Source: Coleofasciculus sp. B1-GNL1-01
GTDB taxonomy: Bacteria; Cyanobacteriota; Cyanobacteriia; Cyanobacteriales; Coleofasciculaceae
Assembly (NCBI GenBank): GCA_040220235.1
Contig: JAVJTO010000092.1
Direction: 5' to 3' (one strand)
DNA length: 64,000 nucleotides
The notes below the pieces were generated by a model. It had not been told where the DNA came from, searched no databases, and saw only the letters and a list, made by a program, of their open reading frames with translations. Below are positions 1 to 64,000 of the stretch, in pieces. The translations under genes were made by a program, and so were the position numbers. Position 1 is the stretch's first letter, and each line of letters begins with the position of its first letter.

Positions 1-61
1 TTGCAAAAATACCGCGATACGTTCCTTCGGAACAGGCTCCGCCAACGCGGTATTTTTGCAA
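1..61. repeat. Perfect palindrome centred on a HIP1 site, interrupted by a 27-nt small dispersed repeat
   Basis: ttgcaaaaataccGCGAT-[19-45]-CGCggtatttttgcaa; removing 19-45 restores GCGATCGC and a perfect palindrome. Confidence 0.75.
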
Positions 62-287
62 TATGACAAGAGATCGGTTGAAACCCACGCTACATCAAGG
101 TTTCAGCGATTGTACATAAGTAGGGCGGCTAAAAAATCGCGCAAAGCCGCACGGTGAGGCAGTTTTGATTTTTTGGCTGGGGGAACTTCAGATTAAAGTT
201 AACGGTGGGGAACTCGCTGTCCTTGAGAAGCAAGCTACGCCATTCGTCATACTCGTTTTCATCGAGAAGCAAGCTACGTCATTTGTT

Positions 288-397
288 TATACAGCGTTTT
301 CCATGCTGGTGAGGTATATTGAGAATAAGACTTTTGCTCTCACAGAGGCTAACATCGTCTTGTTACTGTACCTCACTAGACTGAGAAATGCTGTATA
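288..397. mobile_element. MITE-like element with about 30-bp imperfect terminal inverted repeats
   Basis: tatacagcgttttccatgctggtgaggtata ... tgtacctcactagactgagaaatgctgtata are imperfect reverse complements; non-coding interior. Confidence 0.5.
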
Positions 398-446
398 AAG
401 ATTTGAGGCTTGTTAACATTTCTTAGTACAGCGGACAAATGATAAA

Positions 447-1385
447 TCACTCCAAATTCGCCAAATTCATTTTATTAGAGCCATTTTTAAACTCATTCTG
501 ATAGGCATTTATTTTCTCGACAAATTCTTCTGTCAAGCGCATAAACGCTTTTGCCCCTGAAGAATTGGGAGAAGCGATAACCGCAGGCATAAAACTATCA
601 ACTGCCTTAGCCACATTCACATCCATCGGAATGCGATTCTTAAACAATTGCGTCGGAACAAAATCTTCGGTTACCCGATTCATCACCTGCTTGTAATATC
701 GACCCAGCAATCCTCCGGATAAAATAAAGACAATGCCTAATAACTGTAAGTCGAGAGAGGTGTTAGACTTATGACTCTCCTTCAATTTGGCAATCCGCCG
801 TTCTAAGAGTTGAATTCCCACAACTGATAAAGGTTCAGGGCGAGCCGGAAGTAAATAGAAATCACTGGCAACAATACCGCTACGGGTTAACAGATTATAG
901 CCAGGAGCGCAATCTAAGATAATAAAGTCATAGTTATCTATCACAGGTTCTAAAATACTTTTAATCAACAGCCGCTCAAACCGATTCCACACCTGATTAA
1001 AATTGGGCGTCTCTTCGCGACTGGCTTCTTGATGCAGCATCTCGGAGACTAAATACTCATCATACAGATCAATATCTCCCGGCAATAAATCCAGTCCTTT
1101 TACCGAACAAACGTAAGATTTAATAACATCCTGAATCTTGAGTTTGGCGTGGCGATTGGGACGAATTGCCTTATCAATTAACTGATTCAGCGTGCGTCTC
1201 GCTTTTCTGGCTTTAGCAAAATCTTGAGGGGCGATTAAGCTGAGTGTAGCGCTGATTTGTGTATCTAAATCAACCACTAAAACCCGTTTTTGATGCTGTT
1301 TCGCCAAGCAAGTTGCCAAGTTGACGGTTAGCGTCGTTTTTCCGACACCGCCTTTCATGTTAACTGTGGCAATGACAAATCCCAT
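447..1385 (-). CDS. parA: ParA/Soj family ATPase
   Basis: Deviant Walker A NMKGGVGKTT, VDLDTQ, Walker B IILDCAP, C-terminal SSGAKAF motif. Confidence 0.9.
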   Translation of the reverse strand: MGFVIATVNMKGGVGKTTLTVNLATCLAKQHQKRVLVVDLDTQISATLSLIAPQDFAKARKARRTLNQLIDKAIRPNRHAKLKIQDVIKSYVCSVKGLDLLPGDIDLYDEYLVSEMLHQEASREETPNFNQVWNRFERLLIKSILEPVIDNYDFIILDCAPGYNLLTRSGIVASDFYLLPARPEPLSVVGIQLLERRIAKLKESHKSNTSLDLQLLGIVFILSGGLLGRYYKQVMNRVTEDFVPTQLFKNRIPMDVNVAKAVDSFMPAVIASPNSSGAKAFMRLTEEFVEKINAYQNEFKNGSNKMNLANLE

Positions 1386-1589
1386 GATAAAATCCTCTTG
1401 GAGAAACGTTACCCAGTTAGGTATCAGCCAGCCTAGATTATAAACGCCGTATTGCGTCTGAAAATTCCCTAGCTTTCGGCAACAGTCTACTATAGTAAGC
1501 GATTTTACCCATCAAGGGAATCCAGTGAGGAATCCTTCGCAACCCTTAATACCATAGTTTTGAGTATTCCAAACATACCATTTTAGTCT

Positions 1590-1766
1590 GTAGGGGCGGG
1601 TTTCACTACTATCGTTTCTATTCCCACCCATAAGCAACTAAACCCGCCCCGCCCCAAGGGTAGAATTGTCAGATGGTATGTCTGTCCCCCCGGTTTCCAC
1701 CAGAAGGGCGGGTTTAGTCAAGTTATGGGTTTGTACCAAACTGTTATCGGTAAAACCCGCCCCTAC
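1590..1766. repeat. Inverted pair of GTAG-type REP elements (REPIN-like doublet)
   Basis: GTAGGGGCGGGTTT..AAACCCGCCCC at 1590-1650 and an inverted copy GGGCGGGTTT..AAACCCGCCCCTAC at 1706-1766. Confidence 0.8.
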
Positions 1767-1872
1767 AGCGTTACGTCCTTTTTCTTCACTATTGCCCATG
1801 ACACACCGAGCGTGTTACCGAGCGAAGCCGAGGTAAGCGTTCGACTGAGCGCTCACGCCGAAGTCCGAGGTG

Positions 1873-1915
1873 TTGCCTATTGCCTATTGCCTATTGCCTA
1901 GCGCGTAGCGCTATA
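1873..1915. repeat. STRR heptamer tract (TTGCCTA)n followed by GCGCGTAGCGCTATA
   Basis: Tandem ttgccta; the same composite end recurs at about 34636-34671. Confidence 0.8.
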
Positions 1916-2779
1916 CTAAGCAATTCGCTGGAGAAATTCTTTGGTTAACTCGGTAAACGCTTTCGCCCCCGTGGAGGTGGGTTCGGTGAGAACCACGGGT
2001 TGAAACTCATCAACGGCTTTGGCGATGGCGACATTGGTGGGAATTTCAGTGATAAAGACTTTATCGTCACCAAAATCAGAACGGACTCGCTTCTTGACTT
2101 TCCTTGCCATCGTTGTCGCATGACCGAGGGACGAAAAGACAATACCCAGTAAATTGAGTGTAGCGCGATCGCTCTGCTTGAGTTTCCGGATACGACCTTC
2201 CAAAATCCCCATCCCTACAACCGATAAAGGTTCAGGTTTGGCGGGAATCAGATAAAAGTCACTGGCAATCATACCACTGCGCGTCAGCAAATTATCTCCT
2301 GGCGGAAAATCTAGCAAAATCCAGTCATAATTGGAAACAATCGGTTTAATTATCCGCTTCACTAACCCATCTTCCAGATGATTCCAGCCTTTTTCAAAGT
2401 CTTGCTGATGGCTATTGGCTTGTCTATAAATCTGGGTCGCTAATAAGAAATCGTTGTACAGTTCGATATTACCCGGTATCAAGTCCAGTCCATTCACCTG
2501 ACAAATGTTGGGGACAATCACATCCTCAACAGTAGGGGCGGATAACGAATCAGATTGAAGCGCTTGATTAACTAATTGTTGTAGCGTGCGCTTTTGTTTA
2601 CGGCATTTTGTAAACTGTACCGGAGGGATTAGGCTGAGAGTCGCATTAATCTGGGTATCGAGATCAACGATTAGCACTCGCATCCCATGGTCTTTAGCCA
2701 GACTTGTCCCCAAGTTGACAGTGAGTGTGGTTTTGCCCACACCTCCTTTCATATTGACGATTGAAATAACGTGTCCCAT
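1916..2779 (-). CDS. parA: Second ParA/Soj family ATPase (paralog of 447-1385)
   Basis: NMKGGVGKTT, VDLDTQ, LLDFPP, PAKPEPLS; colinear with the neighbouring paralog. Confidence 0.9.
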   Translation of the reverse strand: MGHVISIVNMKGGVGKTTLTVNLGTSLAKDHGMRVLIVDLDTQINATLSLIPPVQFTKCRKQKRTLQQLVNQALQSDSLSAPTVEDVIVPNICQVNGLDLIPGNIELYNDFLLATQIYRQANSHQQDFEKGWNHLEDGLVKRIIKPIVSNYDWILLDFPPGDNLLTRSGMIASDFYLIPAKPEPLSVVGMGILEGRIRKLKQSDRATLNLLGIVFSSLGHATTMARKVKKRVRSDFGDDKVFITEIPTNVAIAKAVDEFQPVVLTEPTSTGAKAFTELTKEFLQRIA

Positions 2780-2852
2780 TCATGGTTGTTTTGACGATGC
2801 TTATATCATACTCTGATCTGCCTGATGCGGTGGAGAGGGAGGACGTTAGTCA

Positions 2853-2911
2853 GGGCGGGTTTAGTCACTTATGGGTTAAAAAGAAACGATAATCGTGAAA
2901 CCCGCCCCTAC
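2853..2911 (-). repeat. GTAG-type REP element, family A
   Basis: GGGCGGGTTT..AAACCCGCCCCTAC. Confidence 0.8.
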
Positions 2912-3053
2912 ACAAAACCATAGAATTGACAAAGAGAAGAGTCTGACCTAATCTCCCATTGAATGAGAAGAATCAACAAAGACAGCTACTCTGGTGAAGA
3001 CTATAGGATAAAATTTAATTAAATCAATGGCTAATGTAAGCTATAAATAGCTA

Positions 3054-4154
3054 ATGTTAAGAAAAATCAAAATTCAAGGCTATAAATCTATTCGAGATAT
3101 GGAGTTGGAGTTAGCACCCAGAAATATTTTAATTGGGGCGAATGGAGCTGGAAAATCTAATCTCATTTCTTTCTTCAAACTATTACGCTGGATGCTGCAA
3201 ACACCAGGACAGTTACAAGTATTTGTCGGCAAGTCAGGCGGAGCCAATGCTTTGCTGTTTGATGGTGCATCCGTCACGCCACAAATGGAGTCAGAACTTC
3301 ATTTTCAAACAGAAGCCGGACGAAAATATTACTTCTTTAGGCTTTTTTATGCTGCCTCAGATACGTTCATCTTTGCTGAAGAGAAATATCGCTTTTCCCG
3401 TACCACGTTTAATGGGCTGGCTGATTGGACATCATTAGATGCAGGTCAGAGAGAAGCGAAACTAATTGATAGTGCAAATTCAGGCAATGCAACAGCTAAA
3501 ACTATTTTAAAACTGATGCAGAGTTGTGCCGTTTATCAGTTTCACAACACATCGGAAACGGCTCGGATTAGACAACGATGGAATATAGACGATAACCGAT
3601 ATCTACGAGAAGATGGAGCCAACTTAGCTCCCTTTCTCTTGCGCCTCAAAGAAACAGAGCCAATTTATTATAGAAGAATCGTCGATACTCTGAATCTAAT
3701 TGCCCCATTTTTTGCTGATTTTGTTTTAGAACCAGTCAGTAACGCTGTTATTCTTCAATGGAGAGAAAGGGGAACTGATTTAATCTTTAGTTCGGCTCAA
3801 GCCTCAGATGGCACATTGAGGACAATGGCATTAGTTACCCTTTTATTACAACCCCAACGTGATTTGCCGGATGTTTTAATTTTGGATGAACCAGAATTAG
3901 GGTTACATCCTTATGCCATTAATATCATCGGTGGTTTAATTAATAGTGTTTCTCTTCATAGTCAAGTCATCTTAGCTACTCAGTCCACCCTGTTAATTGA
4001 TTTATTTGAACCCGAAGACATTATTGTTGTCGAACGAAAAAATCGTCAATCTTATTTTTATCGACAAAAAACCGAAACACTGGAAGATTGGTTAGAAGAG
4101 TATTCATTGTCTGAGCTATGGAATAAAAATATTATTGGAGGAAGACCGAGCTGA
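3054..4154 (+). CDS. ABC-type (AAA_21/COG4637-like) ATPase
   Basis: Walker A GANGAGKS, signature ASDGT, Walker B ILDEPELGLHP, switch ATQS. Confidence 0.85.
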   Translation: MLRKIKIQGYKSIRDMELELAPRNILIGANGAGKSNLISFFKLLRWMLQTPGQLQVFVGKSGGANALLFDGASVTPQMESELHFQTEAGRKYYFFRLFYAASDTFIFAEEKYRFSRTTFNGLADWTSLDAGQREAKLIDSANSGNATAKTILKLMQSCAVYQFHNTSETARIRQRWNIDDNRYLREDGANLAPFLLRLKETEPIYYRRIVDTLNLIAPFFADFVLEPVSNAVILQWRERGTDLIFSSAQASDGTLRTMALVTLLLQPQRDLPDVLILDEPELGLHPYAINIIGGLINSVSLHSQVILATQSTLLIDLFEPEDIIVVERKNRQSYFYRQKTETLEDWLEEYSLSELWNKNIIGGRPS

Positions 4155-4828
4155 TGATTCGTTTACATATTGTTGCGGAGGGTCAAACAGAAGAGGAATT
4201 TATTAAATCTGTTTTAACAGAACATTTAGGTAATTTCAATATTTCAACTGATGTGCATTGCGTTACAACTAAACGAACGAAAAATAAGGTTTATCGAGGT
4301 GGAGCCGTCAGTTATGGAAAAATCAAAAAAGATATTATGCTCTGGCTCAAGCAAGATAGGAGTCAGGAAGCAAGATTTACAACAATGTTAGATTTATATG
4401 CTTTACCAAATGATTGTCCTGAGTTTGCTGAATCTCAAAATAAGTCCGATCCTTATCAAAAAGTTGAAAAACTAGAAGCAGCTTTGGGTAATGACATTAA
4501 TGACCCTCGTTTTATTCCTTACATTCAATTGCATGAATTTGAAGCTTTAATCTTATCTGATCCCAGTAAATTAGCTGAGAGATTTCCTGACTATCAAGTC
4601 AACATACAAAAACTCTTAGCGGATTGTGAAAAGTTTCCGTCTCCGGAACTCATTAATGATGGCTCAACTACAGCACCTTCTAAGCGCATTAACAAATTTA
4701 TTCCGGGTTATGAAGACGCAAAAGTATCGGTGGCTCCTTTAATAGCTAAAAAAATTGGTTTACCAGCCATCAGACAAAAATGTCCTCATTTTGATGCTTG
4801 GATATCCCAGCTAGAACAGTTAAGATAG
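4154..4828 (+). CDS. DUF4276-family TOPRIM-like protein, coupled to the upstream ATPase
   Basis: N-terminal IVAEGQTEEEF, TMLDLYALP, HEFEALIL, IRQKCPHF; TGATG stop/start overlap. Confidence 0.75.
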   Translation: MIRLHIVAEGQTEEEFIKSVLTEHLGNFNISTDVHCVTTKRTKNKVYRGGAVSYGKIKKDIMLWLKQDRSQEARFTTMLDLYALPNDCPEFAESQNKSDPYQKVEKLEAALGNDINDPRFIPYIQLHEFEALILSDPSKLAERFPDYQVNIQKLLADCEKFPSPELINDGSTTAPSKRINKFIPGYEDAKVSVAPLIAKKIGLPAIRQKCPHFDAWISQLEQLR

Positions 4829-4863
4829 ATAAACTCAATTTTAGAGACAAAACTCTCACACTC

Positions 4864-4911
4864 CCTCTGCGTACCTCTGCGTTAAAACCTCTGCGTACCT
4901 CTGCGTTAAAA
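4864..4911. repeat. 24-nt tandem duplication between convergent genes
   Basis: cctctgcgtacctctgcgttaaaa x2. Confidence 0.8.
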
Positions 4912-4927
4912 AAATCCCCTTCCCCCT

Positions 4928-7483
4928 TCACAATTCAATCCTTCGAGCAAATAAACTCTGCAACCGCTGCAACTTCGCCCCAACTTGATATAGTAAATCC
5001 CCTTTCCCTAAAAGATAAGCCGCTTCCGATTGTTTCCCCCCTAAAATAATCTCAGAATCCGCTTCGCTAGCTGTCCGCAACGCAACTCGCCCCGGTAAAT
5101 TTGACCGAATAATTGGCGTAACGACTTTCGCTTCGGGGCGTTGAGTGGCAATAATTAAATGGATACCCGCCGCTCTCGCCATTGAGCCTAACCGTTTAAT
5201 ACTTAATTCTAAAGCATTGCGGATATCTTTTTCGGTCATAAAGTCAGCATATTCGTCAAAGATGCAGACAAGACGAGGTAAAGGTGGGTTATTCTGTTGA
5301 TTATAAGCATCCAGGTGAGAACATCCCGCTTGCTCAAATCGCTGATAACGCCGTTCCATTTCCGTGACTAAATTATCCATCAGAGCGATCGCATCTTCGC
5401 TATCCTTGACGATAGGAGCGTATAACCAGGGGATTTGCTCGAATTCGGGAAAGGTGACACGCTTGGGATCAACCAGGGCGATTTTAAGCTGTTGGGGCGA
5501 ATGGCGATAGAGTAAGGATAACAGGAGCGATCGCAAAAATTCACTCTTCCCGCTTCCGGTTGTTCCCCCAACTAGAAAATGACAGGTATTCGCATCGGAT
5601 AAGTCGGCTTCCACCAGTTTCCCATCTAAATCCACACCAATGGCAATTTTTACTGGAGCCTGAGTCGGTGTTGTCTGAAGTGTGATATAATCCTCAAGCC
5701 GCGCTACTTGTCGATCTGGACGCGGTAAATCGACGCTGACATAGCCAGGTTGGGGCGCAATTAGGGGGGGATTGGTAATTCCTAGTTGTACCTGTAAATC
5801 AGCCGATAATTTCAGCAAAGCACTAACCTTTACCCCCAGACTCGGTTTCAGCTTTACCCGAATAAACGCTGGACCAACGGCGGTTCCCACACAAGTCACG
5901 TCTATCTTAAAGGATTGTAACGTCTCAACTAACTGTTGCGCGATCGCATCAACATCAACATCTGGAGTAGGTTCTTTTTCCGGCTGAGGCGTTTCCACTG
6001 TCTCAGGAGTAGGCTGAGAGGCAATAGTGTTAGATGTTTGACTGGGCGCTGCTGCAATAAATTCTAATAAATAGCGATAAACATGAGCCAGATAAACTGT
6101 ATCCATCTTGGCATACTTTATCTGCTTTTCCGTTAACGGGCGCTGTCCCCAATCGCTTTGCTGTTCCTCACTATCGACATGAGAGAATTGACACAGTTCT
6201 ACCGCCAATGTTTTCAGTTTCTTGTTGGAGACTTGCAGCCGATTCGAGCGCCTTTTTCTTGTCAGCCTATTCACCATCTTTTGTGTACAAGTAATATTCT
6301 CCGCCTGTTCTTTCCCCAGAAACCTTAGATCAAAGCTGGCGTTGTGAAAGACTTTTTCTATTCCGGGATTTACCATAATTTGCTCAACAAAATTCTGTAC
6401 CACATCCGGCTGATCCAAGACATCAAATATATAAGCATGTTTCCCGGTTCTATCGGTAGGATTCGCTAACACCTGGATTAGAGACAATCGGGGATTAGCG
6501 GTATTCCAATCCGCTACTTCTGTATCCAGCCAGAGGATTTCTGCGCTAGTCAATTGCTTAATCATAGCTCGAATCTCAGCAGGTTTGGTTAGATAGTGAT
6601 TCGATTCATCACCCTCAAATAACGTCTGACATTTTTCCTGCTGGGGGCAAATTTGGCACAGGTGAGCCTGGGAGGTTGACGGCGGTGGATCGGGTTGTCC
6701 GGGTTCCCAGGTTAACCATTTCTGCATCTGCTGTAATTTAGGGGGAATAAGCTGATGCACAGTAGTTTCTAGCTGTTCCCAGGAATAGTGATACTCTTTA
6801 AATTCGGGTAAAACACAATAGATAGCGGAGTCAACGGGTAGTTTGGTCTTTTCCCAGAGGAGATAACTATAAACCGCAACTTGGGCTAACTGGGCGGATG
6901 GATCAACAGGCTCATAAGTTTTGTATTCAACCACACAGAGACGCTGGCGATCGCTATCGAAAATTAAGTTATCAAATTGACCTTTAACCACTTGTTTTGT
7001 GCCATCAGATAAGGTAAACTGATGCTGAATAAGTTTCGGATCAGGATCAATAAAGGTTTTACCAATAACCTCGGCTGCACTGTGATAGCGGCGATTCTTA
7101 ATTAACAGTTCTGCCCAACGCTGAATTAACCCCCGTAATCCTTGCCAAACTTGAAATAACGGCTGGGCTTTTCCCGGATCAGTTTGGGTGATTTCTTGGA
7201 AATAGGGATAAAAAGCCAGTTGATAAAACAACTGTTCCATCTGAGTCGCGATCGCCTCTTTTTTCAGATGATCGGCGTCAGCTTCAAACAGTTGTCGAAA
7301 TTTACCGTTTTGACAAGCCAGTTTGACAAACTGATTTGCCAATTTATGAAAGGTAGTGCCAATCCCCTGTGAACTCTCTGGGGGTAGAAATAAACTTTTT
7401 CCGCCCAGTTTCTTTGATAAATAAAATAGGCGAGGGCATTCGACAGCAACCCGGATATCAGTAGCGGTTAATGAATTCGTCAT
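4928..7483 (-). CDS. Fusion of a Cas4/AddB-like PD-(D/E)XK nuclease, a DEDDy 3'-5' exonuclease and an FtsK/SpoIIIE motor (no TM or gamma domain)
   Basis: ECPRLFY..GTTFH, GQFD, EYKT, QVAVY, CQICPQQEKC; LDTE, FHNASFD, SDWGQRPL..YAKMD; GGTTGSGKS, IFDEYAD, ARAAGIHLIIATQRP. ATG at 7483 lies 1 nt after the upstream stop (the ORF track starts at 7504). Confidence 0.85.
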   Translation of the reverse strand: MTNSLTATDIRVAVECPRLFYLSKKLGGKSLFLPPESSQGIGTTFHKLANQFVKLACQNGKFRQLFEADADHLKKEAIATQMEQLFYQLAFYPYFQEITQTDPGKAQPLFQVWQGLRGLIQRWAELLIKNRRYHSAAEVIGKTFIDPDPKLIQHQFTLSDGTKQVVKGQFDNLIFDSDRQRLCVVEYKTYEPVDPSAQLAQVAVYSYLLWEKTKLPVDSAIYCVLPEFKEYHYSWEQLETTVHQLIPPKLQQMQKWLTWEPGQPDPPPSTSQAHLCQICPQQEKCQTLFEGDESNHYLTKPAEIRAMIKQLTSAEILWLDTEVADWNTANPRLSLIQVLANPTDRTGKHAYIFDVLDQPDVVQNFVEQIMVNPGIEKVFHNASFDLRFLGKEQAENITCTQKMVNRLTRKRRSNRLQVSNKKLKTLAVELCQFSHVDSEEQQSDWGQRPLTEKQIKYAKMDTVYLAHVYRYLLEFIAAAPSQTSNTIASQPTPETVETPQPEKEPTPDVDVDAIAQQLVETLQSFKIDVTCVGTAVGPAFIRVKLKPSLGVKVSALLKLSADLQVQLGITNPPLIAPQPGYVSVDLPRPDRQVARLEDYITLQTTPTQAPVKIAIGVDLDGKLVEADLSDANTCHFLVGGTTGSGKSEFLRSLLLSLLYRHSPQQLKIALVDPKRVTFPEFEQIPWLYAPIVKDSEDAIALMDNLVTEMERRYQRFEQAGCSHLDAYNQQNNPPLPRLVCIFDEYADFMTEKDIRNALELSIKRLGSMARAAGIHLIIATQRPEAKVVTPIIRSNLPGRVALRTASEADSEIILGGKQSEAAYLLGKGDLLYQVGAKLQRLQSLFARRIEL

Positions 7484-7484
7484 T

Positions 7485-9548
7485 TTAATGGATAGGATTA
7501 ACAACTAGACAGACAACTTGTTTTTCTAGCTTTTCCTTTATATTAGGAATTTGAAGTTTATTTTCTTGACACAGTTCCTCAATTAGTGGGTTCAACTGAG
7601 ATTCATTAAACTGCGAGTATTCGCGGTTGGCGTTTTCCAGTAAGGTTTTTCGCCCTAGCATCATCCCATCATTTCGGACAAGTGTTACTAAATAATCCTT
7701 AACGTCTTGCCGTACTTTTTCTAGCTCATTATCCTTATCGTCTCCTCCCCCCTTTTCAGGAGTAGCCGGAACAATTCCCAACTCCTGTAATAAACTACAG
7801 TTATGCAAAATTTTTGATTCACGGATAAATACTTCCAACTCCTTTAAATTAGGCGTTAGATCACCCACGACTAAATCCCCAGCACGAGCTGCATTCCCTA
7901 AACTATGATATGTTGCCAGGTAGTGTACTGAGTTTAAATGGGGGGTAATGTGACGATGAGGTGAACCTGTAAAGATGCGCTTAAACAGTCTGTATCCTGC
8001 ATTTCTGGTTTGACCCAATTGAGCAGCCCGAATTAGGATCAAGCTATTGCATAGTTTTTGATGAAGTGCTTTTTCGCAAGCGTTCATTAGAGAAGAAAAG
8101 CTTCTCAGATTGGCTTCTTCACTCCAAACGATTCCGATTCGTTCTGTCTGATCTGAGGGTTTATAGCTCAAGGAATAAATCGAATATTTGGTGTTCTGTA
8201 AAAGTCGATGCTCAATTCCCGCGACTTGTAATGCACTCAGAACCTCTTGCAACATTTGAATCAGTTCCGGCGATCCGAGTTTAGGAATTCTATCGATTTT
8301 TTGCTGCGTTTTTTTGAATTCCTTGCGCCAGACTAAATCCAATGCAGCCAACGGATCAGTTGGAGGAGTTGGCGGTTTTGGCGAGGGAGTCTCTGGTGCA
8401 GGGTTAGGCGCGACTGGAACGTCATCTTGAACTAAATGAGCTTTGTAGTCTTGAAATAGGTGACGCCCTAATTGTAAAGCGTAGCGAGGAGTGGTTTTGC
8501 CACGGGGAAATTTGTCCTCTAAAGCTTGCCGAGTTAAGGGATAAATTGGCAAGTCAGGCTGAGGAGTGGCTTGCTGATGTAACGGATAAAGTCGCTTTGC
8601 CCAAAGTGCTTCGGCTTGCTCCAATGTAATCGGCTTGAGCGAAAGCGCTCCATAGATTCGACCTTCAATTTTATCAGAAGGTTGAACATTATTTTTATTG
8701 TTTTGCCAAGTACTATTAATGATGCTAATAATCACCAAAAAATTTTGCGGATAGCGCGTGTTAATACTGGAATTGACATTAAATAAAGCTTGTAAGTCGA
8801 TGGAACCGTCGGGAAAGCGAGGAATGCTATCCAAGTTATCAAAACACAGTACAATCGGCTGGCTGCTAGCAGAAACTCTGCCAAAGTTAGCCAAAAGTTT
8901 TTGAGCCGCATCTTCACTGTCAATCAGGCGTTGAACTCCCAATTCTTTGAGATCGTCTTCATCTAATTCATCTCCCCGTAACCAATCACAGGCAAGAGGC
9001 TGTAATTCAGGATTATTCAGGTGATAGAGGACTTTGAAAAACTCTCTGGGATTGTAGATTCCTGTAGGATAGCTTGCTTTCAGATCACTAATAAACTTCT
9101 TCTGCTCACCCAGTAGTTGTTTCATCAAGCTGCTTTTTTTGAATGCGGGTAAACCCTTGAGCCAAAGCAGCAACTGAGAGGCCTGTTGACCTTCGGGAAT
9201 ATGCATCAAACTATCAACCGTTTGCCGCAGAATATGACGCCAGATATAATCACTATCGGGCCACGGTTCAATATAAGCGAAAAAGGCTTTAGGGTTAAGG
9301 GTGCGTTTAAGCCGTGCTAAAAGATAACTTTTCCCCGATCCCGAATCTCCCGCCAATAGTAAAGTGCGCGGATAATGGTCTTTAGCAACTTGATCCAAAA
9401 CCCTTTCTATTTGAGTAATCACGTTTTTATGAATTGAATCAACCGCGATCGCTTGATCTTGCCGTTCCTGCCAAAAGTTACGGGTTTGAAAGGTAACTGG
9501 GTCAAAAGGATTAATCTCTTGCCGAATAATTTGATCGATGGATGCCAT
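7485..9548 (-). CDS. P-loop (AAA+-like) ATPase, probable RcaG-like partner of RcaD
   Basis: Walker A GDSGSGKS, Walker B VLCFDNLD, Pro-rich linker, uncharacterised C-terminal half. Confidence 0.75.
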   Translation of the reverse strand: MASIDQIIRQEINPFDPVTFQTRNFWQERQDQAIAVDSIHKNVITQIERVLDQVAKDHYPRTLLLAGDSGSGKSYLLARLKRTLNPKAFFAYIEPWPDSDYIWRHILRQTVDSLMHIPEGQQASQLLLWLKGLPAFKKSSLMKQLLGEQKKFISDLKASYPTGIYNPREFFKVLYHLNNPELQPLACDWLRGDELDEDDLKELGVQRLIDSEDAAQKLLANFGRVSASSQPIVLCFDNLDSIPRFPDGSIDLQALFNVNSSINTRYPQNFLVIISIINSTWQNNKNNVQPSDKIEGRIYGALSLKPITLEQAEALWAKRLYPLHQQATPQPDLPIYPLTRQALEDKFPRGKTTPRYALQLGRHLFQDYKAHLVQDDVPVAPNPAPETPSPKPPTPPTDPLAALDLVWRKEFKKTQQKIDRIPKLGSPELIQMLQEVLSALQVAGIEHRLLQNTKYSIYSLSYKPSDQTERIGIVWSEEANLRSFSSLMNACEKALHQKLCNSLILIRAAQLGQTRNAGYRLFKRIFTGSPHRHITPHLNSVHYLATYHSLGNAARAGDLVVGDLTPNLKELEVFIRESKILHNCSLLQELGIVPATPEKGGGDDKDNELEKVRQDVKDYLVTLVRNDGMMLGRKTLLENANREYSQFNESQLNPLIEELCQENKLQIPNIKEKLEKQVVCLVVNPIH

Positions 9549-9667
9549 GCTAAAGTTGGGTTCTACTCAGAGACTGCCGTAACAAAGAAATAGAATTAGC
9601 GGATAGAATGCTAAGTCGAATGGCACTGAAATAAGCATTTTTGGATTGCCGAAACCCTTGATATAGT

Positions 9668-9699
9668 GTAGGGTGGGTTGAGCGAAGTCGAAACCCACC
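9668..9699 (+). repeat. Short GTAG-type REP hairpin
   Basis: GTAGGGTGGGTTgagcgaagtcgAAACCCACC. Confidence 0.7.
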
Positions 9700-9724
9700 A
9701 GCATACCAGTCAGTACCCTTCATA

Positions 9725-10588
9725 TTACGTCACGATGATGAAGAACAAGCGTCCCCCAATATCTTGAGGAATCCCCGCCTCAATTTGTTCTGGAGTATAG
9801 GTTCTCACTTCTTGCAACGCGCTGAGTTCTATCTTATCTTGCCGTTCTAGGCGATAGAGTGCCTGATCTAATTCTTCCCTGGATAGGGGCGGTTGTAACT
9901 TATCCCGCAAATAAAAAATCGGCAAATAGTTGTCTGTCCCCAATTGCCGATCTAAATCTTGAATGATCTGTAAAATCTCTTCATCACTGGAGACGCGCCA
10001 TAGTACGTCTCTACCTGGCTGGCTTGTCAATGCGGCTGTCGCTGGCGTCGGCGACGTGGTAACAGCTTGTAATTCTCGGGGCAGAAATTTCCGTAGAAAG
10101 CGCAGGTAATCTGCCAACATTGCTTTAGTCATCGTGAGATTTCCCGCACCCAGAGGCATATATTCCTCCCGCAGATACTCCTTCCCCGGTTCCGTCAGCC
10201 AAACTTCTTTAATTTGCGTCTGTACTGGCTCAATAAACCCCCGATGTGCCAAACTGTCGATGAGTGCTTGTCGGGTTTTAGCCGGGGTGATCTTGGTTTG
10301 GCCGGGAGTAATCGCGCCCTTCTGGCAAGCTTGGAGTATTTTCAACTCTTGCGGGGTTACAGGTAATCCCGCCGGATCTAATTTCAGTAGGGATTCTCCT
10401 GCTGGGGAAATCTTCAGCTTTTGAATCTCCTCACTATAGCCAACCAAATCCCGTTCCCGTAGCTGACGGCAAATGCGATCGCGTTCTGAGGCTGACGTTT
10501 TAGAATTTGGCTTAAGTTCTGTAATCGAGGCTCGATAATCTGGTTTTCCCAATAGTTTCAACAGAAACTTTAGTTCTTTAACGTCCAT
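9725..10588 (-). CDS. rcaD: RcaD-like putative DNA-binding (winged-helix repeat) protein
   Basis: ELKFLLKLLG start, EVWLTEPG, and C-terminal NYLPIFYLRDKLQPPLSREELDQALYRL..GIPQDIGGRLFFI resemble cyanobacterial proteins annotated RcaD (recalled, not searched). Confidence 0.65.
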   Translation of the reverse strand: MDVKELKFLLKLLGKPDYRASITELKPNSKTSASERDRICRQLRERDLVGYSEEIQKLKISPAGESLLKLDPAGLPVTPQELKILQACQKGAITPGQTKITPAKTRQALIDSLAHRGFIEPVQTQIKEVWLTEPGKEYLREEYMPLGAGNLTMTKAMLADYLRFLRKFLPRELQAVTTSPTPATAALTSQPGRDVLWRVSSDEEILQIIQDLDRQLGTDNYLPIFYLRDKLQPPLSREELDQALYRLERQDKIELSALQEVRTYTPEQIEAGIPQDIGGRLFFIIVT

Positions 10589-10795
10589 AACATCAACCTT
10601 ATTTAATTCGCTTCCCCAATTCTAGAGAGTAAGATGCTCCCATGACCAATGTTTTGGCATACTTACCCCAAACCGACTCAACAGCCAACAGCACGACTGC
10701 ATCGGCAACAGAGACAATTCCATCCTAGCTTCATAAGATTAGGTTGGTAGTCAGCACTTGAGGGATAGCAGCGCTGAAGCGCTTACTACAAACAT

Positions 10796-11782
10796 TCAAC
10801 CCGCTTCTCGCACCTGATCGGTATAATCTTTGGGACGCATTTGACGAAACGCCTGCAACGCCGCTTGCCGTAAACTGAGGGGTAAATAGGATAAGATTAC
10901 TCCCAATTGCGCTTTCCGAGAACTACCAATAATCTCCGCTACATCTTGCAACATTTGGCGTCCCTGAACTGTATCCCCATTTTCAATTAACCGTAACCCC
11001 AAAGCTTCTTTAGTCCAGGCTAATTTTTGTATCCGTAGTTTCTCTAATTCCTGATCGGGAAATCGATAACTATCAATACAAAATACCTTTGCCTTCAAAA
11101 AATGCAGATTCTGTCTTAAACTCGTCTGTCCCCCGTGAAACCGATACTCCATCAAATACTCTGGCAAAAAATACCCCTGCTTAAGCGCGATCGCTAATCG
11201 TACCAGTAAATCAAAATCCTCGCAGCCATCGGCTTCTGGGCGCATATAGTCAACATCCTGCAAACAGGCGCGACGAAACAAGGTTGAACCCACCTGCAAA
11301 CTTTGATATTGAAATGTTTGCCGCATTAAATCAGGAATTATACCCTGCTCCAGCTTATCCTTACCCCACTTCACCGCATTTTCTTTCGTCGCCGACTCCA
11401 CGCGATTGCCGTTTTTATCAATAACCCAGTGATTCGTACAGACAAAATCAACACTGGGTTCCGCCTCTAATACTGCCACTGTTTTTTCTAAGAATTCTGG
11501 CGTTAGGGCATCATCATCATCAAATTTGATAAAATAGTTTCCCTGGGCTGCATCAAATCCAGAGCGCATATTTTTACTGCGTCCAATATTTTTAGGATGG
11601 CGGATATAGCGAATGCGGGAATCATCCCCCTGATTGACAACCGTAGGCGTCTCATCAGTTGAACCATCATCGCAAATAATTAACTCAAAATCTTTATACG
11701 TCTGACTCAGAACACTGTTAACTGACTCAACTAGATAGTTGGCACGGTTGTAGGTGGGAATACAAACACTAACTTTAGACAT
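10796..11782 (-). CDS. Glycosyltransferase family 2
   Basis: VSVCIPTYNRA, DDGSTD, FDDDD, EDFDL. Confidence 0.9.
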   Translation of the reverse strand: MSKVSVCIPTYNRANYLVESVNSVLSQTYKDFELIICDDGSTDETPTVVNQGDDSRIRYIRHPKNIGRSKNMRSGFDAAQGNYFIKFDDDDALTPEFLEKTVAVLEAEPSVDFVCTNHWVIDKNGNRVESATKENAVKWGKDKLEQGIIPDLMRQTFQYQSLQVGSTLFRRACLQDVDYMRPEADGCEDFDLLVRLAIALKQGYFLPEYLMEYRFHGGQTSLRQNLHFLKAKVFCIDSYRFPDQELEKLRIQKLAWTKEALGLRLIENGDTVQGRQMLQDVAEIIGSSRKAQLGVILSYLPLSLRQAALQAFRQMRPKDYTDQVREAG

Positions 11783-12047
11783 GATACACTAGCAAAGGAC
11801 ACAGTTAATGACGAATAATTGTCTAAATTTTAACAATCAAATCAGGCTAGGTGAGAATTCCAGTGCTTTACCTCCTACTGGGTGCGGTAGACACACAACG
11901 GGTTACACTCTTTTTGTAGCCAAATTCCGGTATAATTTTATCGAGTTGAGCAATAAATTCTTCAATCAAACTGCAATAGTTTGGACTCACATTAGCCTCA
12001 ATGCGATTCAGCCTAAAATATGAAAGGGTTATACAAGGAGGTATAAT

Positions 12048-13286
12048 TTGGCGATCGCTCCCTCGATTCGGACTCTCTTCATTACTAAGGAAGTGCCGTA
12101 CCCACCCAAGGGTGGAGTATCTCTCCGGAACTGGCAAAACATCAACATCATGATCAAGTTTGGTCGGGTTGCCGTTTTCTCCGCTTCCAACTGGACTCCT
12201 AAGCACTCCTCTCTACCCGGTGTTGTCCTATGGCAGCATACTAATGTTGCTACACAACGTTCAGGGTGGGAAAATCGAGAACGTCGGTTGTGGTGGCTGC
12301 GCCGCCGCAGACATCCAGATGCGGATTGGGCTTATTCCCACAAGGCGGCTCAGGAATTAGATGAACTCTTAACCAAATTCCAGCCTGATCTGGTAATCTT
12401 TGAGGAGGTGTGGCTGTATCCCTACCTGAGTGTGGTCAAGCGTCATCAATGTCGGATTATTTTTGATGAGCATAACATAGAGGCACAGCTTTTCCAGCAG
12501 AAATATCCTTCATTTCAGGGTCTCAGATCACGGGCGAAAGCGACTATTCAGCTTTCCCATCTCACGTCCATTGAGGGCGACTTCGTCCGTCAAGCTAACC
12601 AAGTTTGGGTATGTAGTGATGATGACGCTTGCCTAATCAATAACTTTTACGGAGCGGTATCCAATACTAAAGTTGTACCCAATGGGATGAATGTGGCACA
12701 GTATGACCCGGTGCGCTTGGATCAATGCCCCCCTCCCAGTGGATTAGAAGATACTCGCCGAACCTTATTATTTGTGGGTTTACTCTCCTACGCACCCAAC
12801 ACCGAGGCGGCAGAATTACTCATAGACCAAATCTATCCTCGGTTACGAGAGATTGACTCGGACTGTCGTCTCCTGTTGGTCGGACGCAATCCGAATCAGA
12901 AGATGCAGGAAGCTGCCCAGCGAGAACCTGGGATCATCGTCACAGGAGGGGTTCGAGATGTACTGCCTTATCTAGCTGCTGCTAGCATTGTGATTGTGCC
13001 ACTGCTTCAGGGGGGAGGCACTCGTCTGAAAATCCTAGAAGCTTTTGCTGCTGGTTGTCCAGTCATCAGTACGGCTAAGGGGGCTGAGGGGTTGAAAGCT
13101 AAGGATGGAGAACATTTGCTGATTCGGAATGAAATTGACGCGATCGTCGAGGGTGTGTATCAACTCTGGTCAGAGCCTACCTTGGGTGAAAAACTGGCTC
13201 GTTCTGCCTATGAGTTAGTCAAGTCAGAATACTCCTGGGAAGCGGTTGGGAGAAAGGTAGATCAGGTTATTCAAGAGTTATTTTGA
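12048..13286 (+). CDS. Glycosyltransferase family 4
   Basis: VVPNG, GGTRLKILEAFAAGCPVIST, YSWE. Confidence 0.9.
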   Translation: MAIAPSIRTLFITKEVPYPPKGGVSLRNWQNINIMIKFGRVAVFSASNWTPKHSSLPGVVLWQHTNVATQRSGWENRERRLWWLRRRRHPDADWAYSHKAAQELDELLTKFQPDLVIFEEVWLYPYLSVVKRHQCRIIFDEHNIEAQLFQQKYPSFQGLRSRAKATIQLSHLTSIEGDFVRQANQVWVCSDDDACLINNFYGAVSNTKVVPNGMNVAQYDPVRLDQCPPPSGLEDTRRTLLFVGLLSYAPNTEAAELLIDQIYPRLREIDSDCRLLLVGRNPNQKMQEAAQREPGIIVTGGVRDVLPYLAAASIVIVPLLQGGGTRLKILEAFAAGCPVISTAKGAEGLKAKDGEHLLIRNEIDAIVEGVYQLWSEPTLGEKLARSAYELVKSEYSWEAVGRKVDQVIQELF

Positions 13287-13373
13287 AGGCAAAAGATTAA
13301 ATTAAGCAATATGCTAAATAGCATTATTGACTTTATAATCCTCAAAGACTAACTTGAAAAGACGCTGTACTCT

Positions 13374-14627
13374 TTACACAAAGTTGGCGCGTGCCAGTTC
13401 TTGAATTTTAGGTAATTTCGCTTGAATTTGCTGGCAAATATATTTTCTATTTTCAATCAGGGGAATCAAAAATTTAACTAACTTATTTGACTGAAGAGCT
13501 TGTTGTGGCTCAATCATCATACCTTCTAGCTCAAAATGCTTAAACAAACCTTCAAATTTTCCCTGATATGTAATACAGCCTACGGGTGTTTGTTGACCTA
13601 AACAAGCGATAGAAAGGTGAAATTTACCACTTAGAACCAGATCAAGCTTACCAACTATAGCTTTGATATTAGCTGCTGTGCAAGTTGCGCTTATTTTTCG
13701 AGAATGAAACTGGATTTCGGCAGGAAGTGCCTTGAAAATTGCCTCAATTATGGCAAGGTCACTGAACTTGTTTTTGTAAGTCCGAAAATCGTGAGGAATT
13801 AAAACAAAACTAATTGTTTGGTTTTTTGAATACAGTTCTACTAAGGTATCGACATAGATTCTAACAAGCTGCTCAAAGGTTTGAATACCAGCCCCTTCAG
13901 TGAGTTGGTTGTAAGGATTGAAGCCTATTACAATACGACCATTGTTTTGTTGGTGAGCAATCCACTCCCAAATTTCGGAAACAGTCTCGGACTCTACAGA
14001 AGGAGGCAGCAGAAATGCTACATCTGCTACAAGTTCAATGGCTCTATCTGTATGTTTAACCAATCGTTCTTGGGAAATTTGGTCTCTCGCACATAATTTG
14101 ACATTGGATGGCAATTTCCGTAAACTTTGCACAGAATCGGGTGTTGGTTTTTCATTAAAACTGAACCCAATAACAGTTGTATCAAGTCCTATTGACGCGG
14201 CGACTGAAATAATAGTCAGCATTTTAGACGTAGCTGGAGGATAATAATAACCATCCATCATGTCAGCACCAAGGCAATAAAATTGCTCATATCTGCCAAT
14301 AATAGGAACAAGACGGAATAAAGCTTTCCAGGAACGCCATGAACCATAAGAGAAATAGTCTTTCATTTCAATAACTTCATTGACTGAATGTAAGCCTCCC
14401 CACTGGCGATCAGGATTGTAAGAGATTAAACCAATATGGTTTACACCTTTTTGCTGAAGATAATTGACTGTTGCAGCCACCAAAGCTTCATCGCCTAGAT
14501 TACCCGGTGCTGCTGCGGGTAACACAAGAGCAGATGACTCCACGCTTTGAAGGAGTCCCACAGTTCGCATTAGGCGAAAAACAGTGGTGTAAATTGTTAG
14601 TAACCAGGAGACGATTAGTCGTTTCAT
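13374..14627 (-). CDS. Polysaccharide pyruvyl transferase family protein
   Basis: GNLGDEAL, ARDQIS, ADVAFLL, SGKFHLSIACL..YQGK. Confidence 0.8.
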   Translation of the reverse strand: MKRLIVSWLLTIYTTVFRLMRTVGLLQSVESSALVLPAAAPGNLGDEALVAATVNYLQQKGVNHIGLISYNPDRQWGGLHSVNEVIEMKDYFSYGSWRSWKALFRLVPIIGRYEQFYCLGADMMDGYYYPPATSKMLTIISVAASIGLDTTVIGFSFNEKPTPDSVQSLRKLPSNVKLCARDQISQERLVKHTDRAIELVADVAFLLPPSVESETVSEIWEWIAHQQNNGRIVIGFNPYNQLTEGAGIQTFEQLVRIYVDTLVELYSKNQTISFVLIPHDFRTYKNKFSDLAIIEAIFKALPAEIQFHSRKISATCTAANIKAIVGKLDLVLSGKFHLSIACLGQQTPVGCITYQGKFEGLFKHFELEGMMIEPQQALQSNKLVKFLIPLIENRKYICQQIQAKLPKIQELARANFV

Positions 14628-14648
14628 AAATAAAATAATCCAACTTTT

Positions 14649-15536
14649 TTAATGTCTATCTAAATTTCCCCACCATTTAGGATCTGATTCATATCCTAGT
14701 TTTAGGAGAACCTCATTATAATTGTCTTTAAAAAACTCTATATGCTCTTGCTTGAAATGATTTTTCCAGTCTCCAAATACTCCTTTTCTATAGTGACTCT
14801 TAGCATTTTCGTCGCCGATTTTCCTGCCTTTTGCGAGTATCGAAAATTCATTTTTAAATACTATTCCCAATAATCTTTCTGCTGGAATACTATCCATGCT
14901 GAATTGAAATGGAATAAAATAATATTTTTTGTACTTTTTATTTAGTTTGTTAATTATTATATTTGATAGCTGAAACAAATAATATTTAAATCCAGCATTT
15001 TTATTTAAAACTCCTAAAAAATCAAAAATATTAAGGAAATTTTTATAAGGATTACTTGCAAGATATTCCATTTTTATTTCTAAGATGTTTGGCATATTAT
15101 AGTTCCAATTATACATTTCCTCAAGGAAACGCTTACTGAATTTCATCTCTAAAATTATACCTTCATCTTTAGGTAATTCTTTTAGCTGTCTCCGGTGTTC
15201 TTTAAGTTCTGGCCAATGCTTAGTTATTGGATGACTGTAAAGATGGGAAAAATATGCAGAAGTGATTAAGTCTCGCGGATCTCTTATCACATGAAATCCT
15301 TTAAAATTTTCCAGAGCAGATACATAGAGAAAGTCTGCATTTGTATAACAAAGGAAATCTACATTTTCTAAAGTTGCAAACTCCTTCAGATTATGATTAA
15401 ACATATTGGCATTAGAGACATAGGATGTCTTCCAGCCCAGATTATTACAAACATCTACAATTATAGAATTGATCCAGGTACTAGCTGCTTTGTGATGTCC
15501 AAAATAAGCTAGTAGATGATTTTTGTTCCTTGTCAT
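14649..15536 (-). CDS. Sulfotransferase-domain protein
   Basis: 5'-PSB-like HHKAASTW, 3'-PB IRDPRDLITSAY, C-terminal YRKGVFGDWKNHF; visibly AT-rich. Confidence 0.8.
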   Translation of the reverse strand: MTRNKNHLLAYFGHHKAASTWINSIIVDVCNNLGWKTSYVSNANMFNHNLKEFATLENVDFLCYTNADFLYVSALENFKGFHVIRDPRDLITSAYFSHLYSHPITKHWPELKEHRRQLKELPKDEGIILEMKFSKRFLEEMYNWNYNMPNILEIKMEYLASNPYKNFLNIFDFLGVLNKNAGFKYYLFQLSNIIINKLNKKYKKYYFIPFQFSMDSIPAERLLGIVFKNEFSILAKGRKIGDENAKSHYRKGVFGDWKNHFKQEHIEFFKDNYNEVLLKLGYESDPKWWGNLDRH

Positions 15537-15583
15537 TCTTGAACTCCTTTAATTACTATAAATTGCTTAATACAAACTACTAG

Positions 15584-17044
15584 CTATGAGCTAAACCTTC
15601 CCAGCAGATCCATCAATACCTGCTTAACACGTTGCGCTACTTGCATCCATTTAGGTAGCTTATAGGATGCTCGATATGCCTCAACTAAAGGTTCTATCTT
15701 CTTTACGAATAAGGAAAAGTCACGAGCTTCTACTGCTTCTTTGAAGGCAATATGACTTTGTTCGGCTAACAAAACACGGAATTTTTGCCCCTTGTTAAAC
15801 AAAGGTCTGGAACGGTCAATCCTAGGCTGAACACGCTTCGGAGGAAACCATTCACCTCTACGCTTAGTCATGAGGAGACGATATGCTAACCCATCCCGCC
15901 GATGACGGAATCCTGATTCCTGCGAACGAGCTACTTCTTCAGCATCTATGTAATCAAGCTTTAACTTGCTAGTCGCCATCCCTTGTTCCAATAACTCACG
16001 GATTTTCGGGTGGCGGACAATTACTACGTTTGTACCTTGGCTGTCCCGAACATATTGAGGCAACCAAGCATCACCAACACTAACATCTGCTGCTTCAGCA
16101 ACCACATCATCACAATAATCGCAGGCTTTGTACTTAAAAAAGCCTAGCCCCCAATCTTTACCGTAAAGTTGATCAACTGGACTGGTTTGAGTGATTACCT
16201 GACCCTCTTTTAGTCCCACTACCTCAATTCCATAGCTATTAGCATTTCTACCGGGTATCTTCTTACGGAAGTCGAACTCTAGAATGTTACCGGGTTCAAT
16301 GCCACACTGCCATGCAAACATATCAGCAAACCGCCTACTCTTGAGATGACCACAAACTAGCCCGACACAAAACTTGATCCGTTCCGCTAATATAGCATCC
16401 TGACGCATCAGGAGACGAACCGCTTTAAGAAAACAGGGTATCCCGACAATGGCATAGCGTCCTGGTTGTTCTCGGACTTGCCGAATAACTTCAGACATTT
16501 CGATAGGATAGTAGCGAGACTTTGCCCCCCGTTTCACCTGTTCGATTGTCGTGGATATTTGGTAGTGGAATAGCCTAGAATCATCCTCAGAAGGGTGACG
16601 AGGTTGGACGTGAATCACTCGATCAACTAAACCTTCCAGCATCAGGTTAGTCACAATCCAGGTACCCATTCCACCCGAACTGCCGCGATCGCGAAAATTT
16701 CCCTCAGACACGAAACCTGCATAGGTAGCTTGATAATAGCCGATTTTGTTGTGGTCTTGACAGTCTTTGCCAAACAGTTCCTGACCTATCTGATCTTCGT
16801 TTTGTGAGCGACTTGAGAATGGGCATACAGCCTCCACGGGAAGCTCCAAGGACGACTGTTCAGCTAATGGATTAATAGTAGCAGTAAACTTGCCGTATTC
16901 GTCCATCTGCATCTGAATTGGAGATTCGCTGACTGCAGCGCATGCACCGCAGCCTATGCAATAGCCGCCCTTGACTACAGTCTTAAAGAGATTTCCTAGT
17001 TGTGAGTTTTCATTAAGGACAGTGATGTTCGCCGAGCTACTCAT
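15584..17044 (-). CDS. Coenzyme F420 hydrogenase/dehydrogenase beta-subunit (FrhB)-like Fe-S protein
   Basis: CIGCGAC, VCP, SSGG, SRYYP, VGIPC, GLVCGH, ACDYCDD, DVSVGDAW. Confidence 0.85.
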   Translation of the reverse strand: MSSSANITVLNENSQLGNLFKTVVKGGYCIGCGACAAVSESPIQMQMDEYGKFTATINPLAEQSSLELPVEAVCPFSSRSQNEDQIGQELFGKDCQDHNKIGYYQATYAGFVSEGNFRDRGSSGGMGTWIVTNLMLEGLVDRVIHVQPRHPSEDDSRLFHYQISTTIEQVKRGAKSRYYPIEMSEVIRQVREQPGRYAIVGIPCFLKAVRLLMRQDAILAERIKFCVGLVCGHLKSRRFADMFAWQCGIEPGNILEFDFRKKIPGRNANSYGIEVVGLKEGQVITQTSPVDQLYGKDWGLGFFKYKACDYCDDVVAEAADVSVGDAWLPQYVRDSQGTNVVIVRHPKIRELLEQGMATSKLKLDYIDAEEVARSQESGFRHRRDGLAYRLLMTKRRGEWFPPKRVQPRIDRSRPLFNKGQKFRVLLAEQSHIAFKEAVEARDFSLFVKKIEPLVEAYRASYKLPKWMQVAQRVKQVLMDLLGRFSS

Positions 17045-17072
17045 AATTAATAACTAATGATAATACACCAAA

Positions 17073-18086
17073 TCAACTAACAGATATTTTCTTGACTTTT
17101 TGGACAAATTTTTGTAAATTTCGGTTGGTCTTTACGAATAAGCTGGGTGATTTTAGTTGCTTAGGTTTCTGATCGGGTTGTTTCATGAAGCGATAACATA
17201 AAAATATATCTTTGTAACGAATATCAACATCTTCTCCTTTACATAACTGGGCGAAATCCTTAGACGAGTAGTTCATGTAGTGAATGCGATGAATCGGCTT
17301 TAATCCCTGCTCATTATAGAGAACCTGATCAATATTCACGAAGGGATCGGCATCCGCACAATTACCCGTGCGGTCTTGCCCGTTGGGGCTGAGAGTAAAG
17401 TTATATAAGGGGTGATCGCACCGAAGCGTCATATAATTAAACAAAAATGCATCATCCCACCAACGAGATACCCAAGCTATTTCTTCCCGTTCAATAAGCT
17501 GCTCTTTCAAAATTGATAGTTCTTGTTCATCAAAAATTCCTTGTTTTGAACCAAAAAAGCTAGAACAATGCAGTTTTGGTCGGATCTGTTCTTCTGTATA
17601 AATACCACTTTTTTCAATTAGAGGAATATTCAGTGCCGCCGTATCCACCGATTTCTTGTGTTCCCAATCATCAAACACAAAGTCATAGGCGTCTAACTTT
17701 TCCAATACATCCTCCACCGACTTCATGGCTAGACTATCAGCATCGTAAAAGACAAACGTTTCAAACTGCCCATCAAAAGCCGTAAACCTTCTATGATGAC
17801 CTTTGCCCCAGGGGGGACGAGTAATCGCCTTCTTTTTGGCGGCTGGATGAGCTGCCCAAACCTGTGTGGCAAAGTCTTCCCAGCGTTGAATTGATTCCCT
17901 GTTATCAAACAGTGTGACATTGGCTCTGGAATCAACTTCCGGCTTTACTCGTTCGAGTCGTTCGTCATAGGGAATTACACAAACTGGAATGTCAGGACTG
18001 ACATTCACCTCAATGCTGTTGAGTAAGGCAACGAGTTGGTCATAAACTGCATCATTAGCTAGGGTATAAATACCAAAGGATGACAT
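17073..18086 (-). CDS. Npun_R2821/R2822-like nucleotide-diphospho-sugar transferase
   Basis: GIYTLANDAVYDQLVALLNSIE start, DxD motif YDADSL, IHYM. Confidence 0.7.
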   Translation of the reverse strand: MSSFGIYTLANDAVYDQLVALLNSIEVNVSPDIPVCVIPYDERLERVKPEVDSRANVTLFDNRESIQRWEDFATQVWAAHPAAKKKAITRPPWGKGHHRRFTAFDGQFETFVFYDADSLAMKSVEDVLEKLDAYDFVFDDWEHKKSVDTAALNIPLIEKSGIYTEEQIRPKLHCSSFFGSKQGIFDEQELSILKEQLIEREEIAWVSRWWDDAFLFNYMTLRCDHPLYNFTLSPNGQDRTGNCADADPFVNIDQVLYNEQGLKPIHRIHYMNYSSKDFAQLCKGEDVDIRYKDIFLCYRFMKQPDQKPKQLKSPSLFVKTNRNLQKFVQKVKKISVS

Positions 18087-18240
18087 AGAGAAAAGTCCTC
18101 ACTGTAGCAGTTTCCCAATAGCTTAACCCATTTTTGGGAAGCGTGGTTGATGTCGAATCCACTTAGAAGTAGTCCAGGCAGTGCTAGGAACCGATCTGAG
18201 TCGATACTGGTATAGTTGGACACTAATTCTTGATAAAAGT

Positions 18241-19218
18241 ATGAACCCCGATCGCACTCCCGATAGTCAACCCTACCCCTCTGTCCCCAAGGTATCCGTC
18301 GTTGTCCCCATCTATAACGGTATAGCCGACATACCCGACTTAATCCAGTGTCTCTTCTGTCAAACATACCCCAAGGATCAGGTAGAATACCTACTCGTAG
18401 ACAATAATAGCCGCGATCGCACTCCTGACATCCTGCAACAAGCGGCTCAAGACGCCAAATCTCAAGGCATCACGCTTCACCCCCTCACCGAAAACCAGAT
18501 TCAAAGTTCCTACGCCGCCCGCAATACAGGCATCAAAGCATCCACTGGTGAAATTCTAGCCTTCACCGATGCCGATTGTCGCCCCATTCCCCAATGGTTG
18601 AGTCTCTTGGTTCAACCCTTTGCCAATCCCAAAATCGGATTAGTTGTCGGTGAAATTTCTGCTCTACCCGGTAAAACGCTGCTAGAAAAACACGCAGAAC
18701 GTCAAGGAACCTTAACCCAAAAACATACGATAGAACACCCCTTTTGTCCTTACGGTCAAACCGCTAATTTAGCAATTCGTCGCCAAGCCTTACAAGAGGT
18801 AGGCTTGTTCCGTCCCTACATGACTACCGGAGGAGACGCTGATATTTGTTGGCGAATTCAACGCCAGACTCAATGGCAACTCGACTTTGCCGAAACAGCC
18901 ATTGTTCAACACCGCCACCGTGCTAACTTACAGGAATTCCGCAGCCAATGGCAACGCTATGGACGCTCAAACAAATACTTACATGAACTGCACGGCGTCG
19001 AATTACAACCCAAATTAACCGCCAAGAAAACCTTCTATTTGCTCAGTCGTTGGTTGCTGAAAGAATTTCCAATAACCAGCGGACAAATTTTTACTGGAAA
19101 AGCATCTTTTGTTGATATAATCAAGACTCCCGTTAATCTGTACGGTGCTTGGTATCGTGACTTAGGGCAACACAAAACTCAACTTGATGAAAAAGCGAAT
19201 AAAATTGATTGGTTGTAA
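18241..19218 (+). CDS. Glycosyltransferase family 2
   Basis: VSVVVPIYNG, VDNNSRD, FTDADC, GGDAD, QWQRY; ATG at 18241 preferred over GTG at 18181. Confidence 0.9.
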   Translation: MNPDRTPDSQPYPSVPKVSVVVPIYNGIADIPDLIQCLFCQTYPKDQVEYLLVDNNSRDRTPDILQQAAQDAKSQGITLHPLTENQIQSSYAARNTGIKASTGEILAFTDADCRPIPQWLSLLVQPFANPKIGLVVGEISALPGKTLLEKHAERQGTLTQKHTIEHPFCPYGQTANLAIRRQALQEVGLFRPYMTTGGDADICWRIQRQTQWQLDFAETAIVQHRHRANLQEFRSQWQRYGRSNKYLHELHGVELQPKLTAKKTFYLLSRWLLKEFPITSGQIFTGKASFVDIIKTPVNLYGAWYRDLGQHKTQLDEKANKIDWL

Positions 19219-19242
19219 AAGATTTTTTTTATTTTGAAGGGT

Positions 19243-19302
19243 GTAGGGGCAGGTTTGACCATTATCGTTACTTGCCACCCAGATGTGACTAAACCCGCCC
19301 CC
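19243..19302 (+). repeat. GTAG-type REP element, family A
   Basis: GTAGGGGCAGGTTT..AAACCCGCCCC. Confidence 0.75.
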
Positions 19303-19399
19303 TCTGAATGACAGCGTAACGCCGATTTGCCGATTCATTTGATTCTTGTGTTACAACAGAGCTGGTTAGACTCCCTAGCGACGACTCACCCTGACAGTT

Positions 19400-20332
19400 A
19401 TGCCAACGCCTCAGATTGCTGCGATTATCTGTACTCACAACCGAGATGCTTATCTGGGTGCTGCCATCGATAGCCTACTAGCCCAAGATTGTGATAATTT
19501 TATTGTCGTAGTGGTCGATAACGCCTCTAGCGATCGCACTCGTGAGATTGTTGAAGCCAGAATCTCCCATCCTCAGTTAAAGTACGTTTACGAACCCGTC
19601 ATTGGTCTTTCCGTGGCACGCAATACAGGCGCAAAAGAAACCACTGCTCCCATTCTCGCCTATTTAGATGATGATGCTGTCGCCAGTCCCCAATGGTTGA
19701 GGGTTCTCCTAGACGCTTATCAACAAAATGAAAAATTGGCAGTAGCTGGCGGTAAAGTCACCCTAATCTGGCCCCCCAGCGTCGAACCCCCCAACTGGAT
19801 ATCCCCAGAACTTGCTGGCAATCTAGGACTTTATGATCTCGGAGATACTGTTGTCTATATCAAAGAACCTGGTTTAACACCCAGAGGCTTAAACTACTCC
19901 ATCCGGCGTACCTTCCTAGAACAAATTGGCGGCTTTGATCCTAATCTAGGGCGTCAAGGTAAAAAATTACTCTCCAACGAAGAATTATACGTGACTGAAC
20001 TTGCCCTCAAACAGGGTTGGCAAGTCGCTTATCTCCCCGATGCCGTAGCCGCCCACAACGTCGCCCCAGAACGCCTCAAAGCAAGCTGGTTTTTGCAGCG
20101 TAGCTGGTGGCAAGGGATTAGCGAGTGTTATCGCGAAGAAGTCGCAGGTCGAACTGGGGTACGTCAGCTAGGACGAGGAGGAGAACGCATCGCCCGGGGA
20201 CTCTATAAATCGGCGAAACATTTGACTGACCCAGCCAAACGGTTTGATAATCTAGTTTATGCTTATGGTCAGATTGGTTACTTACGTGCTGCCATTCAAG
20301 CTATGCTAATCAAACCCAAGGATGAGGGCTGA
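19400..20332 (+). CDS. Glycosyltransferase family 2
   Basis: IICTHNR, VDNASSD, YLDDD, SNEE. Confidence 0.9.
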   Translation: MPTPQIAAIICTHNRDAYLGAAIDSLLAQDCDNFIVVVVDNASSDRTREIVEARISHPQLKYVYEPVIGLSVARNTGAKETTAPILAYLDDDAVASPQWLRVLLDAYQQNEKLAVAGGKVTLIWPPSVEPPNWISPELAGNLGLYDLGDTVVYIKEPGLTPRGLNYSIRRTFLEQIGGFDPNLGRQGKKLLSNEELYVTELALKQGWQVAYLPDAVAAHNVAPERLKASWFLQRSWWQGISECYREEVAGRTGVRQLGRGGERIARGLYKSAKHLTDPAKRFDNLVYAYGQIGYLRAAIQAMLIKPKDEG

Positions 20333-20355
20333 CTTATCAGGGAACAAGGAAGATA

Positions 20356-20545
20356 GGGGAGCTGGGGAAGCTGGGGAAGCTGGGGAAGCTGGGGAAGCTG
20401 GGGAAGCTGGGGGAGATGAGGGAGATGAGGAAGTCGTGAGTTAACTCAAAACTCTACCTTACACTGTTGCCTATTGCCTGTTGCCTATTGCCTGTTGCTT
20501 ATTCCCTATTCCCTATTGACTGACAAATGACAAATGACAAATGAT
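20356..20545. repeat. Nonamer (GGGGAAGCT)n plus heptamer (TTGCCTR)n and (TGACAAA)n tracts
   Basis: Directly visible tandem repeats. Confidence 0.85.
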
Positions 20546-20557
20546 ACATGATAAATC

Positions 20558-21520
20558 ATGAAAAAAGCACTAATTTGCGGCGTATCGGGTCAAGATGGCG
20601 CTTACTTAGCCAAATTACTCCTCAACGAAGGGTATAGCGTCTGTGGTACATCACGGGATGCTCAAATGTCATCCTTTCAGAATCTAGTCCGCCTGGGTAT
20701 CCGTGACCAAGTGAAACTAGAATCAGCCGCCCTCACTGATTTTCGCAGTGTGCTGCAAGTCCTGATGAAAAACCAACCGGATGAGGTCTATAACTTGGCA
20801 GGACAAAGTTCAGTGGGATTGTCGTTTGAACAACCCGTAGAAACCCTAGAAAGTATTTCTATTGGTACATTAAATCTTTTAGAAGCGATTCGGTTTACGG
20901 GTGAACCTATTAAATTTTATAATGCGGGATCGAGTGAATGTTTTGGCGATATTGGCACAGAAGCGGCGGATGAAACAACTCCATTTCGCCCCAGAAGTCC
21001 TTATGCGGTAGCAAAATCGGCTGCCTTTTGGCAAGTGGCAAACTATCGGGAAGCTTACGGTTTGTTTGCTTGTTCTGGAATTCTCTTCAATCACGAATCT
21101 CCCCTGAGACCCCAACGATTTGTGACCCAAAAGATTGTTGCAGCCGTGTCTCGGATTGCCCAAGGTAGCCAAGAAAAGCTTTATTTGGGTAATGTTGATA
21201 TTAAACGAGACTGGGGATGGGCACCAGAATACGTTGAGGCAATGTATAAAATCTTGCAACAAGAAGAACCCGATGATTATGTGATTGCCACAGGAGAGAG
21301 TTACACCTTAGAAGACTTTGTGGTAGAGGCGTTTAATTCAGTCGGTTTAAATTGGCAAGATTATGTGATCACGGATAGGAGTTTGTTCCGACCAACCGAT
21401 TTAGCAGTCAGTCGGGGAAATCCTGCCAAAGCCAGAGAAAAACTCGGATGGCAAGCCCAGTACAAAATGCCTGATATTGTGCGGATGATGGTTCAAGCCA
21501 AGCAAAATTCGGCACAATAA
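20558..21520 (+). CDS. gmd: GDP-mannose 4,6-dehydratase
   Basis: GVSGQDGAYL, NLAGQSSV, YAVAK, LFNHESPLR, RDWGWAPEYV. Confidence 0.9.
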   Translation: MKKALICGVSGQDGAYLAKLLLNEGYSVCGTSRDAQMSSFQNLVRLGIRDQVKLESAALTDFRSVLQVLMKNQPDEVYNLAGQSSVGLSFEQPVETLESISIGTLNLLEAIRFTGEPIKFYNAGSSECFGDIGTEAADETTPFRPRSPYAVAKSAAFWQVANYREAYGLFACSGILFNHESPLRPQRFVTQKIVAAVSRIAQGSQEKLYLGNVDIKRDWGWAPEYVEAMYKILQQEEPDDYVIATGESYTLEDFVVEAFNSVGLNWQDYVITDRSLFRPTDLAVSRGNPAKAREKLGWQAQYKMPDIVRMMVQAKQNSAQ

Positions 21521-21541
21521 AAGTGCATGGTCATTTGTCTG

Positions 21542-23074
21542 TCATTGATCATTTGTCTCAATATCCGTAGAACGCGGACTCAACAAGAAAAGTTCCATCC
21601 TTCGATCACTGCCTAACTGCTTATTGAATGAATCATGGGTGAGGATATCGAAGTTTTCTGCCAAGAATGTCTCTAATAGTGGAGAACTCTGGGAAGACAC
21701 TTGAGTCGCTAACCAAAAGCGCGACTCGATGGATGATAAATCTCTCAACAACTTTTCCAGATCGGATGTCTCTAAAGTACTTGGAAGGATATGTTGATGA
21801 GCTGGGGCGGAACCGTGATAGTAATGGGCTAGCGCCTTGGCATAATACATCGACCAAATAATTACATCACCCGGTTGCTCGTTGGTGTTAATTACTTGGA
21901 CAACGGCTTTATAATTGGGTCGATCTTGAACGGTATAGTAGCGCACCAATCCACCGCCAACGGCTATTGTATAGGCTAACGCAATGGCTATCGCCACGAT
22001 TCGCCACTGACGCCACACTCTGATCAAACCTGCTGCCAGTAGGATGAAAATGTAAGGGCTGACAAATAACAAATAGCGGGTTACCCACAGGGACATTGAG
22101 ATATAGGAAAACGCAAAGATTAAGCCGAGTGGTATAAATGCCCAGGCTGCAACCCAAAACAGCTTTGATGAATTGTGATGTTTATTTTTGATCAGCGCCG
22201 CACCTAATAAGCCCGCCAATAGTCCCGTAAATAGCTTGTAAAACCAGGCGGCGATCGCATTCGACTGCACCGAGAAGGGCCAAACTGTAAAAAACTTCAA
22301 GGTGCGGACAATATCAATTAATTGTGGGGTTCGTCTCCCCGTGACATGTCCTTGCTGGGCGTAGGAGGATGAAGGAGACGCCATGTGAACGACAGACAAT
22401 ACACCTGGAGACCACAAAACCACAATTAGCAGCAGCCATTTACCAAAATCGAACAACACGGCGCGTTGATGGCGGAATCTCCATCCCACCAACAGGACAT
22501 CCGGTATCAGTAACGTCAGGTTAAGCGGCACCGTCAATATGGCTAAGAGTCGCAAACCTGCCCATCCAGCCATTGACGCCAAACTGGGACGCTTCCCTGG
22601 CTCTCTCATCAGGGCGTATGTCAACGCCACGGTACCGCCTAACCCCAAGCAAGTACTCATAGCATACATGCGTACTTCTTGGGCGTGATTGATGAATAGG
22701 GGTGAAAGTGCCAAGATTAGGGCAGCAATTAAGCCTTCTGCTTCTCCTGCTAAACGACGACCTAGCTGATAGACAAGGAAAACACTGGTTATCGCAAAAA
22801 GGACGGATAATCCTCGCAGCCAAGCATCATGATTGCTGACCTGTATCCAAATACTCAGCAGCATATAATAGAGGGGACGAACTAGGTTGTTCGGCGGTAA
22901 TCCCCGTCCCGTTTGAATGTCGGTAACACTGGTGAGTTCATCAATCCAGAATCCTTCTTCTGCGAGTTGGTAAATATAGAGGGTTGCGGCGATTAATCCG
23001 ATTAAGCTAATTGGAAGCCATTGCCGTAGCTTGGCTGCTCGAAGTTTGGCGTTTATCGAGGTAGATGATCCCAT
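21542..23074 (-). CDS. Membrane GT-C glycosyltransferase (PMT/ArnT-like, GT39/83)
   Basis: FWIDE, PLYY, QEVRMYA, RYLLF; multiple hydrophobic segments. Confidence 0.8.
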   Translation of the reverse strand: MGSSTSINAKLRAAKLRQWLPISLIGLIAATLYIYQLAEEGFWIDELTSVTDIQTGRGLPPNNLVRPLYYMLLSIWIQVSNHDAWLRGLSVLFAITSVFLVYQLGRRLAGEAEGLIAALILALSPLFINHAQEVRMYAMSTCLGLGGTVALTYALMREPGKRPSLASMAGWAGLRLLAILTVPLNLTLLIPDVLLVGWRFRHQRAVLFDFGKWLLLIVVLWSPGVLSVVHMASPSSSYAQQGHVTGRRTPQLIDIVRTLKFFTVWPFSVQSNAIAAWFYKLFTGLLAGLLGAALIKNKHHNSSKLFWVAAWAFIPLGLIFAFSYISMSLWVTRYLLFVSPYIFILLAAGLIRVWRQWRIVAIAIALAYTIAVGGGLVRYYTVQDRPNYKAVVQVINTNEQPGDVIIWSMYYAKALAHYYHGSAPAHQHILPSTLETSDLEKLLRDLSSIESRFWLATQVSSQSSPLLETFLAENFDILTHDSFNKQLGSDRRMELFLLSPRSTDIETNDQ

Positions 23075-23195
23075 ATCAGTTTACCCAATTGATAGAGTAG
23101 GTTTTGAGGGAAGAATTATTGCTATTCTACAGGCTTGATCAAAACTAAAATAGGTTACGTTTTGTATACACACCTTAAACCCTCACCTATTACCC

Positions 23196-24419
23196 ATGAA
23201 GATTTTGATGCTCTCTTCTACGTTCCCCTATCCCCCAACCCAAGGAGGGACTCAGGTGAGGACGTTTAACTTACTCAAACATCTCACTGGACATGAGATT
23301 ACCCTACTCACTCAACGCGCTGATGATGTAACTGATGCTGACATTGAAGCATTACGAGAATGGGTGGCTGAGTTGGTCGTTTTTCCCCGTCCCACAACTT
23401 CCAGTCTGAAGGGAGGATTGTTGGGCAAGTTACAGCGCTTCGGTCAGTTTTTACAGCAGGGGATTCCTCCCAGTGTCCTCTCGATATATTCTCCACAATT
23501 ACAGGATTGGGTTGATCAGTGTGTCGAGAAGAATAACGTTGATGTGATTACCTGCGAACATAGCGTCAACGAAATTTATGTGCGTCCGGAGTTTCGCGAA
23601 CAACTGCAAACAGTTGTCAATATCCACAGTTCGGTGTATGGTTCCTGTCGCAATCAGTTGCAAACGGGTACAAGTGAGAATCTCTGGCGCGATCGCTTGA
23701 ATCTGCCTCTGCTTTATCGCTATGAACAGCGCTACTGTGCTAAATTCTCTCATATTGTAGTGACAACGGATGACGATCGCCAACAGATTCAATCCTATAA
23801 TCCCCCCAGTCAGATTGCCGTGATTCCCAATGGTGTAGACTTTAGCCAATTCCCCTATCGCACTGTTGATCCAGGTGGACATCGCTTGACGTTTATCGGC
23901 GCGATGGATAATTTAGCCAATATTGATGCGGTGACGTTCTTAAGTTTAGAGGTATTTCCCGCGATTCAAGAACGGTATCCTGACACAACCTTAACGCTGG
24001 TTGGCGCACGTCCCACCTCTGAGGTATCGGCGCTGGGAAATCGTCCCGGAATTACGGTAACTGGGCGGGTTGCGTCTATGGCAGACTACTTACATCAAGC
24101 CACGGTATGCATTGTTTCGATGCGAACAGGGTATGGGATCAAGAACAAAACCCTGGAGGCGATGGCGGCGGGTGTACCTGTGGTGGGAAGCGATCGCGGT
24201 TTGGAAGGACTGGAGGTTGATCGTCCCAATGTACCATTAAGAGCATTGAGGGCAAACTCGGTTTCCGAGTATGTTGACGCGGTGACTCGCTTATTTGAAG
24301 AGTCTCAACTGAGGCAGGAATTGTCACAAAATGGACGCCAGTTTATTGAGAATAATTATACATGGGAGCGAGCCGCCCAGCTTTATGAACAAGTCATCCT
24401 AAATCCGGGGTTGGAATAA
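23196..24419 (+). CDS. Glycosyltransferase family 4
   Basis: IPNGVD, GIKNKTLEAMAAGVPVV, YTWE. Confidence 0.9.
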   Translation: MKILMLSSTFPYPPTQGGTQVRTFNLLKHLTGHEITLLTQRADDVTDADIEALREWVAELVVFPRPTTSSLKGGLLGKLQRFGQFLQQGIPPSVLSIYSPQLQDWVDQCVEKNNVDVITCEHSVNEIYVRPEFREQLQTVVNIHSSVYGSCRNQLQTGTSENLWRDRLNLPLLYRYEQRYCAKFSHIVVTTDDDRQQIQSYNPPSQIAVIPNGVDFSQFPYRTVDPGGHRLTFIGAMDNLANIDAVTFLSLEVFPAIQERYPDTTLTLVGARPTSEVSALGNRPGITVTGRVASMADYLHQATVCIVSMRTGYGIKNKTLEAMAAGVPVVGSDRGLEGLEVDRPNVPLRALRANSVSEYVDAVTRLFEESQLRQELSQNGRQFIENNYTWERAAQLYEQVILNPGLE

Positions 24420-24817
24420 GGCAGAGGGCAGAGGGCAGAGGACTCCAAGGGGTAGAAGGAAAAAGTTTTTCAGGGATAAAGAGGATAACAAAAGCCGCTT
24501 TAGTATAACCCAAGCGATTCAAGTTCCCTCCCCTTGACAAGGGGAGGGTTAGGGAGAGATCATTTTTCAGCTTAAATTTCCATTGAAGATATCTGCTTCA
24601 GGGAATAGTCTGTCAATAATTTGTGATCAAAAATTAACAATAAATTATCTATATAAATAATTTATGATTCAAACCTTAAAATGTTTATATAATTGAGTAA
24701 AACTGTTTGATGAAATAGATATAATTCACCAGCCAATTTTAATAAATGCCATCTCAATTCATCATTAATCCCGATAAAATCGAATTTATGACCATTTTGG
24801 GGGGAATTTAAAGCATT

Positions 24818-26035
24818 ATGAAAATTCTCATCCTCTCTGCCACATTTCCTTATCCACCCACCAGCGGCGGCACTGAGGTTAGAACGTTTAACTTACTCAA
24901 GGCTCTGAGTGAGCGTCATCAGATTACCCTGGTGACTCAACGCACTGATGATATTTCCGAGACTGAGGTGGAAAAATTGCAGGAGTGGGTCGAAGAACTC
25001 GTCGTTTTCCCTCAACCCAACGGCTCAGAGAACAACAGTGGACTGCGGTCAAAGGTGCAGCGCTTGAGTACATTCCTGCAACAAGGAACGCCTCAAAGTG
25101 TATTAAAACACTACTCCCCAGAGATGCAGGAGTGGGTAAACCAGGCAATCGAGTCAGGAAACTTTGACGTGATCACCTGCGAACATAGTATGAATGAAAT
25201 CTATGTTCGCCCCCAATGGCGAGAGAAGTTGCGAACCGTCGTCAATATTCATAGTTCCCTCTATCGCAAGCAGCGCCATCAGTTAGATGGAAAACCAGCA
25301 GATAAGCAGCTACGAGAGCAATTAAATTTACCCCTACTGCGTCGTTACGAAGAGCGATATTGTGGCAAGTTTACCAATATTGTCGTTGCCACTCCTAAAG
25401 ATCGGCGTCAGATAGAGGATTATGAACCCGAGGGCAAGATTACGCTAGTTCCCAATGGCGTTGATTTTAAACAGTTTCCCAAGCGTGTCTCTGATCCGGG
25501 AGGACAGCGATTAGTGTTTGTCGGCGTCATGGATAGCCCGACAAACGTTGATGCGGTACGTTTCTTTAGCTTGGAAGTATTCCCAGAGATTTTACGACGG
25601 TATCCAGAGGCAACGCTAGAAATTGTTGGCGCACGCCCTGTATCTGAGGTGTTAGAGTTGCAGGAACGTCCGGGAATTACGGTAGCAGGGCGGGTGAGTT
25701 CAACCGTAGAGTATTTGCATAAGGCTACAGTTTGCGTGATTCCCCTGCGGACTAGCTATGGGATTAAAAACAAAACCCTAGAAGCCATGGCAGCAGGAGT
25801 CCCGGTGGTGGCAAGCGATCGCGGTTTGGAAGGATTGCCTGTCGATGGTGGAGATGTCCCCCTGCGGGCATTACGGGCGAATGAACCCGCTGAGTATGTG
25901 TATGCGGTGAGTCGCTTATTTGAGAACCGTCAGCTTCGCAAACAACTCTCAGACAATGGGCGATCGCTGGTTGAGCAGAAATATACCTGGAAACGGGCGG
26001 GGGAACTATATGAGAAGGTATTAATGGGGAATTAA
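24818..26035 (+). CDS. Glycosyltransferase family 4 (tandem paralog of 23196-24419)
   Basis: Colinear: DVITCEHS, VVNIHSS, GIKNKTLEAMAAGVPVV. Confidence 0.9.
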   Translation: MKILILSATFPYPPTSGGTEVRTFNLLKALSERHQITLVTQRTDDISETEVEKLQEWVEELVVFPQPNGSENNSGLRSKVQRLSTFLQQGTPQSVLKHYSPEMQEWVNQAIESGNFDVITCEHSMNEIYVRPQWREKLRTVVNIHSSLYRKQRHQLDGKPADKQLREQLNLPLLRRYEERYCGKFTNIVVATPKDRRQIEDYEPEGKITLVPNGVDFKQFPKRVSDPGGQRLVFVGVMDSPTNVDAVRFFSLEVFPEILRRYPEATLEIVGARPVSEVLELQERPGITVAGRVSSTVEYLHKATVCVIPLRTSYGIKNKTLEAMAAGVPVVASDRGLEGLPVDGGDVPLRALRANEPAEYVYAVSRLFENRQLRKQLSDNGRSLVEQKYTWKRAGELYEKVLMGN

Positions 26036-26040
26036 CCCAA

Positions 26041-28134
26041 ATGGTCTATCCTTCTATGGTTTGGATTCTGCATCATGCAGAGCAAATGGACTGGGAAGAT
26101 GGCATGGCACGCAGGGCGATGTCTTGGGCTTTAGAAGAAATTGGGTCTCTAGGTGATCCAGCCTTGGTCGAGCAATTGCAGCCACTACTGAACCCTCACC
26201 ACAAATGGTTCTCCTACTGCTCCTACAAAGCCTTACGTGCCATTACTCAGTTAGGAGGCACAGCAGCACGGGATGCGCTTCTACCGCTACTGCTAATCAA
26301 TCCCCATCAAGATCAGAGCCTCCCATACTCTGCGGTGCAAGGGATTGGGACTTTGGCAGCGCAGGAAGTCAACTGTGATGTCGCGATTGAGCCGCTACTG
26401 CTCTTATTAGCCGGCGATTTCAATTGGACGCGAGTGCAGCAGGCACTGGTGAACATTGGTGCTACCGCCGTGCCATTTCTGCTTGAGCTAATCCACCCTC
26501 GGGAAGATTACGGGCTACAAGAGCGTGTTTTAGAGGTATTGAGCGACATCAGAGATCGCCGCGCCGAAGCACCACTGATTCGCTCTCTTGAATGGGCTCC
26601 TAACGGTCTCCGTCGCTTCATACTAGAGTGCCTTGCCAGCATCGGCGGTACAAAAGTTGAAGCGCTGCTGATCGACGCTTTGCAAACACCGGATGTCAGT
26701 CAACGGATCAATGCTCTCTATGGACTAAGTAGACTAGCACAGCCTCAAGATCAGCGGCTGTTGGAATTGCTAGAGAGGGCGTTGCAAGATCAGGCGTTAA
26801 GGAAATACCAATATTGGATTATTCAAATTCTGGGGCGTTTGGGTCATCCTGATGCCTACCCATTGATTGCCCCATTTGCCACTGCCGAGAATGAACCTAA
26901 TTTGCGTCGAGTAGCATTGATAGCTTTGGGACATTTAGGCGATCTCCGAGGCTTGGATGTGATTATAGGTGGTTTACAGGAACCGACACAAGATGTATAT
27001 GTAAAGAAAGCGGCGATCGCAGCCTTGGGTCAGTTTGGTGATCGGCGTGGCGTCGCCGCGATCGCGGAAAACATTCGCCAGCGTCAGCACCACTCTCTCT
27101 ATGAGGAAGAGAAGCTTGCCCTCAAGCAGTGTGGCTTGGCGGCTGTCCCTGTACTGCTGCGGTATCTCAAGTCGCCTGACTTTCCGGCGCAGAAAGCCTT
27201 GGCAATAGAATGCTTGGAGCAAATTGCTCAAGATCCACAGCTAGGACCGAGGCTTGGAGAAATGCGACAGTCCAAAAGTGAGTCCTTGCTGAGGCGACTT
27301 CAGAGAATTTCCATCCCTAGAAGTCACACTGGGATGATTGCGATCGCGATGGTTCTAGTTAGAGCGGGTAATCAGCAAGCTATTGATCACCTACTGGCGT
27401 TACTGCCCAAAGCTGGATTCGCCATTTGCCCCGCCTTGGCGCTCCTAGAGGTCAATGAATCCAATAGAAGGGTGATACCGCCACTCATTCAGCAGGCAAA
27501 AGAACGTTGGTTGATCACTTCATCATGTCTTGAGATATTTGTTAAGTTTCACGCCACAGAAGCTATTCCTGTGCTGATCGAACAATTAAGCCGCGAGACT
27601 TGGCAACCCATCTGTGGGTATCAGTACCATCTAGAAATGGATTGGCAAATCAGAACCCAAGGTGGCATTTTGCCTGAGAAAACTGGGTGGCGTGTGTCTC
27701 CCATTCGCGGTCCAATACTTGAAGCCCTGACCCAGCTCAGCGGTCAAGAGGGTCTTTCACTCCTGTTTGAGATTTGGCAGAACCCTGAGCATCCTAGCCG
27801 AGCTGATGCGGGACGAGCGATGGGATTTTTGGGTCAGTTAACTTATTCCCATTTAGTAGATGCTTTGAACCATCGGGACGAGGTAATTTGTGTGGAAGCG
27901 ATTCAAGCATTAGGTCGCATAGGTCTACCTCGTGCAGTTCCAGCCTTAATCCATTGTCTAGACGATAGCAGAACGTCGATTCGCTTAGCAGCAATCGCAT
28001 CTCTACGCTGGATTGGCGACCCAGTGTCCGCTCCAGCCGTTGAGAGGCAGTTGTCTGATCCAGATCCAGAGATTCAAGACACAGCCCGTCGAGCGCTCTG
28101 TCGTTTTGCAAGTGATCAGTTAGACAACTTCTAG
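26041..28134 (+). CDS. HEAT/PBS-lyase repeat protein
   Basis: Recurrent ALG.LGD..A...L motifs throughout. Confidence 0.8.
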   Translation: MVYPSMVWILHHAEQMDWEDGMARRAMSWALEEIGSLGDPALVEQLQPLLNPHHKWFSYCSYKALRAITQLGGTAARDALLPLLLINPHQDQSLPYSAVQGIGTLAAQEVNCDVAIEPLLLLLAGDFNWTRVQQALVNIGATAVPFLLELIHPREDYGLQERVLEVLSDIRDRRAEAPLIRSLEWAPNGLRRFILECLASIGGTKVEALLIDALQTPDVSQRINALYGLSRLAQPQDQRLLELLERALQDQALRKYQYWIIQILGRLGHPDAYPLIAPFATAENEPNLRRVALIALGHLGDLRGLDVIIGGLQEPTQDVYVKKAAIAALGQFGDRRGVAAIAENIRQRQHHSLYEEEKLALKQCGLAAVPVLLRYLKSPDFPAQKALAIECLEQIAQDPQLGPRLGEMRQSKSESLLRRLQRISIPRSHTGMIAIAMVLVRAGNQQAIDHLLALLPKAGFAICPALALLEVNESNRRVIPPLIQQAKERWLITSSCLEIFVKFHATEAIPVLIEQLSRETWQPICGYQYHLEMDWQIRTQGGILPEKTGWRVSPIRGPILEALTQLSGQEGLSLLFEIWQNPEHPSRADAGRAMGFLGQLTYSHLVDALNHRDEVICVEAIQALGRIGLPRAVPALIHCLDDSRTSIRLAAIASLRWIGDPVSAPAVERQLSDPDPEIQDTARRALCRFASDQLDNF

Positions 28135-28185
28135 AATTTTTTGCTTGACACAAAGATTCGACCGTGGGATGAGAGTCGAGGAAAG

Positions 28186-29580
28186 CTAACCACTACTCGC
28201 TAACGATTCTGTCGTTACTGGGGGAACGTCAGGTGTTGATTTATCCTCATGCAAGCGATCTAAAATCTCAATCACTTCTCGCTCAAAGGATACCTGGGCG
28301 CGGTTAGTTCTCCCCCCCACATAAAAGCGATCGCCTTTTTGTAATGCCCAAATTTGGGAGTGAGACACGTAACTCATAATTACACCCACCATCAGCAAAC
28401 CAAAGCCTGTATACACAATCGGAATTCCCGGATCAGCTTTTATTTGTAAACCCGTACTGCCGATTAATTCCTTAAGACGCAACGTTACCCCATTCACTTG
28501 GGTACTCATTCCAGAACGCACGGTGGAGACTAATTTACCCTTGGCATCATACACCAAAACTGTCCCCTGTAAATCTTTTGCCAACAATGAAGCCCCTTCA
28601 CTTAAATCCGGTTTCGTCGGTACCCACGTCCCCCAGATGCGCCCATTCCCCTGGGTATCCAGTTTCGCCATGGGTAACTGGAAAATCGGACTGTTATTTA
28701 ACTGTACCCGCACCGCCGCGATTCCCCAGTCGGTTTGGTAGAAGGTGACACCTTGATGGCGCAGGGGTTTGTTCACATAAATGGTTTCTCTGTCAATCTC
28801 TTGTTCCTGGTTATCCACTACCGATAAATCGGAATAAAACTGATCAATTCCGCCTTCGGGGGTGTAGTCAATCCAGAAGCGATTAACATGAATCCCCCAA
28901 TCTTGAGGAACCTGAGATTTTGCCCAGGGACCCGCATCAATAATATTTCTGACGTGAAAGGTTGCACCACTGGGAACCATTTCCTGTGCCATAAATCCCG
29001 TCATTGCGCCCCAAATTGCCCCACCCAGAATAATCAGCATACTGGCATGAACCACAATTGGACCAATCCGCCCGACGATTCCTTTGCGGGCGTAGAGGCT
29101 ATCTCCTTCTTGAAATACCCGATAGCGCTTGGCTTGCAGCAGTTGGGATAAGGAATTCACCGAACCCGTTTCTAGTTCAGCGCTGAGTGCTAATTTCTGA
29201 AACTGACGTGGTTCTTTGTAATAATTCCAGCGACGAGCGGCTTTCAGGGCGGGAAATTGACGAGTAAACGTGCAAGCGGTGAGGCTACTGCCAAACAGAA
29301 CTAGGATTGACAAAAACCACCATGTCCGGTATACATGGTCTAATCCTAAGAATAGGAGCACTTTCCAGGTTAAGAACCCAAATAAGGCGGGATTTTCGGG
29401 ATAATTGGCTTGATAAAAGGCAAGAGATTGACCCTGTTCGATAACGGTGCCACTGATACTGAAAAGAGCGATCGCGAGAAGGAGTGCGATCGCCAGTCGC
29501 AAATCTGCTAAAAATGATAGGATATAACGCCGGAACCAACGTCCGACAGGATTAGGCACAGATTGATTATCTAACGTCAT
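28186..29580 (-). CDS. ccsB: Cytochrome c biogenesis protein Ccs1/CcsB (ResB family)
   Basis: [34 protein letters not shown]. Confidence 0.92.
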
Positions 29581-29584
29581 TTAA

Positions 29585-30325
29585 TTAAAAAATTCCCCCA
29601 GGAATCCGAGACAGCAGCGAAAAGACGCCGAATCCGACTAATAAAGCCCCACTCACGGGTGTAATCCAACTTGACCATTGGCGTACTTCTAATAATTTCT
29701 TGATCGAAGCGGTAAACGTACCCGCCACAATCAACGGGGTAACATAACCTGCCGTATAGGATAATAGCAGAACCCCGCCTAAAACCCAGTCTTGGGTACT
29801 CGCCACCCAAGCCAGTAACGTTGCTAAAACGGGTGTACTGCACGGCGAGGCGACTAAACCAAAGGTTAAACCAATCAGATAGGAACGTATCCCCTTGGGC
29901 AAATCGGGGGAAATCCACTCCATTCCGCCAAAAGACGGTAATTGTAAGGGTAAGGCTTCGAGTAGGTTTAGCCCCATGATAATCGCAATCAGGCTAACAA
30001 TTATCGGTAACCCAACACCCACTTGCCCATACACCCGCCCCACCGATGCGGCTAAAATCCCCAATCCAGCCAGAGTGGTGGCTAACCCCAAAGCAAACCA
30101 AGTCGATTGAGTCGCGGCTTGCAGGCGTCCTTTGGCTTCATAGCCGCCAATGTAGCCTATTGTGATCGGCAGCATAGATAGCATACAAGGAGTAAGGCTA
30201 GTCAGCAACCCAGCCGCAAAGATAATCCCGATGCTCAATGCACTCAGATGGGTAAGCTGATTACCAACCAGATTATCGGCAAATTGTTCCAGTTGGTACA
30301 GTTGAGTTTGTAAGGTGTCAATCAT
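29585..30325 (-). CDS. ccdA: Cytochrome c biogenesis protein CcdA
   Basis: SLTPCMLSMLP and ASPCSTPVL redox motifs; upstream of ccs1. Confidence 0.92.
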   Translation of the reverse strand: MIDTLQTQLYQLEQFADNLVGNQLTHLSALSIGIIFAAGLLTSLTPCMLSMLPITIGYIGGYEAKGRLQAATQSTWFALGLATTLAGLGILAASVGRVYGQVGVGLPIIVSLIAIIMGLNLLEALPLQLPSFGGMEWISPDLPKGIRSYLIGLTFGLVASPCSTPVLATLLAWVASTQDWVLGGVLLLSYTAGYVTPLIVAGTFTASIKKLLEVRQWSSWITPVSGALLVGFGVFSLLSRIPGGIF

Positions 30326-30409
30326 GCGCTGGGTAATTCACCAAATGCCTGTTCTGTAAGAATTTTAACGTATGGAACTCATGAAGCCGTCAAAATGTAA
30401 GCCGCCATC

Positions 30410-30493
30410 GTGTGTTAGCGGAACAAAGTGGAGCGTAACGCACCGATTTTTAAAGGATTGGGTGCGTTACGCTGTCGCTAACGGCACCCTACT
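30410..30493 (-). repeat. Short REP-like hairpins (GGTGCGTTA..TAACGCACC family)
   Basis: Related copy at 31331-31360. Confidence 0.65.
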
Positions 30494-30538
30494 CACTTGC
30501 TTTACAGGTATGACAAATGACGATCACTACCGTTAACT

Positions 30539-31189
30539 TTAATTATCCCCACCTACTTCGTGGAGAACTTTGCGATAACGCACTTTGAGAATGAGTCCGA
30601 GGGTGATTTGTTTCATCACCCAATAAAATACTGTCAACACGATAAAGGTGACAAACATGACCAACAGGGGACGTTTAGCCGTTAAATCGTCAACGACGGT
30701 TTGGGCTAAATCCTCCGGTTGTGTAACTAAATCCCAACTATTAAATCGGAGGAATCGTCCTAAATAGATACCAACCGCGCATAGGGCATGAGTAATCAGT
30801 TCAGCCGGAAGCGTAAATTTACCCATACCTTGCTTTTGTAAATAGTATCCTAAATTAATTAACGAGATAACGTAAGCTTCAAAGCCCAGTAGAATAACAC
30901 TTAGATGTTGCGGAATTAATACCAACGTAATCACCCAGACGGAATAGTCACGGCGAACCGCATCAATTAGGTGGATGATATCCGTCAACAGATAAGGTGC
31001 ATTGGGTAAGAACGCCATGAAAACAATGAAACCTACCCACCACAAAAGGTTACGAGAGCCAGAAGATCGGCGAAAGAGCCAAACGCTTAAAGCTAAGGGG
31101 ATAAACGCCAGAAATAAATTCCAAGCCATCCAACCGCTATGGCGATGCCACGCTTTCCAGGCATCCCTTAATAGAAATCTGAAAGACAT
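30539..31189 (-). CDS. DUF1361-like membrane protein
   Basis: WNLFLAFIP, FLPNAPYLLTD, GIYLGRFLRFNSWD. Confidence 0.8.
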   Translation of the reverse strand: MSFRFLLRDAWKAWHRHSGWMAWNLFLAFIPLALSVWLFRRSSGSRNLLWWVGFIVFMAFLPNAPYLLTDIIHLIDAVRRDYSVWVITLVLIPQHLSVILLGFEAYVISLINLGYYLQKQGMGKFTLPAELITHALCAVGIYLGRFLRFNSWDLVTQPEDLAQTVVDDLTAKRPLLVMFVTFIVLTVFYWVMKQITLGLILKVRYRKVLHEVGGDN

Positions 31190-31512
31190 GTTTTTACGGG
31201 TATAAGTCTGCTAGAGCAATCGGTTATTTACCAGTATACCTAATGGCTTCAAGACGCCATGAGCCGTTATTAGTGATCCCTTATCAGCGAAATCTTGTCA
31301 ATTTTAAGTAAGCTAAATTGTAGCCAACTTGTAGGGTGCGTTAGTGAAGCGTAACGCACCACTTCTCAAGGGTTTGGTGGGTGACGAGAATTTGAGTGTT
31401 GGGTGGATGGCAGCATTTATAGCGAAGACAGCGCTGACTACAAACGCTTAATTCAGTGACATTTTACTTAAGATAGAAAGCATAAGTTTATAGAAAGCGT
31501 GGGAAGATAGTC

Positions 31513-32880
31513 ATGCACGAACAATTGCAACAGGCGATCGCACCCTATCGAGACACCGTTGATTATGTGGAAATTCGGGTGGAGCAAAGTGAGCAAACGG
31601 CGATATCGTTTCGGGGAGAGCAACTGGATGCGGTAGACCGTAGCTTGAGTTTAGCGGGGGGAATTCGCGCTTGTCATCAAGGGGGATGGAGTTTTGTCAC
31701 ATTTAATGGGTTGGCGGAGTTGCAGGATCGGATTGAAGCGGCGATTTCCCAAGCGCGGTTAGTGGGGAAAGACACCACAAGTTTAGCGCCCCTAGAACCA
31801 ATTCAAGATTATGTGGCGGTGGAACTAGGTCGCGATCCCCGTGGTTTATCTCTGTTAGAAAAGCGTCAGTTAATCGCCGAGTATAATCGCCTATTACTCG
31901 AGTATGATCCGCGAATTCAAACCACAATGGTGGGATATCGCGATCGCTTCGGGATTAATTATTTTGTCAATTCTACAGGTTCCTGCATTGTCCAAGAACG
32001 GCTGGATATATCCGCCCGGTTTGGTGCGATCGCGCGAGGGGATGAAGGGATCGTGCGTCAAGGTTTTGAGTCGGTTCACTCCCGTTCCGATTACGATGCA
32101 TTAGTGGGGATTGAAGAACGGGTGTTAGGGGCGGCGAAACGGGCGGTGACTCAGCTAGAAGCGAAGTCAGTCAAGGGTGGACAGCACACGGTTGTTTTAG
32201 ATCCCTATTTGGCGGGTGTCTTTATTCACGAAGCCTTTGGACATTTATCAGAAGCCGATTTTGTCTATGAAAATCCCCGGATGCAAGAGTTACTCACCCT
32301 AGGGAAACCGATGGCGATTCCCCAACTGAATGTGATTGATGATGCGACGCTACCGGGTTTACCAGGTACTCTACACTACGATGATGAAGGAGTACCCGCC
32401 CAGCGCAAGTATTTAATTAAAGATGGCATTCTCAGCCAACGGTTGCATTCACGGGAAACCGCAGGCAAGATGCAAGAAACGCCAACAGGGAACGCCAGGG
32501 CGATTAATGCTACCTATCCGCCCATTGTACGGATGACGAATACAGCGATTGAACCTGGAGACTGTTCTTTCGAGGAGATGATTGGCGATATCGAGGAAGG
32601 GGTTTATGCGGTACGGATGTTAGGCGGACAAACGAATGGTGAAATGTTCACCTTTGCCGCCGGAGAAGGGTATATGATTCGCAATGGTAAGATTGCAGAA
32701 CCTGTCAGCGATGTCACTCTCACCGGGAATGTGTTTCAAACCCTGAAAGATATTGACGCGATCGGTAATGATACGCTTTATGTCAGTGGCGGGTGTGGTA
32801 AAGGCGGACAAATGCCCCTAGCCGTCAGCGTTGGTGGTCCCCATGTGCGGATTAAGGATGTCGTGGTTGGGGGGCGCTAG
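31513..32880 (+). CDS. tldD: TldD/PmbA family metalloprotease (TldD)
   Basis: [29 protein letters not shown]. Confidence 0.9.
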
Positions 32881-32923
32881 TGCAGCGGGCATAAAAATAC
32901 TTGAGCAGCTTCGTAGATACGAT

Positions 32924-33116
32924 GAAGCAGAGGGAGCAGGGGAAGCGGGGGGAGCAGGGGGAGCAGGGGAAGCGGGGGGAGCAGGGGAAGCGGGGGGAGC
33001 AGGGGAAGCAGGGGGAGCAGGGGAAGCAGGGGAAGCGGGGGGAGCAGGGGAAGCAGGGGGAGCAGGGGGAGCAGGGGGAGCAGGGGGAGCAGGGGGAGCA
33101 GGGGGAGCAGGGGGAG
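32924..33116. repeat. Long purine-rich nonamer tandem repeat (GGGGRAGCR)n
   Basis: About 20 units of 9 nt; the source of several spurious low-complexity ORFs. Confidence 0.9.
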
Positions 33117-33129
33117 TTTAGCCACAATT

Positions 33130-33327
33130 GTAGGGGCGGGTTTAGGGACTAACCTTAGCTTGTCACCGATAACTGATCAACAAAACCCGCCCTCCTCACC
33201 GATAACTGATCAACAAAACCCGCCCTCCTCACCGATAACTGATCAACAAAACCCGACTGATCAACGAAACCCGCACTCCTCACCGATAACTGATCAACGA
33301 AACCCGACTGATCAACGAAACCCGCCC
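33130..33327 (+). repeat. REP family A element with a tandemly amplified right arm
   Basis: GTAGGGGCGGGTTT, then 33-nt units tcaccgataactgatcaacaaaacccgccctcc and 18-nt sub-units actgatcaacgaaacccg. Confidence 0.85.
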
Positions 33328-33430
33328 AAATGCCAACATTCAAAAAAGGGATTCTGGGGGGGTGTTAAATTTTCCTGACATTCGGAGAATTTGATTGTCT
33401 CCTGTGTCAGGATGAATTGATATATGCCTC

Positions 33431-33592
33431 TTAACTGAGTTTCAAATAGCTGGCTTCGGCTTCTAGCTGACGAACCAAAGCGTCATTGCCATTGGCTCTA
33501 GCGACTTCTATACGATGTTGCAAGTTCTTATGCAGGCTTTGGCGATGAGTAGCTGCGGCTTCTTTGGCTTGTTTTTGTAGTTGTTTGTTCAT
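33431..33592 (-). CDS. pirA: PirA, PII-interacting regulator of arginine synthesis (53 aa, below the ORF-track cut-off)
   Basis: Manual translation MNKQLQKQAKEAAATHRQSLHKNLQHRIEVARANGNDALVRQLEAEASYLKLS; matches the PirA pattern HR..L..NLQHR.EVAR..G...L..QLEAE; AAGGA upstream. Confidence 0.85.
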   Translation of the reverse strand: MNKQLQKQAKEAAATHRQSLHKNLQHRIEVARANGNDALVRQLEAEASYLKLS

Positions 33593-33675
33593 GGTGAACA
33601 TTCCTTTAGCTTTACTTCTGGTATTGACTCTAATTTAAAAATACCACGAATAAAATAAAAAAAGATCACCTAAAC

Positions 33676-33689
33676 GTAGTATTTGATAC
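33676..33689. promoter_or_regulatory. NtcA-binding site upstream of pirA
   Basis: GTA-gtatttga-TAC (GTA-N8-TAC) about 85 nt upstream of the pirA start; pirA is a known NtcA target in Synechocystis. Confidence 0.7.
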
Positions 33690-33736
33690 AGAAATTAGTA
33701 AAATTTTGATGTGGATAACCGTAAACAGAGGGCAGT

Positions 33737-33780
33737 GGTTCGACAGGCTCACCAACCAGGTTCGACAGGCTCACCAACCA
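33737..33780. repeat. 22-nt tandem duplication of a small dispersed repeat
   Basis: ggttcgacaggctcaccaacca x2. Confidence 0.8.
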
Positions 33781-33803
33781 GGCAGAAGGTAGGGAGCAAG
33801 GCG

Positions 33804-34397
33804 TCAACCTAACCGCTCAATTTGGGCAACCCACTCTCCCCACCGTTGTGGAAGTTCATCAAGACAGGCTAATTCAAGCATAAAGCCTCGATAACGACGG
33901 AGTGCGATCGCGTGAGCTTCGGGATAATCCGCGCAGCAATCCGAAATCACAGTTACCAAGAACCCCAACTGAGAGGCGGAAGCGGCGGTTAACAGGACAC
34001 AAACCGATGTCACCAATCCCGCCGTCAGGATGTATTTTTTCCCTTTGGAGCGCAGATAATCCAGCAACGGAGGATGATGGAACCCATCTTGAGTTTGCTT
34101 TTCCATAACCGTTTCTCCAGATTGCGCCGCCGCCACACTTAAAACATCGGCTCCTGGCGTTCCTCGTAGACAAACCGCACGTCCCCGCAATCGATATCGC
34201 GGTAACCAATCGGAACCATCGGGATTAAAAACTTCCCGCAGATTCACCACTTCGAGTCCCTCTTGACGACAGAAGCGGAGCAAACGAGCAATATTTGACT
34301 GGAAATCTGGAAACGCTTGTTCGAGTTCTAGATTCCAGAAATCCTGTTGCACATCGATTAACAGTAGGGCAAATTGCTGCCAATCTCGATTAACCAT
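33804..34397 (-). CDS. Isochorismatase-family cysteine hydrolase
   Basis: ALLLIDVQQDF, EKQTQDGF, GLVTSVCV. Confidence 0.85.
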   Translation of the reverse strand: MVNRDWQQFALLLIDVQQDFWNLELEQAFPDFQSNIARLLRFCRQEGLEVVNLREVFNPDGSDWLPRYRLRGRAVCLRGTPGADVLSVAAAQSGETVMEKQTQDGFHHPPLLDYLRSKGKKYILTAGLVTSVCVLLTAASASQLGFLVTVISDCCADYPEAHAIALRRYRGFMLELACLDELPQRWGEWVAQIERLG

Positions 34398-34415
34398 TTT
34401 TGATTTCTTCTGCTT

Positions 34416-34671
34416 TATAGCACTACGCAGACACGTTAGGACAAATTAAGAAAAATTCAAAATCGCTCAATCCCCTGATTTAGTAAGCTTTTTTCTTTAC
34501 TATTGCCTAAGCTGTTCGGCATTTAAACCATAATGTCAAGAATTGCGAGATCCTTGTAGTGCGTTTAGCGAAGCCATGCCGCAGGCTTTGCATCTTGCTC
34601 GCTACTAATACCCAATTTAAATGCATTACAGCTTATTGCCTATTGCCTATTGCCTGGCGCGTAGCGCTATA
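34416..34671. mobile_element. MITE-like element (TIR TATAGCRCTACGC) carrying a nested second MITE at 34509-34634
   Basis: tatagcactacgc ... gcgtagcgctata; inner element aagctgttcggcatttaaa ... tttaaatgcattacagctt, also found at about 55308-55437. Confidence 0.6.
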
Positions 34672-34688
34672 TCTATCATGGCGTGTGT

Positions 34689-34748
34689 GTAGGGGCGGGT
34701 TTCACTATTATCGTTTTTTGCCTCACCCAGATGCGACTAAACTGCCCT
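34689..34748 (+). repeat. REP element, family A
   Basis: GTAGGGGCGGGTTT..AAACTGCCC. Confidence 0.7.
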
Positions 34749-34768
34749 GACCGAGTGCAAAAATTAAA

Positions 34769-35614
34769 TCATATCTTCCCTATATCTTCTCCCTTGTCTC
34801 CTCCGCTCCCAGACGTGCCATGGCACGTCTCGACATTCGCTAAAATTTCTTGCCATTCCTGATCAGATAACGGTTGTACAACAAACTCCACACCAAAACA
34901 ATCGGCGGCGGCTTGGGTGAGTGCTTCGATCACTGTTTGCCTTAAATTATCCCCTCGCTGAGTCAGAGGTAAATTGACAGGAGATGCTTCGCCAAACACC
35001 TGAGCAAATAACTGAGTATCTGGCTCTAAGCGCATCGAACCATGTTGCAATATCGCGTCGCCGCGTCGCAACTGAGCGCTGCCAATCAGTTTATACCCTT
35101 CAGTTGTGACCAAATCTGCACCTGTGGCTGTGGCAAAACAATTGGGATTGTGGCGATAATCTCGTCCCGCCTTACCATAGTGCAAATCGACACCGAGCGA
35201 TCGCCATCCCTGAATCAAAAATTTACAAATCTGCTGATATGCCTCAATGCGCTTATTACTGAGTCCTGAAGCCACCACCATATAGGTTAAATCACCTTGG
35301 TGTAGCACAGCGCGTCCTCCCGTGGGACGCCTGACTAAGGGAATGGGTTTTCCGTTCCAGGTCAGAGTTTGCCAAGCTGGAGACCAACGACGTTGATGAT
35401 ATCCTAGGGAAATTGTCGCAGATTCCCAGGTGTAAAACCGCAGAACTGGAGCATTCCTAGCACCTGTGTACCCAGACGTGCCATGGCACAGCTCTACATT
35501 GCTCCCCTGCTGTTGTTCCAGAAGCCATTGGTCAATTGCCATCTGAAGCTGTCCAGAGAGGCATAGGGGAGGGATTAAACGCCACGGTGATTGGCTCGTC
35601 AGGATTGGTTTCAT
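34769..35614 (-). CDS. Lipoate-protein ligase/octanoyltransferase (LplA/LipM family)
   Basis: QMAIDQWL, LRFYTW, RRPTGGRAVLH, KLIGSAQ, LQHGS. Confidence 0.88.
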   Translation of the reverse strand: MKPILTSQSPWRLIPPLCLSGQLQMAIDQWLLEQQQGSNVELCHGTSGYTGARNAPVLRFYTWESATISLGYHQRRWSPAWQTLTWNGKPIPLVRRPTGGRAVLHQGDLTYMVVASGLSNKRIEAYQQICKFLIQGWRSLGVDLHYGKAGRDYRHNPNCFATATGADLVTTEGYKLIGSAQLRRGDAILQHGSMRLEPDTQLFAQVFGEASPVNLPLTQRGDNLRQTVIEALTQAAADCFGVEFVVQPLSDQEWQEILANVETCHGTSGSGGDKGEDIGKI

Positions 35615-36011
35615 CGCTTCATCGAATTTTTAAAATTGTTGTCATACAGTAGACAAAACTTTACATTTTAATTTTGCCACTTTCATCTCTTTTTATCCTG
35701 TTTTAGCAAAAATGTAATACGTTTTAATACGACATAATATTAGGATTAATCCATTTGTTTTAGGTGCAAATACATTAGATATTATTTACTTTTAAAACTA
35801 AATAAATATATGTATTACAAACAAAGCAATGTATTACGATTTTCCTCTATTGCGAAAGGAAAAAAGTTTTTATAAAACTCTTAGTTATTTACCCACAACA
35901 ACCTATTTACAGTGCTATTAATTGAATAGAAACGAAGCCGGAGAAATGGAAATACTGAATAGGGTGTAGCCGATCAGTCTTTTGTTAATTTGTCAAAACT
36001 ATGGTGTCGTC

Positions 36012-37211
36012 ATGACCGTTAAATCAATCAAACCGAATGTGTCTTTCAGCTTGTTTACAGCATCTAAACAAGTTCAATTTATTCAAACCTTAAAACGGAT
36101 TCGGTTTAGCGGTCAGCTGATATTGACAAGTCCAGACCAGCAAAAATGGTTTTTTTTTCTATGCGACGGTCATCTGATGTATGCCACGGGTGGAACTCAT
36201 CCAGTGAGACGGTGGCTGAGAAATGTAGCTGCTCACAGCCCTCAGTTAAGGTTGGATCGACTAACCATACAGCGTGATTTAAGCCAATTCAATCAAGCGA
36301 ATTGTCAAACTTCTTGGCAATATTACCTGTTGAGTTTATGGGCAAAACAACAGAAGATCACGCATGAACAGACGGAGAACCTGATTCAATCAGTGATTAC
36401 GGAAGTTTTGTTTGATATCGCCCAAGCCAAGCAAACCACCTACAAAATCAAACAAGATAACACCTTATCCACCCAGCTTCCTGTTGTTGATGTAGAAATG
36501 GCGATCGCACAAACTGATAAGTTATGGCAGGCTTGGCATCACGATTTGGTTGTAGACTATTCTCCCAACCAGGCTCCCGTTATTAGACAACCACAAGCCT
36601 TGCAAGCCCGTACCTCAGAGGCGGTTTACCAACTCCTGAGCAAACTTTTAGACGGGAAACATACACTGCGGGATGTGGCGGTGCAGATGAAGCGGGATGT
36701 CTTGCAAGTGACTCGTTCTCTGTTGCCTTATATTCGCTGGGAATTAATAGAGTTGATTTCTATCCCAGATTTACCGAATCCAGTAAGGCAAGAGGATTCA
36801 GAAAATCCACCCGCCACTGCACAATCGACCCAGGCGCTGATTGCTTGTGTGGATGACAGTCCCTTAGTTTGCCACACCATGGAAAAACTACTCACCGCCA
36901 GTGGTTATCGATCGCTAGTGATTGACGATGGCTTACGTGCGATCGCGCTTTTGATTGCTCGTAAACCTGATGTAATCTTTCTCGATTTAGTGATGCCAAA
37001 TACCAATGGCTATGAGATTTGCGCCAAATTACGCAAATTGCAAGCATTCCAAACTACGCCGATTGTGATTTTGACTGGGAAAGATGGCATTGTTGATCGC
37101 GTTCGAGCCAAATTAGTGGGCGCATCGGATTTCTTGAATAAACCCATTGATGCGGGGACTGTACTTAATGTGATTAGCAAGCATCTTAAGCAGAGTGTTG
37201 TTGGTCATTAG
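36012..37211 (+). CDS. PatA-type response regulator (PATAN + REC; PixG/PtxA-like)
   Basis: YATGGTHPVRRW PATAN motif; C-terminal receiver CVDDS, FLDLVMP; ATG at 36012 preferred. Confidence 0.88.
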   Translation: MTVKSIKPNVSFSLFTASKQVQFIQTLKRIRFSGQLILTSPDQQKWFFFLCDGHLMYATGGTHPVRRWLRNVAAHSPQLRLDRLTIQRDLSQFNQANCQTSWQYYLLSLWAKQQKITHEQTENLIQSVITEVLFDIAQAKQTTYKIKQDNTLSTQLPVVDVEMAIAQTDKLWQAWHHDLVVDYSPNQAPVIRQPQALQARTSEAVYQLLSKLLDGKHTLRDVAVQMKRDVLQVTRSLLPYIRWELIELISIPDLPNPVRQEDSENPPATAQSTQALIACVDDSPLVCHTMEKLLTASGYRSLVIDDGLRAIALLIARKPDVIFLDLVMPNTNGYEICAKLRKLQAFQTTPIVILTGKDGIVDRVRAKLVGASDFLNKPIDAGTVLNVISKHLKQSVVGH

Positions 37212-37316
37212 TCATTAGTCATTGGTCATTAGTGATTGATGATTGATGAAAATCACTGACTAACAACGAAAATTCAATCAAAACTATCCATTCTTATTTT
37301 ACGAGAGGAAACTCCC

Positions 37317-37682
37317 ATGGGAACTGCCCTAGTTGTCGAAGATTCTGCCACCGATATGCAAATTATCATTAAATGTCTACAGGAAGGAGGTATCAACGTA
37401 TTGACGGCTGACAGTGGTGAAGCGGCTCTGGAAAAACTGAATAACCATAAACCGGATGTTATTGTTCTCGACGTTGTGCTTCCAGGGCGCAGTGGGTTTG
37501 AAGTCTGTCGTGATTTAAAAGCGGCGGCTGATACCAGCAAAATTCCAATTGTGATTTGCTCGACTAAAGGCGGCGAGATGGATAAGTTTTGGGGCATGAA
37601 ACAAGGCGCTGATGCCTATCTGTCTAAACCCGTTAATCAAGATGAATTGCTGCGTACCGTCAAACAATTGACGCTGCGATAG
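37317..37682 (+). CDS. CheY-like response regulator (PixH/PtxB-like)
   Basis: VVEDS, VLDVVLPGRSGFEVCR, WGMKQGADAY.KP. Confidence 0.9.
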   Translation: MGTALVVEDSATDMQIIIKCLQEGGINVLTADSGEAALEKLNNHKPDVIVLDVVLPGRSGFEVCRDLKAAADTSKIPIVICSTKGGEMDKFWGMKQGADAYLSKPVNQDELLRTVKQLTLR

Positions 37683-37822
37683 GCTTAATGTCCATTCGAT
37701 CTAGATTAGTCATTACTGGATTGATTTTAAATCAACCTTGAGATGTATCGAAACACAATCCAAAATCTAATGATTAATCTAGACTGACCCAATCCCATTC
37801 ATTTTTTCATGAGGTCAATACC

Positions 37823-38188
37823 ATGGGGACTGCTTTAGTTGTCGAAGATTGCTTAACCGATTTGCAAATCATTACTCGCTGCTTACAGGACGAAGGAATT
37901 AAGGTGCTAACGGCTGACAGTGGTGAAGAAGCACTTGCCAAACTTAGCAGCCAAAAACCTGATGTAATTGTGCTGGATGTTGTTTTACCCGGTCGGAGTG
38001 GATTTGAGGTTTGCCGAGACATTAAAGATGCCGCTAATACCAAAAGCATCCCTGTGGTTATTTGCTCAACAAAACATGGCGAAATGGATAAATTTTGGGG
38101 CATGAAACAAGGTGCTGATGCCTACATTGGTAAACCGATTGATCAGGCAGAACTTTTACGCACAGTGAAACAGTTGATTAGAAGCTGA
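37823..38188 (+). CDS. Second CheY-like response regulator (tandem duplicate)
   Basis: Same length (121 aa) and motifs as 37317-37682. Confidence 0.9.
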   Translation: MGTALVVEDCLTDLQIITRCLQDEGIKVLTADSGEEALAKLSSQKPDVIVLDVVLPGRSGFEVCRDIKDAANTKSIPVVICSTKHGEMDKFWGMKQGADAYIGKPIDQAELLRTVKQLIRS

Positions 38189-38301
38189 TCCACGAGAGAA
38201 AGTGGAAGCCTCTCATTTTATTTTGGCAAAAGTAGTACAGGTATCTTTCTCACCTGGAGAAGTATGTGATCCAGATACCCACACTACCTAAGTTGTAGAG
38301 A

Positions 38302-38883
38302 ATGTCAATGTCTAACGTCTTACTCAGCTCAAATCCTTCCTTACCCACTACCCCAACGCCAGAACAATTATCCAGTTCTTCTACCCAGGCAAATGAACAG
38401 TTTTTGCGGTTTCATTTGTTACCGGATACCACCGCTTTATTACCCATTCATCAACTGACTGAAGTATTGACGATTCCTAGAGGTCAAATTGTCCCAATTT
38501 TTCAAATGCCTGCTTGGGTGATGGGGGCTTACAATTGGCGGGGTGAAGTCTTATGGATGGTTGATTTAGGTCACTTAGTCGGACTTACGCCGTGGTATCA
38601 ACAAGCGGCTAGTGGTTCAGCTTATACGGCGATTGTGCTGCAAGCCAAAACCAAATCGTCAACTTCAACCCAAGCCAACAGCGAAATGCTAGGACTCGTG
38701 GTAAACCGAGTTGAAGATATTGAATGGTGTAATGCCGATTGGATTCAATCTCCTCCCTCCGCTAGTGTTACCCCGGAACTGGTGCCATTCTTGCGTGGGT
38801 ATTGGTTGAAAAATAATGGTGAAATGCTAGTGATTATTGATGGAAACGCGATTATTGCATCGATGCCCAAGCAATCTGTTTAA
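38302..38883 (+). CDS. cheW: CheW adaptor (PixI/PtxC-like)
   Basis: MPAWVMGAYNWRGEVLWMVDL. Confidence 0.88.
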   Translation: MSMSNVLLSSNPSLPTTPTPEQLSSSSTQANEQFLRFHLLPDTTALLPIHQLTEVLTIPRGQIVPIFQMPAWVMGAYNWRGEVLWMVDLGHLVGLTPWYQQAASGSAYTAIVLQAKTKSSTSTQANSEMLGLVVNRVEDIEWCNADWIQSPPSASVTPELVPFLRGYWLKNNGEMLVIIDGNAIIASMPKQSV

Positions 38884-38958
38884 GGGGTAAGGTAACAAAT
38901 GTGTAATGTCGAGGAATTTTCGCTTATCCCATTTTGTAGAAGCGTATCATCTTAGTCT

Positions 38959-39017
38959 GTAGAAGCGGGTTTTACGATTCCCTTGGCTCTTTCACCCCAA
39001 TGCAACTCAACCCGCCC
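38959..39017 (+). repeat. Degenerate REP element, family A
   Basis: GTAGAAGCGGGTT..AACCCGCCC. Confidence 0.6.
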
Positions 39018-39330
39018 TGATCAAGTGTTTAGTTTTCTCTGTTTTCGATCTAACTCATCAAGTCCGAATCAGGGTGTTCTACCTTTCCACGATTAATTCA
39101 TTGTTGTTTCAGTTTACTGAATTTACACGACCGATTATTGAATAGGACTGCCTCGCATTTAGTGGCAGTTTGATTTTCCGCCAAAAGGCTTATCAGATTT
39201 TATCTCCTATCGTAGAACCCTTGCCAATGGAAATAGGCAGGGTGGCAAACCGTAGAAAATGAATTCTCATAAGTCCGGTTTTGAGCAATTTGCCAATTCC
39301 TTCTTATTTTGTATTAAAGAGGTTTGATCC

Positions 39331-42189
39331 ATGACTAGACTTTCTCCCAAACCTGGTTCCAATCACGATACCAATGGTCGCGGTTCCTACTCGCAGAATC
39401 TACCCGTTGAGACTCAAAACTATTCGAGTGACTATCCCCCATCGATGCCCTATCGAACGCCTGGGACTGCTGATCAACCTCTACCCAAATTGTCTGCACT
39501 TGAGGCAATGGGAAAAACGCCAGAACAGCGATTAAACCGTCGCGGGTTGCTGTCTAGTCTGCGAAGTAAAGCGATTGGTCTAGCGCTAGCGATTGGAACG
39601 TTACCCGTGTTAGCGGTGGGGGCGACTGCTTACTTCACAGCCAGTGGCGGGATGTATGACCAAGTGGTGAGTAACGAACAAACAAACACGATTGACTTGG
39701 AAGATAAATTAGAGCTGTTCATTGCAGAACGCTACAGTGACGTTCAAGTCCTGGCAGAACTTCCGGTGTTTAATAATGCTGAACTTGCGAAGATTACACC
39801 CAAGGAAGAAAAGGAACGTCTACTCAATGCCTATGAGAAACTGTACGACAGTTACGACAGTATTGGTGTGTTTGACCTCCAGGGTAACGTTCTTGCCCAA
39901 TCGGACTCTGGAGAAATTCTCGAAAATCACTCTGACCGAGACTATTTTCAAGAAGTATTGAAAACGGATCAGATCTACATCACGGAACCACGACTCTCTG
40001 AAACGACTAACAGATACGCTGTGTATATCACCGCACCGATTAAGGATTCAGTGACAGGTAAAACCATTGGCATTCTCCGTACCCGTGAGCCGATGGAACG
40101 AGTGAATGGAATTTTCGGTGTAACCAAAGAACGGAAACAAGAATTTCACCTGATTGATTCGTCTGGTAACGTGGTGGCTGCAGAAGATCCTGATGATGTG
40201 GGTCAAACATTCGAGGAAAAGTTTCCCGAGACGTATCGTCAAGCTCAACAAAACCAGGAAGACATCCTCACCATTATTGAAAAGCGAACTGGACGGGAAG
40301 ACGTTATTACTTACTCTCCCACTGAAGAACTGGCTGAGGACTATAACCTAAACTGGTCACTGGTTATTGTCCGTCCCACGGATGTGGCATTTGCACCGCA
40401 ACGGAATATGCTCTGGACATTGGGATTAGGGACAGGGGGTGCTACCTTAATGGTTGGTGCGATCGCGACGTTCGTGGCTGGTAACGCTACTCGACCGATT
40501 GTGGATGCAGCAGGTGCGGTGTCAAAAATTGGTCAAGGTGACTTGAATACTCGTTTGCAAGTGAAAGGAGAGGACGAACTCGCCACCCTGGGTGCCAACA
40601 TCAACGATATGGCGGGTCAGTTAGAGGTCTTTATTGAAGAACAAGAACTCGCTGCCGAACAAGCCCGTTTACTGGCAGAGATTACAGGTTCTCGCACCTT
40701 GAAATCCCAGGAAATCCGGGATCTCTTCCAGAAAGCGGTTGAGGAAACCCGTAAAATCCTTAAGGCTGAACGGGTGATGATCTTCCAGTTTAATCCCGAT
40801 GGCAGTAGCTATGTTGCGGCTGAATCCGTCGCCATGGGTTGGCCCCGTAGCCTGAATGACAAGATTGAAGAACTTACCCTATCGGAGGAACGGCGCGAGA
40901 CGTATAAAGATGGTCGTGTTGTTGCCACTAATCATGTCTTTGAAGCAGATCTGGTCCCTGAACAACAAAAATTAATGGCACGTCTGGGTGTCAAAGCCAA
41001 CTTAGAAGTGCCGATTCTCCATGAAGGTCAACCCTTCGCCTTGATCATGGCGCAGCAATGTTCGGTTCCTCGTGAATGGCAAACCGCAGAAGTCAACTTC
41101 TTCAAACAGTTAGGAGGTCAGATTGGACTGGTAATTGACCGAGTAATGCTCCTAGAAAGCACGGACAAACTGGCGCAAGAACAACGGGAGTTGAAAGAAA
41201 GCTTACAAAAACGTGCCTTGGAACTCCTGAAGGAAGTAGACCCAATTAGTAAAGGAGACTTAACCATTCGGGCGCGAGTCACGGCGGATGAAATTGGTAC
41301 GGTTGCTGACTCCTACAACGCTACCGTCGGAAACTTACGCAAGATTGTCGAACAGGTGCAAGACGCCGCCACCCAGGTGGCGACAACCACAAGCACCAAC
41401 GAAGTTGCCGTTCAATCCCTATCCGCAGAAGCCTTGCGCCAAGCCGAGCAAATTTCCAACGCCCTCAGCCGCGCCCAAGAAATGGCAGAAACGGTACGCA
41501 TGGTTGCCTCCCACGCGGAACATGCAGAGATGGCAGTGCGTGAGGCGTCTCAGACAGTGGCAGAAGGGGACGACAACATGAACCGGACAGTTGAAGGGAT
41601 TCTGGCAATCCGCGAAACTGTAGCAGAAACGGCGAAAAAAGTCAAACACTTGGGTGAATCCTCGCAAAAGATTTCCACCGTTGTTAACCTGATTAGCACC
41701 TTTGCCGCCCAAACCAACCTGCTAGCGCTGAACGCTTCCATTGAGGCAGCCCGCGCTGGGGAAGAAGGACGAGGGTTTGCGGTGGTTGCGGACGAAGTAC
41801 GTGCCTTGGCGCGGCAGTCGGCAGAAGCGACAGCAGAAATTGAAAAACTGGTGGCGGCGATTCAAGGGGAAACCAATGAAGTGGTTGCGGCGATGGAAGC
41901 AGGTACAGAACAGGTGGTTACGGGTACAAAATTAGTGGATGAAACTCGTGCATCGCTGAACAAAATTGCTGCCGCATCTAACCAAATTAACCAATTAGTT
42001 GAAGCGATTGCCGAAGCTACGGTTGTCCAATCCAAAGCCTCTGAAGATGTGACCCAAACGATGACAGATGTGGCTCAAATTGCTGCCCGAACATCAGAAG
42101 AAGCTGGGTTTGTTTCGGCTTCCTTTGAACAACTGCGAAAAGTGGCTCAAGCCCTACAATCTGACGTGGGTCAGTTTAAGTTGAAGTAG
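39331..42189 (+). CDS. Methyl-accepting chemotaxis protein: TM, Cache-like domain, TM, HAMP, GAF, HAMP, MA
   Basis: SDRDYFQ Cache-like motif, [53 protein letters not shown]. Confidence 0.92.
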
Positions 42190-42195
42190 TTATTA

Positions 42196-42745
42196 GTCAT
42201 TAGTCATTGGTCATTGGTCATTGGTCATTGGTCATTAGTCATTGGTCATTGGTCATTGGTCATTGGTCATTGGTTAACCGCTTGGGTTCATTCTGTAGGG
42301 GCGACCTGCTTACATCAATCAACAACTTTATCCACTCAATTTAATCGGGTCGCCCTTTATTCTTAAGGTTGGTGGGCAGTGCCCACCCTACGATTGCACT
42401 ACACGAAGCGTGAATATAGAGAATAGGGAATAGGGAATAGGGAATAGGGAATAGGGAATAGGGAATAGGGAATAGGGAATAGGGAAAACCCAAGCAATAC
42501 CTTGATCTGACCCCACCCTAACCCTCCCCTTATCAAGGGGAGGGAACGTTTCCCCCCTTAATAAGGGGGGACTAAGGGGGGTTAAAAGGAGATTCGACGA
42601 GATTCAAAGTCTGACAAGGAACGCTTTTAACCTTAAGTTGACACCAATGGCAAGGATGGTGCCCCTACAAAATATAAAGGACAAATGACGAATGACGAAT
42701 GACATAAGACAAAGGACATAAGACAAAGGACGAATGACAAATGAC
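42196..42745. repeat. Intergenic repeat mosaic: (GTCATTG)n, REPIN, (AGGGAAT)n, CCCC/GGGG hairpins, (AATGACR)n
   Basis: Directly visible; the REPIN at 42295-42391 has a sister copy at about 60497-60591. Confidence 0.8.
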
Positions 42746-45700
42746 ACTCAACCCTGATATTCGCGACCAAGCCTATCAATTTTTTATCGAAGAAGCGCCA
42801 GAACTCTTACAAAATATTGAAGCAGGTTTGCTTAATCTGCGCCAGGATCGTAGCACGGCAAATGTCCATGGAATTATGCGATCCGCTCATTCATTAAAAG
42901 GAGGTGCGGCGAGTGTAGAATTGGAGGCGATTAAAACTATCGCTCATCGCCTAGAAAATATTTTCAAGGCACTCTACAACGAAACCGTTGACATTGATAC
43001 AGACTTAGAGAGTCAACTGCTGCAAGCTTATGATTGTTTGCGTCTGCCTTTGATGGAGCAAATTGCCACCAATCAGTTCGATCAAGAGCAAGCTTTAGCG
43101 ATTGCTGAACCAATTTTTGCTCAGATTGAAACCCGGTTAGGTGATGCGTTAACTCAGGCAGATAATTTTATCCCCAGTTCCTCAGAATTAGGGGTAGATA
43201 TGGCATTATCCATCTTTGAAGTGGATGTAGAACAAGGATTAGCATTACTGTCTCAGGTGGTGGCAGATCCAGACCATCATCCAGTAGCCGGAGAATTACG
43301 GGCGCAAGCAGATGTATTTGCGGGGTTTGCCGAACTTTTAAATCTACCCGGATTTGGCGCGATCGCAAACACGGCAATTACGGCGCTAAATGCTCACCCA
43401 GACAAGGCGTTAGAGATTACTCAACTTGCCCTGGCTGATTTTGATGCAGGTAGACTGGCGGTGTTAAATGGCGATCGCACTCAGGGGGGAACCCCATCGC
43501 CTCAGTTAATGGCATTAGCAGGTGCGGCTGATGAGACCCCTGATAGAGAAGCTGGGGAAGCTGGGGAAGCCGGGGAAGCCGGGGAAGCTGGGGAAGCTGG
43601 GGGGTTAGGTTTCCCAGCATCCGAGGAATCGCTGTCTCCTTCGTCTTTGGATACTGATGCTGAACCGCTTTTAGCCGATTTAGAAGAGGGGGTTCCCTCC
43701 TTAGAGGATGTTTTTGGGGAGGTAGAAGCCGACACCAGTCAGGAAGAAGAAGTAGAACCAGAACCGGAAGAGGAATTAACAGCAGCGTCGGCATCGAGTC
43801 TAAGTATACCTGCACCAGAAACCCTAGAAGACGCGATCGCATCCATCGGGCAAGTGTTTGAGGAATTGCCTGCGGTTGAAGATCTACCTGCACCTGCGGC
43901 GAGTGATGACGCAACTCCTGCCGTTACCTCTAATAGTCTGGTTCCCTCAAAACGGGGTTCGAGTGAACTTTCTGCCACTCATCCATCTGCCCAACCCACA
44001 TCCGAGAACCGAGAACCTGAATCAGTATCGCCGAAACGTTCTAAATCTAAACAGGAAGCAGCGACACCTCACCTATCAGTGCGGGTTGACTCGGAACGCT
44101 TAGAACGCATGAATAACCTGGTGGGTGAGTTAGCGATTAACCGGAATGGGTTATCCCTGCAACACCAGCAACTACAACGATCTGTGCGAGAGTTATTAGA
44201 GCGATTTAGCCGAGTGCAAAGCATGGTGGGTAATTTGCGGGAACTCTCAGACAAGATGCTGATTTCACCAGAACGCTATAATCCCCAGATCAACATCGCC
44301 CTGCTGAATCAACTGACTGAATTCGTCAGCCGCACCGAGGAGTTTGATTCCCTGGAATTGGATAACTATAGTATCCTTAACTCCCGACTGCAACAACTGA
44401 TTGAAGATATGGTGCAGTTGGAAGAATCAGTGGATGATGTCGCCCTATTTGCCAAGCAATCGGATCAAACCCTGGAACAGCAACGCCAAATGCTGACCAG
44501 TTTACGGGATGAATTGATGTGGGCGCGGATGTTGCCCTTGGGTGAGGTTCTTAACCGTTATCCGCGTGTGATCCGAGATTTGTCTACTCGGTATGAAAAA
44601 TCGGTTAATTTGAAACTGAATGGAACAAATGTTCTGGTAGACAAAGCGGCGTTAGAAAAACTCTATGATCCGCTACTGCATTTACTTCGCAACGCCTTTG
44701 ACCATGGGATTGAATCGCCGGAGGTGAGGCGTCAGCAGGGGAAATCTGAAGTTGGACAAATTGAAATTCGCGCCTATCACCAAGGCAGTCAAACCATTAT
44801 AGAGGTCAAAGATGATGGTCAAGGATTAAATACTAAACGGATTGGTCAACAGGCGGTTGATATGGGATTGGTGTCACCGCAACAACTGACGACGCTGGCT
44901 TCTAATCGATTATTTGAATTTCTGTTTGAACCGGGATTTTCTACGGCGGAACAAGTGAGTGAACTGTCAGGGCGAGGGGTAGGATTAGATATCGTGCGAT
45001 CGCAGATGCGTTCATTAAAAGGGACGATTTCGGTTCATTCATCTCCTGGAGTCGGGACAACGTTTACCTTACGCCTACCGTTAACCCTCACCATTGGTAA
45101 ATTACTCGTCTGTTTCGTTGGTTCCACCGCGTTGGCGTTACCCTCAGACAGTGTAGAAGAAATTGTTATTCCCAAAGGCAATCAAGTCAAAACCACCGGA
45201 GAACAGCGATTTCTACGCTGGCGGGGTCAAATTGTCCCCACCTATCGGTTAACGGATTTATTGGATTATGCTTGTCCCTTACCCGAAACCTGTCCCAGTC
45301 AGGCGTTGGTTTCGGTTCCATCACCAACCAATTGGGCGTTACCGATGCTGGTTTTGCGTCAAGATCAATATGTTCTCGCCCTAGAAATTGATCGCCTCGT
45401 CACAGAACAGGAATTAGTAATTAAACCCTTTGGTAGTGCGATCGCGCCTCCGAGTTTTACTTACGGTTGTACTATCTTAGGGGACGGCAGTTTAATCCCC
45501 GTGATTGATGGCGCTGTGTTAATGGATCAGCTTTTAGGTCAAAGCAGCCAGTCAATCTCAATTACATCCAGCAACCGCACGCTTGTGAGCATGAGCGAGT
45601 CGCGTACTGCTCACACAAATGATAAAGTCCAAACCGCGAAAGCCCCCACCGTCTTAGTCGTAGATGACGCCGTAGCCTTACGGCGAACTCTCGCCCTCAC

Positions 45701-46043
45701 CTTAGAACGAGCTGGATGTCGGGTATTACAAGCCAGAGATGGACGAGAAGCGCTGGAACAATTACGGCAAACCTCAGCCATTAATTTAGTGGTTTGTGAC
45801 ATTGAAATGCCCAACATGAACGGGTTTGAATTTCTGGGTCAACGTCGCCAAGATCCCCAGATTTCCCAGGTTCCGGTGGTGATGTTAACCTCCCGCAGTA
45901 ACGATAAACATCGCTGGTTAGCACGGCATTTAGGCGCAAATGCCTACTTTACCAAACCCTATCTGGAACAAGAATTTTTAGGTGCGATCGAACAAATTTT
46001 AACCCAGGATAAGTCACAACAGCCGCAATTGCAACCCTCTTGA
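42741..46043 (+). CDS. cheA: Hybrid CheA histidine kinase (Hpt, HATPase, CheW, REC; PixL/PtxE-like)
   Basis: RSAHSLKGGA, HLLRNAFDHG, DDGQG, GFST..SGRGVGLD, C-terminal receiver CDIEMP. Confidence 0.93.
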   Translation: MTLNPDIRDQAYQFFIEEAPELLQNIEAGLLNLRQDRSTANVHGIMRSAHSLKGGAASVELEAIKTIAHRLENIFKALYNETVDIDTDLESQLLQAYDCLRLPLMEQIATNQFDQEQALAIAEPIFAQIETRLGDALTQADNFIPSSSELGVDMALSIFEVDVEQGLALLSQVVADPDHHPVAGELRAQADVFAGFAELLNLPGFGAIANTAITALNAHPDKALEITQLALADFDAGRLAVLNGDRTQGGTPSPQLMALAGAADETPDREAGEAGEAGEAGEAGEAGGLGFPASEESLSPSSLDTDAEPLLADLEEGVPSLEDVFGEVEADTSQEEEVEPEPEEELTAASASSLSIPAPETLEDAIASIGQVFEELPAVEDLPAPAASDDATPAVTSNSLVPSKRGSSELSATHPSAQPTSENREPESVSPKRSKSKQEAATPHLSVRVDSERLERMNNLVGELAINRNGLSLQHQQLQRSVRELLERFSRVQSMVGNLRELSDKMLISPERYNPQINIALLNQLTEFVSRTEEFDSLELDNYSILNSRLQQLIEDMVQLEESVDDVALFAKQSDQTLEQQRQMLTSLRDELMWARMLPLGEVLNRYPRVIRDLSTRYEKSVNLKLNGTNVLVDKAALEKLYDPLLHLLRNAFDHGIESPEVRRQQGKSEVGQIEIRAYHQGSQTIIEVKDDGQGLNTKRIGQQAVDMGLVSPQQLTTLASNRLFEFLFEPGFSTAEQVSELSGRGVGLDIVRSQMRSLKGTISVHSSPGVGTTFTLRLPLTLTIGKLLVCFVGSTALALPSDSVEEIVIPKGNQVKTTGEQRFLRWRGQIVPTYRLTDLLDYACPLPETCPSQALVSVPSPTNWALPMLVLRQDQYVLALEIDRLVTEQELVIKPFGSAIAPPSFTYGCTILGDGSLIPVIDGAVLMDQLLGQSSQSISITSSNRTLVSMSESRTAHTNDKVQTAKAPTVLVVDDAVALRRTLALTLERAGCRVLQARDGREALEQLRQTSAINLVVCDIEMPNMNGFEFLGQRRQDPQISQVPVVMLTSRSNDKHRWLARHLGANAYFTKPYLEQEFLGAIEQILTQDKSQQPQLQPS

Positions 46044-46081
46044 TCAGGTGAGAGTTATCAGTTATCAGTGAGCAGTTATCA

Positions 46082-46286
46082 GAAGCAGGGGGAGCAAGGG
46101 GAGCAGGGGGAGATTATGTAGGGGCGGGTTTCACTACTATCTTTTTGGTTACATCCAGATGTAACTAAACCCGCCCCGATAAATGGCATAAGACAAATAA
46201 CTTAGCTTGCTTCTCAAGGGAGCGAGTATGACGAATGACGAATGACTAATGACGAATGACAAATGACAAAGGACAAATGACAAATG
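46082..46286 (+). repeat. Composite nonamer + REP + heptamer element ending at a start codon
   Basis: The REP at 46118-46177 is nearly identical to 63719-63778 and has the same flanking arrangement. Confidence 0.75.
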
Positions 46287-46817
46287 GCAACATTAGTTAC
46301 TCAATTTCAACCCAACGATACTGATTTATCCCAATCTAGACAGGTTATTCCATCTTTAAAATTCATTGTCTTCAGCATGGGAAATCTGCATCTAGCCTTA
46401 CGCATTGAGTCAGTTTATAAAGTCGTGGATCACACACCAATCTACAGTAGTGGGCTGAATCATGTCGGCGTTGCTCATTTAGGCGATCGCGAAGTGACTG
46501 TTGTAGACTTGTATTGGCGATTTTTCAAGCAAAGCCCGATTCAGGAATCCAGCACGGGCGGGTATTTGATTGTGGTTAGAAACACGACAGGGGACTTATA
46601 TGGAATTCCGGTAACGGACACACCAATGTTAATGGAAATACCCTTATCAGCCATTCGTTTACTACCCGAATCCTATCGACGAGCCGATACTCTAGAAGTT
46701 GCCAGTCATGTCGCCGTCATTCCCCAAGATAAAGAATCGATTACTGTATTTTTACTCGATGTCGATTTACTGATGCCAATCTTCCAGGAAATTGGCACAT
46801 TAACACACAACGGATGA
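46284..46817 (+). CDS. cheW: Second CheW-like protein (PtxF-like)
   Basis: LALRIESVYKV, VTVVDL, LPESYRRADTL; follows cheA. Confidence 0.8.
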   Translation: MATLVTQFQPNDTDLSQSRQVIPSLKFIVFSMGNLHLALRIESVYKVVDHTPIYSSGLNHVGVAHLGDREVTVVDLYWRFFKQSPIQESSTGGYLIVVRNTTGDLYGIPVTDTPMLMEIPLSAIRLLPESYRRADTLEVASHVAVIPQDKESITVFLLDVDLLMPIFQEIGTLTHNG

Positions 46818-47089
46818 AACAATTTTGAGCCTGTATCCGTGGAGAAACCGTAGGGGCGCACCGACGTGCGCCCTTTTCGGACGTGCGCCCAATTTCACCG
46901 TCAAATCTATGCCACAATTTGAGCTGTGCCACGCCACTACGGTATATGATTGAATATCAACACTAATGCTTTAGAAATCTACTTCTGTCAGTTTTTTTAG
47001 GTAGACGCAGTTTTAACCATCCAGTCGAGAATGGTGCTTTGCCCTAGACATCGCCGATAATATAATTAATCCAGTTAGCTGGCATAGCA

Positions 47090-47683
47090 ATGGAAACTCT
47101 AACCCTGAATGTACCTCCTATCGTTGGTTTAACCGACGAGCAATTTTACCAACTTTGTGTCGCGAATGAGCAATGGCGCTTAGAACTAACCGCTGATGGA
47201 GAACTAATTATTATGCCCCCAACAGGTGGAGAAAGTGGTATTAGTAATGCGGGTCTGACCGCTAAAGTTTACAATTGGAACGAACAAACTAGACTGGGAA
47301 AAGTTTTTGACTCCTCCACTGAGTTTCGATTACCTAATAATGCCAAACGTTGTCCCGATGTATCCTGGGTGCTTCTGGAACGTTGGGAAGCCTTATCTCC
47401 TGAACAACGGCGACGTTTTCCTCCTTTATGTCCAGACTTTGTGATTGAACTTCGTTCTGAAAGTGATTCGCTTAAAAACTTACGTGCCAAAATGTTAGAG
47501 TACCGAGATAATGGCACTCGTTTAGGTTGGCTTATTGACCCCCAAACCCCCCTGGTGGAAATTTATCGACCGACTGTTGATGTAGAACAAATTAATTTCT
47601 CGATTGACGAACCACCTACACTGTCAGGTGAAGATGTGTTACCTGGGTTTGTCCTCGATTTAACCGTGATCCTGAATCCTTAA
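47090..47683 (+). CDS. Uma2 family endonuclease (DUF820)
   Basis: GELIIMPPTGGE, PDVSW, CPDFVIELRS, LGWLIDP. Confidence 0.9.
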   Translation: METLTLNVPPIVGLTDEQFYQLCVANEQWRLELTADGELIIMPPTGGESGISNAGLTAKVYNWNEQTRLGKVFDSSTEFRLPNNAKRCPDVSWVLLERWEALSPEQRRRFPPLCPDFVIELRSESDSLKNLRAKMLEYRDNGTRLGWLIDPQTPLVEIYRPTVDVEQINFSIDEPPTLSGEDVLPGFVLDLTVILNP

Positions 47684-47704
47684 AGTTCATTTATTGGTGA
47701 GGGA

Positions 47705-47767
47705 GGGCGGGTTTTGTTGAACATTTATTGGTGGATATTTGAATTAAGTCCCTAAACCCGCCCCTAC
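47705..47767 (-). repeat. REP element, family A
   Basis: GGGCGGGTTT..AAACCCGCCCCTAC. Confidence 0.8.
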
Positions 47768-47971
47768 AATTGTGTCTAAAACATCGCCGACCTTTGTGGT
47801 TACATCCGCCCCTACCATCAGGGTTTTGTTTATGGGTTATTGGTGATAAGCTTACCTTAAGACCCAACCAAATCTAGCTTGACTACCCCTTTGTAATCCA
47901 GTCCTTGTTTAACGGACTTCATTTGTGTAGCTGCGACTTCCAGCCGCCAGAGCAATTTATTAATTAAAACT

Positions 47972-48817
47972 ATGGTGCAGAATTCCAATCTTTCACTGGT
48001 GCAAATTCAAGACATTTATCCTTGCTTACATTCTCACATCACGCTTTATATGTTGGAGAATTTTGGGGCAACAGTTAAACTTCTGAGTCCCCATCCGCCT
48101 CAAGACCTAATTGTGCAAATCTGGACGAATGCTTTAACCAAATTCAATAGCGAAGGGGATTGGCATGGCATCAATTTAATCTATACTCCCGAAGAATCCC
48201 AGCCAGTCTCTGTATTCCAAGGCTCATTTATGCCAACTGCTCCCGGAGATTTTCAATTCACCTATCGATTTCGCCTGAAAAATGACGAAAATGCATGGCA
48301 ATGGGCAGGACAATTTCAGGAAAATGGTTACCTTAAAGTAGAACTGCCGTCTCCAGATAGGCAATGGACACAAGGACCCAATTTTGTCGAAGTTTTCCCT
48401 AATATCTATGTCGGCAATTTTATCGCCGCGTCCCAAGCGACATCTTTAGGTATCGATGCTGTGCTGAATTTGGGCGAGGAATTGACCTTAATGTTTCCCG
48501 AATTTTCTCCTATTACTTATAGAAAAATGGGGACTTTAGACGGCGCATCGAATCCGATTGCCGATGAATTGTTGTTAGCCGCTGTTCAGTGGATTGATGA
48601 ACAAGTGCAGCAAGGCAAAAAGAAGATATTACTCAATTGTCGTGCTGGGATTGGTCGCAGTGGTTCTGTCGGTGTTGCCTATTGTTTCTGGAAAAATCCC
48701 CAGTGGACTTATCAACAAACTTTAGACTACATTTGGAGTAAAAAGCCCAATATTTATCCCCACTCTCAATTGCAAGATAGCTTAGAACGTCTCTTTCCTC
48801 GGTCAACGTCAAGGTAA
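47972..48817 (+). CDS. Dual-specificity phosphatase with an N-terminal beta-rich (possible carbohydrate-binding) domain
   Basis: CX5R motif NCRAGIGRS, PNIYVGN, AVLNL; Trp-rich N-terminal domain. Confidence 0.8.
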   Translation: MVQNSNLSLVQIQDIYPCLHSHITLYMLENFGATVKLLSPHPPQDLIVQIWTNALTKFNSEGDWHGINLIYTPEESQPVSVFQGSFMPTAPGDFQFTYRFRLKNDENAWQWAGQFQENGYLKVELPSPDRQWTQGPNFVEVFPNIYVGNFIAASQATSLGIDAVLNLGEELTLMFPEFSPITYRKMGTLDGASNPIADELLLAAVQWIDEQVQQGKKKILLNCRAGIGRSGSVGVAYCFWKNPQWTYQQTLDYIWSKKPNIYPHSQLQDSLERLFPRSTSR

Positions 48818-48973
48818 GCGAAAAAACCCGCTCTGACCCCAACCGCTAATTTGTATAATTCAGTTGGTGTGGGTTTTAGGTGAGTTGGTCGAGTTGCGTT
48901 AGTTCTCTTCGACGTAATTTGTTTAGGGTTAAGTTTCCCTGACTACGAACGGTGCGATCGCCTGAATTCACCT

Positions 48974-49549
48974 TCACCAAATAGAGCTTAAATTCAGAAT
49001 GAATCCGGGTAAAATCGCTTCTCCTGAGAGAGTAGCCGGAGCCTTTAAAACTTCAACAGCTTGCTGAGGACGATAAATTTCCACTCGTCTCATTCCTGGC
49101 GCAATTAACCAACCCAAACGAGCGCCATTCTCGATATATTCCTTCATTTTATCTTGCCTGTCTTTTAAGGTATCCGAAGGAGACATCAATTCCACCACAA
49201 AATCAGGACAAATGGGTGGAAACTTGGTGCGTTGTTCAGGAGACAGAGCTTCCCATCGTTCCTGTATCACCCAAGCCAAATCCGGAGAACGATTAGCACC
49301 ATTGGGGAGTTTAAAACAGGTGGAGGAGTCAAAGCCAACCCCTAATCGAGTTTGGCGATTCCATATCGCTAAATCAGCACCAAACTCAAAATTTTGATTT
49401 CCGGTTTCTCCGCCAGTTGGAGGCATAATAATTAGTTCTCCTTGGGCATTGCGTTCAAATTTAAGATCTGGATTCGCCCGACACAACTGATAAAATTGGT
49501 CGTCGGTTAGCTGAATGATTGGGTTAAAGTCTATCGTATAAGCGGTCAT
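48974..49549 (-). CDS. Uma2 family endonuclease (DUF820)
   Basis: GELIIMPPTGGETG, SPDLAW, CPDFVVELMSPSD; ATG at 49549 preferred by alignment with 47090. Confidence 0.9.
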   Translation of the reverse strand: MTAYTIDFNPIIQLTDDQFYQLCRANPDLKFERNAQGELIIMPPTGGETGNQNFEFGADLAIWNRQTRLGVGFDSSTCFKLPNGANRSPDLAWVIQERWEALSPEQRTKFPPICPDFVVELMSPSDTLKDRQDKMKEYIENGARLGWLIAPGMRRVEIYRPQQAVEVLKAPATLSGEAILPGFILNLSSIW

Positions 49550-49571
49550 TTTTGTTTTACCTATTAACTTA

Positions 49572-49695
49572 AATACCAATCCTACCCCGATGACTGTCAA
49601 GTGCGATCGCACAATTTTCTGGTATACTTTTCACCTATGAAAATGTGCCTGCCTATAACCTTTTGATTAAGTATTTTAGACACAAATAGTAGACA
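49572..49695. repeat. About 125-bp intergenic direct repeat Y (copies at 50607-50730 and a partial one at 51815-51849)
   Basis: aataccaatcctaccccgatga..aagtGCGATCGC..ttttctggtatacttttcacctatgaaaatgtgcctgcctata..agtagaca. Confidence 0.85.
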
Positions 49696-49739
49696 AGGCG
49701 GTAATAGCACCAATCGCGGTAAACACTACTAAATTATGG

Positions 49740-50525
49740 TCAGAACTCGCAAACATCTGGGGGACTGACTGGACAAGTTGGCTGTGGTATGGGATTGTCT
49801 CCGAGGTCAAGGTGAATCAGATTGGTAAGTTCAGATAGAGGAGAGACATCTGTTATTTGGTTATCGTTGAGGAAAAGCAAACTCAGATTGGTAAGTCCAG
49901 ATAGAGGACTGACATCTTTTATTTGGTTGTCGCTGAGGCCAAGCCAACTCAGATTGGCAAGTCCAGATAGAGAACTGACATCTGTTATTTGGTTAGAGCT
50001 GAGGGAAAGCCCAGTTAGATTGGTAAGTGCAGATAGAGAACTGACATCTGTTATTTGGTTGTTGCTGAGGGAAAGCCAAGTCAGAGTGGTAAGTTCAGAT
50101 AGAGGAGTGACATCTTTTATTTGGTTACTGCTGAGGTCAAGCCCAGTCAGGTTGGTAAGTCCAGATAAAGGACTGATATCTATTATTTTGTTGTCGCTGA
50201 GGTAAAGCAAAGTTAGATTGGTAAGTCCAGATAGAGGACTGATATCTGTTATTTGATTAACTTTGAGGTCAAGCTCAGTGCGACTTGATAGGTTTTCATT
50301 AGCTTGTTGACAGTCACTCGTGTCGGCTATTTCTAACAACACTTCTACTGTTTTCCTTGCCTCAGCTGACAAACGGGTTTTGTTCAGACACCACTCTTGA
50401 AAAGAACTCCCCAAGCTAGGGTTAGCTGCTTGAGCCACCTCCCATCCTAATATCCACGTACTAATCGTTAGAGCAATTACAGCAGTTTTATGCATTTCCT
50501 TTCTCTCCCTCAAAGATATCGCCAT
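49740..50525 (-). CDS. Secreted internalin-like leucine-rich repeat protein
   Basis: Signal-peptide-like N-terminus; 22-aa repeats LTNLT.L.LS.NQITDVSPLSG (66-nt DNA repeats). Confidence 0.9.
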   Translation of the reverse strand: MAISLRERKEMHKTAVIALTISTWILGWEVAQAANPSLGSSFQEWCLNKTRLSAEARKTVEVLLEIADTSDCQQANENLSSRTELDLKVNQITDISPLSGLTNLTLLYLSDNKIIDISPLSGLTNLTGLDLSSNQIKDVTPLSELTTLTWLSLSNNQITDVSSLSALTNLTGLSLSSNQITDVSSLSGLANLSWLGLSDNQIKDVSPLSGLTNLSLLFLNDNQITDVSPLSELTNLIHLDLGDNPIPQPTCPVSPPDVCEF

Positions 50526-50751
50526 CCTATTTTAGTGCTGACAGGTGAAAATCTTAAAACCCAGGTATATCAAGGAACACAGTTTAAAAAATTGCCACAA
50601 CCCTTTAATACCAATCCTACCCCGATGATGGTAAAGTGCGATCGCCTACTTTTCTGGTATACTTTTCACCTATGAAAATGTGCCTGCCTATAGCCTATCT
50701 ATGAAGCCTTTCAGACCAAGACAGTAGACAGCGCAATCACAGATAAGGTAG

Positions 50752-51099
50752 TTATAAGCCTAAGCAATAGCGAGTCGTTGCTTCAACCCTTGCCATAACT
50801 TCTTCAGACAGTAAACCCGCAGGTTGTTTAGGAAAGCGTTTGGAATCCAGGGAGCGAATTTGGAAACATAAGAACACCGTTTCCATGGGCAAACCACTGT
50901 CGGCTGTAGAAACCCGCACGTTCGTTGGGTAATCGCGCTGGATATTTTCTCCTTTCGTTCCTACAATAACCGTTACCACTAGCGGTAAACGATTAATGGC
51001 ATCAATTGAAAGGACAAGCACAGGACGTTCTCCGGCTTGTTCTCTCCCTTGAACTGGGTTGAGATTAACAAAATAAATTTCGCCGCGTTGAATGCTCAC
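50752..51099 (-). CDS. PemK/MazF family toxin
   Basis: RGEIYFVNLNPVQGREQAGERPVLVLS, QIRSLD. Confidence 0.9.
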   Translation of the reverse strand: MSIQRGEIYFVNLNPVQGREQAGERPVLVLSIDAINRLPLVVTVIVGTKGENIQRDYPTNVRVSTADSGLPMETVFLCFQIRSLDSKRFPKQPAGLLSEEVMARVEATTRYCLGL

Positions 51100-51347
51100 A
51101 ATTCAGTTAATCCATCCATTTCAGTTACGGCAAATTCCTGCTCAATTGCCTTGAGTTCGCCCTGAATCCCTGGGTCATTTGCCATCATTACCAGTTGCTG
51201 TTCAACCGTTTTTCCCTGGCTGTCACGATGGTTAAGGGTGCGAGATAGTCTCAAATTGTGAATAATTCTTTCCATTAACCACAGTTGCTCTTCATCCGAT
51301 AAGCAACTGACCATTTTTTCAATCTGGTGCAAGGTGGGAGGGTTCAT
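51096..51347 (-). CDS. Putative antitoxin of the PemK/MazF toxin
   Basis: 83 aa, directly upstream with a 4-nt overlap; acidic C-terminus MANDPGIQ..EFAVTEMDGL. Confidence 0.65.
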   Translation of the reverse strand: MNPPTLHQIEKMVSCLSDEEQLWLMERIIHNLRLSRTLNHRDSQGKTVEQQLVMMANDPGIQGELKAIEQEFAVTEMDGLTEL

Positions 51348-51489
51348 GATCTAAGATTCTACGGATTGAGTGGCTCTAAGGTCTAGCTTATCATTTGGAT
51401 CTGCGGAAAAGGTTCAGGCGATCGCATAATCTGCCTGTTGATTTTATTTCCTCTGAATTTGACAATTTAACCCAAATATGAGTTAACCC

Positions 51490-51675
51490 GTAGGGGCGGG
51501 TTTTACTGTTATCTTTGGCGAGAAACTTCTCAATTCAATAAACCCGCCCCGCACCCAACCGTTAACGGGTAGAATCCAGGTGGTGTGGGTTGGAGGTGAG
51601 TTTTTCGAGTTCCGTTAGTTCTCTTCGACGTAACTTGTTTAAGGCTAAAGCCTCAACTACAAACGGCGCGATCGC
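51490..51675 (+). repeat. REP family A element followed by repeat X' (copy of 48824-48961)
   Basis: ggtgtgggtt..ggtgagtt..cgagtt.cgttagttctcttcgacgtaa.ttgtttt..GCGATCGC shared by both copies. Confidence 0.8.
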
Positions 51676-51882
51676 ACGTTTGTCTGTTAGATCTAAATCA
51701 GGACATGATGGTATCGTGTCCCTACCCAATCAATTCTTCCGTAGGGGTACGGCATTGCCGTATCCTGGGTTTAAGGTGACGCTTCGCACCCACGCCCAGG
51801 CAATCCTAACAAACCTTTAATACCAATCCTCCCCAGATTACGGTAAAGTCATTAAGAAGTCGGCATATCATTGAGACTGTTC

Positions 51883-54603
51883 ATGAGCGGATATTCCCAC
51901 GCATCTACTCCCGAATCCAACGGTGCTACCGACGTTCGCGCCACCGAGAAGGCGAAACAGGTGGCTGCGGAAAATATGGATCATCGGACGGTAGACCGCA
52001 AGCAGTTAACGCCGATGATGCAGCATTTTGCGGAACTCAAAGACCAGTATCCGAATGCGGTACTGCTGTACCGGGTGGGTGATTTCTATGAAACCTTCTT
52101 CCAAGATGCGCGGCGAGTGGCGGAAGAATTGGAATTAGTCCTCACCAGTAAGGAGGCAGGAAAAGGGGTAGGACGAGTTCCGATGACGGGTGTCCCTCAT
52201 CACTCCATTGAACGCCACGCCACTCAGTTAGTGGAAAAAGGCTATGCGATTGTTATTTGTGATCAGGTAGAAGACGCCTCCATCGCCGCCAAAGAAGGGC
52301 GTCAGGTGAAACGGGAAATCACGCGGATTCTTACCCCCGGTACGTTAACCGAAGCCGGGATGCTGAATGCTAAACGTAATAACTTCCTGGCGGCGGTGGT
52401 GATAGCGGGGAATCATTGGGGATTAGCCTATGCGGATATTTCCACGGGGGAATTTTTCACGACTCAAGCCACGGATTTAGAGTTACTGGTTCAGGAACTG
52501 TTGCGTTTGCACCCGTCAGAAGTGCTGATTCCCACCAACGCCCCGGATTTGGGGAGTATGTTGCGTCCAGGGGAACGTTCAGAGTCATTACCGGATTGGT
52601 TCCCTAGTTCCTTTTGTTATAGCCTGCGTCCGCAAACCCCCTTCCGTTCCTCAGAAGCTAGACAACGACTCCTAGAAAGATTTAAAGTGCGATCGCTAGA
52701 AGGGATGGGTTGTGAACATTTGCCTCTGGGAGTGCGGGCGGCGGGGGGATTGCTGGAATATTTGGAAGAAACCCAAAAGGAAAATTATGTCGCTCTGCAA
52801 CATTTACGCACCTATACTTTAGCCGATTATCTGATTCTAGATCACCAAAGCCGCCGCAATTTAGAAATTACCACCACGGTGCGGGATAATACGTTTCATG
52901 GTTCTCTTCTCTGGGCATTGGATCAAACCAGTACCTCCATGGGTGGACGGGCATTACGCCGTTGGTTATTGCAACCCTTACTCGATGTTAAAGGAATTCG
53001 GGCGCGACAGGATACGATTCAGGAGTTGACGGAAAATACCGGACTGCGGGAAGATTTGCGTCAGTTATTACGGGGAATTTATGATTTAGAACGATTAACT
53101 GGACGCGCGAGTTCGGGAACCGCCAATGCACGGGATTTGGTGGCGTTAGCGGATTCCCTGTTAAAGTTACCCGACTTAGCCGAACTTGCGGCGTATGGGG
53201 GTTCTCCCTATCTGAAAGCCTTGCAAACCTTTCCCCCTGAATTAGAACAGTTAGGACACAGCATTCGCGCCCATCTGGTGGAATCGCCGCCATTACAGAT
53301 AAAGGAAGGCAATTTAATTCGTCCTGGGGTGAATGACCAACTGGATGAAATGCGTCGCATGGCGGAAGCAGATCAGCAATGGATTGCTAACTTAGAAGTC
53401 AGCGAACGCGATCGCACGGGTATTGCTAATCTAAAAGTAGGATACAACAAAACCTTCGGCTATTACATCAGTATTGCTCGCTCTAAAGCTGACCAAGTTC
53501 CCGACGAGTACATCCGCAAGCAAACCCTAACCAACGAAGAACGCTACATTACTCCTGACTTAAAAGAACGCGAAACCCGGATTCTGACCGCACGGGATGA
53601 TTTAAACCGCTTAGAATATGAGATTTTTGTCGGATTACGCGCCCAAGTGGGGAATTACGCCCAGTTAATTCGCAATCTGTCCCGCGCAGTGGCGGCGATT
53701 GATGTTTTGTCGGGTTTAGCAGAAATTGCGGTACGCCAGGGCTATTGTCGTCCCACAATGGTAGAGGGGCGGGAAATTACGATTATTGATGGACGCCATC
53801 CCGTGGTGGAAAAGTCTCTCCCGGTGGGATTCTTTGTCCCTAATTCGGCGTATTTGGGATGGGAGGAGTCCACGTCATCATCTGCGGAAAAGACAAAGAC
53901 AGAGAATCATCAACGTCCCGATTTAATTATCCTCACTGGACCCAATGCCAGTGGCAAAAGTTGCTATTTACGCCAAGTGGGATTAATTCAAATTATGGCG
54001 CAGACGGGGAGTTTTGTGCCAGCGACATCGGCGACATTGGGAATCTGCGATCGCATTTTTACTCGGGTTGGCGCGGTTGATGATTTAGCTACGGGTCAAT
54101 CCACGTTTATGGTGGAGATGAATGAAACGGCAAATATCTTAAATCATGCCACCAATAAGTCCCTGGTTTTATTAGATGAAATTGGCAGAGGAACCGCCAC
54201 GTTTGATGGGTTATCCATTGCTTGGGCGGTGGCGGAATATCTGTCTCTGGAAATTCAAGCACGGACTATTTTTGCTACCCATTACCATGAATTAAACGAA
54301 CTGGCATCTATTCTAGAGAATGTTGCTAATTATCAGGTTACGGTGAAAGAATTGCCCGATGAAATTATCTTTTTACACCAAGTTCAACCGGGCGGGGCGG
54401 ATAAGTCTTATGGGATTGAAGCAGGGCGTCTGGCGGGTTTACCTCCGGCGGTGATTCAACGGGCAAAGCAGGTGATGGGGCAAATTGAAAAGCACAGTAA
54501 AATTGCCATGGGATTGCGGAAAGGTATTGCTAAAAAACCCCAGGATACTGAAACGATTACCCCAGACACATCGGTACAGCAGTTAGATATTTTTGCCGAG
54601 TAG
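51883..54603 (+). CDS. mutS: DNA mismatch repair protein MutS
   Basis: [52 protein letters not shown]. Confidence 0.96.
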
Positions 54604-54709
54604 GGGCGAACCATTGCGGGTGTTTCGGTTCTACTGCTAAATTAGCATCGCAAATGCTTCGCCCAGTCAAATGTCAAAAGAGAGGTTATACCAAATCCCC
54701 CGGAGTAGA

Positions 54710-55093
54710 TTAACAAGACGTCAGAAAACCTCTAAACGCATAACCGGATACAGGGGCGGAAATCGGAACCCAATACTTGGTGCCACCATTCTCAATCGTG
54801 ACAGTTTGTCCATCTGTTAATACGGTGACAGACTCACTATAAACCGTGGGTTGTTCTCGGACATACAACCCCCCTCCTATAGCTGCCACTTGGCGACAGT
54901 TGGCTGAGACTTGTGCTAGTTTATCAGGGGTCTCATTTTCTACAGACATTCCGGCTGAAGTGGAGGGCTGGTGTCTTGGAGATGATGGTGTTGTCGCCAC
55001 AGCCGAGGCTGTACCCAATGCCATCAACGCTGGGGTTGTCAATCCTATCAATTTATACAAACTTTTCATTGCTTTTCCGAATTTAACTTGCAT
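54710..55093 (-). CDS. Small secreted SH3b-like domain protein
   Basis: Signal-like N-terminus; GLYVREQP..WVPISAPVSGY; true start probably the internal ATG (MKSL). Confidence 0.65.
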   Translation of the reverse strand: MQVKFGKAMKSLYKLIGLTTPALMALGTASAVATTPSSPRHQPSTSAGMSVENETPDKLAQVSANCRQVAAIGGGLYVREQPTVYSESVTVLTDGQTVTIENGGTKYWVPISAPVSGYAFRGFLTSC

Positions 55094-55307
55094 GATAAAA
55101 ATTTATCTAACTAGGGTAAATTATCCATCTATCTATATAAGTAAACATTAATATCCCTCCACTGAAACAGCAAGTTTTGAACAGATGAAACGAATCGTAC
55201 AGTAAGCGTTTTAAGGAGGCTTAATCCGTAAAACTGATTAAGTTTTTTGACATCTTCCTATATGCTGATTTTTATAAAAACTCCAGTTATTTTAGTTTTC
55301 CTTTATA

Positions 55308-55437
55308 AGCTGTGCTGTTCGGCATTTAAACCTTAATATCAATAAGGGCGCAATCCTTGTAGTGTGTTTAGCGAAGCCATGCCGTAGGCTTTGCATCTTG
55401 CTCGCTACCCATTCCCAATTTAAATGCATGACAGCTT
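55308..55437. mobile_element. About 125-bp MITE-like element (second copy of 34509-34634)
   Basis: TIR aagctgt..gcatttaaa / tttaaatgcatgacagctt; internal gtag..gcatcttgctcgctac. Confidence 0.7.
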
Positions 55438-55670
55438 ACTCTAGGCTTATAGAAAACTCCTACTTTCGATAGAAGGTTATGCCCTTCCCCAGGTAGATGA
55501 GATGGTCAATAGAAGCGGTTAAATTGTTAGGTGGACAACGTGAACAAAGCCAACTCTGTTCTTGCGCTAACAGTATTCGTATACCTTAAGCTGTTACGAA
55601 TCGGAAAATAGCCTTGCCTGATAATTCAAATAAGTAAATTTAGTTTTGGTGGCAAAACTATCGTCCATAG

Positions 55671-56336
55671 ATGATTTTAAAAGAGGTTTTCATGAAAAAG
55701 CAACATCAGAATAATCTAAGTAATCGTAATCTCAAAAATGCCGGACTATTAGGAGCGATAGTCGGTGGTGTTCTAATTAGCTTACCAGCAACGATTTTAG
55801 AAGCATCAGCCGCACCTTTTTCTACCTTAGCTCAAGTCAATCCTTGTCCGGGAATCTACTACGAAGAACCCTACAATAGCACACGCATGGTTCCGCAGGG
55901 GTGTCCGCAGAATGCAGCAGGACAGATGGGTCGAGGCGGTCAAATGCCTGCTAGGATGACTCCTGTACCCCCTCCAGCCGGAGTGTCTCAACCTCCTCTA
56001 CCAGCAGAACGTAGTGATGCAGTTGCCCGAATCCAACCCACAAACGGTACTGTTGATGTGCGGCTGAAAAATAACACTGATGCTGTTGTTTCTTATCAAG
56101 CCGTCGGACATACGGATCGTCGATTTATCTCAGGTGGAGAGGAAATTGTTCTGCAAAACTTACCCACGCCGATTACGATAACCGCCGTTCGTCAGGATGA
56201 GGGCTGGCTTCAGATGATGCCTATATCTGTTGATGAAACTGGACAGTTGGAGGTTACATTTGAAGAAGAAACAACGTTAGATAGTAATCAAGGGGTACTG
56301 AGAATTCAAGAAGATGGTCAAGTCTTTGTGAATTAG
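55671..56336 (+). CDS. Hypothetical exported protein
   Basis: Hydrophobic N-terminal segment, NPCPGIYYEEP motif, beta-rich C-terminus. Confidence 0.7.
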   Translation: MILKEVFMKKQHQNNLSNRNLKNAGLLGAIVGGVLISLPATILEASAAPFSTLAQVNPCPGIYYEEPYNSTRMVPQGCPQNAAGQMGRGGQMPARMTPVPPPAGVSQPPLPAERSDAVARIQPTNGTVDVRLKNNTDAVVSYQAVGHTDRRFISGGEEIVLQNLPTPITITAVRQDEGWLQMMPISVDETGQLEVTFEEETTLDSNQGVLRIQEDGQVFVN

Positions 56337-56523
56337 AGAAATTGACGTCATACTCCTCGTACTCCTAAGCGTGTATTTAAGGTTGACAGATCCCCCCAAA
56401 CCCCCCTTCAAAAGGGGGGCTTACTGTATTCAAAAGATGGTCAAGCCTTTGTGGATTAAACAAGTTGACGCGATGCATTTTTCGTAGAGACGTTCTACCA
56501 GAACGTCTCTATTGTTTGGCAAT

Positions 56524-56721
56524 TTACTGTCCTTGTGTGGCTAACTCAACGATAGCTAACCATACTTTATGTAATAACCAAAACCAATAACCGCCGAAAG
56601 CAGCGTAGCCTAAAAGCAGTAGCTTCGGATCTTGGAGAAATTTCCCTAAGGTAATCACTGAACCAAGAAGTAAAGCTACCAGAATGGTTACATGAATGTT
56701 AGACATAAATACTCTCCTCAA
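56524..56721 (-). CDS. Small hypothetical membrane protein
   Basis: Two hydrophobic segments; GGAG upstream of the internal ATG (MSNIH). Confidence 0.5.
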   Translation of the reverse strand: MRRVFMSNIHVTILVALLLGSVITLGKFLQDPKLLLLGYAAFGGYWFWLLHKVWLAIVELATQGQ

Positions 56722-56798
56722 GATATGTACTTGTCCAACATAAGTGAGTGCCCCTAGGAGGAGATCAAGTTTGTTCCAGATGTGAAGTTATGTTAAGG

Positions 56799-57650
56799 TT
56801 AGCGGTAAACTCCGCCACGACCAGAAGCAGGGACTATTTGTCCATTATCCCACTTAAATCCGCGAACCTTGTAGCTAGCTTTCGCCGTTTTAATCAGTAC
56901 TTCTCGAAGCGATTTATGATAGGTTATTAGTCGATCTCTAAGCAATGGATCATTGGAGGCTTCAATTTGGCATACCCATAACGTCATGCCTGACCAGGAA
57001 AAAGTTACTTTATCCCAAGATAAATTGTGTTTAAAATTGCCTTCTTCTATACTATTGAGCTTGGGATAAACTCCATCAGAATCGGCTCGTTCGAGTATTT
57101 CAACAAAGAACCGACTAGCCTTACGCCATTTATCGATAGGAACTTCATAGTATTTTTCTAAAGAAATTGATAGAGGATAATCCACATCTTCTTTGACTGT
57201 CTCGGCAAACAAATCATAAGCTGAGTTAAAAGGATACGGCTTCAATAAATTTTTATGCAGTAATTTTTTCCAAAGACGACTTATGGGTTGAGGAAAATTG
57301 TTGACATAATCCGTGAAGTGCTGTAAAAAATCATGGGCATTTTTTACGTGTTTTTCAGCGACTTGGGAAAGTTCCCATCGAGCCTTGAGTTCCTCAACTG
57401 ACAGTCTAATTAATTCTGCTTTACATTTAGAAATATCTTTTCGATCCAAAGCCTCGTCTATTGGATAATATCCAGGTTTAATAAACTTACTTTTCCAGCA
57501 TTCAGCTTTGAGGTGCTGAGTAGATCGGGTTTTATGCCATTCATTGATCTGATCAGGTGTCATCAGATCTGGCTGAAACAGCACTTCGCTCGGTAAACTG
57601 TCTAAAAGCTGGTAAATTTGCTCTAAGGTTTCATGGTGCTGAAGAGTCAT
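56799..57650 (-). CDS. Hypothetical protein
   Basis: 283-aa ORF with no recognised motif; AT-rich. Confidence 0.65.
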   Translation of the reverse strand: MTLQHHETLEQIYQLLDSLPSEVLFQPDLMTPDQINEWHKTRSTQHLKAECWKSKFIKPGYYPIDEALDRKDISKCKAELIRLSVEELKARWELSQVAEKHVKNAHDFLQHFTDYVNNFPQPISRLWKKLLHKNLLKPYPFNSAYDLFAETVKEDVDYPLSISLEKYYEVPIDKWRKASRFFVEILERADSDGVYPKLNSIEEGNFKHNLSWDKVTFSWSGMTLWVCQIEASNDPLLRDRLITYHKSLREVLIKTAKASYKVRGFKWDNGQIVPASGRGGVYR

Positions 57651-57947
57651 GACGATTTAGGGATGATAAAGACTACTCTAAAATCTTACCAAGAAAAGTT
57701 CAGGTGGATAGGACGCGATCGCACCAACTTTTCTATCCTCTTAACTTGAATATTGCCGAGTTAAGCGTTTATGGCACTAAAGTGCCTACTACGAGCCTGT
57801 GTTATACTGGCGTCGAGTCTTGAGTTTATTTATAACCTTTACACTATAAATTTTTGTATCAATATTTGAAGCAAAAAGCGCTCATAACTCAAACTAACTT
57901 AACTAAAAATTGCCTTTAGCAAGCACTTCAAGAAAAGGAGTCAAGCG

Positions 57948-60341
57948 GTGAAGCGTGTAAATAAACTGTGGATCAGGGCTTGCCGGATTGTAGCCGCAAC
58001 CTGTCCCATGTTATCGTTAATGGTTATTACCCCGAATGTGGCGTGGTCGAGCATGGTGAAACTCGATATCAGTCCCCAGGATGCAACCGTTACCACTGTC
58101 GCCCAGAATACATCCCCGACTGGGAGTTTAGGCTATACCCGGCAATTTAACCAAGAACTTCAACAAATTGGACAGATATCCCCGCAAGCCTTTAAGCAGC
58201 GATATGCCAGTAAAGCTGAGTATTTGCCTCAAATTAGCTGGGATGTGACGACGGCGAAGTTTTGGGATGACTTTAATTTATCACCAGAGGAAATTGCTAA
58301 TCGGTATCGGGATTATATGATCCCAATTCAACCTCGCGATGATTTTCGCCTGAATGCGGAAGAATTAGCGGTGTTTCAACGCAATGGCTTTGTCGTCAGT
58401 GAACGGATGAGCGCTCCTAGCTTTGCTGCTGTATTTTATAACATTTATAGTCGGGATTTGCCTGTTTTTGTCTCTAGCGATGCGTTACTTCATGCATGGC
58501 ATCGGTCTTATGATGCTATGTTAGAGGAATTGGAAGCCGAGTATTTGGCGCGATCGCTGGATGAAATCTTAGCGGGTATGGCGCAGAGGTTGCCTCAAGT
58601 ACGGCGGGAATATGGCAAGGGTGTATTAGAGGAGAGTATCCTTGATGCCGATTATTTTATCGCCGTGGCGCGATCGCTACTTTCCGGGAATCGAGTTAGA
58701 TCCTATTTTAATCAGAATAGTCGCGTCGCTGAAACCCTTGATGCTATTGAATCTGGGCAGCTTCAGGAGTTTACCCTATTTGGGCGCGATCGCAGCGTTG
58801 ATTTTTCCCAGTTTAAACCCCGTGGACATTATGAAAAATCAGAGGCGCTGAAAAAGTATTTCCGGGCAATGATTTGGTGTGGCAGAATTGATCTGCGGAT
58901 TGCTGGGAATCCAGAGGAATCTTCGCCACGGGAACTCGGTATCGCGATTATCCTCAACCATCTCCTCAACCAATCTGGGAAATTCTCGCAATGGCAACAG
59001 TTTGACCAAATGTTGCAAACCTTTGTCGGTCAAACGGATTCGATGACATTTGCCGAGTTGAATGATTTCTTGGTACAGAATACGATTAAATCCCCCACAG
59101 AGATTAAGACATTATCCACCCTGGAACAACTGCAAACCGATATTTTAGCCACGCCATTGGGGTTGCAAAGCATTCGGGGAGATTCCTATCAATCTCCCCC
59201 AGATTCCGAACAGATTCAACTTCCCCGAAGTTTTACCCTTCTCGGTCAAAAATTTGTCTTAGATAGCTGGGTGCTGAGTAAAGTAGTTTATGATGACATT
59301 CTCTGGGATGGCAAGAAAGTACCACGGCGCATTCCCAGTAGTTTAGATGTGGCGTTTGCCGCGTTAGGAAATAATCAGATTGTCCCCGAATTAGTTGATC
59401 GGATGACGACTAGAGGGGGGCGTCAATTTCGAGATGGACTCAATTATCAACATCACTTAGCTGCTGTCAAAACCGTTGTGGATCAGCAAAATCCCGCCAT
59501 CTGGGAACAAAACATCTACCTAAATTGGTTAGCCACCTTACGGGAACTTTCAACACCAACCACCGAGGCGAAATACCCGGAAGCCATGCGGACAAAAGCC
59601 TGGGCAATGAAAACCTTAAATACCCAATTAGCCTCTTGGACGCAGTTACGCCACGACACGATTTTATATGCCAAACAATCCTATACGGGGGGAACTCGTT
59701 GCTTTTACCCTGCCGGATTTGTTGAACCCAGACCGGAATTTTGGGGACGGTTTGAGAAGATGGTACAGTTAGCCGCCCAACAGATTAATCGAACCCGTTT
59801 TCCCGATTCATCTCGCCAGATTCAGGAACGACAAGTTAAATTCTTAGAGAACTTTGCCGAAAAAGTAGCCATCCTGAAAGACATTGCCACCAAGGAATTA
59901 GCACAGCAGGAACTTAGCCAAGAACAAACCCGATTCCTTAGAAATATTGTGGAAATCGATGGCGGTTCAGGGGGTCCTTACTATCGAGGTTGGTATCCGT
60001 CTTTGTTCTATGAAGAACCTAAGGATTCTAATAGTTGGGATGCGATTGTTGCCGATGTGCATACGGATGTTCCCGATCCCGTTTTTGGTGATCCGGGGGC
60101 GGTACTGCACCAAGGGGTAGGGAATGTGGATTTGTTAATGATTGCGGTGGATAATGGTGAAGATAAAATGGTGTATGCTGGACCGGTGTTAAGCCATTAT
60201 GAATTTGAAATGCCGGGAGTTGTTCGCAAATCGGATAGTGAATGGCAGAATGATATTAAGGAGGGAAATGTTCCCCCGCGTCCCCAGTGGACGGAAGGGT
60301 ATCTGGTGCCGGGGATAGAGGAAAGACAATCTCGGTTTTAA
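57948..60341 (+). CDS. DUF3160-like exported protein
   Basis: NGFVV, PVFVSSDALLH, FKPRGHY, YFRAMIW, LASWTQLRHDTILYAKQ, IVADVHT; AAGGAG RBS. Confidence 0.8.
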   Translation: MKRVNKLWIRACRIVAATCPMLSLMVITPNVAWSSMVKLDISPQDATVTTVAQNTSPTGSLGYTRQFNQELQQIGQISPQAFKQRYASKAEYLPQISWDVTTAKFWDDFNLSPEEIANRYRDYMIPIQPRDDFRLNAEELAVFQRNGFVVSERMSAPSFAAVFYNIYSRDLPVFVSSDALLHAWHRSYDAMLEELEAEYLARSLDEILAGMAQRLPQVRREYGKGVLEESILDADYFIAVARSLLSGNRVRSYFNQNSRVAETLDAIESGQLQEFTLFGRDRSVDFSQFKPRGHYEKSEALKKYFRAMIWCGRIDLRIAGNPEESSPRELGIAIILNHLLNQSGKFSQWQQFDQMLQTFVGQTDSMTFAELNDFLVQNTIKSPTEIKTLSTLEQLQTDILATPLGLQSIRGDSYQSPPDSEQIQLPRSFTLLGQKFVLDSWVLSKVVYDDILWDGKKVPRRIPSSLDVAFAALGNNQIVPELVDRMTTRGGRQFRDGLNYQHHLAAVKTVVDQQNPAIWEQNIYLNWLATLRELSTPTTEAKYPEAMRTKAWAMKTLNTQLASWTQLRHDTILYAKQSYTGGTRCFYPAGFVEPRPEFWGRFEKMVQLAAQQINRTRFPDSSRQIQERQVKFLENFAEKVAILKDIATKELAQQELSQEQTRFLRNIVEIDGGSGGPYYRGWYPSLFYEEPKDSNSWDAIVADVHTDVPDPVFGDPGAVLHQGVGNVDLLMIAVDNGEDKMVYAGPVLSHYEFEMPGVVRKSDSEWQNDIKEGNVPPRPQWTEGYLVPGIEERQSRF

Positions 60342-60826
60342 CTGGCTTTTAGTAAGGGCTAAAGCCCTAAATTATGCCTTTTACCATGTCAATAAAACCG
60401 ACTTAGACAATTTTCATCAATCAAAACGATTACATTTATTGACATCGGATGTGATCCTGTTTAGCACCCCGACAAAAATCAGTCAACATTAGCCCTGTAG
60501 GGGCGACCCGCCTGCATTAATCAAAAACACCAATCTATTCAAGTTAGTCGGGTCGCCCTTTACTCAAGTTAGTAGGCTTGTCCTCCACTACAATTTGGTG
60601 GGTTACGGCGGATAGTTCATTTAACGGCTACGTACCATCATTCAGTTCCCGCCTAACCCACCCTACAAATACTGAGCAATTTTCATCAATCAAAACGATT
60701 ACATTTATTGACATCGGATATCGCAGCAGAACATCACTTCCCGACATCTTTGGCAGGCGATCGCGGTGGAAAATTGGGTAGATGTTGGTGTCAGTTTTGA
60801 GGTGAATCAAATTTAGGGTATGATTC

Positions 60827-60889
60827 GGGCGGGTTTTGTTGTTTGGTTTGAGGTGGGTTTCCTGATTTTGTCCCTAAACCCGCCCCTAC
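60827..60889 (-). repeat. REP element, family A
   Basis: GGGCGGGTTT..AAACCCGCCCCTAC. Confidence 0.8.
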
Positions 60890-60953
60890 ATATTGGGGAT
60901 GTGATCGTGTTTAGCGCCCCGACAAAAATCAGAAAAAATCGTGAAGTTTAACC

Positions 60954-61016
60954 CTCTCCCCATCTCCCCCATCTTCCCCATCTTCCCCATCTTCCCCATC
61001 TTCCCCATCTCCCCCC
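60954..61016. repeat. Nonamer tandem repeat (CCCCATCTY)n
   Basis: Directly visible. Confidence 0.85.
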
Positions 61017-61100
61017 TGGGTGTTTGCAGCCAAAGCATCTGGTTCGCGATCGCTTTCGTTGGGAACTGTATTAGGAGAACCTATTGTGCTTTCCGATATC

Positions 61101-63653
61101 ATGGTATCCCTAACCCCCAGCATTTACTCCCAGGTAACCCTACCCAACACCACTCCCATGGCTAGTGAACCCCTCGACTACCCCTTTCTCTTACTCACCC
61201 ATCTGGTTTGTGCCGATCGCCAAATTCATCGGGAAGAGTCGAAACTCTTGCATGAGTTGGCTGATCAAACTCAGATGGGACAACAGACAATCCACGAAAT
61301 GGAGAAAATTCTCGCCCAAGAGAAAACTCTCCTCCCTGTCAAGGACATCGCCCAGCAAATCCCCCCCGAACAGCAACCCGAAGCGATGCAGCAACTCTTG
61401 GCGATCGCCTATGTCGATGGACTCTTTTCCCCCTTGGAACAGCAAATGATTGCACAGGTGGCGCAGATTTGGCACTGGGATGCGACAGAGGTGGAACAGA
61501 TGGTGACTCAAGCCCAAACCCTGCAAGCCAACCGGGAAAAAGATAGGGAGTCTCTCCCTGAGAAACTCTCACTCAGCGCGATTTTACTCATGGGTGCAGA
61601 GTCTATCTTATCCCGCACCTTAATCGCTAAACTTGCCACCTTCGCCCCTGAAACCCTGGGACGCCGCATTGTCCAATTGCAACGGCAAATCCTTGTAGCC
61701 GGACCCGACTACGAAGAGGCGGTGCAACAAAATAGTATTATTGCACGGGAAGATTATCGCTTCGCTGAAACTGCATTCACGGATACTGAATCCACGTTAA
61801 TCGGCTTAAATCAAACCCTAAAACTAACCCTAGAAAACCTCCAGAAAACCATTCATCAGCAGCCGACAAATCCAACCACACAAGAATTAATCAATCAATT
61901 CAACCAAACCCAACAAACCCTAGCCGCCGAGATTAGAGAAGAACTGGATAGTGTACGCGAATCCCTCTGGGCAAAACAACGCGCCTTGCACCATTTTAGT
62001 CTGGCGGTTATGGGAAAAACCAAAGTCGGCAAAAGTACTCTTCATGCGATTATTATTGGGGAAGGCTGGGAAGCGATTGGTAGTGGAGGACAGCGCACGA
62101 CTCGCTTTAATCGAGTGTATGATTGGAAAAATATTCGCATTATCGATACCCCCGGAATTGGCGCACCAGGGGGGAAAAGTGAAGAGGAAATTGTCGAAAG
62201 TGTGATTGAAGAATCGGATCTAATTTGCTATGTCGTCACCAATGACAGCATCCAAGAAACCGAGTTCCAATTTTTGCAGAAGTTAAAAGCCAAGGCAAAA
62301 CCCTTAATTATTCTGCTCAACCTGAAATATAATCTGCGTGATCCGCGTCGCTTAGATTATTTCTTAAAAAATCCCGATAAACTCTTTACCCTAGAAGGAA
62401 ATAGTGGGATTGCTGGACATATCGATCGCATCCGTCGTTATGCCCAAAACCATTATGCCAACGACTATTTTGATATTATTCCCGTCATGCTGCTGGCGGC
62501 ACAAATGGCAAGCGAACCTGAACACCAAGCCAATCAGGAAAAACTGTTCAAAGCCAGTCGCATTCAGGACTTTTTAGACTCCATCCGCGAATCCCTAGTC
62601 AAGCATGGCGCGATTCGGCGATCGCAAACGCTTCTGGGTTCCACTGTGGGGACAATTGAACGCCCCTACCATTGGATGAGTCAGAAATCCCAAAGCTATC
62701 ACCAATTGAGTACAACCCTTACCCGTCAACGGGAAACCTTACAGGCGCAAATCAAAACGGCGGGTAAGGATCATCTGGAATTCCTCCTGTATCAAATTGG
62801 CAGCATTTTTCAAGATATTTTCAATAGTTTACCCGATTTTGCTGAATCCAATTGGAACTTCAGTCAGGAAAGCTTAAGACAAAATTGGGATTATAAACTG
62901 CAAGCACTGCAAATTGATGAGCGCCTGCAACATGCCTATCAAACGACGGTGCAAAACTTCAATCGTGATGTAGAAATTGCCTTATCTGAATTGGGAACCG
63001 ATTTACAATTACTGGCTCATAGTGGTAGGGATAATTTACAATTTTTCCCAAGTCCTGCCGATCTGTACAGTGATAATGCCGCACAAATTGGCGGGAGTTT
63101 CCTGAGACTCTCCCAAACCATGGTGACTCATTTTAGTCCCCCGGTGAACAAAACAGTGATGATGGGGGCAGTTGTGCTGAATAGCATTTTAGGTATTTTT
63201 ACAACCCGCGAACAAAAACGTCATTTTGCCGTTCAACGGTTGTCTAAGTTGTTAACGCCACAAATCCAAGCCAGTCAGCGCAAAATTGAGGAACAAGCGG
63301 CTAATAGTTTTCGCGAGTATTACCGCCATGCAGCCGGGAGTATTATGCGCTATATCGAGGGACTGATTCAAGAGTTTGAGCTAATTTCAAAACAGTTTAA
63401 TCAGCCTCACCAACAACTCAGCAATACAATTAATCGGCTGAATAGAGCGTATAGTAAGCGGATTGTTGATTGGTGTCAAAGCCACTATGAACCCTTAACT
63501 GAAGCTGGAATTAATAAAACAGTTACCCAAGTGAAACGGGAGTTTGGTAAACAGATTGATATTCAAACCAAATTTCAAGTCCGATCTCACCTAGACAGCC
63601 AGGAAATTAATCGGATTTTGCAAGAAGATGTGTCGATGCATCGGCTTCAGTAG
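61101..63653 (+). CDS. TerB-like N-terminal domain, coiled coil and dynamin/Era-like GTPase
   Basis: LVCADRQIHREE and IAYVDGLFSPLEQQMI (TerB-like); G1 GKTKVGKST, G2 TT, G3 DTPG, G4 NLK; start at 61101 or 61158 is uncertain. Confidence 0.75.
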   Translation: MVSLTPSIYSQVTLPNTTPMASEPLDYPFLLLTHLVCADRQIHREESKLLHELADQTQMGQQTIHEMEKILAQEKTLLPVKDIAQQIPPEQQPEAMQQLLAIAYVDGLFSPLEQQMIAQVAQIWHWDATEVEQMVTQAQTLQANREKDRESLPEKLSLSAILLMGAESILSRTLIAKLATFAPETLGRRIVQLQRQILVAGPDYEEAVQQNSIIAREDYRFAETAFTDTESTLIGLNQTLKLTLENLQKTIHQQPTNPTTQELINQFNQTQQTLAAEIREELDSVRESLWAKQRALHHFSLAVMGKTKVGKSTLHAIIIGEGWEAIGSGGQRTTRFNRVYDWKNIRIIDTPGIGAPGGKSEEEIVESVIEESDLICYVVTNDSIQETEFQFLQKLKAKAKPLIILLNLKYNLRDPRRLDYFLKNPDKLFTLEGNSGIAGHIDRIRRYAQNHYANDYFDIIPVMLLAAQMASEPEHQANQEKLFKASRIQDFLDSIRESLVKHGAIRRSQTLLGSTVGTIERPYHWMSQKSQSYHQLSTTLTRQRETLQAQIKTAGKDHLEFLLYQIGSIFQDIFNSLPDFAESNWNFSQESLRQNWDYKLQALQIDERLQHAYQTTVQNFNRDVEIALSELGTDLQLLAHSGRDNLQFFPSPADLYSDNAAQIGGSFLRLSQTMVTHFSPPVNKTVMMGAVVLNSILGIFTTREQKRHFAVQRLSKLLTPQIQASQRKIEEQAANSFREYYRHAAGSIMRYIEGLIQEFELISKQFNQPHQQLSNTINRLNRAYSKRIVDWCQSHYEPLTEAGINKTVTQVKREFGKQIDIQTKFQVRSHLDSQEINRILQEDVSMHRLQ

Positions 63654-63666
63654 ATGAGGGAGTAAT

Positions 63667-63842
63667 GTAGAGACGTAGCATGCTACGTCTGGGAGCAGGG
63701 GGAGATGGGGAAGATTGTGTAGGGGCGGGTTTCACTACTATCTTTTTGGTTACACCCAGATGTAACTAAACCCGCCCCGACTGTACATAAGACGAATGAC
63801 ATAAGACAAATAACAAATGACAAATGACAAAGGACAAATAAC
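63667..63842 (+). repeat. Composite short REP + nonamer + REP family A + heptamer element
   Basis: gtagagacgtagcatgctacgtct, gggagcagggggag, REP at 63719-63778, (aatgaca)n. Confidence 0.8.
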
Positions 63843-64000
63843 GAATCAATTTAAATCAGCGGTTGTCGCGTCTAAGTTAACGACAGCTTGTATAAAGTTT
63901 GACAAATACCTGGCGAAAATAAATCGAACGCCTCTCACTGATATTCGTCAAAAACTACGACAAGAACTTAATACCTATCGCCATCAGGGAATGCTGAGTG
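63817..64000 (+). CDS. Partial ORF running off the window end
   Basis: Manual translation MTNDKGQITNQFKSAVVASKLTTACIKFDKYLAKINRTPLTDIRQKLRQELNTYRHQGMLS.. with no stop. Confidence 0.55.
   Translation, partial: MTNDKGQITNQFKSAVVASKLTTACIKFDKYLAKINRTPLTDIRQKLRQELNTYRHQGMLS

Follow-up and report, generated by a model that had tools for sequence, protein, structure and literature searches.

The window analysed here, a stretch of 64,000 nucleotides from contig JAVJTO010000092.1 of Coleofasciculus sp. B1-GNL1-01, contains three co-oriented open reading frames on the minus strand, referred to as genes A, B, and C (Table 1). Genes A and B are 176 nt apart, while a single base (position 7484) separates the stop codon of B from the ATG of C. 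Open reading frames, Pfam, and a motif check confirmed this three-gene layout, the 1-nt spacing, and the catalytic motifs, all of which had been claimed in an original prediction made from the sequence. Promoters, terminators, and operator repeats at the locus did not rise above shuffled level (7 versus 9.9 shuffled; 6 versus 6.5), and no meaningful repeats were found there. As to expression, RNA runs, available as contigs and possibly containing DNA, covered only 9-12% of the words at the locus.

Table 1. Features at the cassette and on its flanks.
Feature	Position	Strand	Description	Evidence or remark
Gene A	9725..10588	-	RcaD-family DNA-binding protein, 287 aa	two interleaved winged helices, residues ~1-150; disordered linker, 173-197; third winged helix, ~200-287
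Gene B	7485..9548	-	RcaG-like ATPase, 687 aa	AAA_16/STAND-type NTPase, residues 1-372; then Pro-rich linker; alpha/beta domain, ~426-555; winged helix, 603-683
Gene C	4928..7483	-	nuclease/exonuclease/FtsK fusion	851 aa counted from ATG at 7483
C, domain 1	6614..7483	-	Cas4/AddB-like PD-(D/E)xK nuclease	four conserved cysteines, predicted Fe-S staple
C, domain 2	6065..6595	-	DEDDy 3'-5' exonuclease	Pfam and motifs
C, domain 3	4928..5953	-	FtsK alpha and motor	without membrane anchor, without gamma domain
Exchangeable front-end block	5951..10790	-	A, B, and nuclease/exonuclease	DNA identity, trees, breakpoint
HEC-01A/HEC-01B	3054..4828	+	ABC ATPase and DUF4276; outside cassette	PADLOC 1.2e-136 and 9.4e-82
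Two ParA-family ATPases	447-1385, 1916-2779 (span 447..2779)	-	recurrent downstream neighbours	Pfam
Family 2 glycosyltransferase	10796..11782	-	recurrent upstream neighbour; edge of variable polysaccharide cluster	Pfam

Pfam and motifs bear out the earlier description of C as an intact Cas4/AddB-type nuclease, a DEDDy exonuclease, and an FtsK motor without anchor or gamma domain. Along the chain, Pfam matched PDDEXK_1 (residues 5-286, 8.8e-16), DNA_pol_A_exo1 (297-473, 1.2e-29), FtsK_alpha (491-587, 2.1e-12), and FtsK_SpoIIIE (607-783, 3.6e-42). The expected motifs are present in the nuclease (C16, D171, E186-x-K188, Q201-xxx-Y205, and C276/C279/C285), the exonuclease (D320, E322, D385, Y457, and D461), and the motor (Walker A at 640-647, D743-E744, R770, and Q781). 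All 62 aligned nuclease domains keep the four cysteines, and D171, K188, Q201, and Y205 are conserved in at least 90% of the 62 rows; by its motifs, the domain is predicted to be an active REase-type nuclease. The exonuclease is internal in the window's C, N-terminal in most homologs, and missing from some. With divisome FtsK/SpoIIIE, C has FtsK-alpha and a motor with all catalytic motifs in common, but it carries two fused nuclease domains, and neither 4TM nor gamma domains were listed by Pfam (E<=0.1) before the chain ends at residue 851. Membership in the divisome family was rejected given this architecture, a PRK10263 score of 176 bits against a cutoff of 1566, and a tree in which C lies outside the four cellular FtsK rows. 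The Cas4 profile is likewise far below its cutoff (TIGR00372, 24 bits versus 65). What C presumably has in common with AddAB, Cas4, and HerA-NurA is the pairing of a four-cysteine PD-(D/E)xK nuclease with an ATP-driven motor; in place of a UvrD-type helicase or a free-standing HerA, C carries an FtsK on the same chain.

Gene B is clearly of the AAA+/STAND type. It matches AAA_16 in Pfam (1.8e-10) and, among PDB profiles, KAP NTPase (1.6e-4), Rad24, and Cdc6 (2qby; 0.034). Its C-terminal winged helix (wHTH) is present, and the model of residues 426-555 has a helix-3 strands-helix-strand-helix-strand order, which is a restriction-endonuclease-like topology. In the alignment this domain lacks a conserved D..(D/E)xK, that is, it has no catalytic residues, and none of 82 B C-terminal halves matched an REase family in Pfam. 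Foldseek returned nothing at E<=0.001 for either structure model (A, or the C-terminal half of B). For the latter, ORC/Cdc6 led weakly at E 0.006-0.007, and for the alpha/beta domain there were weak rows for EcoO109I, PaqCI, Cap4, and Mus81-Eme1, with the VIA lists filled by wHTH. Sequence searches of the C-terminal half of B and of the C nuclease against solved structures gave nothing significant. A complex prediction for B with the nuclease scored 0.39 against 0.00 for the best control, with contact agreement of at least 67% and partner pLDDT of at least 82; of 157 solved complexes, 116 reached this mark, as did 2 of 215 mismatched pairs, but with a score of 0.60 or less there were only 18 solved complexes, along with both mismatches. 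The modeling thus weakly supports a docking of B onto the nuclease of C.

Gene A had no match in Pfam, PADLOC, or NCBIfam. Its clusters carry the Atlas name RcaD (0.97), "transcription factor RcaD" is the name of 8 of the 10 homolog clusters looked up, and a 274-aa protein of PCC 7424 (P0042), 54% identical to A, fits a table entry beside RcaD in PMC2799420. Judged by database naming, shared homologs, and the ATPase that follows, A appears to belong to the RcaD family. RcaD and RcaG of Calothrix (Tolypothrix) PCC 7601 are likewise a DNA binder followed by an ATPase; as far as the relevant passages of PMC2799420 go, they are described as phycobiliprotein regulators with no mention of a third gene. 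RcaD has been reported on the cpc2 promoter, where it altered red-light operons with RcaG as a helper ATPase (Noubir 2002, cited in PMC2799420). A and B could accordingly be a true ATP-dependent pair of transcription regulators, for phycobiliprotein or other operons, with C as a separate passenger. Structure searches, which gave MarR-like winged-helix matches for A, and the occurrence of A-B without the motor in 10 of 48 rcaD genomes agree with this possibility; the latter also weighs against the reading we prefer below. We nevertheless consider a regulator pair improbable, in view of the 1-nt coupling of B to C, the failure to find any C without A, the exchange of A, B, and nuclease as one block, and the recurrence of the same trio in contigs that are probably not cyanobacterial. 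Furthermore, the RcaD homolog 7968 is reported in PMC2799420 to bind unrelated DNA nonspecifically. DNA processing or anti-invader activity, as originally proposed, is a better fit than photoregulation. Literature searches pairing RcaD with defence or chromatic terms yielded no link.

The linkage of rcaD, ATPase, and nuclease-FtsK genes that had been predicted was upheld by the neighbourhood survey. Genes A, B, and C are adjacent and intact in 33 of the 48 rcaD genomes examined, and C is intact elsewhere in 4 more. Among the five FtsK-positive genomes without rcaD, none encodes a C-type protein, which suggests that C depends on A. The same layout occurs in six distant high-GC metagenome contigs, whose nucleases lack the four cysteines; these homologs apparently lie amid housekeeping genes (judged from ORF starts only), a context that speaks against an anti-invader role. 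The upstream gene of the distant homologs (L148) compared weakly with A (hhalign probability 19%, E 0.0012). Within the cyanobacteria, the cassette is patchy and losable, as an anti-invader role would have it: rcaD is present in 49 of 401 genomes, and decayed copies occur in G314, G346, and G264.

This architecture had been considered undescribed. It is not, since "HerA/FtsK capture systems" coupled to Orc/CDC6 were predicted in 2024 by Rakesh, Aravind, and Krishnan (NAR; PMC10853773). Section 22 of that paper lists an ATPase with an inserted inactive-REase-like domain and a C-terminal wHTH, an active REase from either of two families, an FtsK with FtsK-alpha in one subset, and no methylase, along with two optional parts: a protein with 2-4 wHTH related to DndG/SspB/FokI, and a 3'-5' exonuclease fused to the motor. 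In domain types, the cassette fits each item of that section, with the Orc/CDC6 clade of B and an inactive-REase identity of its alpha/beta domain as tentative assignments. It differs in having both optional parts together, in its four-cysteine nuclease (lacking in the distant homologs), and in sitting at a chromosomal locus of long standing, where the surroundings are not evidently mobile. A has multiple wHTH, but no DndG/SspB/FokI kin were among the 50 matches listed. The main text of PMC10853773 names neither RcaD nor Cas4 nor cyanobacteria, and our literature search found no experimental study of the class. DndFGH/SspFGH and mad6-8 of MADS share the layout of NTPase, wHTH binder, and REase-FtsK. 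The best PADLOC match of C is SspH (1.2e-71; mad8, 6.8e-28), a likeness confined to the motor (C 476-834 versus SspH 1368-1739 of 1766), while B matches SspF/DndF faintly around Walker A (E 0.006-0.007) and A not at all. Unlike those systems, the cassette has no recurrent phosphorothioate or methylase genes beside it. Membership in DndFGH/SspFGH was rejected: full-length DndH/SspH (~1,250-1,800 aa) and DndF/DndG orthologues are missing, and cyanobacterial DndH-like motors form a branch separate from C.

Our comparisons within the genus show a feature that section 22 of PMC10853773 does not mention, namely that A, B, and the nuclease are swapped in place as one block on a constant motor. There is one site with two alleles. 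The divergent allele, found in five of eight relatives, is only 46-47% identical in A, 50-52% in B, and 56-57% in the nuclease, against 92-95% in the motor and 92-99% in the flanks. DNA identity is 66-73% where alignable inside the block and 89-97% on both flanks, with the breakpoint at the start of FtsK-alpha, around residue 511 of C. In trees, the genus forms one motor clade (100) but two clades for A, B, and the nuclease. Since the block borders a polysaccharide cluster that is also variable, with one 71% allele, part of the swap may be due to the region being prone to recombination. Other aspects of the evolution of the cassette argue against an anti-invader role: for the most part, the tree of A tracks families (11 changes versus 24.2 shuffled, minimum 7), and every folded domain is under purifying selection (dN/dS 0.04-0.23). 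Pairwise dN/dS, coarse at 2-3 pairs per gene, gave no positive selection.

The surroundings of the cassette are mixed. The original prediction was at odds with an operon that is core, syntenic, and never near defence genes. This description holds in part: all 9 genomes sampled from the genus (9 of 9) carry the cassette, the same glycosyltransferase and/or ParA adjoins it in 23 of 50 loci (glycosyltransferase upstream in 12, ParA downstream in 19), an old synteny, and defence genes seldom lie beside it. These observations count against an anti-invader role. The proposed survey for defence-island enrichment around rcaD gave a weak signal, a further point against that role: 21 of 283 neighbour representatives matched PADLOC at 1e-15 and about 10 were judged plausibly defensive, in a count without a matched control. 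A defence-island location was not supported. HEC-01, an unrelated candidate defence pair, did insert at the cassette site, which fits an anti-invader role. The insertion is recent (~1935 bp, with the joint 2911->4847 in 4 of 4 runs); among eight relatives it is intact in one, a remnant in one, absent from five, and uncovered in one. As a convergent newcomer it was rejected as a fourth and fifth component of the cassette, and it conferred no protection in its original description, as given in bioRxiv 2024.01.29.577857.

Alternatively, the cassette may derive from a mobile element, as its domesticated relic or helper, or it may prepare incoming DNA for recombination instead of destroying it. One whole operon lies on a plasmid, typed conjugative, as would also suit an anti-invader role; cyanobacterial plasmid FtsK motors branch beside C (93/88); and Orc/Cdc6-like ATPases serve transposons. 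This is the least likely of the readings weighed here, given that A or B occurs in just 1 of 72,556 plasmid records, that viral contigs contain no B, that common neighbour clusters show no recurrent integrase, relaxase, or transposase, and that the chromosomal position is stable. Prophage or plasmid cargo as a rule was rejected on the same counts. The All7666-type plasmid FtsK genes, also rejected, sit in another gene context.

Against an anti-invader role, the strongest competing reading is one in DNA repair or segregation, although we rate it as rather unlikely. The cassette would then maintain host DNA, either as a motor-nuclease that resects ends or clears junctions in the manner of AddAB or HerA-NurA, or as a soluble translocase aiding ParA in chromosome sorting, a variant set in polyploid filamentous cyanobacteria without divisome FtsK. 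No FtsK-family gene other than C was found in this genome, and of the 45 cyanobacterial genomes in which FtsK had any match, 40 also have rcaD. The frequent ParA neighbour, a recurrent pair of HSDR_N-ParA and a ParB-like protein, and the fusion of the RcaD third winged helix to ParB_N domains elsewhere all suit such a function, as do the housekeeping context, the mostly vertical descent, and the purifying selection. The Fe-S nuclease of C, which we take to resemble AddB, would also suit it. Yet ParA persists at loci from which the cassette has gone or in which it has decayed (L093 and L107; 47/52 versus 33/52 in the family), wholesale replacement of the front end between close relatives is not predicted by DNA maintenance, and the motor lacks the gamma domain that would load it directionally. 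Moreover, 356 of 401 genomes have no FtsK match at 1e-20, so the function would be dispensable.

Taken together, our results suggest that the cassette is probably a nuclease machine that captures and destroys invading DNA, with a front end for recognition that can be exchanged, and a member of the Orc/CDC6-coupled HerA/FtsK capture class. In such a machine, RcaD (A) would bind DNA with little sequence preference, and RcaG (B), using ATP, would assemble on the bound DNA and judge whether it is a target. Because no methylase is co-encoded, the cue is probably structural, for example a free DNA end or an intermediate of replication or transfer. B would then dock the nuclease domain of C. As an FtsK ring, C may drive duplex DNA past its PD-(D/E)xK nuclease, with the products trimmed by the 3'-5' exonuclease where that optional domain is present. 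A, B, and the nuclease could thus be a matched set for recognition and cutting, which lineages trade while keeping the motor constant. The old photoregulator phenotype may have arisen incidentally, from a protein that binds DNA in general, or may reflect another function of the A-B pair. With neither a methylase nor another self mark, self-protection lacks an explanation in this anti-invader reading. A more specific version, that RcaD and RcaG, catalogued for two decades as regulators of transcription in response to light, do the sensing for a cyanobacterial immune machine that works without a methylase and whose front end is exchanged between lineages on a constant, captured FtsK motor, by analogy with type I restriction specificity subunits, is put forward tentatively, as possible more than probable.

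As a representative of a predicted defence class, the cassette is compact and open to experiment, and its natural allele pairs allow one to ask which part sets the target. Were the anti-invader reading true, the "transcription factor RcaD" label of many database entries would be reassigned, and most cyanobacterial FtsK genes, going by their co-occurrence with rcaD, would belong to an accessory nuclease machine rather than to cell division. In viral contigs the third winged helix occurs by itself in two (L198 and L199, classified as viral), where tandem RcaD third winged helices are found in very long proteins; if the immune reading holds, these could be mimics or decoys directed against the RcaD machine.

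Our results confirm, at the level of sequence, that the cassette is real and that its genes are intact. As the original prediction held, the three genes are co-oriented minus-strand ORFs, with 1 base separating the RcaG-like ATPase gene (B) from the fusion gene (C). The claimed joining of nuclease, exonuclease, and FtsK in C also stands, in the Pfam order PDDEXK_1, DNA_pol_A_exo1, FtsK_alpha, and FtsK_SpoIIIE, and neither the membrane anchor nor the gamma domain of divisome FtsK was among the Pfam matches, again as predicted. The window's C retains a full motif set, so that its catalytic motifs appear as intact as was claimed. Across the nuclease-domain alignment, four cysteines are invariant (62/62 rows) and D171, K188, Q201, and Y205 are retained in at least 90% of rows, with active-site motifs degenerate in some. 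Most copies of C have the exonuclease at the N terminus, whereas it is internal in the window's and several copies lack it; the nuclease domain also occurs as a stand-alone copy adjoining A-B at six loci (L010, L028, L076, L075, L098, and L138). The winged-helix gene A had zero family matches in Pfam, PADLOC, or NCBIfam and falls in a family that databases label RcaD.

The front end of the cassette (A, B, and the nuclease/exonuclease part of C) has been exchanged in place. Of the eight other genus genomes, three share the allele of the window (A 84-94%, B 86%, nuclease 94-96% identity), and in five the site is occupied by a different one (A 46-47%, B 50-52%, nuclease 56-57%), with an N-terminal exonuclease at 72-74% identity. 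The motor of these five shares 92-95% identity with the window's, and their covered flanking genes share 92-99%; the DNA break lies near window position 5951, which is residue 511 of C and the start of FtsK-alpha. In FastTree trees, the nine genus rows form a single motor clade (support 100) and two clades each for A, B, and the nuclease. Long syntenic matches between window 11.8-51.6 kb and two relatives, G415 and G418, served as a control and are 89-96% identical except in the adjoining polysaccharide cluster, parts of which are absent and which includes one 71% allele. The swap is therefore locally unusual, yet the locus next to it is variable too. Between copies of the same allele type, dN/dS is 0.04-0.23 across the folded domains (highest in B), which indicates purifying selection on all of them and gives no sign of positive selection. 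Exchange of A, B, and the nuclease as a single block on a constant motor suggests that these parts are matched to one another, as expected for the recognition module of a conflict system.

We found A in 49 of 401 cyanobacterial genomes, 3 decayed copies included. The locus survey covered 48 of these (the window's own and 47 of the 48 others, the fragmentary G244 being omitted), and linkage of rcaD to the ATPase and nuclease-FtsK genes, a check proposed with the original prediction, proved conserved: A-B-C is adjacent and intact in 33, C is intact but away from A-B in 4, the C motor is missing in 10, and the cassette is decayed in 1. With seven candidates scored per genome, FtsK_SpoIIIE matched at 1e-20 in 45/401 genomes; A is present in 40 of the 45, and no C-type protein was found in the remaining five. 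C thus appears to depend one-way on A, and most cyanobacterial FtsK matches are probably the cassette. Counting the unpublished genome G405, A is present in 43, the nuclease in 33, and ParA in 47 of the 52 genomes of the window's family, and A and the nuclease are both in 9/9 genomes of its genus. Among the 50 loci listed, six high-GC metagenome contigs have the binder-ATPase-nuclease/FtsK layout with the cysteines missing. The operon was on 1 of 72,556 plasmids, and B was not found in viral contigs. At eight loci (L011, L012, L064, L066, L069, L070, L062, and L021) the cassette has the form A-B-B, in which C is missing and the two ATPases have diverged, and some genomes have both A-B-B and A-B-C. 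Contigs from three of four runs bridge most of rcaD (window 9800-10599), which suggests natural deletion alleles; the likeness is 88%, so other organisms may be the source.

The cassette has long resided in the chromosome, at a site tolerant of insertions, and is not a usual defence-island system. This follows from recurrent synteny (a shared glycosyltransferase and/or ParA in 23/50 loci), an A tree that mostly tracks families (11 changes vs 24.2 shuffled), few defence neighbors, and a recent HEC-01 insertion. Specifically, enrichment in defence islands, another proposed check, was unsupported: PADLOC matched at 1e-15 in 21 of 283 neighbor cluster representatives (standing for 431 genes), of which about 10 were judged plausibly defensive, with no matched control, and the others had ABC transporter, kinase, desulfurase, TnpB, intein, or Uma2 domains. 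The HEC-01 pair, described in a preprint (bioRxiv 2024.01.29.577857), was demoted as a cassette component, since contigs in 4/4 runs join 2911 to 4847 and 5/8 relatives lack it. A second HEC-01A (50%) and a partial HEC-01B match lie on the genome contig G000:C101. No ParB was seen beside the window's tandem ParA genes, whose 312-aa member is near-core in the family. A fusion of HSDR_N and ParA recurs elsewhere, frequently paired with a ParB-like gene, on the opposite strand beside the cassette or in its place. The main rival reading, DNA repair or ParA-linked chromosome handling, draws on this housekeeping context, on vertical descent, and on C being the sole FtsK found in the window's genome; most cyanobacteria lack the cassette, however, and relatives have swapped its alleles, and we consider this reading unlikely.

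Features of the cassette neighborhood
Feature	Position	Strand	Remarks
Tandem ParA-family genes	window 447-2779		52% identical to each other
Dispersed intergenic repeat	window 2846-2920		155 short-match hits in genome; flanks HEC-01 insertion point
HEC-01A/B pair	window 3054-4828	+	inserted between cassette and ParA, next to C
Dispersed intergenic repeat	window 4861-4915		48 short-match hits in genome
Tandem pair, perfect, 24-nt	window 4864-4911		
C	window 4928-7483	-	nuclease/exonuclease/FtsK fusion
B	window 7485-9548	-	RcaG-like ATPase
Dispersed intergenic repeat	window 9606-9720		101 short-match hits in genome
A	window 9725-10588	-	RcaD-family winged helix
Polysaccharide-type cluster	window 11868-18200		G415 and G418 lack part of it or have a divergent form
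HSDR_N-ParA fusion loci	L019:913-3176, L010, L016, L021, L028, L093, L096		

The system had been called undescribed, which is not borne out: its architecture was already predicted in PMC10853773. The main text there describes an ATPase of the Orc/CDC6 type carrying an inserted, inactive REase and a wHTH, an active REase, and an FtsK with FtsK-alpha, with a 2-4 wHTH protein and a fused 3'-5' exonuclease as optional parts. Genomics alone led its authors to propose anti-invader activity. Of the seven features listed there, four were found in the cassette, three gave ambiguous signals, and none was contradicted, and we regard the cassette, as judged from its sequence, as a putative member. RcaD, Cas4, and cyanobacteria do not occur in that main text, whose supplement may list such proteins. 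The same hypothesis is restated in section 36 of PMC12839542, and a literature search found no experimental work on the class. Cyanobacterial FtsK and dif are treated in PMC7766704 and PMC3025954. The motor of C does not group with four cellular FtsKs or with DndH-like motors, so membership in either divisome FtsK or DndFGH/SspFGH was rejected. Four cyanobacterial genomes (L118-L121) encode proteins of 1,750-1,815 aa whose FtsK motor is C-terminal and whose size and layout resemble those of DndH. New here are the in-place exchange of the front end, the apparent dependence of C on A but not of A on C, the attribution of most cyanobacterial FtsK matches to this cassette, and the recognition of HEC-01 as a neighbor and not a component.

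Architecture and linkage are established, and modeling hints that the cassette proteins may form a complex. We think it reasonably probable that A is a broad DNA binder, B an ATP-dependent switch that licenses C, and C a pump and nuclease. A would bind DNA broadly, B would assemble on a target structure and then recruit or license C, the FtsK ring would drive DNA past C's nuclease, and the exonuclease would complete the ends; we infer the target, trigger, and self-protection of the machine. That A-B is purely a regulator, as the RcaD literature would have it (via the citing paper PMC2799420), seems very improbable. According to the same source, RcaD homolog 7968 dimerized and showed binding to several unrelated DNA fragments, and its Table 2 includes a more distant DNA-binder/ATPase pair, the All4300-like "5335/5336," described there as weakly resembling RcaD/RcaG. 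Such binding, together with the conserved A-B-C linkage, favors a DNA-processing or anti-invader machine over a photoregulator, as originally proposed.

The third winged helix of RcaD also occurs alone in very long proteins (P0126 and P0231) of two virus-classified contigs (L198 and L199), in 4 and 2 motif copies. These proteins are presumably tape-measure-like; a PHROGs search with P0126 gave no named family, and the viral winged helix is possibly a decoy or a mobile DNA-binding module. In three further proteins (P0235, P0267, and P0248), the RcaD-type winged helix has ParB_N domains as fusion partners and, in one case, an ADP-ribosyltransferase domain.
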